Assembly: GCA_964565945.1 (NCBI GenBank)
Contig: CAZMGY010000003.1
Span: 1 to 32,000 of the forward strand
Length of the DNA: 32,000 nucleotides
Direction: 5' to 3'
Source of the DNA: an uncultured bacterium
GTDB taxonomy: Bacteria; GCA-001730085
Made by a program: the position numbers and the translations under genes. This document shows positions 1 through 32,000 of this stretch, one piece after another; the stretch's first letter is position 1; every line of letters starts with the position of its first letter. The notes under the pieces were generated by a model. It had not been told where the DNA came from, did no database searches, and worked only from the letters and a program-made list of their open reading frames with translations.

Positions 1-427
1 ATCAGTTGTAACTGGTGTGGAAATGTTTCGTAAAGAAATGGATCAAGGTGAAGCTGGAGACAACGTTGGGTTGTTGCTTCGTGGTATTGAAAAAGATGAT
101 ATTGAGCGCGGTCAGGTGATTGCAAAGCCTGGATCGATCACGCCACATACAAAGTTTAAAGCGGAAGTGTATATTTTAACAAAAGAAGAAGGTGGGCGTC
201 ATACACCATTTTTTAAAGGATATCGTCCGCAGTTTTATTTCCGTACAACAGACATTACTGGCGAGGTTATTTTGCCAGAGGGTGTAGAAATGATTATGCC
301 TGGCGATAATATAAACATGGAAGTGAACTTGATTAACCCAGTGGCGATGGAAAAAGAGCTACGCTTTGCGATTCGTGAAGGTGGCCGGACCGTAGGTGCT
401 GGAGTTATTGCGGAGATTATTGAATAA
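1..427 (+). CDS. tuf: Elongation factor Tu, C-terminal part (5' end lies outside the window)
   Basis: The frame is open from the window edge. The translation ([23 protein letters not shown]...[17 protein letters not shown]) is the conserved EF-Tu domain II/III. Stop TAA at 425-427 overlaps the rpsJ ATG (TAATG). Confidence 0.97.
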
Positions 428-732
428 TGTCAGATAGAATTCGCATTCGGTTAAAAGGTTTTGATCATAAATTGCTTGATCAGTCAACGGAAGAGATTGT
501 TGAAACAGTTAAGCGTACGGGTGCCAAAATGTTAGGCCCTGTGCCCTTGCCTGTTAAGAGAGAGCGTTACTGTGTGTTGCGTTCGCCTCATGTGAATAAA
601 AAATCGCGGGAGATTTTTGAACTAAGAACGCACAAACGTTTGTTGGATATTATTGAGCCAACATCTAAAACGATGGATTCTTTAATGAAGTTAGATCTTT
701 CTGCTGGTGTTGATATTGAAATTAAAGTGTGA
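427..732 (+). CDS. rpsJ: 30S ribosomal protein S10
   Basis: 101-aa ORF ([18 protein letters not shown]...RTHKRLLDI) is canonical S10. It is the first gene of the S10 operon, directly after tuf. Confidence 0.98.
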
Positions 733-748
733 GTAAGGAACTGAAAAC

Positions 749-1378
749 ATGTTGGGCGTTTTGGGAAAGAAAATTGGAATGACACGATTGTACGATGTTG
801 TAGGAGAAGTGATTCCTGTGACAGTGGTTGAGGCAATTCCTGGTGTTGTTGTTCGAAAAAAAACAAATGAAAAAGACGGCTACAACGCTCTTCAAGTTGG
901 ATATCTAGATAAAAAGAAGAAGCATGTGACTAAGCCCGAAAAAGGGTATTTCGCGAAGCAAAACTTGAGCCCAAAGAAAAAACTTAAAGAGTTTCGTATC
1001 GAAGATCTTGAAGGTTATGACGTAGGTCAGGAAATTCAGGGTGTCGAACTTTTTGAGACAGGTGCTTTTGTTGACGTGACAGGGACGACTAAGGGGAAAG
1101 GTTATGCTGGTGTGATTAAACGTCACGGTTTTTCTCGTGGTCCAGAAACACATGGTAGTCGTCATCATCGTGAGCCTGGTTCGGTGGGAAGTACTGGTCC
1201 TTCTCGTGTATTGAAAGGGACGAAGCTTCCTGGGCGTAAAGGAAATAAGGTCTTTACTGTGCAGAATTTGAAAGTGATTAAAGTGGACGCAAAGACTGGA
1301 CTTATTTACCTTGGGGGAGCTGTTCCAGGTAATCGTTTTGGTCATGTGGTATTGAAGCCTGCGATCAAGAAGTTGTAG
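749..1378 (+). CDS. rplC: 50S ribosomal protein L3
   Basis: 209-aa ORF with [16 protein letters not shown] and a [13 protein letters not shown] motif. Position in the operon is conserved. Confidence 0.98.
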
Positions 1379-1402
1379 GTAAGTTTTTAGGAGTTGAGTA
1401 CT

Positions 1403-2044
1403 GTGAGTGTTGTGGTAGTTGTAGATCAAAAAGGTAAAAAAGTCAAAGACTTAGGTTTACGGTCTGACTTTTTAACAGGAACAATTCATAAAGGGCTTGT
1501 GCATGAGTGTGTTCGCAAATATCGGGCTGCTCAACGCCAAGGGAATGCATCTTCTAAAACACGTGGTGAAGTTGTTGGAAGTGGGGCAAAACCTTGGAAA
1601 CAAAAAGGGACAGGTCGTGCGCGTTCTGGAACACGCAAGAGTCCAATTTGGAGAGGTGGAGGAGTTGTTTTTGGCCCTAAACATCGTTCGTACAATTTTC
1701 GTATGCCTAAAAAAATGAAGCGCTTGGCATTGTTATCATCTTTGCGTGCTCGTTTTCAGGGTGAACAATTTATTGTGGTTGATCAATGGGATGTTGCTTC
1801 GGTCAAGACCAAAGATATGTGTGCGATGCTTCAGGGGTTAAATGTTTCTTCAAACGTGTTGTTGGTGACGGCGGGCAAAGATGATCAGCTTTTGAAAATT
1901 GTAGCTAATTTGCCTGCGGTTTCGATTCGTGAAAGTGCTATTGTGAATGCCTTAGATGTGATTAGACGTAAAAGGCTTGTTCTGACCGAACAAGCTGTTT
2001 TGGACTTGCAAGAAAGATTGCAAGGCGTGGGAGGTGCCGAATGA
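1403..2044 (+). CDS. rplD: 50S ribosomal protein L4
   Basis: The [30 protein letters not shown] motif identifies L4. The ORF track starts at TTG 1394, but AGGAG at 1389-1393 abuts that codon. In-frame GTG 1403 has 9-nt spacing from the AGGAG and is the likelier start. Confidence 0.95.
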
Positions 2045-2319
2045 AAAGTCATTATGACGTAATTCGTTATCCCTATATTACCGAAAAGGGAACTGAGATG
2101 GCATTTCAAAATAAATATCAGTTTATTGTATCTATGGATGCCAATAAGATCGAAATTAAAAAAGCAATTGAAGATATTTACAATGTCAAAGTAAGCAAGG
2201 TGAATACCTCAAAAGTAAAATCGAAGATGAAACGTGTGCGTTTTCATGTTGGATCTACAGCTGAGCGTAAAAAGGCTGTTGTCACATTGGGGCAAGGCCA
2301 TTCAATTGAGCTTGTTTAG
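2041..2319 (+). CDS. rplW: 50S ribosomal protein L23
   Basis: 92-aa ORF (YDVIRYPYITEKG...) with an ATGA overlap with rplD. Position is conserved. Confidence 0.97.
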   Translation: MKSHYDVIRYPYITEKGTEMAFQNKYQFIVSMDANKIEIKKAIEDIYNVKVSKVNTSKVKSKMKRVRFHVGSTAERKKAVVTLGQGHSIELV

Positions 2320-2341
2320 TTGAATGAGAAGGAATTAAATC

Positions 2342-3169
2342 ATGGCGGTAAGAAATTATAAGCCAATTACACCTGGGACAAGACATCGCAGTGTGTTGAC
2401 TTTCGATGATATCACAAAGACGACCCCAGAAAAGTCTTTGCTTAAGCCGATTAAGAAAAAAGCTGGACGTAATAATGCTGGTCGAATCACTGTTAGACGT
2501 CGTGGGGGTGGTCATAAGCGTCGTTACCGTGTGATTGATTTTAAACGCAACAAGCACGATATTCCTGCTGTTGTTGAGAGTGTTGAATATGATCCTAATC
2601 GAACGGCTAATATTGCTCTTTTGCTTTATAAAGATGGGGAGCGACGGTATATCTTGGCAACCGAGGGAATGTCGGTTGGAGATACGGTTGTTTCGGGTGG
2701 AAAAGTTGAATTTGCAGAAGGTAATAGTTTGCCATTGAAATCAATGCCTTTGGGAACAATGATTCATAACATTGAGCTCAAACCAGGCAAGGGGGGGTGC
2801 ATGGTTCGCTCGGCAGGAGTTTCGGCTCAGCTGATGTCTCGTGAAGGTCTGTATGCCCTTATTAAATTGCCTTCTTCAGAAATACGTCTTGTTTCGGTTG
2901 AGTGCTACGCCACTATTGGCCAAATTGGCAACACTGATCATGGCAATATTTCTTTAGGTAAAGCTGGGGCTAGTCGTTGGAGAGGACGTCGTCCTAAAGT
3001 TCGTGGTGCAGCGATGAATCCTGTGGATCACCCCCATGGTGGTGGTGAAGGACGTGCGAAAGGTGGTTGTCATCCGGTGTCTCCGACGGGAGTTAAAGCT
3101 AAAGGCTTTAAGACACGTAAAAAGAGTAAACAAAGCAATAAGTTTATCGTTAAGAGACGTAATAGTTAA
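2342..3169 (+). CDS. rplB: 50S ribosomal protein L2
   Basis: 275-aa ORF with the [18 protein letters not shown] and [14 protein letters not shown] motifs. Confidence 0.98.
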
Positions 3170-3180
3170 GGAGAGATGAG

Positions 3181-3450
3181 ATGCCTCGTTCTCTAAAAAA
3201 GGGTCCTTTTGTAGATGACCACTTGATGGAAAAAGTTGATAAAATGAATGAAGCTGGCGAAAAAAAAATTATTAAAACTTGGTCACGTCGCTCGACGATT
3301 GTGCCAGACTTTATTGGTCATACGTTTGCGGTTCATAATGGCAAAATTTTTAATTCTGTTTTTGTGACTGAGAGTATGGTTGGTCACAAGTTGGGTGAGT
3401 TTTCACCGACCAGAATTTTTCGTAAACACAGCTCTAAAGGGAATAAATAG
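3181..3450 (+). CDS. rpsS: 30S ribosomal protein S19
   Basis: 89-aa ORF ([15 protein letters not shown]...HTFAVHNGK). Confidence 0.98.
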
Positions 3451-3469
3451 GAAATAGGAGATTGCCGCG

Positions 3470-3826
3470 ATGGGATGTGTGGCTGTAGCAAAAAATAGAC
3501 ATATGAAAGTAACAGCAAGAAAAGTGCGTCTTGTTGTTGATACTATTCGTGGTTGTAACATCAATGATGCATTCCGTTTATTGGCGGTAAGTCCTAAGCG
3601 TGTTGCGTTTGATGTGGAAAAAACGTTAAAAAGTGCAGTGGCAAACGTGAATAATCGTGAAGATGCTGATACAATTGATATGGATGTTTTGTATGTGAAA
3701 GAAATTATGGTGGATGAAGGGTCTACAATGAAGCGTTGGGCTCCTCGTGCCATGGGACGTGCTTCACAAATTTTGAAACGCACAAGTCATTTAACAATTA
3801 AGCTTGGTGTTAAGGAAAGGGCATAA
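3470..3826 (+). CDS. rplV: 50S ribosomal protein L22
   Basis: 118-aa ORF ([15 protein letters not shown]...[16 protein letters not shown]). Confidence 0.97.
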
Positions 3827-3828
3827 GA

Positions 3829-4503
3829 ATGGGTCAGAAGACGCATCCAATTGGATTTCGTTTAGGTATTGTAAAAGGTTGGCAGTCAACTTGGTTTGTT
3901 TCAAAAAATGAATTTGCCAAGTGCTTGCATCAAGATTTGAATATTCGTAAATTTATCAAAAAGCGTTTGGCTTTTGCGGGCATTTCATCTGTTAAGTTTG
4001 AGCGTGCTGGGGAGAAATTGCGTGTAAAGATTAGTGCTTCTCGCCCAGGTGTTGTGATTGGGCGTAAAGGAGTCGAAGTCGATAAATTGCGTGCGGATAT
4101 CGAAAAAATGGCCAAATGCCAAGTGTTTGTTGATATCAATGAAGTGAAAAAACCCGAAGTGGATGCACAGTTGGTGGCTGAAGGTGTGGCTCTTCAGTTA
4201 GAAAAGCGTGCCTCTTTTCGTCGCGCCATGAAAAAAGCGATTCAGGGTGCCTTAGCGGGCGGAGCGCTTGGCATCAAAATGGAAACCTCTGGTCGATTGG
4301 GTGGAGCAGAAATGTCTCGTCGCGAGGGATACAAAGAAGGCAAAATCCCTTTGCATACTTTGCGGGCCGATATTGATTATGGTTTTGCTCAAGCCTACAC
4401 AACTTATGGGGTGATTGGTGTTAAGGTTTGGATTTATAAAGGCGAAATTTTGAAAAAAGCTACTCAAAAAATTAAAGAAGAGTACGCACAAAAGGAGAAG
4501 TAG
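3829..4503 (+). CDS. rpsC: 30S ribosomal protein S3
   Basis: 224-aa ORF ([13 protein letters not shown]...) with KH-domain-like [11 protein letters not shown]. Confidence 0.98.
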
Positions 4504-4508
4504 ATCAT

Positions 4509-4922
4509 ATGGCTATGATGCCAAAAAAAGTTAAGTATCGTAAATCCCAACGTGGGCGCATGCGTGGTTTGGCCACCTCTGGTTCGACACTTGCCTTTGG
4601 ACGTTTTGGCTTGCAAACGTTGGAATGTTCTTGGATTGCGGCGCGCCAGATTGAAGCAGCTCGTGTGGCGATCAATCGTCACGTGCGTCGTGGTGGGAAA
4701 ATTTGGATCCGTTTGTTCCCAGATAAACCTATTTCGAAAAAACCAGCGGAAACGCGTATGGGTAAAGGTAAAGGTGATACGGAAATGTGGGTAGCTGTGG
4801 TTAGACCTGGTCGTATCATGTTTGAGTTAGATGGTGTTTCCGAACAATTGGCTCGTGAGGCTTTGCGCCTAGCAGCCTATAAGTTGCCTGTGAGAACAAA
4901 GTTTGTTTCCCGTATGCACTAG
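4509..4922 (+). CDS. rplP: 50S ribosomal protein L16
   Basis: 137-aa ORF ([18 protein letters not shown]...ETRMGKGKG). Confidence 0.98.
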
Positions 4923-4940
4923 TGTGGAGTTGGAAGATAT

Positions 4941-5141
4941 ATGAAGATGTCGGAAATTAATGAGTTAACGCTTGAAGAATTAGAGCAAAAAGAAGCTGAG
5001 CTTCGCGAAAGTTTGTTTAACTTAAGAACACAAAAGCAATTGGGTAAGATAGAAAAGCCTACACAGCTTCAGTTGTTTCGTCGTGATCTTGCTCGCGTTA
5101 AAACAGCGAAAACGGCCAAGGTGCAAGGAGAAGAATTATGA
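4941..5141 (+). CDS. rpmC: 50S ribosomal protein L29
   Basis: 66-aa ORF with [20 protein letters not shown]. Position between rplP and rpsQ is conserved. Confidence 0.95.
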
Positions 5142-5395
5142 ATGAACCACATCGCAAAGAGTGCATAGGTGTTGTGGTGAGCAACAAGATGGACAAATCT
5201 ATTGTTGTGAAAGCGACAAAGCTTAAACGTCATCCTTTTTATGGCAAAGTGATTAAGAAGTCTCGCAAGTTTTATGCTCACGATCATAAAAATCAAGCTC
5301 AAATTGGGGATACAGTTAAAATTGTAGAGACTCGTCCTTTAAGTAAGTTAAAGCGCTGGAGACTAACAGAAATTATTGAAAAAGTTGCGAAATAA
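5138..5395 (+). CDS. rpsQ: 30S ribosomal protein S17
   Basis: 85-aa ORF ([39 protein letters not shown]) with an ATGA overlap with rpmC. Confidence 0.97.
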
Positions 5396-5425
5396 GCTCA
5401 GTCAGTTAGAGGTAGGTAAGAAGTT

Positions 5426-5794
5426 ATGATACAAGCAGAAAGTCGATTAAAGGTAGCAGATAATACAGGAGCTAAAGAAATTCTTTGTATTAAAGTCTTG
5501 GGTGGATCACGTCGTCGCTACGCTCAAGTGGGTGATGTGATTGTTGTGACTGTCAAAGTTGCTGATCCTGGTGGATCTGTTAAAAAAGGGGATGTTTGTA
5601 AAGCCGTTGTGGTTCGTACTAAAAATCCAGTGCGCCGTAAAGATGGAACCCTTTTGCGTTTTGATCGTAATGCTGCTGTTATTATTGATGAAAACAAAAA
5701 CCCTAAAGGGACACGTATTTTTGGACCTATTGCTCGCGAGTTGCGTGATCGTGATTTTATGAAAATCATTTCGCTTGCGCCGGAGGTAATATAA
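5426..5794 (+). CDS. rplN: 50S ribosomal protein L14
   Basis: 122-aa ORF ([27 protein letters not shown]). Confidence 0.98.
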
Positions 5795-5796
5795 TT

Positions 5797-6123
5797 ATGG
5801 TTGAAATTAGAAAACAACGTATTAAAAAAGGTGATAGGGTTATTGTTATCGCTGGAAAAAGCAAAGGTAAAACAGGGAAAGTGACTCAAGTTTTGCCTCA
5901 AAAAGGTCGTATTGTGATTGCTGGTGTGAATATTATGAAAAAACATGAGCGTCCAAGCCCTAAAAACGAAAAGGGTGGAATCATTGAAAGAGAAGCATCT
6001 CTTGATTATTCAAATGTGATGCTTTATTCTTCTAAGGAAAATAAAGGCGTTCGTGTTGGAATTAGGGAAAAGAAAGATAAAAAGATTGTTCGTGTCTGTC
6101 ATAAGACTGGAGAAGAATTTTAA
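5797..6123 (+). CDS. rplX: 50S ribosomal protein L24
   Basis: 108-aa ORF with KOW-like IKKGDRVIVIAGKSKGKTGKV. Confidence 0.96.
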   Translation: MVEIRKQRIKKGDRVIVIAGKSKGKTGKVTQVLPQKGRIVIAGVNIMKKHERPSPKNEKGGIIEREASLDYSNVMLYSSKENKGVRVGIREKKDKKIVRVCHKTGEEF

Positions 6124-6134
6124 GGATTAAGGCT

Positions 6135-6680
6135 ATGGCAAATCGTTTATTTGAAAAGTATAAAAGTAAAATTGTTCCCGAGCTTATGAAAAAGTTCGAA
6201 TTGAAAAACATTATGGAAACTCCATGTCTTAATAAAGTTGTGATTAACATGGGTGTTGGAGCTGCAGCCCAAGAGCCAAAATATCTTGAGTATGCAATGG
6301 CCGATTTGGAATTGATTTCGGGACAAAAGCCGATGGCGACAGTTGCTAAAAAAGCCGAGGCAGGATTTAAAATTCGTGAGGGGATGAAGATTGGAACCAA
6401 AGTAACCTTGCGCGGAGGTCGTATGTATGCATTTTTCGACAAGTTGGTGAATGTGGCTATTCCAAGAATCAAGGACTTTCGTGGGGTCTCTTCTAAGTCT
6501 TTTGATGGGCAAGGTAATTATGCCATGGGTCTTAAAGAGCAAGTGATTTTTCCTGAGATTGATCCTGATACGATTAAACGTCCTCAAGGAATGGATATTA
6601 TTTTTGAAGTTAATTGTCTTTCTGTTGAACATTCGCGTGAACTTTTAAAGTTGATGGGAATGCCTTTAAAAGAGAAATAG
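6135..6680 (+). CDS. rplE: 50S ribosomal protein L5
   Basis: 181-aa ORF ([18 protein letters not shown]...IPRIKDFRG). Confidence 0.98.
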
Positions 6681-6694
6681 GAGAGGAGGCTGTT

Positions 6695-6880
6695 GTGGCT
6701 AAAGAATGTTTAATTCATAAACAAAGACGTCAACCTAAGTTTGCTGTGCGTGCTTACACACGTTGCCAACAATGTGGCCGTCCTAAAGGATATTATCGCC
6801 GTTTTCAGTTGTGTCGGATTTGTTTGAGAAAACTTGCTTTGCAAGGGGAAATCCCTGGCTTAGTTAAAGCAAGCTTGTAA
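6695..6880 (+). CDS. rpsN: 30S ribosomal protein S14, short zinc-ribbon (type Z) form
   Basis: 61-aa ORF with a GTG start and the CxxC...CxxC pattern ([20 protein letters not shown]). Confidence 0.96.
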
Positions 6881-6901
6881 GAATTGTAGGAGAATAAAGA
6901 A

Positions 6902-7300
6902 ATGTCGATGAATGACCCAATTGCGGATATGTTAACGCGCTTGCGCAATGCCAATCAAGCTTTGCATAAAGAAACAGTTATGCCTGCTTCTAAAATTAAA
7001 GTTGGTGTTATGAAAATCTTGAAAGACAATGGCTTTATTTCGGATTTTTCTATTGAAGAAAAAGGTATTAAAAAAACCATTCGTGTCACCCTAAAATACG
7101 GACTTAACCAAGAGCGTGTCTTGCAAGGGATTCAACGGACGAGCCGTGGAAGTCGTCGCGTTTATGTAAATCGTGATGAGCTTCCTAAAGTACAAGGTGG
7201 TTTAGGTGTTGCTATTTTAACGACATCTAAAGGCATTATCACAGATGCAGAAGCTCGTCGTGAAGGTATTGGTGGCGAACTTATTTGTAAGGTTTGGTAG
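6902..7300 (+). CDS. rpsH: 30S ribosomal protein S8
   Basis: 132-aa ORF (NDPIADMLTRLRNA...). Confidence 0.98.
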   Translation: MSMNDPIADMLTRLRNANQALHKETVMPASKIKVGVMKILKDNGFISDFSIEEKGIKKTIRVTLKYGLNQERVLQGIQRTSRGSRRVYVNRDELPKVQGGLGVAILTTSKGIITDAEARREGIGGELICKVW

Positions 7301-7309
7301 GAGAAAAAC

Positions 7310-7846
7310 ATGTCACGAATTGGAAAATTACCCGTTCAGGTGCCTAGTACCGTTAAGGTTAACATCGGAATCGAGATTATCTCTGTGGAAGGTCCTAAAG
7401 GAAAGTTAGAGTGCTCTTTGTTTGAAGGTGTTACGCTGGCTCAAGAAGGCGAACAAATTATTGTTGTTCCTGATTCTAAAAGCAAGAAATCTCGTGCTAT
7501 GCATGGTTTGGTTCGTGCTTTGCTGGCCAACATGGTGACTGGTGTGAGCGAAGGGTTTACGAAAAAATTAGAAATTATTGGGATTGGTTATCGTGTCCAG
7601 GCCAAAGGAAATACGTTGGACTTAACGATTGGTAAGTCACATCCTGTTCTTTTTGAAGTACCCAAAGAACTTACAGTGACTGTGTCGGATCCTACGCATT
7701 TTAAAATTTCTGGAGCTGATAAACAGCTCGTTGGTCAAGTGGCTGCAAATATTCGCGCGCTCTACCCACCAGAACCTTACAAAGGTAAAGGTATTCGCTA
7801 TGAAGGTGAGTATGTGCGTCGTAAAGCTGGAAAATCTGTAGGATAG
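7310..7846 (+). CDS. rplF: 50S ribosomal protein L6
   Basis: 178-aa ORF (MSRIGKLPVQVPSTVKV...PEPYKGKGIRY). Confidence 0.98.
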   Translation: MSRIGKLPVQVPSTVKVNIGIEIISVEGPKGKLECSLFEGVTLAQEGEQIIVVPDSKSKKSRAMHGLVRALLANMVTGVSEGFTKKLEIIGIGYRVQAKGNTLDLTIGKSHPVLFEVPKELTVTVSDPTHFKISGADKQLVGQVAANIRALYPPEPYKGKGIRYEGEYVRRKAGKSVG

Positions 7847-7858
7847 TGAGGCTTTCTG

Positions 7859-8233
7859 ATGACAAGATTAAGAGTATCTGAAAAAAGACGCAATGCACGT
7901 ATTAATCGTCACCATCGTGTGAGACAAAAAGTAAAAGGAACACCTGTGCGTCCTCGCTTGGCTGTTTTTCGTTCTGCGAAACATATTTATGGACAATTGA
8001 TTGACGACATTGATCATCGCGTGATTTGTGCTGCATCAACCATGAATAAAAACTTTAATGCCGAAGGAGCAACTGGAAATATTGTTTCTGCACAGCAGGT
8101 GGGTGCCACACTGGGACAGCTTGCTAAGGACAAGGGTGTTAATCAAGTGGTTTTCGACAAAGGTGGTTACCTTTATCATGGCCGTGTGAAGGCCTTGGCT
8201 GACGCCGTGCGTGAAGCTGGCATTAATTTTTAA
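7859..8233 (+). CDS. rplR: 50S ribosomal protein L18
   Basis: 124-aa ORF (RHHRVRQKVKGTPVRPRLAVFRSAKHIYGQLIDD). Confidence 0.97.
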   Translation: MTRLRVSEKRRNARINRHHRVRQKVKGTPVRPRLAVFRSAKHIYGQLIDDIDHRVICAASTMNKNFNAEGATGNIVSAQQVGATLGQLAKDKGVNQVVFDKGGYLYHGRVKALADAVREAGINF

Positions 8234-8249
8234 GGAAAGGAGGATTCTG

Positions 8250-8753
8250 GTGAAGTTTAATAAACGCATTCAGCTTAATGAGGCTAATATTGAAGAGCGT
8301 GTTGTTAAAATCAATCGTGTTACCAAAGTAGTGACTGGGGGGCGTCGTTTTAGTTTGAATGCTCTTGCGGTTGTTGGTGACACCGAAGGTTGTGTGGGTT
8401 GTGGTGCAGGAAAAGGTAATGAAGTTCCTGATGCAATCCGTAAAGCCCTCAAAAATGCTAAAAAAAATGTTTGCAAGATTGCTCTTGAAGGCACAAGCAT
8501 TCCTTACGAAGTTGAAGCTCAGTTTTCTGCGGCACACGTTTTATTAAAACCAGCTCCAGAAGGGACAGGAATTATTGCAGGTACTGCTGTGCGCGCTGTG
8601 ATGGAAGTAGTTGGAATTCATGATGTTGTGACTAAATCTTTAGGCTCGGGTAATCAAGCTAACATCGTCAAAGCGACATTAAAAGCTCTCGAAAGTCTTC
8701 GTAGTAAAAAAGATGTAGAGCGTTTGAGAGGAGTTAAGATTAATGCAGCTTAA
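8250..8753 (+). CDS. rpsE: 30S ribosomal protein S5
   Basis: [24 protein letters not shown] identifies S5. The track start at 8211 lies inside rplR. In-frame GTG 8250 is preceded by AAGGAGG (8237-8243), so it is used as the start. Confidence 0.95.
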
Positions 8754-9195
8754 TGAATTGTCTCCGGCAAAGAAGTCGCAACATTCACGTAAACGTGTCG
8801 GTCGTGGAGATGGATCTGGTTTGGGGAAAACCAGTGGTCGTGGGGAAAAAGGACAAAAAGCGCGTTCAGGTGGTGGCGTTCGTCTTGGTTTCGAGGGAGG
8901 GCAAATGCCTTTGACTCGTCGTGTGCCAAAGCGAGGTTTCACTAATATTTTTGCTAAAAAGTTTGCTTTGGTGAATCTGGAGCAACTAAGTTGTTTTCAA
9001 GAGGGTAGCGAGGTGACAGCTAAAGAATTTAAGCAAAAAGGTTTTGTTTCTTCGGTGAATACGCCTGTCAAAATTTTGGCGCGAGGGGATCTTTCGATTA
9101 ATATTCAGGTGAAAGCCAATGCTTGTTCCCATGCAGCCCAAAAAAAGATTGAGGAAGCTGGTGGAACATTGGAGATTATTCAATGTTTCGAGTGA
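8743..9195 (+). CDS. rplO: 50S ribosomal protein L15
   Basis: 150-aa ORF (RKRVGRGDGSGLGKTSGRGEKGQKARSGG). It overlaps the rpsE end by 11 nt, leaving no room for an rpmD gene between them. Confidence 0.97.
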   Translation: MQLNELSPAKKSQHSRKRVGRGDGSGLGKTSGRGEKGQKARSGGGVRLGFEGGQMPLTRRVPKRGFTNIFAKKFALVNLEQLSCFQEGSEVTAKEFKQKGFVSSVNTPVKILARGDLSINIQVKANACSHAAQKKIEEAGGTLEIIQCFE

Positions 9196-10526
9196 TTCAA
9201 GACATTTTTAGGATCAAAGATCTAAAAAAGAAGATTTTATTTACTTTAGGTCTTTTAGCGGTGTATCGAATTGGGGCGTTTATTCCGACTCCTGGAGTTG
9301 ATGGTCACGAATTAAGTCGTTTTTTTACGTCTATGTCTGGTGGCGGGGGAACCTTGTTTGGCATTATGAATATGTTTTCGGGGGGTGCGATGCAAAAGTG
9401 CACCATTTTTGCCTTAGGAATTATGCCTTACATCAGTGCTTCAATCATTCTCCAGTTGTTAACAGTAGTGATCCCTTATTTGGAGCGTTTGGCCAAAGAA
9501 GGGGAGCTTGGTCGCCACAAGATGGGGCAATACACGCGTTACGGAACCATTGTATTGAGTGCAATTCAAGCCTTTTTCATTGCCATGTGGCTTGAGAATG
9601 GCACCAACTTTCGTGACTTTTTGGTTGTGCCTAATCCTGGATTGCTATTTAAATTAAATGTTGTGCTGACCTTGACCGCTGGAACAGCCTTTATTATGTG
9701 GTTGGGCGAAAAAATCACTGAAAAAGGAATTGGCAATGGGATTTCTCTCATCATTGCGGCGGGAATTTTATCGCGTGCACCTTTCGCCTTTATGCAAATG
9801 TTTACTTTGCTAGCACCTTTTCAGCCTGAACGTCGTCAGATTGAGCCAGTGATTGCGTTGGTGATGCTAGGCATTTTTGTATCGATTATTGTGGGTGTGA
9901 TTTTGATCACTCAAGGGCAACGCAAAATTCCTGTTCAGTATGCGCGTCGAGTGGTTGGGCGTAAAGTTTATGGCGGCCAAAACACGTATTTGCCACTTAA
10001 AATAAATCAAGCGGGTGTGATTCCGATCATTTTTGCCTCGTCGGTTTTGATGTTTCCGGCAACGATGGCGGGTCTTATGCCAAATTCTTTTTTTCAAGGT
10101 ATCTCGAACGCTTTACAGTACGGTGAGCCCCTCTACTTGGCTTTGGAAGTTTTCTTTATTTTGTTTTTCACCTTTTTTTATACTGCTATCACCTTTAATC
10201 CAATCGAAATTGCCGAAATGATGAAGCGAAATGGAGGCTTTATTCCTGGTATTCGTCCAGGTAAGCCTACTTCGGAGTACTTGGATGCCATTATGATGAA
10301 AGTTACCACGGCTGGTGCAGTTTTTTTGGCGATTATTGCCATTATGCCAGGGATTGTTTATGGGTACGCAAAACTGCCTTTTGATGTGGCAAGTTTTTTT
10401 GGGGGAACGGGGTTGCTGATTATTGTTGGTGTTGTTTTAGATACCATGAAGCAAATTGAAAGCCAATTATTAATGCGCCACTATGAAGGCTTTATGACTA
10501 AAGGTAAAATTAAAGGTCGGCGTTAA
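9183..10526 (+). CDS. secY: Preprotein translocase subunit SecY
   Basis: 447-aa polytopic membrane ORF (LLAVYRIGAFIPTPGVD...GIMPYISASII...INQAGVIPIIFASS). Position after rplO is conserved. Confidence 0.98.
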   Translation: MFRVIQDIFRIKDLKKKILFTLGLLAVYRIGAFIPTPGVDGHELSRFFTSMSGGGGTLFGIMNMFSGGAMQKCTIFALGIMPYISASIILQLLTVVIPYLERLAKEGELGRHKMGQYTRYGTIVLSAIQAFFIAMWLENGTNFRDFLVVPNPGLLFKLNVVLTLTAGTAFIMWLGEKITEKGIGNGISLIIAAGILSRAPFAFMQMFTLLAPFQPERRQIEPVIALVMLGIFVSIIVGVILITQGQRKIPVQYARRVVGRKVYGGQNTYLPLKINQAGVIPIIFASSVLMFPATMAGLMPNSFFQGISNALQYGEPLYLALEVFFILFFTFFYTAITFNPIEIAEMMKRNGGFIPGIRPGKPTSEYLDAIMMKVTTAGAVFLAIIAIMPGIVYGYAKLPFDVASFFGGTGLLIIVGVVLDTMKQIESQLLMRHYEGFMTKGKIKGRR

Positions 10527-11141
10527 ATGAAAATGGCTTTTATTGGGCCTCCTGGAATTGCCAAGGGAACCCATGCCAAGCGTTTAGCAAAAGAAACACA
10601 TCGTCCTCATATTTCCACGGGCGATATGTTTAGAAACGCGATAGTAGCAGAAACAAAGGAAGGGGAGTTGGCTCCGTGTGACAAAGTGATTGCGCGGGTG
10701 ATGGATCGAATTTCTCAGGATGATTGTGAGGAGGGTTATTATTTGGAGGGCTTTCCTCGAATCTTGAATTAAACTGAAGCGTTTGAGCGAACGTTACGTT
10801 CTCAAGGAGAGAGTTCTCGACTTTGCTGTTGAATTTTGTGTCGAGGAAGAAGAAAGGTATTTAATTGGCCGTATTTCGGGTCGTCGCTATTGTTTGACGT
10901 GTCTGGGTATCATTTGTGTAATAAGCCTCCTCAAAATGAGGAACCTTGTGATGTTTGTGGGACTTCGCTGTATCAACGCACTGATGATACAGAAGACACT
11001 CCCGAAAAGAGGTTAGCGATTTTTCATAAATGGGTCAAACGGATGTTGGCTTATGATAGAGATCAGGGAATTCTCCGTTGGGTAGATGCGGGGCATTCTA
11101 TAGAAGAAACTTTTAAAAGTAATAGGATTGTTGTAGAATGA
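10527..11141 (+). pseudogene. adk: Adenylate kinase, disrupted (in-frame stop plus two frameshifts)
   Basis: Frame 0 gives MKMAFIGPPGIAKGT...STGDMFR...EGFPRILN, then TAA at 10770-10772 where Adk normally has Gln (GFPRxxxQ). Homology continues in the +1 frame (LDFAVEFCVEEEERYLIGRISGRRYCLTC, about 10813-10902) after the GAGAGAG run at 10807-10813. It returns to frame 0 near 10900-10905 (GYHLCNKPPQNEEPCDVCGTSLYQRTDD...) and ends at TGA 11139-11141. The P-loop reads GPPGIAKGT rather than GxPGxGKGT. About 10 residues are missing between STGD and GFPR. Confidence 0.75.
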
Positions 11142-11890
11142 TGCAAGCCAATGTTTATGATGTACAGGAAATCGACAAAATCCGTGCCTCTGCTAAAATT
11201 ACTGGTGGGGCGCTTAATTTGATTGAAGCGTTGATTAAGCCAGGCATGACCACGTTGGAGGTTGATGCGATGGCGGAAGATTATATTCGTAAGCATGGAG
11301 GTGTTCCGGCTTTTAAGGGCTATCATGGTTTCACTGGAACCATATGTGCTTCGGTGAATGAAGAAGTGGTGCATGGCATTCCTTCGGACAGAGTTCTTGA
11401 AGAGGGCGATATTATTGGCGTCGATATGGGAACACTGTTGGATGGGTTTTATTCGGATTCGTGTCGCACTTTTGCTGTAGGAGCCATTTCGAATGAAGCA
11501 CAACGATTGTTGGATGTGACCAAGAAATCGTTGATGTTGGCGATCGAAGAATTTTATGAAGGCAACCGTCTTTACACTTTGTCGCACCGTGTGCAAGCGC
11601 ATGTGGAAGGTGCAGGTTACACTGTGGTGAAGGATTACGTGGGGCATGGGATTGGTCATGAGCTTCACGAAGAGCCTCAGATTCCTAATTTTGGGAAGGC
11701 TGGGACGGGTCCTAAGTTTAAAACGGGGATGGTAATTGCCGTTGAGCCCATGGTGAATGTAGGCGGAGAAGAAACAGAAGTGTTGTCCGATGGATGGACA
11801 GTGGTGACAAAGGATCGTAAGTTGTCAGCTCATTTTGAGCACACCATTGCATTAATAGAAAACGGTCCGGAGATTTTGACGCATGGCTAA
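11138..11890 (+). CDS. map: Methionine aminopeptidase, type I
   Basis: 250-aa ORF with intact metal-ligand context (GDIIGVDMG...DSCRTF...[12 protein letters not shown]...VIAVEPM...HFEHTI). ATGA overlap with the end of the adk remnant. Confidence 0.96.
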
Positions 11891-12101
11891 AGAAGAAAAC
11901 ATAGAAGTCGAAGGTGTGATTGTGGAATTGTTGCCCAATGCGATGTTTCGTGTTGAACTTGAAAACAAGCATCGTATTTTGGCGCATGTGTCTGGAAAAA
12001 TGCGTATGAATTTTATTCGTATTTTGGTTGGCGACCGGGTGACATTACAAATGTCTCCGTATGATTTGACTAAGGGACGAATTATTTATCGATATAAGTA
12101 A
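11883..12101 (+). CDS. infA: Translation initiation factor IF-1
   Basis: 72-aa ORF ([41 protein letters not shown]...). Confidence 0.98.
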
Positions 12102-12156
12102 TTGTTGAAGGGTTCTTGTCCCTTGAAACGAAAGCAAGAAGATATAGGGGAAGACA

Positions 12157-12270
12157 ATGAAAGTAAGATCTTCAGTTAAACCGATGTGCGAAAAGTGCAA
12201 AGTGATTAAGCGCAAGGGTGTTGTTCGTGTGATTTGCGAAAACCCTAAGCACAAACAACGTCAGGGATAG
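12157..12270 (+). CDS. rpmJ: 50S ribosomal protein L36
   Basis: Not in the ORF track because it is too short. Manual translation gives [37 protein letters not shown] (37 aa), with the zinc-type C-x2-C...C-x4-H pattern. Position between infA and rpsM is canonical. Confidence 0.95.
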
Positions 12271-12281
12271 GAGGACGAACA

Positions 12282-12653
12282 GTGCCACGTATTGTTGGAG
12301 TGGATATTCCCAAAGAAAAACGTATTCTCATTTCGTTAACATATGTTAAAGGCGTTGGGCGTATTTTATCGAGCCAAATCCTTGCAAAGGCTGGTATTGA
12401 TCCTAATATGTGCGCCAAAGACTTGAATGAAGATGAGATCAGTTGCATTGCGAGTGTTATTAGAGAAGGTTATAAAGTGGAAGGTGAGTTGCGTCGGAGC
12501 GTTTCGCAAGATATTCGTCGGCTCATGGAGATTGGAAGCTATCGTGGATTGCGTCATAAGCGCAGTTTGCCTGTTCGTGGACAACGCACGCACACGAATG
12601 CTCAAACCCGTAAAGGTCCCAAAAAATCAGGGACAATCGGTCGCAAGAAGTAA
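12282..12653 (+). CDS. rpsM: 30S ribosomal protein S13
   Basis: 123-aa ORF with a GTG start ([25 protein letters not shown]), preceded by AGGAGG. Confidence 0.98.
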
Positions 12654-12683
12654 GCAAAGATATTGAAGAGGAAATAAAATATT

Positions 12684-13067
12684 ATGGCAACGGTTAAAAA
12701 AAAGAAAAAAGTGCTCAAAAATATTCCTTCGGGAATTGTGCATGTAAAAGCAACTTTTAACAACACCGTGATCACCATTACGGATCTAGGCGGAAATGCT
12801 GTTTCTTGGGCGACGGCTGGAGGATCAGGTTTTAAAGGGGCACGTAAATCGACGCCTTTCGCAGCTCAGGTTGCTGCGGATACCGCTACCAAAAAAGCCA
12901 TGGAACATGGCATGAGAGAAGTTGAAGTGCAAGTGAAAGGGCCTGGATCGGGACGTGAAGCTGCGATTCGTGCCGTACAAGCTGCAGGATTGAATGTAAC
13001 CGTTATTCGGGATGTTACACCGATTCCTCACAATGGGTGTCGTCCTTCGAAAAAACGACGCGTCTAG
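12684..13067 (+). CDS. rpsK: 30S ribosomal protein S11
   Basis: 127-aa ORF ([45 protein letters not shown]). Confidence 0.98.
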
Positions 13068-13085
13068 TTCGGGAGAGAAGAAATT

Positions 13086-13715
13086 ATGGGTAGAAGTATT
13101 GGACCAAAGTGTAAAATTTGCCGTTCTGCGGGAGAGAAATTGTTTTTAAAAGGCAACCGTTGTTATTCGGATAAATGTGCGATGGAACGTCGTGCGTATC
13201 CTCCAGGACAGCATGGTCGTGCACGTAGTCGTAAACTGTCTAACTACGGTGTGCAGCTTAAGGCAAAACAAAAAGCCAAAAAAACTTACTGTGTTTTAGA
13301 AAAACAGTTTCGGAGGTACTTTAAAGAAGCGGATCGTCAAAAGGGTGTAACTGGCACAAACTTGCTTCGTTTGCTCGAGCGTCGCATGGATAGCGTGATT
13401 TATCGCATGGGCTTAGCTTTGTCTCGTGGACATGCACGTCAGCTTGTGCGTCATAACTTTTTTACAGTTAATGGAAGAAAAATGACGATTCCTTCGCATT
13501 TAGTTAAAATTGGAGATGTGATTCAAGTGAATTCGAAAGAAGCAAGGCTGGTTCATATTCGTGCGAATATGGAGTTAACGGCGTCGCTTAAGCGCCCCGA
13601 ATGGCTGAGTTTAGAAGAAGAATCATTGAGGGGGTCTTTTGTTCGTCTACCAGAGCGTGAAGAGATGGATCAGTCGATTAACGAACAACTGATTGTAGAG
13701 TTGTATTCAAAATAA
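13086..13715 (+). CDS. rpsD: 30S ribosomal protein S4
   Basis: 209-aa ORF with an N-terminal Cys cluster (PKCKICRSAGEKLFLKGNRCYSDKC) and an S4 RNA-binding domain. Confidence 0.98.
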   Translation: MGRSIGPKCKICRSAGEKLFLKGNRCYSDKCAMERRAYPPGQHGRARSRKLSNYGVQLKAKQKAKKTYCVLEKQFRRYFKEADRQKGVTGTNLLRLLERRMDSVIYRMGLALSRGHARQLVRHNFFTVNGRKMTIPSHLVKIGDVIQVNSKEARLVHIRANMELTASLKRPEWLSLEEESLRGSFVRLPEREEMDQSINEQLIVELYSK

Positions 13716-13734
13716 AAAAGGGAGCTCCTGCATT

Positions 13735-14784
13735 ATGGGTATTCGTTGGAAAGACTTTGAAATTCCAGAAAAGCTAATTGTCGATGAAGCATCATTAACC
13801 TCTTCTTACGGAAACTTTATTGCTGAACCTCTTGAAGGTGGATTTGGAACAACGTTCGGAAATTCTTTGCGCCGTATGTTGTTGTCTTCGATTGAAGGAG
13901 CGGCTGTGATTGCCATTCGCATCGAAGATGTGGAGCATGAATTTTCTCACATAGAAGATGTTTTAGAGGATGTGCCTCAAATCATCTTAAACATCCGTAG
14001 TTTAGTGCTTAAAATGGAAGGTCGCACCAAAAAAGTAATCACCTTGAATGTTGAAACAGAAGGTCTGGTGACAGCCGCTGATATCAAAACAGATGGATCG
14101 GTTGAAGTGATTAACCCTGATCAGCCCTTGTTTACATTGAACAATTCTCGTAAAATTTACATGGAGTTGACGGTGGCTAAAGGCCGTGGGTTTGTCTCGT
14201 CAGAAGAAAACAAAGGCGAAGGTTTTCCGATTGGAGTTATTCCGATTGATGCGGTTTTTTCTCCCGTTGAGCGTGTGAACTTTAGTGTTGAAGATACACG
14301 TGTTGTCCAAGTGACCGATTACGACAAATTAACATTGGAAATTTTCACCAATGGAAGCGTTTCTCCAGTGGAGGCCTTGAATCATGCTGCAGCCATTTGG
14401 CGTAAGCACTTAAGCATTTTCGAAGATATTCCCGAAGAAAAAGATCGTACGGAAGAAGTTTTAACCGACAAAGTATCTGAAATTGAGTGTAAGCTAAGCA
14501 AAGATATTGCTGAATTGGAGTTGTCGGTGCGTTCGGCAAATTGTTTGACTGAAGCTGGTATCCGTACCATTCATGAACTTGTGATTAAGTCGGAAGCGGA
14601 TATGTTGGAATATCGTAACTTCGGCAGAAGGTCACTCATAGAGATCACGGATGTTTTGGAATCGATGGGCTTGTCGTTGAACATGAAAGTTCCTAATCCT
14701 TCAAGTGAAGATAAGGATGTTGACAAGAGTATGGTCGAAAAAATAGGTTCCGTTGAAACATCTTACGAAGAAATAGAAGAATAA
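13735..14784 (+). CDS. rpoA: DNA-directed RNA polymerase subunit alpha
   Basis: 349-aa ORF (FGTTFGNSLRRMLLSSIEGAAV...) with C-terminal-domain sequence ELELSVRSANCLTEAGIRTIHEL. Position is conserved. Confidence 0.98.
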   Translation: MGIRWKDFEIPEKLIVDEASLTSSYGNFIAEPLEGGFGTTFGNSLRRMLLSSIEGAAVIAIRIEDVEHEFSHIEDVLEDVPQIILNIRSLVLKMEGRTKKVITLNVETEGLVTAADIKTDGSVEVINPDQPLFTLNNSRKIYMELTVAKGRGFVSSEENKGEGFPIGVIPIDAVFSPVERVNFSVEDTRVVQVTDYDKLTLEIFTNGSVSPVEALNHAAAIWRKHLSIFEDIPEEKDRTEEVLTDKVSEIECKLSKDIAELELSVRSANCLTEAGIRTIHELVIKSEADMLEYRNFGRRSLIEITDVLESMGLSLNMKVPNPSSEDKDVDKSMVEKIGSVETSYEEIEE

Positions 14785-14814
14785 ATAGAAGTAGTTTGGG
14801 AAGGTATAACAGTC

Positions 14815-15225
14815 ATGCGAGAACGTCGAAAAGGTAAGAAATTAGGTCGTAGATCGGCGCATCGTTTATCGATGTTGTCCAATTTGGTGATGAGTTTAAT
14901 TGAACATGAGAGCATTCAAACCACAGTGGATCGAGCCAAAGAAGCTTCTCGTTTGGCCGATAAGTTGATCACTTTGGGTAAAAAAGGCTCTCTACATCAC
15001 CGTCGTTTAGCGGATAAAATTATTGGGCGCAAAGAAATTTTACAAAAGCTTTTCGATGATGTGGCTAAACGTAACGAAGATCGTCCGAGTGGTCATACAC
15101 GAATTTTGCGTTTGCCTCCTCGTCGCGGTGATGGTGCTTCGATGGTGCTTTGGCAATTAGTGGATGCCCCTCAGATTGTTGCTAAGAAAGTAAACGTGGC
15201 GGTTGACACGGCTGATGCAAACTAA
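14815..15225 (+). CDS. rplQ: 50S ribosomal protein L17
   Basis: 136-aa ORF (KLGRRSAHRLSMLSNLVMSLIEHESIQTTVDRAKE). Confidence 0.97.
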   Translation: MRERRKGKKLGRRSAHRLSMLSNLVMSLIEHESIQTTVDRAKEASRLADKLITLGKKGSLHHRRLADKIIGRKEILQKLFDDVAKRNEDRPSGHTRILRLPPRRGDGASMVLWQLVDAPQIVAKKVNVAVDTADAN

Positions 15226-15237
15226 GAATAGGCTTGC

Positions 15238-15612
15238 GTGATGCTGGTCGCTTTGGTTTTGGTTGCTCATGGAAGTCTTACTCAGCAATGGGCTAAACCT
15301 TTTGAAATTTTGCAAAAAAATATTCAAGAACAACATCCCGAAAAAGATGTTGTTCTTTCTTTTTTACAGCTGATGTCGCCTGATGTGATGCAGGCTGTTG
15401 AGCAACTTTATTGTGAGGGTTGTCGGGCAGTTAAGTTGTGGCCTCTTTTTTTAGGCTTAGGTTCGCATATGACCGATGATATTCCTACACTATTGGCTCA
15501 AATCCAAGAAACATACCCCGATATGAAGTGTGAGGTTTTGCCAGCTTTGGCCGAAGACGAACAGATCCTGAGGTCTTTGGTGCAAAGAGGGATCGGATTT
15601 TTAGAAAGTTAA
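15238..15612 (+). CDS. Small CbiX/SirB-like class II chelatase-fold protein (putative)
   Basis: 124-aa ORF. LVLVAHGS near the N-terminus and PLFLGLGSHMTDDIP resemble the short CbiX (sirohydrochlorin chelatase) signature. The start could be GTG 15238 or ATG 15241. The assignment rests on motif memory only. Confidence 0.55.
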   Translation: MMLVALVLVAHGSLTQQWAKPFEILQKNIQEQHPEKDVVLSFLQLMSPDVMQAVEQLYCEGCRAVKLWPLFLGLGSHMTDDIPTLLAQIQETYPDMKCEVLPALAEDEQILRSLVQRGIGFLES

Positions 15613-15655
15613 GAATTCTATTGCCTCATGGCTTGAGTGTAGGGCTTATCTCTTG

Positions 15656-15674
15656 TTTTTTTTTTGGGGGGGGG
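15656..15674. repeat. Abutting homopolymers T10 then G9 in the cbiX-like/serS intergenic region
   Basis: Read directly from the sequence: ten T (15656-15665) immediately followed by nine G (15666-15674). It lies 44 nt after the upstream stop and 120 nt before the serS ATG. Confidence 0.9.
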
Positions 15675-15793
15675 AGTCATACCCGTGGTTCAAGTTAGGG
15701 GATGATTGAAGACGAGGCCAGGTAATGATGACGAAGAAATTTAGAAAAAAAATGATAGAATAAGCAAAGAAAATGGAAGCATAGGAAAAAAAC

Positions 15794-17062
15794 ATGTTAG
15801 ATCTTAAGTGGATTCGTAACAATGTGCCTCGTGTGCAAGAGGCTTTTGCAAACAAAAAAAGTGATGTGGATGTGCAAGCGTTTTTGAAGCTGGATGAGCA
15901 TCGACGTGAGCAACTCACGCAAGTTGAGCAACTCAAAAATCAGAGTAATCTTGTTTCGAATGAGATTGGTCAAAAAAAACGAGCCAAAGAAAATTGCGAC
16001 GAACTGATGACTCAAATGAAAGTTTTGTCGGAGCAAATCAAATTCTTGGATGTTCATGCCAAGGCCTTGGATGAGGAGGTGCATCATCTATTGTTAAGTA
16101 TGCCCAATTCCCCTCATGTGTCGGTGCCAGTTGGTGCAAGCGAAGCGGACAATGTGGTGGTTGCCTCTTGGGGCGAACCTCGTCAAGATGTGGATGTTTG
16201 CCGAGATCATCAGGATATTGCAGAGAGCTTAGGGCTGCTCGATTTGGTTCGCGGAGCTAAATTAAGTGGCGCGGGTTTTGTCTTGTATCGTGGAGCTGGC
16301 GCGCGCTTGGAAAGAGCGTTGCTCAATTTTATGCTTGATGTGCACACGCAAGAACATGGTTATGAGGAAGTGTCTCCTCCGTTTATTGTTAACCAAGCGA
16401 CGATGATAGGTACAGGTCAGCTACCCAAAATGGCCGACGATATGTACCATATAGAGCGTGATGATTTGTATTTGATTCCCACCGCCGAAGTTCCAGTGAC
16501 CAATATGTATCGCGAAGAGACGTTGAACGAAGAGGATTTGCCCGCCAGCTTTGTGGCGTATACGCCTTGCTTTCGTCGTGAAGCTGGGGCCTATGGCAAA
16601 GATACCCGTGGTATCACACGGGTGCATCAGTTCGATAAGGTTGAGCTGGTGCGGTTGGTTCACCCCGAACAGTCGTATGGGCAACTTGAATTGTTACGTT
16701 CCCACGCCGAAAAGGTGTTGCAACTTTTGGAATTACCTTACCGGGTCTTGGAGCTTTGCACGGCCGATCTTAGTTTTGCGGCGGCAAAATGCTACGACTT
16801 AGAGGTTTGGGCTCCTGGACAAGGAAAGTACCTAGAGGTATCGTCTTGTAGCAATTTCGAAGATTTTCAAGCCCGCCGGATGGCCCTTAAATACAAACCC
16901 AAAGGGGGTGGGAAAGCAGAACTGGTTCACTCCTTGAATGGATCGGGGATTGCTTTGGCGCGAACATTTATTGCTATCTTAGAAAATTATCAGCAAGAGG
17001 ACGGTTCGGTTCGTGTACCGAAAGTGTTACAATCTTTTATGGGTGAAGATGTGCTACGCTAA
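15794..17062 (+). CDS. serS: Seryl-tRNA synthetase
   Basis: 422-aa ORF with an N-terminal coiled-coil arm (MLDLKWIRNN...) and class II core motifs (FRREAGAYGKDTRGITRVHQFDKVE, GSGIALARTFIAILENYQ). Confidence 0.97.
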   Translation: MLDLKWIRNNVPRVQEAFANKKSDVDVQAFLKLDEHRREQLTQVEQLKNQSNLVSNEIGQKKRAKENCDELMTQMKVLSEQIKFLDVHAKALDEEVHHLLLSMPNSPHVSVPVGASEADNVVVASWGEPRQDVDVCRDHQDIAESLGLLDLVRGAKLSGAGFVLYRGAGARLERALLNFMLDVHTQEHGYEEVSPPFIVNQATMIGTGQLPKMADDMYHIERDDLYLIPTAEVPVTNMYREETLNEEDLPASFVAYTPCFRREAGAYGKDTRGITRVHQFDKVELVRLVHPEQSYGQLELLRSHAEKVLQLLELPYRVLELCTADLSFAAAKCYDLEVWAPGQGKYLEVSSCSNFEDFQARRMALKYKPKGGGKAELVHSLNGSGIALARTFIAILENYQQEDGSVRVPKVLQSFMGEDVLR

Positions 17063-17184
17063 GGGGTTTTTGTTGAGAACATTCTAAGTGTTATGAAATG
17101 TTACTGTATAAGATTATTTTAATACAATCTAACAGTTTTTTAATTAAAAAAAATGTATATTTTAATAAAATTTCGATTATTTAA

Positions 17185-17214
17185 TTGACTCATAATGCTT
17201 TTTTATGATAAAAT
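17185..17214 (+). promoter_or_regulatory. Putative sigma70-type promoter of the giant ORF
   Basis: -35 TTGACT (17185-17190), an 18-nt spacer, and an extended -10 TGaTAAAAT (17206-17214). A/T tracts upstream (about 17130-17184) look like an UP element. It sits about 95 nt upstream of the ATG. Confidence 0.5.
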
Positions 17215-17243
17215 AGTAAGGGTTTTTCAGTAGCTCCTTATCT

Positions 17244-17277
17244 CATGCTTTATTTGATCTTTTTTAAATAAAGCATG
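17244..17277 (+). promoter_or_regulatory. Perfect 12-bp inverted repeat (hairpin or operator) in the giant-ORF leader
   Basis: CATGCTTTATTT (17244-17255), a 10-nt loop or spacer, then AAATAAAGCATG (17266-17277). It lies between the putative promoter and the RBS AAGGAGGG (17291-17298). The sequence fact is certain; the function is unknown. Confidence 0.6.
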
Positions 17278-17308
17278 GCTATAAAACCCAAAGGAGGGCA
17301 ATTTTAAC

Positions 17309-20300
17309 ATGTTTAAGAAGGTGATTGGTTCTCTTCGTTGGATCTTGCTGAAGCTTCCAGTCATATTCATCTTACAACTGTTTTTGTTTACCAATGTGAA
17401 CTTGCACGATGTGTTTGCTTTGGCGCCTAACCTTATGAGCAGTCGTGATGAGGGGTGTGCTGCTTTTCAAATGTGTGCACTTGGCCGACAGTTTCGTAGC
17501 CGTACCAACCTGGAGATAGAAAGCAATCGAAAAATTGGCGAAGACCTTTTGGATGACTATAAAAATGATCAGGAAATTTTGCTTGATCGCCGTGCTAAAG
17601 CCGAGAAATTGCGTGACTCTACTGCACGATCTCAAGCTTTGCAACATGATGATGCAGGGATCGATCAAAATTTAGCTTGGTTGGTTGGTGTCTCAAGTGT
17701 GACTGGTTTGGAAAAGGATCAAGCACGTCGTGTCCTTTCGAGTTTGACCATCAACCGTAGCCAAACGGAAACAGGGCAAATTCAATACGCTTATGGTGAT
17801 ATGCCTTTCTTTGAAGTGACGAATGTCCGTGGAGATCACTTTGTGATGGTGGTCAATCGTCCCGAGGTAGCGGGGGAGGAAACCGCTTACCAGGGCTTTT
17901 CTCAAGTCCATCTTAAGGCTCAGCAAGATGGCCGTGATTTTCGCATGATGAATCGTGCCGACAAGGGGAATTTTTTGTTTATCAAATTGAAGGATGGTGA
18001 GTCGGCGCGTGATGCTGTGGTGAATGAAGTGCACGATACTCGCCAAAGTTTAGGGCAGGTGCGTGAAATTTCGGGGCATCTGGCCTCCAGCATGTATGAG
18101 GCCATGGCTCAAGGGGCGATTGCAAAGGCTTTTTTGGATGTGCAAGAGGATTTTGAATTAAGCAAACGTCGTGAACATGAAGCTTCCGAACGTGAACACG
18201 AGCAAGCAGGGATTCTGGCCGAGAGTTGGGCGCAATCAAATGTGCGTGAAGCAATTTCCAAGATGTCCTTGGTGGGCTTGGATGTGAATGAGAACGCTTC
18301 ATCTCAGCTGTTAAATACGCAGCGTCAACAATTGGAGAGAGCCGATATAGTGGATGAGGTTCAAAAGTCCTTAGATAAAGAATTCAACGAGGCAGATAAG
18401 GCCTTTAAGGCGCTTATTAAGGATAGCGAAAGAAACCCTTTGAATTATTTGTCCATAAAGAGTGAGATTGAACTCTTGGGCTGCAAGGTGAGTGGAGATA
18501 GCGACTGGAATGATGGTACGAAGCCGATCATTGAGGTTGATGAAGAAGTGTTTACGAATCATGTAAATAGCATGACTATAGAGCTTACTCGCCACAATCA
18601 CAATGTGGATCTCCTGCTGCAGAAAGGGGAATGGTTGGAAGCGGAGTTGGCTGAGATAAAAGATGAAAAAGAGTCTATCAAAATTAATCGTGCTGTTTAT
18701 GTGGGCAAGCTTGTAACCTTTTTGGAGAAGCAGATAGAGGCCCATCCTGCTTTACTCATACAATTGGCTAACGAGGCTGGCTATGATGCAAGAGTGATGG
18801 ATGAGACTCTACGTAGTGGGCAGATTGAAAATTTACTGCATTCAGATGTACCATTATTTCAAATCATTTTGGGTTTAGCTAACCAAGAAAATGAACCATC
18901 TATGACAAGGAATTTACAGAACTTACTGGCCCTGAATGGGAGATTGAAAAAGCTGGAAGATAAGGAAAGCGAATACACACAAGAACAGCAGGAGATTAAT
19001 GATAATGCATGGGTCAGTGTACAGAGTTTGCAAGCCTATTTTGAAAAGTCGTTCGTGCAAAATTTTTTGAAGGCTGTTTTGAACGACGAGGAAGCTTTAT
19101 CCCTAGATCTTTTAATGAAAATTACAAATAAGCAGGACATCAAGGCAAATGTCAGTATTTTGCGAGAATTTTACACAAAAATGACTAGTTTAGAAGCCTT
19201 AGACATCGCTGTTTTGGAGAAGCGTTTGGAGCGTAATTTAGACAATGAGTGGAAAATGAAATTGGAAAATGCATGGGAGCTCCTTATGGAGGCTCCCTTG
19301 TTGGAACAGGGAGCTTATTTTGTTGCGAGAAAGGTCGAAGAGGATTTTGTAAGGAAGGCTCGTTTGTCGATGCAAGGGGCTTTGCAAGTCGAAAACGCAC
19401 GTCAGGCCTATGATCAAGTATTGAAGACTAACATCACCCAGCTAACCGAGATTGTAGAAGAATTAAAGTCAAATAGCAAAGTGAGTTATCGCCGTGCTCA
19501 AGTAGCTGCCTTGCAGATTGATATGATGCATCTTATTGAGAGCACGATTAAAAATGATTTGATGAGTTTTGATCCACGTACGATTGAATCCCTGTTCGAT
19601 AGTATGGGTCAGATTATGGAAGATTCTGCGCGACAGTCAGGTCTTTTTACTGAATCCATTGGCAAGGCCCTTGTGGAAGGTGTGAAAAGTTTGTTACAGA
19701 CAAGCTATGGTGTGGGAGTGCTTATCCGTCCGACAGGAACTGGAACAACTTTGGGCGGAGCTCTCGATAACCTTATTCTTAATAGTGGTGTGAGTTCTAA
19801 TCCGCGTACTCGTGTTTTGGATCGAATTAAGCCTACTCATGTGCGACGCTTGTTGAATGATTCAGCTAAGTGGCAGTTGCGTGCGCGGGCGATGCAGTTT
19901 GTCGATACGGTCTTTAACGAATTACAGAAAGGGCCAGTAGATGCGAGCACGATGGATTTATACGCACGTTCTTTGTTGCCTCTGTTTCAGTTTTACAACG
20001 AAGAAATGGCTAACGAACAAAAAGGACTTGTGCCACATCCTGTTTTTGCCGGACGTGGACCGGGAAGCTTTCGTGGCAAGTTAGAAGCGATCATGAAACC
20101 GACAGATAATGGCATGATGCAGCGTGTTGGAGTTCAAACGACTCAAGCCGCGCAGCAAGAGATGGGTCAGCTAAAAACGGAAACACAGCGTTTGATTCAA
20201 AATATAGTGAATCAGACGCGCCTCAATTTACAACGTGCTGGCAATGATAAAGTGAGTCTTGAGCTTAATGACGATTACTCGGTGAGCTTCAGCCTGAAGG

Positions 20301-23300
20301 AATTGGATGGGAAGAAGATTACTCTTTCTCGTCAGCAAATGCAAGCTTTGATCGCTGGTGAGTCTGTTAGAGAAGAGGCTGTGATATTTGACTCTACTGA
20401 TAGAGGCAACAGTTTAGTTATAGGTTATATTGTGACCGATGCGGGACAAGTTCAGCAAAACCGTCAACAAGGAGGGATCACTCAACCTGTAGTGCCTCTG
20501 TCTAAAAGCGAGATTGAGACCAAAGTCTTGGGACGTGTTCGTGATGCCGAAAAAACCGCATTGCAACAGAGACTTTCTAGAGAAGGTTCGTCGATTGCTG
20601 TGCGAAAAGCAATCGAATTAAGTCGAGATGAAAATCTCTTGATTGCAGATAGTGAAGACAAAGATAAGCGTAGCGATAAAGACTTGGCTGAGGCCATGCT
20701 TGTTAAGGAAATGTCTAGGGGAGAATCAATAGTACGCTTTTTCGGCACAATAGTTCTTTTGAGTGTGACCATGATGTCAGTTGTGATTGTGATTGCTTTA
20801 GCCATGGGAAACTTGCAAGTGCTTCTTTTCGGAGCGTTTATTGTGATTACGATAGCCTTGATCGCTATGATTATCTCTCGCACGGTCGATGCCATTAAAG
20901 GCAAAGGAAAACGTCCTCGTTTTCTCGAGCGGATGATTTATCCAGTTAATCAAAGTGAAAAAGGGAAAAACGTTAGGCGTGTTTTTTGGATTTCCATGCT
21001 TATTCTTGGAGCAGGTCTTCTTGTGGCGACGCTTGTCATTTTCTCGATTAATGGTGTGGCTTTTTTTGATTTGGGAAGCACTGTGTTAACCGCCGAACAG
21101 TTGGTGTTGCCGATCATTGGAGGAATGGTGGGCGCTTCTTTTCTGTTTGGACTTATTGGAAGTATTGTTACGTTTAAAGGAATTGGAGAAGGCGGGACCA
21201 AAAAGGCGGCGGAACGTTTACGAGAAGAGAGAGAGCGCGCTTCAGACGGTTTTGTGCCAAAAGAAGATGAGAATCTAACAAAAGCCCGTGAGATTTCAGC
21301 TGATGTGAAAAATAATTTACGGCGCATGGTATTTGCACTTAAACAAGCGAAATTGAGTGACCGTCAGATCGAAAAGGCGCTTAAGAATGTTGAACAAGAG
21401 CATTTGGTAGGTTGGAACGAGAACGTAGAGGCTCAAGATCGTGAAGATTTAGAAGTGGGAGGTGTTTTAGGAGTTTTGCAGGGGGTTCTCAAAAAAGGAG
21501 CCAAAGACGATGTGAAAGCGAAGATAGACAAAGCGATCGATGAGATTTTGAAACCTATACTTGCAGTATTGGATAGGACCGCCACGAAGGATATTTTAGA
21601 TGCTGTTAATCAGGATTTGAATCTTAATGTGGAGATATCCGAGATAGAGCGTCAGGTGGGTGCAGAGGATGCTACTCGTGTTAGGGATGCTACTACTAAG
21701 CTAGGACAGGCACAGCAAGAGGGGGAGGATTCCGATGATATAGCAACAACTGCCGATGTTCAGCGAGAGGTTAGTGTTAAACTTGTCGATGTTTTAAAGT
21801 TCTACCGTCAGTTGGAGGAGCAAGCCGATGTTATTACTAATGCGGCTGAGCTAAAAGAAAACGATATTCAGGCTCAAGGGCAGGTTGGTCAAAGTGTGTT
21901 GGGGCAGCAGCCAGGTGTGACATTTCCTTTGCAAGGCATGGGGTTTCAAAATCAACAGCGTTTAGGGGGTATGTCTGGTGCGTTAAAATCCCTTTTGAGT
22001 CAGTCAACTCCCTCGAAACAAGGGGAGTTCGGTGAAGATTTTGATCAGCTACTGCAAGCTCAATCTTTGGAGAATGCCGAAAGTGGAAAGGGGCAATCGC
22101 AGATATTGCCGCCCTTAACCGCCCCTGATGAGTTGCTGTTGAATGAAGGTACTAGGCGCGTAAACTCTAACAATAGTTTCCCGTATATGGAGCAGACGCG
22201 TCAATATCATGAAAATAGCCTGAGTGGCTTTAAGGAAAAAATAGAGGGGGATATTTCTAAGTTGCCTCCTGCTCAACAGGCGGAATATCAAGAGCGTTTG
22301 GCCGATGTAGAAAACTTTGGGCCGCGACGCTCACCCCCATTTCGTGGAGGGGATAAGCACGAGGATACACTTGTGGAGGTTATCAATGATTTAGAGCAAG
22401 AGCTGTCTACGTCGCAATCGTCATATTTGGACTCTTCTTTTGAATCTGATGTGAGTTCTAAAGAGCTGCTAAGAGCGCAAAATAATTTTGAGCGTACTGT
22501 TGAGGCAGGAGAAGCCCGTCGACAAACCTTGATAAAGGATTACGTTGATACGATGGAGACCTATCAAAAACAATTGAATCTTGCAGATAAGCCAAGCACC
22601 TTTGCCGAAATAAGCGTTTTAGCAAGCAAAAAAAATAATCTGTCCTTGCTGTTTGATATTTCTCAAGCGCGTAAATCCTTGTTTCAGCGAGCTAGAGATA
22701 TCGATTTCAATTTAGAACGACACTTACAAAAGAGGGAGCAAGATTCTGGTTTTCTTGTGGAGTCCAGCAATCTTATGTCTCATCAAGTGGACCATTTAGA
22801 CTCTCAGAGCAATGCCTTCTCTGAGAGTCTTCAGTTTTTGGATGGGGATTTTCTTGAAAACTTGCATAGCTCAAATGAAAGGGTCCAAAGTCTTTTTGAT
22901 GATGTTATTAGTTTCGACAGGAATTTGAGAGTAATGGCATCTTTTCAGGAATTGGAGAGAGAAGAGAGGATCGTGAATAAGATTAAGACCCGTTTGTTTT
23001 CATTGAAATCAGAGATGGAGAAGGCTTCCGTGGAAAAGATAGAGAAATGGATTAGCTATCAATTGGAGACAATTGCGGCGCTACGTCAGGGCAAAGAAGA
23101 TCAGGTAAAAAATATTCAGGGTCTAAAGGATATTACAGGTAATACTCGGATTCCAGATGATCTCCTAGAGGCTTTGTTACCTCGAAGGCAGTCGTTGCAA
23201 CAAGATGAGATAGGTATTAAGCCGCTTGTGCCTTCTGTTCGTAAAGGGTTACTCTTAGAAGTCCCTCAACAAACGGACGATGTGCGGGTTGTGATGAATC

Positions 23301-26300
23301 GCGATAGATTGAAAGTCCAATTGCAAAATAAATTCGATATTAATGCGGTTGATATTGAGACCTTTTTGACTCATTTGGAAGGGCTAAAAGTGTTAAAGGC
23401 GCAGGCTGATGGTAATGTTGAGTTCAAAGCCTCTGTACTACGAAAAAAGCAGGCTGATTTATTATTACCCCGAGGTGTTTCGCTTAGAAACGTGCAAGAG
23501 GCCTTTGTGCAAGTGGCTGACGATTTGAGGATTGATGGGACAGGCGTTGCGAATCAACAAGAATTATCCTTGCAAGTAACGGGGCGACCTAACACAATTA
23601 TACGAGGTGTGATTGGGGTTTTGGCTGTTGGACTTATTGCTGGAGGTGTTGGGCTGCTTTTTGTTTCGAGCCTTTCAGGAATTGGACTTGCCTTGATTAC
23701 GATTGGAGTGGTGGCTTTATTGACAACTACTGTTGTGCGTGACCGTCAGAGGGTGACTAATAAAACGGCATGGGCTTATGGACTTGTGGGTGGAGGCTTA
23801 GCTTTGGCAACTCTGATTCTGGCAATTGTTGGTTTGATGATTGGAATGGCCGTTCCGGTAATTGTTTTGGCCGTAACAACGGCGGTTGTTGTGTCTATGA
23901 TTTTTGTGACACAATTGGTGCACCGTGCGTTTGTTCCGCGTCAAGAAGTACGGGTAAATGTGCTTAAAGAAAGTCGTACGATGAAAGCCATTCGGATTAT
24001 TGCAGGTGTTCTTGCCTTTGCGACCATTGTGGGTTTGGTTGTTTTTTTTGGTATAGCCACTGGGACGAATGCTTTGATTGTGTTGGGGATACCGTTTCTG
24101 TTGCTCTTATGGACGATGGCAGTGTATCGCTTTGGCACTAAGGATTATCAACGGGAAGCTTTTCGTAATCGTGGATTTTTTCCCACACTTTTTCACAATA
24201 TTTCTTCCACTTTTTTGGGACAAGTGATTACGCTTGTCTTGTTGATTGGACTGGGTGCAGGACTTTTTTTTGGCTTGAGTGGATTTATGATGGCGGCCAA
24301 TTTGGGAGGTTTTTTGTTGGTGGCTGGGGTGGCGCTTTTGGTGATTGTGCTGTTGTATCACTTGGGCAAAACCATTTTTGGTCGTTCGGACTTTTTGTAT
24401 AAAAAGACATCTACATCTGAGTCAAATCAAGATTTGACCGTGATACATCTTAAGAGCCAGAGTGGTAAGCAATCGGGATTAAATGTTGCTCCTATCATTC
24501 CAGGAATTGGAGAAGCGAAAGGCCCTGAGTATATTTACCGTTTAGCAAAAACGCCCAATGGTGAAGAGAGTTATGTGCGTGTTAAGGTGGGTCGCTTTAA
24601 GCGTCAAATTGTTGATAGTAGTGATGCTAGAGGTTTGTTTGGTACCAAACGGCAAGCAAATGGTTATAAATTCGAAGCCAAACAGGTTCCTGGAGACAAG
24701 ATTGAAGGCTATAACGGTCAGGCGGATAATCGTATTTTGGTGATGACCGAAGAAGGTACGAAGCTACGCACTTCAAGAGCTGGGGGATACATCATAGCGG
24801 CGATCATTTTATTAACGATTCTTGCCATAGCGATAGCTGTTTTGGCGGTTGAGTTGGGAGGGACTTTTGAAGCGATTGGGACATTTATTGCCAATATTGC
24901 GACAGCAGGGTTTGCGTTGCCTACCGTTACTGCAGTGGGAACCGCGGGTGGAGGAACTGGAGCTGTGATTGCGACTTTTTTTACGACAACTTTACCCAAT
25001 GCTGTTTTATGGCTTTTTTTGGCAGGAGAAGAAATTTCTCGTTTGGCTGTGATTTTGGCTGGTGTGGGTATTCTTGTTATGGTGGGCTTGGCGACGGTGC
25101 GTTTTTATTTGAATAATCACGTCAATGAACGTAAATACGATCCTAAAATTTTGCCTGAAGGTCAGAAAATGACTCGCGAGCAAACGATTACAGAAGCCAA
25201 TATCTATTTGAAAAATCGTCGTGCTGTGGATTGGTTTCATCGTTTGATGATGGGTTTAATGTTATTGGCGATTCTTGCTGCAGCGATTGGTGTTGCGCTG
25301 GGAGGATCTGCGGTTTTTGCAATTACAATGCCTCTCTTTGCCGTAAGTGTGGGTATCTTTTTGCTCTATGAGTTGGTGAGCATTTTGAACAGGATGCGAA
25401 AAAGAGCGTTCCCGACGAAAATCGAGTATCAAGAAATAGATCCTGTTTCGGGTCAACCTGTGATCAAAACGATCAATTTGGAGCCTCGCCAATTGTTGCC
25501 AATCTGGATGGAGGTGTTGGCTTTTATAGCTGTTGTGGGATTCTTTTCTTTGAGCTTGATTCCCAGTATTGGTACGTTGGCTCTGTCTATGATTTTGATT
25601 GGTGCGGCGGTGATCATATTGATTTTCTATGGATTTCGCGAATTTAAAAATCATCGCTATAGCCTGAAGAGTAGAGATTTGAAAGATCTTGAAAAAGGAA
25701 ACGCAGATCAAGAGCAAGCGTGGGTGGAAGAGCACCAAGATGTGCAAGAGTTTTTAACTGATTTGTCAAATAAAGGCTATACCTATCCCGATGCGCATAA
25801 GAATACCTTGCAAAGCTATGTCAATCGTTTGACTTCAAATCATCCTGATTATGTCCAAGACACTGCTGCGAGAGCTGCAGTGGTTCAAGAGATGAAGACT
25901 TATCTCGATACGATGAAGTCTGTTTTGACGAAGACTGCAGGCACACAGTTTGATCCCAAGGCTGTTGGGCAAGAAGGATTTTCTTTTGAAGCCAAAGCGA
26001 TTATTGATGCTGTGGGCACTTCTCAAATTTATGAGTTTCTCAGGGAATTAGAGGAGTTACCTCAATTGGATGCTGGCGCTATCCTGCCACTTTACAGTTT
26101 TAGGAACGGTCCGATCTTTACTTCTGTTCGGGAACAAATCAATGATCAAATGCGACAAGGTCAGGTAAGAGATGTGACAGCTCGTCCTGATGCTAAAGCG
26201 GTTCTTAAAGCTATGGAGGTTAAAGTTGCTAGTTGGGAAGATAAATCTCCAAGAGTTGTGATTAAGGAGATTAACCAAGAAGTGTATAACTTGTATTACG

Positions 26301-29300
26301 AACAAGTGAAAGCTCATTTTGAGCGCAAAGGTATAGCTTTTCCTAATAGTTTAAAGGCACGGGGGGTGCACCCTAATGGCAAGAATAACTTAGCGAATTT
26401 GATTGAGGCCTTAAAAACGGAACAAGCACGATTGTCTCAGACGAATTCTTCTCAAGCTTTGGTGATTATGAAGCTATTGACCAGTTTGGAAGGTGATCAA
26501 GATCTTAAAACTTTGCTCGACCGGAGAGACCAAAATCTTCGTCAGCATTTGAAGGTATTGCAAAAGATGTTTTTTACGGAACAAACGTATGAAAATATCG
26601 CTCGTTTGCGTGTGGTGGAGCCTCTTTTGAAAGGCCCGGTTAAAAGCCAATTGAATTTTGTCATGAAAAATCAGTTGAAGTCCTTGGGTCAAAGTCCTTC
26701 TTTTAACGAGTTTACGAGTAGGATGATTAACTGGACTCGACCAGATTCTTCTGTGCGTGAAGGGTTGCTTAATGCGACCACGCGATCGGAATGGGAGGTT
26801 TTTAATGAGAATAGTCTGGACCGGGCGGTTGAGAATAGAACGGATAGTGTTGATTTTATGAAGAACTTAGGTCTGATGTATAGTCGCTTGGATTACTATG
26901 TGTTCGAGGATGTTCTTAAAAACATCAATTCTCAGGTGGTGAATGTCTGGGCGGCCCAAGGCCGTACAGACGTTTTGGCGCGTAAAAATTTAAAGTTTCT
27001 TGAAGCTTCTATTATTCAACACAGTCTGGATAAGCAGCAACGATATCATGCTTGGCTTTTGTATAGGGATTTAGCTAATAAAATGAAGGTGGTTATGCCA
27101 GAGACAATTGAGAATGAAATTTCTGTTTTGGGGGAGAGTTTTGTCAAAACAAATCAGCAGAACGGTACTTTGTGGAAAGTCTTGCAGGCACAAGTAAATC
27201 AGTTGATTGATCAAGAGGAGATGGTTGACTTGGTGGTGATGAGACATCGGGCTTCTGATGGAGTTTGGGAAGTGGCGGTGGCGCCACATCCAGAAGGTTA
27301 TAGCGGAGAAATAGCTTTGCCTAGAGTTCAAAAAGAAGATGGTAATGTAGAGTCTAAGGCTAGGATGAATGAAAAAATGTGGTCATTTCTTGGCAGGGAT
27401 AGCACAATGTCACGGACTGATGCTCCTTTCTTCGTTGTGTTTGAAGGGGATTTGAAAGATACTCGTGTCGAAGATGGTGAAGGACGGGTGAAGGTGCAGG
27501 CTCGTATGGTGATGCTAGAAGGAGCGGATGTGGAAAATTCTGACTACCAAAACTTGCAATGGCATGAGGTTGAAGATTTTATGAAGAATGCAAGGGTTTT
27601 TGGTGAGCAGGATGTGGTGGTTCGGCAAGCTATGCGCATGCAAAAACGTAAGGAAGAATTAGGGTATATGGCAAGCGAAAGAGATTTCTATGACAGGGTA
27701 GTTTACCAGGCCTTGGAACACCTTAATCCTTCTAACAAAAAGGGTTTTTTGCTTCTTGAGAACTATAATGAACTTATGCAGAGTAAGTCCTATAGCACGA
27801 AAGCGATTGTTGAGTATTTGGAAAAGAATCACTTTTCAGATGCTCGAGATCAATTTTTGAACGAGATGATTGAGGTTTTAGCTAACGACGGAGAGAATAT
27901 CTCTGTAGAGACCTTACAAGAGATTCTTGAGGAAGAAAATGTTGTTTTAACCTCTAGTAGCTCTGGAGGAACTTTGGAACAAGCGATGCGTGATGTGATT
28001 TTGTACAGGGCTTGGGATCCTCGTGCAATTGTGCAACAAACAGAATTTCAAACCTTGCTTACGCAATGGAGTGTGGCTGGTATTCACGTGAATACCGATG
28101 ATCTGAATAAGAATAGTTTCCAAAATCAAGTGAGGAAGACTTCTTCTTTGAAGTTGCACCAGGTGCTGAATGATTTGATGCTATATATTCATCGTAAGGA
28201 ATTTCAGCATCCGCAAGAATTAAATGCATTCATAGTTTTCCTTGGACTGGGCAGGGTTGTTGGAGAAAATGGACGTCTGTCTCTGGAGTTAGATGTGAAG
28301 GATCTTGGGTCTAGTACAGAGATGTGTCAGTCTGTCTTGGCAAATAAAATGAAAGAGAAAAATATCGACAGATACTTGTCTGATGATTCTTACAATGTCA
28401 TGACCCCGAGGGCCGCTAACGTGCAGAGGCAACAGAGCTTGAGCGAAAAATCACTCAACGAGAGCCTGGACTTTGGCAGCAGGGAAGAGGAGGATTCCGA
28501 AGATACTCGGAGCGTGGCCGCTTCTTATTATGAAGAGGAACCAGAGATGAATGAGGAAGATGATATATTTACAGATCCTTTGGCGCTTAAGCGTGAAGTT
28601 GGCTTGGATGCCAAATCTGTGCGTGAGCGTGTGGGACAGCCGAAGGCAACAGCAGCTCAAAATATGGCCACGGTGACGTTTGCTACAAATGGCGCTCCTT
28701 CTGTTAACTTTACTCGTGAAACACCAACTCACGTGCAAGGTGCGATAAAATCAGTGGTTGAGGCTGTAATGCGTGCTGATACCTGGAGGAGGCAAGATTT
28801 ACGACCACGGATGCGTGAAGACGTTATTCCTGGAGATCTTCGTCAGACAATGAGGAATGCTTTGGGGGTTAGCGTAGATACTAAGAGGAAGGAATTTGTC
28901 TTGGAGGCCTTAACGCCTGACTCAATGGTAAAAAGGTTTCCTAAGGGCATTCAAATCCGTTACGATACGAATATGGGCAACTCGGCATCGTACAAGCGAG
29001 AAGACGATACCTTGGTTATTTATATCAATAGCACTTTGACTGGAGATGTAGCGAATGTTCAAGCGGTGCAAGCGATGGTTAAAAAAGCTATGTTGCACGA
29101 AATGGTAGAAACACTCTTGGTGCAAAAGCTTACTCTTATGGGTGTTTGGCAGGATATGTCTACGGCGATGCGTCCATGGCAAACCGATTCCGCCGCTTTT
29201 AGCTTGAAAGTCGAATTCGAAGCATCGGTCGAAGCGATTGCGATTCAAATGATGCCGGCTCAAGAGTTGATTAACTTGCAAGAAGCCTATGAAGAGTTTG

Positions 29301-29497
29301 TCGATTTAGATCTGTTCGAAGATATGATACGTGAGTTCTCGGCTGACTGGGAACATGAACTTATACGCCCTGATCAAATGAGAAGCAATGTGACCGCCTT
29401 GGGGAATCTTGCGTCGGCTGCTAAAACCGAAACAGGACAGGTTCAACGTACTAATGACTTTACACGTACCTGGATGGCCACCGCAATGGCGGCGTAG
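17309..29497 (+). CDS. Giant (4062 aa) polytopic membrane protein of unknown function
   Basis: Uninterrupted 12,189-nt ORF with RBS AAGGAGGG 10 nt upstream of the ATG. It has an N-terminal hydrophobic signal or anchor (aa 10-37, possible cleavage after DVFA). Three hydrophobic blocks of paired TM helices lie at nt 20729-21176, 23597-24365 and 24781-25640. They are separated by large E/Q/K/L-rich soluble regions. I recognise no named domain. Confidence 0.9.
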   Translation: MFKKVIGSLRWILLKLPVIFILQLFLFTNVNLHDVFALAPNLMSSRDEGCAAFQMCALGRQFRSRTNLEIESNRKIGEDLLDDYKNDQEILLDRRAKAEKLRDSTARSQALQHDDAGIDQNLAWLVGVSSVTGLEKDQARRVLSSLTINRSQTETGQIQYAYGDMPFFEVTNVRGDHFVMVVNRPEVAGEETAYQGFSQVHLKAQQDGRDFRMMNRADKGNFLFIKLKDGESARDAVVNEVHDTRQSLGQVREISGHLASSMYEAMAQGAIAKAFLDVQEDFELSKRREHEASEREHEQAGILAESWAQSNVREAISKMSLVGLDVNENASSQLLNTQRQQLERADIVDEVQKSLDKEFNEADKAFKALIKDSERNPLNYLSIKSEIELLGCKVSGDSDWNDGTKPIIEVDEEVFTNHVNSMTIELTRHNHNVDLLLQKGEWLEAELAEIKDEKESIKINRAVYVGKLVTFLEKQIEAHPALLIQLANEAGYDARVMDETLRSGQIENLLHSDVPLFQIILGLANQENEPSMTRNLQNLLALNGRLKKLEDKESEYTQEQQEINDNAWVSVQSLQAYFEKSFVQNFLKAVLNDEEALSLDLLMKITNKQDIKANVSILREFYTKMTSLEALDIAVLEKRLERNLDNEWKMKLENAWELLMEAPLLEQGAYFVARKVEEDFVRKARLSMQGALQVENARQAYDQVLKTNITQLTEIVEELKSNSKVSYRRAQVAALQIDMMHLIESTIKNDLMSFDPRTIESLFDSMGQIMEDSARQSGLFTESIGKALVEGVKSLLQTSYGVGVLIRPTGTGTTLGGALDNLILNSGVSSNPRTRVLDRIKPTHVRRLLNDSAKWQLRARAMQFVDTVFNELQKGPVDASTMDLYARSLLPLFQFYNEEMANEQKGLVPHPVFAGRGPGSFRGKLEAIMKPTDNGMMQRVGVQTTQAAQQEMGQLKTETQRLIQNIVNQTRLNLQRAGNDKVSLELNDDYSVSFSLKELDGKKITLSRQQMQALIAGESVREEAVIFDSTDRGNSLVIGYIVTDAGQVQQNRQQGGITQPVVPLSKSEIETKVLGRVRDAEKTALQQRLSREGSSIAVRKAIELSRDENLLIADSEDKDKRSDKDLAEAMLVKEMSRGESIVRFFGTIVLLSVTMMSVVIVIALAMGNLQVLLFGAFIVITIALIAMIISRTVDAIKGKGKRPRFLERMIYPVNQSEKGKNVRRVFWISMLILGAGLLVATLVIFSINGVAFFDLGSTVLTAEQLVLPIIGGMVGASFLFGLIGSIVTFKGIGEGGTKKAAERLREERERASDGFVPKEDENLTKAREISADVKNNLRRMVFALKQAKLSDRQIEKALKNVEQEHLVGWNENVEAQDREDLEVGGVLGVLQGVLKKGAKDDVKAKIDKAIDEILKPILAVLDRTATKDILDAVNQDLNLNVEISEIERQVGAEDATRVRDATTKLGQAQQEGEDSDDIATTADVQREVSVKLVDVLKFYRQLEEQADVITNAAELKENDIQAQGQVGQSVLGQQPGVTFPLQGMGFQNQQRLGGMSGALKSLLSQSTPSKQGEFGEDFDQLLQAQSLENAESGKGQSQILPPLTAPDELLLNEGTRRVNSNNSFPYMEQTRQYHENSLSGFKEKIEGDISKLPPAQQAEYQERLADVENFGPRRSPPFRGGDKHEDTLVEVINDLEQELSTSQSSYLDSSFESDVSSKELLRAQNNFERTVEAGEARRQTLIKDYVDTMETYQKQLNLADKPSTFAEISVLASKKNNLSLLFDISQARKSLFQRARDIDFNLERHLQKREQDSGFLVESSNLMSHQVDHLDSQSNAFSESLQFLDGDFLENLHSSNERVQSLFDDVISFDRNLRVMASFQELEREERIVNKIKTRLFSLKSEMEKASVEKIEKWISYQLETIAALRQGKEDQVKNIQGLKDITGNTRIPDDLLEALLPRRQSLQQDEIGIKPLVPSVRKGLLLEVPQQTDDVRVVMNRDRLKVQLQNKFDINAVDIETFLTHLEGLKVLKAQADGNVEFKASVLRKKQADLLLPRGVSLRNVQEAFVQVADDLRIDGTGVANQQELSLQVTGRPNTIIRGVIGVLAVGLIAGGVGLLFVSSLSGIGLALITIGVVALLTTTVVRDRQRVTNKTAWAYGLVGGGLALATLILAIVGLMIGMAVPVIVLAVTTAVVVSMIFVTQLVHRAFVPRQEVRVNVLKESRTMKAIRIIAGVLAFATIVGLVVFFGIATGTNALIVLGIPFLLLLWTMAVYRFGTKDYQREAFRNRGFFPTLFHNISSTFLGQVITLVLLIGLGAGLFFGLSGFMMAANLGGFLLVAGVALLVIVLLYHLGKTIFGRSDFLYKKTSTSESNQDLTVIHLKSQSGKQSGLNVAPIIPGIGEAKGPEYIYRLAKTPNGEESYVRVKVGRFKRQIVDSSDARGLFGTKRQANGYKFEAKQVPGDKIEGYNGQADNRILVMTEEGTKLRTSRAGGYIIAAIILLTILAIAIAVLAVELGGTFEAIGTFIANIATAGFALPTVTAVGTAGGGTGAVIATFFTTTLPNAVLWLFLAGEEISRLAVILAGVGILVMVGLATVRFYLNNHVNERKYDPKILPEGQKMTREQTITEANIYLKNRRAVDWFHRLMMGLMLLAILAAAIGVALGGSAVFAITMPLFAVSVGIFLLYELVSILNRMRKRAFPTKIEYQEIDPVSGQPVIKTINLEPRQLLPIWMEVLAFIAVVGFFSLSLIPSIGTLALSMILIGAAVIILIFYGFREFKNHRYSLKSRDLKDLEKGNADQEQAWVEEHQDVQEFLTDLSNKGYTYPDAHKNTLQSYVNRLTSNHPDYVQDTAARAAVVQEMKTYLDTMKSVLTKTAGTQFDPKAVGQEGFSFEAKAIIDAVGTSQIYEFLRELEELPQLDAGAILPLYSFRNGPIFTSVREQINDQMRQGQVRDVTARPDAKAVLKAMEVKVASWEDKSPRVVIKEINQEVYNLYYEQVKAHFERKGIAFPNSLKARGVHPNGKNNLANLIEALKTEQARLSQTNSSQALVIMKLLTSLEGDQDLKTLLDRRDQNLRQHLKVLQKMFFTEQTYENIARLRVVEPLLKGPVKSQLNFVMKNQLKSLGQSPSFNEFTSRMINWTRPDSSVREGLLNATTRSEWEVFNENSLDRAVENRTDSVDFMKNLGLMYSRLDYYVFEDVLKNINSQVVNVWAAQGRTDVLARKNLKFLEASIIQHSLDKQQRYHAWLLYRDLANKMKVVMPETIENEISVLGESFVKTNQQNGTLWKVLQAQVNQLIDQEEMVDLVVMRHRASDGVWEVAVAPHPEGYSGEIALPRVQKEDGNVESKARMNEKMWSFLGRDSTMSRTDAPFFVVFEGDLKDTRVEDGEGRVKVQARMVMLEGADVENSDYQNLQWHEVEDFMKNARVFGEQDVVVRQAMRMQKRKEELGYMASERDFYDRVVYQALEHLNPSNKKGFLLLENYNELMQSKSYSTKAIVEYLEKNHFSDARDQFLNEMIEVLANDGENISVETLQEILEEENVVLTSSSSGGTLEQAMRDVILYRAWDPRAIVQQTEFQTLLTQWSVAGIHVNTDDLNKNSFQNQVRKTSSLKLHQVLNDLMLYIHRKEFQHPQELNAFIVFLGLGRVVGENGRLSLELDVKDLGSSTEMCQSVLANKMKEKNIDRYLSDDSYNVMTPRAANVQRQQSLSEKSLNESLDFGSREEEDSEDTRSVAASYYEEEPEMNEEDDIFTDPLALKREVGLDAKSVRERVGQPKATAAQNMATVTFATNGAPSVNFTRETPTHVQGAIKSVVEAVMRADTWRRQDLRPRMREDVIPGDLRQTMRNALGVSVDTKRKEFVLEALTPDSMVKRFPKGIQIRYDTNMGNSASYKREDDTLVIYINSTLTGDVANVQAVQAMVKKAMLHEMVETLLVQKLTLMGVWQDMSTAMRPWQTDSAAFSLKVEFEASVEAIAIQMMPAQELINLQEAYEEFVDLDLFEDMIREFSADWEHELIRPDQMRSNVTALGNLASAAKTETGQVQRTNDFTRTWMATAMAA

Positions 29498-29616
29498 GTT
29501 ATTGGCCTCTTTTTTCTTGTCATTCCCTTGCAGCTGGGAACACCATACCCTGACATGTTTGTATGGAGCCCAAAGGACTTAAGAAATAAATCGATTTATA
29601 TAGAGGTCATCTTAGA

Positions 29617-29632
29617 TGTTTTGTACTATAAT
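29617..29632 (+). promoter_or_regulatory. Putative promoter (-10 region) of the 29675 gene
   Basis: TGTTTTgtACTATAAT with a perfect TATAAT at 29627-29632, 42 nt upstream of the ATG. The -35 is poor (AGGTCA). The same 16-nt motif recurs at 30702-30717. Confidence 0.45.
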
Positions 29633-29674
29633 ATGAACATTGGTACTGTTATTTGTGATAGATAAGGAGATGCC

Positions 29675-30661
29675 ATGAAGTTTCTAGTATCTATGGTGGC
29701 TTGCTTGTTGGTCAGTGGTTTGGTCTGGGCCAAGACCGAAGAGATTCAACTGACAACTTATTATCCTGCTCCCTATGGTGATTTCGAAAGCATTCGTACC
29801 AACGAGATGGAGTATTTGGGTGTGTTGCGTGGTCCTGTTGAAGCTGGTGGTGAAATTGAAAAAGGCGTGACGGGCATTGACGATCTTAAGCGAGGCGATG
29901 TTTACCGAGGCTTTCGTATTTTGGGAGAATTTTTAGAGCCCTATCGTTCGGATGATTTGGCGGCCTTACCCTTGGTCGACTTTGCTTATTATGAATCGGA
30001 TAAGATCTTGTTTAACAATGGTGGTGGGATTTTTTACCAAGATGCGCGCAATGGTATTTTTTTGGATCGCGCAACTAACTATTCCGTGATGCGTTCACGG
30101 GCCGAAATTGTGTTGCAACCGGGTTACACTGGATCGCCGACTGACTACGATTTTGTGGTTCATAATTCGACTGATCATACCGTGATCAGCGAAGGGAAAA
30201 TGTTTATCAAAGGTGATTTTGAAGTGCGTACGCCTGGAGGAGAACGTTTATTGATTGTGAGTGCTCAAGGAGGTAATAACAATAGCCCTGTGATTTTGAT
30301 GAGGTCTAATGTTCTGATTGAGGGGGACTTAACGGTTACGGGAACGATCACGGGTAATATTTCTGGTTCTAATGTGACCATTGATAATCTGCGTGTGAAA
30401 CGTCAATTGTTGGTGCAGAGTGATGCGGAGTTCAATACAAATGGTCATGTTGTCGATGCCGATGCTAGCCATTTGATTGTGCGGGGCTATTTATGGTCCG
30501 ACCATATCCGTTCGACCTTGGGTAATATGTTTGAGGTTCGGGTGAGAAATAACCGCGCGATTGGGCGATTCCGTCGCGGGAATGGTCGGAGTGGGTTTGT
30601 GGCGCTCGCCATCCCTGGTGAGGCCCAGGGGCGCAGTTTTGCTGGAAATCCTTATGTGTAA
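29675..30661 (+). CDS. Secreted hypothetical protein with a beta-helix-like (bactofilin-like) repeat region
   Basis: 328-aa ORF with RBS AAGGAG 5 nt upstream. It has a classic Sec signal peptide (MKFLVSMVACLLVSGLVWA/KT). The C-terminal half carries short G/D/N/T/V-rich repeats (LIEGDLTVTGTITGNISGSNVTIDNLRV) typical of beta-helical proteins. No family was recognised. Confidence 0.8.
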   Translation: MKFLVSMVACLLVSGLVWAKTEEIQLTTYYPAPYGDFESIRTNEMEYLGVLRGPVEAGGEIEKGVTGIDDLKRGDVYRGFRILGEFLEPYRSDDLAALPLVDFAYYESDKILFNNGGGIFYQDARNGIFLDRATNYSVMRSRAEIVLQPGYTGSPTDYDFVVHNSTDHTVISEGKMFIKGDFEVRTPGGERLLIVSAQGGNNNSPVILMRSNVLIEGDLTVTGTITGNISGSNVTIDNLRVKRQLLVQSDAEFNTNGHVVDADASHLIVRGYLWSDHIRSTLGNMFEVRVRNNRAIGRFRRGNGRSGFVALAIPGEAQGRSFAGNPYV

Positions 30662-30688
30662 CCCCGATCTTAAATGCAATATCTTTCC

Positions 30689-30717
30689 TTGAGCTAAAAT
30701 GTGTTTTCGACTATAAT
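30689..30717 (+). promoter_or_regulatory. Putative sigma70-type promoter of the L,D-transpeptidase gene
   Basis: -35 TTGAGC (30689-30694), a 17-nt spacer, and -10 TATAAT (30712-30717) embedded in TGTTTTcgACTATAAT (30702-30717). Confidence 0.5.
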
Positions 30718-30761
30718 GAACGCATCTGTGAGAATGGTTCAAAAGCCAAGGAGGGCTGAGG

Positions 30762-31826
30762 TTGTTGCGTAATTTACTGCTTGTTATTATTGCTGCATCG
30801 CTAATTATTACTTTTTTGTCGTGGAGCAAGAAAGATCCTAAGAAAGAGCCTTCGGTGCGCAAGGTGGACGTAGTGACCTTAGAGGAACGCACTCAGAAGA
30901 AAATCAAAAAGCTTCACGAAGTCGCTCTGACCTATCAGCAGGCGGGAGAGTGGAAAGAAGCTTTGCATACTTGGAAAGATATTGTGAATACTTATCCCGA
31001 AGATGAGCAAACGGCCCAGGCTTTGCAGTCCTTAGTGGTTTTGTATCTTAATAAAAGCCAAACCAAGTTTGCCAATATTTATTTTGAAAAGCTCGAACAA
31101 GGATTTCCCGATAGCGAAGCGATGGCTCAGGCTTTGTACGATAAGGCACAGTATGCCGATAAAGGAGGCAATTTGAGTTCTGCTAAGCTGTCCTACCGTC
31201 GCTTGGTTCGCGATTTCTTTTTCTTCGATAAAATAGCCGAGGTGCAAAAGCGTTTGGAAGATTTGAATATAAGCTTATTATTTTCGAAAAAAATAACGGA
31301 AGGAACGAGCCTTTATCAAGTTCAGAGAGGGGATTCTTTGTCAACCATTGCGCATCGCTTTAACACCACGGTCGATTTTTTATTGCAAGCCAATGGTCTT
31401 AAAATTGACAGTGTGATTCATCCTGGTGATCGTTTAAAAGTGTTTAATCCCAAAGTTAAGATTGGTGTGACCATCGATAAGTCACAAAAAAGCATGTTGC
31501 TTACATTTAACAACGAAGTATTGCGTCGTTACAATATTGCGATTGGCAAAGACGGTAGCACACTTGTTGGAAAATTTGCGGTGCAAAATAAACTGAAAGA
31601 TCCTGTTTGGTTTAATGCTGGTCGGGCTATTCCCCCAGATGACCCCCGTAATGTTTTGGGAACGCGGTGGTTAGGTATTGATCGCGATATAGGGATTCAT
31701 GGAACGGTTGAAAAAAAGCATATTTTGGAACAAACTTCAAACGGATGTATTCGCATGAACAACAAAGAAGTCGAACAATTGTATTCGATTCTGCGTGTCG
31801 GTGATCCAGTTGTGATTGTCGAGTGA
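30762..31826 (+). CDS. Membrane-anchored TPR-like / LysM / YkuD-family L,D-transpeptidase
   Basis: 354-aa ORF with a TTG start 6 nt after AAGGAGGG. It has an N-terminal TM anchor (LLLVIIAASLIITFLSW) and helical TPR-like repeats (about aa 50-170). A LysM motif (YQVQRGDSLSTIAHRFNTTVDFLLQANGL) follows. The YkuD catalytic signature is present (GIHGT...SNGCIRMNNKEV). Confidence 0.88.
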   Translation: MLRNLLLVIIAASLIITFLSWSKKDPKKEPSVRKVDVVTLEERTQKKIKKLHEVALTYQQAGEWKEALHTWKDIVNTYPEDEQTAQALQSLVVLYLNKSQTKFANIYFEKLEQGFPDSEAMAQALYDKAQYADKGGNLSSAKLSYRRLVRDFFFFDKIAEVQKRLEDLNISLLFSKKITEGTSLYQVQRGDSLSTIAHRFNTTVDFLLQANGLKIDSVIHPGDRLKVFNPKVKIGVTIDKSQKSMLLTFNNEVLRRYNIAIGKDGSTLVGKFAVQNKLKDPVWFNAGRAIPPDDPRNVLGTRWLGIDRDIGIHGTVEKKHILEQTSNGCIRMNNKEVEQLYSILRVGDPVVIVE

Positions 31827-31847
31827 TAACAATAAAGGAATCCTGTT

Positions 31848-32000
31848 ATGGCTCATGAAGAACGTTTAAATTTTGAAGCGCCTATTTTAGAACTTGAAAA
31901 ACGAATCAAAGAACTGGAATCTTTTGCCAAAAATGAAAGCATTGATTGCGAAGAAGAGCTATCGATGCTGTATTTGAAGCTTGATAAAATCACTAAAGAT
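31848..32000 (+). CDS. accA: Acetyl-CoA carboxylase carboxyltransferase subunit alpha, N-terminal fragment (runs off the window)
   Basis: MAHEERLNFEAPILELEKRIKELESFAK... matches the characteristic AccA N-terminus (LNFLDFEQPIAELEAKI in E. coli). Only 51 codons are visible. Confidence 0.65.
   Translation, partial: MAHEERLNFEAPILELEKRIKELESFAKNESIDCEEELSMLYLKLDKITKD

What the first reader, a model, noticed from the sequence alone, without database searches (positions are those of the whole stretch)
17309..29497. Giant 4062-aa ORF with no recognisable domain and three polytopic membrane blocks
A single ORF takes up 38% of the window. A 12.2-kb open frame cannot arise by chance in AT-rich DNA, and this one has a strong RBS and its own promoter, so it is almost certainly expressed as one protein. 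Reading the translation, I find none of the usual giant-protein hallmarks. There are no tandem Ig, cadherin or RTX repeats, no NRPS/PKS modules, no P-loop, and no obvious catalytic motif. The layout is as follows.
- N-terminal signal or anchor.
- About 1100 aa of helical, coiled-coil-looking sequence.
- A 4-TM block (aa ~1141-1290).
- About 800 aa of soluble sequence.
- An 8-TM block (aa ~2097-2352).
- A ~125-aa beta-looking insert (PEYIYRLAKTPNGEESYVRVKVGRFKRQIV...).
- A block of about 8 TM (aa ~2492-2777).
- About 1275 aa of soluble C-terminal sequence.
A protein with about 20 TM helices interleaved with kilodalton-scale soluble regions, wedged between serS and accA, does not match any family I can name.
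Basis: partly seen in the sequence, partly recalled or inferred. Interest (0 to 1): 0.8.

Follow-up and report, generated by a model that had tools for sequence, protein, structure and literature searches.

The report
Orphan giant hairpin-array membrane protein
The 12.2-kb gene is real and encodes a 4062-residue membrane protein with about 18 membrane-spanning helices; it matches no known family, its only detectable relatives are two proteins in one bryozoan-associated PVC bacterium, and its function is still a low-confidence guess.

Summary
The ORF 17309..29497 (+), 4062 aa, is confirmed. It cannot be a chance frame, has native codon usage, and is reproduced full-length in five independent assemblies. 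Pfam, NCBIfam, PADLOC, PHROGs and PDB sequences give no significant hit.

A full HMMER scan of 1.84 billion representatives found one relative. With its tandem neighbour, that makes a three-protein family in two related PVC-superphylum bacteria: the window organism and 'AB1_div' from Bugula neritina.

Conserved modules:
- an N-terminal signal-like segment
- an optional 4-TM block
- a 14-TM core built of tight helical hairpins, with a basic beta insert
- a roughly 310-aa C-terminal domain with invariant TDPL, HExxE, KVEFEA and R-x-W-M motifs

The N-terminal and middle soluble arms cannot be aligned between the species.

Hairpin turns carry no Lys/Arg and the other loops carry about 20%, so the soluble bulk is predicted to be cytoplasmic. 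Several helices are strongly hydrophobic. I therefore read it as a resident inner-membrane protein, not an Inc-like effector.

A 328-aa secreted, fibre-like protein always follows it. The gene order giant, small protein, YkuD, accA is conserved, so accA is not the immediate neighbour.

The proposed function, a membrane-anchored scaffold with a zincin-derived C-terminal domain, is inferred only.

The parts
17185..17214 (+). Sigma-70-like promoter candidate (TTGACT, 18 nt, TG-TAAAAT) in the 246-bp AT-rich spacer after serS
   Evidence: 10 of 12 matches, TG extension. This is a consensus match only.
17244..17277 (+). Perfect 14-bp inverted repeat (hairpin) in the 5' leader, between the -10 box and the ribosome-binding site
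   Evidence: leader MFE -27.1 kcal/mol, z = -3.0, 0 of 200 shuffles fold as well. Function unknown.
17289..17297 (+). Ribosome-binding site AAAGGAGGG, 11 nt upstream of the ATG
   Evidence: read directly from the sequence.
17309..29497 (+). Giant gene, 4062 codons plus stop
   Evidence: Five independent assemblies agree.
17318..17425 (+). N-terminal signal-like hydrophobic segment (aa 4-39; KK..R, then an h-region with the F-L-F-T-N motif, then VFA/LA)
   Evidence: Conserved in all three family members. It is only marginally hydrophobic (summed dG +3.2). Its role is unresolved.
17426..20725 (+). N-terminal soluble arm (aa 40-1139), lineage-specific
   Evidence: No hit in any library. It cannot be aligned with the AB1_div paralogs. 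Six strain-variable sites.
20726..21184 (+). First membrane block: two helical hairpins (4 TM helices, aa 1140-1292)
   Evidence: Homologous to aa 625-759 of the 2757-aa paralog. Absent from P0010. No strain variation.
21185..23590 (+). Middle soluble arm (aa 1293-2094), the most variable part
   Evidence: 20 of the 43 strain-variable sites. In the window versus L001 comparison it has 13.5 nonsynonymous and 1.5 synonymous differences.
23591..24385 (+). Conserved membrane core, part A: four helical hairpins (8 TM helices, aa 2095-2359)
   Evidence: Aligns with both AB1_div proteins. Turns of 3-7 aa carry no K/R.
24386..24769 (+). Basic beta-rich insert (aa 2360-2487) with conserved FLYKK and G-R/K-F-K/Q-R motifs
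   Evidence: alignment. (4 strands, low-confidence model). K+R is 24 of 140 residues.
24770..25648 (+). Conserved membrane core, part B (aa 2488-2780): TM helix, variable K/R-free loop, TM helix, then two hairpins, 6 TM helices in all. Conserved Y-E-L/M and I-N/K-L-E motifs
25649..28561 (+). C-terminal soluble arm (aa 2781-3751). Its membrane-proximal part is conserved (to about aa 2880), the rest is lineage-specific, and it ends in an acidic linker
   Evidence: 17 strain-variable sites at aa 3209-3725. A contig-break hot spot lies at nt 28490-28560.
28562..29494 (+). Conserved C-terminal domain (aa 3752-4062): TDPL-x-LK, PKGI, KKxxLHExxE, KVEFEA, VDLD, SADxEH and F-x-R-x-W-M ... A-COOH
   Evidence: 36% identity with P0010 (E 6e-42) and 27% with the 2757-aa paralog (E 1e-27). 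No strain variation from aa 3726 to the C-terminus.
29096..29110 (+). Invariant H-E-x-x-E (HEMVE, aa 3930-3934) on the long helix that follows a three-stranded sheet
   Evidence: Zincin-like hints are weak only.
29675..30661 (+). Co-conserved 328-aa secreted protein: signal peptide, YYPAPYGDF N-terminal motif, and a fibre-like beta-repeat C-terminal half
   Evidence: 39% identity (E 2e-71) with the 340-aa gene in the same position after the AB1_div giants. Tail-fibre-like hints. No terminator or strong promoter was found in the 177-bp spacer.
30762..31826 (+). TPR(YbgF/CpoB-like)-LysM-YkuD L,D-transpeptidase. This is conserved synteny context, not shown to be functionally linked
   Evidence: 68% identity with the AB1_div gene in the same position.

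Best explanation
The ORF is a genuine, native gene. It is the largest member of a previously undescribed protein family, so far seen only in one small-genome, invertebrate-associated lineage of the PVC superphylum.

Shown:
- It is a polytopic membrane protein whose membrane part is an array of nine tight two-helix hairpins (18 TM helices): a 4-TM block and a conserved 14-TM core.
- Between and around these lie about 3300 residues of domain-less soluble sequence and a conserved C-terminal domain of about 310 aa with an invariant HExxE.

Inferred from charge asymmetry and hydrophobicity:
- The protein sits in the bacterium's own inner membrane.
- Only the tiny hairpin turns and one variable loop face the periplasm.
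- All large arms, the basic beta insert and the C-terminal domain are cytoplasmic.

Inferred weakly:
- It acts as a membrane-anchored scaffold. The conserved hairpin core fixes it in, and possibly shapes or clusters, the membrane. The fast-evolving arms act as spacers or interaction surfaces.
- The C-terminal domain is a zincin-derived module with its metal site altered (HExxE). It would act as a binding or processing module.
- It probably works with the secreted fibre-like protein encoded immediately downstream in both species.
For: Reality of the gene:
- ln P of a chance frame is about -215, codon usage is native, and five assemblies agree.

Family:
- There was exactly one hit in 1.84e9 representatives.
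- The tandem second paralog and a conserved downstream small gene follow it in AB1_div.
- The module map comes from BLASTP, phmmer and MAFFT.

Same lineage and conserved synteny:
- YkuD is 68% and AccA 74% identical to the AB1_div genes in the same order.
- AB1_div is a 1.9-Mb PVC bacterium from Bugula neritina (PMC5041132).

Topology:
- K+R in hairpin turns versus the other loops is 0/84 versus 60/323 in the giant, 0/90 versus 73/324 in P0010, and 3/104 versus 68/291 in the 2757-aa paralog.

Resident rather than exported:
- There are 18 TM helices. Nine have a summed dG of -2 kcal/mol or lower, and the minimum is -5.5.
- T3SS membrane substrates have 1-3 TM segments with dG peaking near -1 (PMC6110835).

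Constraint pattern:
- There are no strain substitutions in the TM blocks, the insert, aa 2049-3208 or the C-terminal domain.
- Substitutions cluster in the arms.

C-terminal domain:
- H, E and E of HExxE are invariant.
- The model places them on a helix after a three-stranded sheet.
- One paralog gives a weak SprT-like hit, and zincins appear among the top but non-significant Foldseek hits.
Against: - No experimental or expression data were available.
- All three proteins begin with a conserved Sec-signal-like segment. If used, it would export the N-terminal arm and contradict the charge-based topology. No extra TM helix restores parity.
- Both structure models are low confidence (pLDDT 51.7 and 40.4), and Foldseek found nothing significant.
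- The zincin hint rests on one paralog at E 0.0088, below Pfam's cut-off, and the defining HExxH is not present.
- Excess nonsynonymous change between strains (28.5 versus 2.5, pN/pS about 3.2) is more typical of exposed or host-facing proteins than of an internal scaffold.
- The link to the downstream gene is only synteny between two fairly close relatives.
Confidence: 0.4

Rival explanations
1. Envelope-facing giant. The N-terminal segment is a working Sec signal, so the soluble arms lie in the periplasm or on the surface. There they would act with the downstream secreted fibre-like protein, and perhaps the LysM-YkuD enzyme, as an adhesion or envelope-tethering apparatus.
For: - The n/h/c signal-peptide shape, with VFA/LA and SLA/T cleavage-like sites, is conserved in all three members, and its hydrophobicity is low, as in cleaved signals.
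- The neighbours are secreted or envelope proteins.
- The arms diverge quickly and nonsynonymous changes are in excess, as expected for exposed proteins.
Against: It would put every K/R-rich loop (19-23% K+R) on the periplasmic side and every K/R-free turn in the cytoplasm, in all three proteins. That is a wholesale violation of the positive-inside rule. The arms carry no adhesin-type repeats or beta-rich domains.
Confidence: 0.2
2. Inc-like translocated effector. The protein is exported and inserted through its bilobed hairpins into a host-derived membrane, with the arms facing the host cytosol.
For: - Nine hydrophobic stretches of 50-65 aa are bilobed, with minimal turns, as in chlamydial Inc proteins.
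- It is an orphan, evolves fast and is tandemly duplicated.
- The lineage is host-associated, belongs to the PVC superphylum and has a small genome, and adk is decayed.
Against: - 18 TM helices with dG down to -5.5 lie far outside the range of known T3SS/T4SS membrane substrates, which have 1-3 TM segments near -1 kcal/mol.
- The N-terminus looks Sec-like, not like a T3S signal.
- No secretion-system genes are seen on the DNA held here, although only about 40 kb was available.
Confidence: 0.1
3. Channel or transporter. The conserved 14-TM core is the functional unit, conducting ions or substrates, and the arms are regulatory.
For: The TM core is the most constrained region within the species and is conserved across the family. 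Several helices are Gly-rich.
Against: - No transporter family matches, even weakly.
- Turns of 3-7 aa without polar or charged residues, and almost no conserved polar residues inside the helices, are atypical for transport pathways.
- Core identity between the species is only 21-24%, while neighbouring enzymes are 68-74% identical.
Confidence: 0.1
4. Self-processing polyprotein. The C-terminal zincin-like domain cleaves the precursor, for example at the linker or TDPL motif, and releases separate products.
For: - An invariant TDPL-x-LK motif follows a disordered charged linker in all members.
- The HExxE helix follows a beta sheet.
- There are weak SprT-like and zincin hints.
- Giant PVC proteins have been proposed to be cleaved by embedded peptidases (bioRxiv 10.1101/2023.11.21.568195).
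Against: HExxH is not present, no protease family reaches significance, and there are no data on products.
Confidence: 0.1
5. Artefact: an assembly chimera, a fused pseudogene, or a non-coding open frame.
For: Many short-read contigs break inside the gene near nt 28490-28560.
Against: Five full-length concordant assemblies, a chance probability of about e^-215, native codon statistics, conserved homologs with the same module order, and no variation in the core.
Confidence: 0.01

Closest known systems
Chlamydial inclusion-membrane (Inc) proteins
   Same: Both have bilobed hydrophobic domains: two TM helices joined by a very short turn. Both have soluble parts on one side of the membrane, are orphans that evolve fast, and occur in the PVC superphylum.
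   Different: Inc proteins have one or two bilobed domains, are mostly under 1000 aa, have TM segments of moderate hydrophobicity and are exported by a T3SS. This protein has nine hairpins, several very hydrophobic helices, a Sec-like N-terminus and no sequence similarity to Inc families.
Giant TM-rich proteins of Omnitrophota ('Archaeovorin' and related; bioRxiv 10.1101/2023.11.21.568195)
   Same: Both are very long PVC-superphylum ORFs with numerous TM regions interleaved with large, poorly annotated soluble stretches and N-terminal signal-like regions.
   Different: Those proteins exceed 30,000 aa and carry divergent SecA_DEAD, peptidase and carbohydrate-active domains, mostly predicted to be extracellular. 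This one is 4062 aa, has none of those domains, and shows no detectable homology to them.
Minimal zincins (SprT-like PF10263, minigluzincins such as selecase)
   Same: The C-terminal domain model has a small beta sheet followed by a long helix carrying H-E at the start of the motif. One paralog gives a weak SprT-like hit that ends within the motif. Zincins appear among the top, non-significant Foldseek hits.
   Different: The second metal-binding His is replaced by an invariant Glu (HExxE). Scores are below every threshold. The domain is about 310 aa and has a long helical C-terminal extension.
Hairpin-type membrane-shaping proteins (reticulon/REEP-like; from general knowledge, not tested here)
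   Same: Both have paired hydrophobic helices with minimal luminal turns, with all soluble mass on one face of the membrane.
   Different: There is no homology. Those are small eukaryotic proteins with one or two hairpins. No curvature activity has been shown or tested here.

Membership tests
Chlamydial Inc proteins | Bilobed hydrophobic domain of about 40-60 aa (two TM helices with a short turn) | tested here: met
   There are nine hydrophobic stretches of 50-65 aa that split into two helices with turns of 3-7 aa (two turns are longer).
Chlamydial Inc proteins | Few TM segments of moderate hydrophobicity, compatible with T3SS export | tested here: not met
   There are 18 TM helices. Nine have a summed dG of -2 or lower, and the minimum is -5.5 kcal/mol. 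T3SS substrates have 1-3 TM segments peaking at -1 (PMC6110835).
Chlamydial Inc proteins | T3SS present in the genome, and an N-terminal T3S signal | not testable with these tools
   Only about 40 kb of the genome was available. The N-terminus looks Sec-like.
Zincin metallopeptidases (SprT-like PF10263) | HExxH metal-binding and catalytic motif | tested here: not met
   No HExxH occurs anywhere in the three proteins. The invariant motif is HExxE.
Zincin metallopeptidases (SprT-like PF10263) | Profile score above the Pfam gathering threshold | tested here: not met
   Only the 2757-aa paralog matches, at 12.4 bits against a cut-off of 25.6 (E 0.15 for the whole protein, 0.0088 for the domain alone). 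The giant gives no hit.
Zincin metallopeptidases (SprT-like PF10263) | Zincin fold (mixed sheet plus active-site helix) | tested here: inconclusive
   The AF2 model has pLDDT 51.7, with strands at model residues 141-168 (about aa 3880-3907) and then a helix at model residues 175-204 (about aa 3914-3943). The best Foldseek E-value is 2.3.
Omnitrophota giant proteins (Archaeovorin/Dockerin types) | Length over 30,000 aa with SecA_DEAD, peptidase C39/S8 or carbohydrate-active domains | tested here: not met
   The protein is 4062 aa, and no such Pfam domain appears at E up to 1. The criteria come from bioRxiv 10.1101/2023.11.21.568195.
Omnitrophota giant proteins (Archaeovorin/Dockerin types) | Numerous TM regions interleaved with long soluble regions | tested here: met
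Repeat-type giant adhesins/toxins (RTX, Ig, cadherin) and NRPS/PKS | Tandem domain repeats or catalytic modules | tested here: not met
   Self-BLASTP found no internal repeat. There are no Pfam or NCBIfam hits.
New family defined here (giant + P0010 + 2757-aa paralog) | 14-TM hairpin core with a basic insert, plus a C-terminal TDPL/HExxE/KVEFEA/RxWM domain, followed by the YYPAPYGDF small protein | tested here: met
Anti-phage defence systems (PADLOC) | Match to any defence-protein model | tested here: not met
   One search found 0 families.

The most novel reading that the evidence does not exclude
The family is a new kind of bacterial membrane organiser. In this reading, an array of nine tight helical hairpins clusters or bends the inner membrane and carries kilodalton-scale cytoplasmic arms. 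It would serve as a division, shape or host-interface scaffold in an FtsZ-less, host-associated PVC lineage, coupled across the envelope to a dedicated secreted fibre protein.
Probability: 0.15. Interest if true: 0.85.

Novelty: categorically new. Interest (0 to 1): 0.6.

Why it matters
If the reading holds, this is a protein architecture with no described counterpart: nine hairpins, three very large soluble arms and an HExxE end domain. It is confined to a barely studied PVC lineage that lives with marine invertebrates.

The protein takes up about 12 kb in a lineage whose one sequenced relative has a genome of only about 1.9 Mb, so it is presumably important to the cell. It diverges far faster than its neighbours. 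That pattern usually marks molecules at an interface with a host, a phage or the environment.

It also gives a compact, tractable case for the wider open question of what TM-rich giant proteins of PVC bacteria do. At 4 kb of protein it is far smaller than the 30-85 kb giants.

Its conflicting signal-peptide and charge-rule topology would be a useful test case for membrane-protein biogenesis.

The caveat is that orphan giant ORFs are not rare in metagenomes, and no function has been shown.

Tried and rejected
Searches that found nothing:
1. Whole-protein Pfam, NCBIfam, PADLOC, PHROGs and PDB-sequence searches gave nothing significant. The best hits were noise: MavL E 0.017, DnaB_N E 0.037, tape-measure E 0.053.
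2. The word-indexed 5.8-billion-protein search was run three times, with the giant, with P0010 and with the C-domain profile. It returned only self-clusters or a fragment. The index missed true relatives that full HMMER found.
3. JGI metagenomes were scanned with the C-domain profile patterns and with a 10-aa KV[ED]FEA[SAT]V[ED]A DNA pattern. There were 0 relatives, and 3 chance matches were rejected by tblastn.
4. IMG/VR viral contigs, plasmids and phages gave no match.
5. The C-domain profile against PDB gave only an HslU fragment at E 0.19, treated as noise.
6. The SRA run accessions appear in no indexed paper, so the sample type and exact taxon of the window organism stay unknown.

Structure prediction:
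- AF2 on the C-terminal domain and on the TM core, each with a 2-sequence alignment, gave pLDDT 51.7 and 40.4.
- The second model was too poor to search.

Other checks:
- Internal repeats: none.
- Coiled coil: a crude heptad score flags only about 135 aa.
- I asked whether YYPAPYG-motif proteins of Omnitrophota sit next to hairpin giants or a dedicated machinery. They do not; their neighbours are LPS and housekeeping genes.

Readings rejected:
- Chimera or pseudogene.
- accA as the immediate neighbour.
- Inc-family membership.
- Zincin membership. It is kept only as a possible ancestry of the C-terminal domain.
Full report
**Observation**

The window carries tuf (3' end), the S10, spc and alpha ribosomal operons, a small CbiX-like gene and serS. 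A 246-bp AT-rich spacer follows, and then a single ORF at 17309..29497 (+) of 4062 codons.

- Stop trinucleotides make up 5.15% of the window, so the chance of an open frame this long is about e^-215.
- The two other forward frames of the same stretch contain 281 and 343 stops.
- GC at the three codon positions matches neighbouring housekeeping genes, and codon usage correlates with them at r = 0.85.
- The exact protein and four variants at about 99% identity occur in one NCBI and four Logan/SRA assemblies.
- The adjacent small gene occurs on 11 contigs from at least 10 runs.

The gene is therefore real, native and not an assembly chimera. A promoter-like site (TTGACT-18-TG-TAAAAT, 17185-17214), a perfect 14-bp leader hairpin (17244-17277) and a GGAGG site precede the ATG. 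Expression itself could not be tested.

**No known family**

Pfam, NCBIfam, PADLOC and PHROGs profiles and all PDB chain sequences give no significant hit over any part of the protein. There is no Walker A, no HExxH, no CxxC and no internal repeat. A crude heptad score flags only about 135 residues, so the arms are probably helical but not classical coiled coil.

**Membrane anatomy**

Hydropathy shows long hydrophobic stretches of 50-65 aa, and each splits into two helices joined by 3-7 uncharged residues.

- There are two such hairpins at aa 1140-1292 and four at aa 2095-2359.
- After a 128-aa basic insert come one TM helix, a 58-aa apolar loop free of K/R, one more TM helix and two more hairpins (aa 2488-2780).
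- That gives 18 TM helices plus the N-terminal hydrophobic segment.

The charge pattern is strict. Turns carry 0 K/R in 84 residues, while the loops between hairpins carry 60 in 323.

**Relatives**

The word-indexed searches found only the protein's own cluster. A full HMMER scan of 1.84 billion representative proteins, using the least variable 1200 residues (aa 2049-3248), found exactly one hit. This was P0010, 2030 aa, E 2.7e-18. It is a hypothetical protein of 'PVC group bacterium (ex Bugula neritina AB1)'.

On its contig, P0010 is followed by a second, 2757-aa paralog and then a 340-aa gene. Pairwise and profile comparisons define the shared modules:

- An N-terminal signal-like segment with an F-[LF]-F-[TM]-N motif.
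- The 4-TM block, present in the giant and the 2757-aa paralog only.
- The 14-TM core with its basic insert: FLYKK, G-[RK]-F-[KQ]-R, Y-E-[LM], I-[NK]-L-E.
- A juxtamembrane stretch.
- After a charged linker, a C-terminal domain of about 310 aa that is 27-36% identical. It carries invariant TDPL, KK-x-x-LHE-x-x-E, KV-[ED]-FEA, VDL and S-x-D-x-x-H, and ends in F-x-R-x-W-M ... A-COOH.

The N-terminal and middle arms cannot be aligned between the species and differ about twofold in length. Scans of JGI metagenomes, IMG/VR, plasmids and phages found no further member. A scan of GTDB representative genomes with the small-protein profile recovered only AB1_div as a full-length relative.

**Context and lineage**

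In both organisms the order is giant(s), small secreted protein, TPR-LysM-YkuD, accA. accA is therefore three genes away from serS, not adjacent to the giant.

YkuD and AccA are 68% and 74% identical between the two organisms, so they are fairly close relatives. In contrast, the small protein is 39% identical and the giant 21-36% identical in its conserved modules. The locus is a fast-evolving island in conserved surroundings.

AB1_div is a 1.91-Mb, 34.7% GC genome placed in the PVC superphylum. Its nearest 16S relative is 'NPL-UPA2', it lies basal to Planctomycetes, and it has no FtsZ but a full peptidoglycan pathway. It was found in bryozoan ovicells (PMC5041132). The window organism's exact taxon and source could not be established. 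Its adk is a pseudogene.

**Variation within the species**

Among six sequences there are 43 variable residues.

- None lies in the TM blocks, the insert, aa 2049-3208 or the last 337 residues.
- 20 lie in the middle arm and 17 in aa 3209-3725.

Between the window and locus L001 the giant has 31 nucleotide differences, 28.5 nonsynonymous and 2.5 synonymous (pN/pS about 3.2). By my own binomial estimate this departs from neutrality at roughly p = 0.02. serS and ykuD have no differences. This suggests diversifying or relaxed selection on the arms, but the counts are small.

**Topology and location**

The K/R asymmetry is conserved in all three proteins. By the positive-inside rule it puts every large soluble region on the cytoplasmic side.

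Using the Hessa 2005 scale as I recall it, summed over 19 residues, nine helices score -2 kcal/mol or lower and the best scores -5.5. Known T3SS membrane substrates have 1-3 TM segments peaking near -1 kcal/mol (PMC6110835). I therefore reject the attractive Inc-like reading as the main explanation and place the protein in the bacterium's own inner membrane.

One conflict remains unexplained. The conserved N-terminal segment looks like a cleavable Sec signal and is only marginally hydrophobic (+1.8 to +4.7). No additional TM helix exists in any N-terminal arm to restore parity.

**C-terminal domain**

AF2 with a two-sequence alignment gave a poor model (pLDDT 51.7). Its better part shows three strands followed by a long helix carrying H3930-E3931-x-x-E3934. 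Foldseek found nothing significant. ZMPSTE24, selecase, MATCAP and BlaR1 appear among hits with E above 2. One paralog gives a sub-threshold SprT-like match that ends inside the motif. NCBIfam adds nothing.

This is a lead towards a zincin-derived domain with an altered metal site, not a demonstration. Membership in the zincins is not claimed, because HExxH is absent. The TM-core model (pLDDT 40.4) confirms only the secondary structure, including four strands in the insert.

**The small neighbour**

The 328-aa protein has a signal peptide and then the motif KTEEIQLTTYYPAPYGDFE. Secreted proteins of Omnitrophota and Planctomycetia share this motif, and one of them carries a Gp53-like tail-fibre end domain. 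Its C-terminal half weakly resembles tail-fibre beta repeats. In Omnitrophota such genes are not next to hairpin giants. The pairing is therefore specific to this lineage.

**Verdict**

The protein founds a tiny, previously undescribed family.

The best-supported mechanistic reading has about 0.4 confidence. It is a resident inner-membrane hairpin array with a cytoplasmic bulk, acting as a membrane-anchored scaffold. Its C-terminal domain is conserved and possibly zincin-derived, and it is functionally paired with the downstream secreted fibre-like protein.

The rivals are an envelope-facing apparatus, an Inc-like effector, a channel and a self-processing polyprotein. They remain open and are separated by the experiments listed under next steps.

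Noticed in passing
window 10528-11141: The adenylate kinase gene at the usual secY-adk-map position is decayed. Its P-loop reads GPPGIAKGT, there are in-frame stops at 10771 and about 10831, and there is a frameshift between the GRRYCLTC and GYHLCNKPP...CDVCG parts. Loss of adk would fit a host-dependent lifestyle, unless another copy exists elsewhere.
   Followed up: partly
window 17244-17277: A perfect 14-bp inverted repeat lies in the giant gene's 5' leader, between the -10 box and the ribosome-binding site (leader MFE -27.1 kcal/mol, z = -3.0). It is unchanged in the second strain (L001). It could be a regulatory hairpin or an operator.
   Followed up: partly
window 29675-30661; L004-L010: The small secreted protein starts with a signal peptide followed by '..E.I.LTTYYPAPYGD[FY]'. 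Fibre-like secreted proteins of Omnitrophota and Planctomycetia share this N-terminal motif, but no Pfam or NCBIfam model describes it. It may be an undescribed PVC-wide sorting or anchoring module.
   Followed up: partly
window 28490-28560 (giant aa 3728-3751): Six of ten short-read contigs carrying the small gene end inside the giant's acidic linker, next to an SR/M indel at aa 3724-3725. This suggests within-sample polymorphism or a low-complexity assembly break at that point.
   Followed up: no
window 30762-31826; L003 11764-12816: The L,D-transpeptidase has an N-terminal TPR region resembling YbgF/CpoB, plus LysM and YkuD domains. It is 68% identical to its AB1_div counterpart. This is a notable cell-wall enzyme in a lineage reported to lack FtsZ.
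   Followed up: no
window 15238-15612: A 124-aa CbiX/sirohydrochlorin-chelatase-like gene sits between rplQ and serS. This is an unusual place for it.
   Followed up: no
window 1-32000: GC skew is strongly positive (+0.16 to +0.30) across the whole window, and every real gene is on the + strand.
   Followed up: no
L002 4590-19032: AB1_div carries two tandem paralogs (2030 and 2757 aa). They are more similar to each other than to the window giant. P0010 lacks the 4-TM block and has SGERSSEVNRRR tandem repeats before its TDPL motif.
   Followed up: partly
window 17141-17150 versus L001: The two strains differ by a 1-bp length change in the poly-A run of the serS-giant spacer, upstream of the promoter-like site. 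There are also two point differences in the spacer.
   Followed up: no
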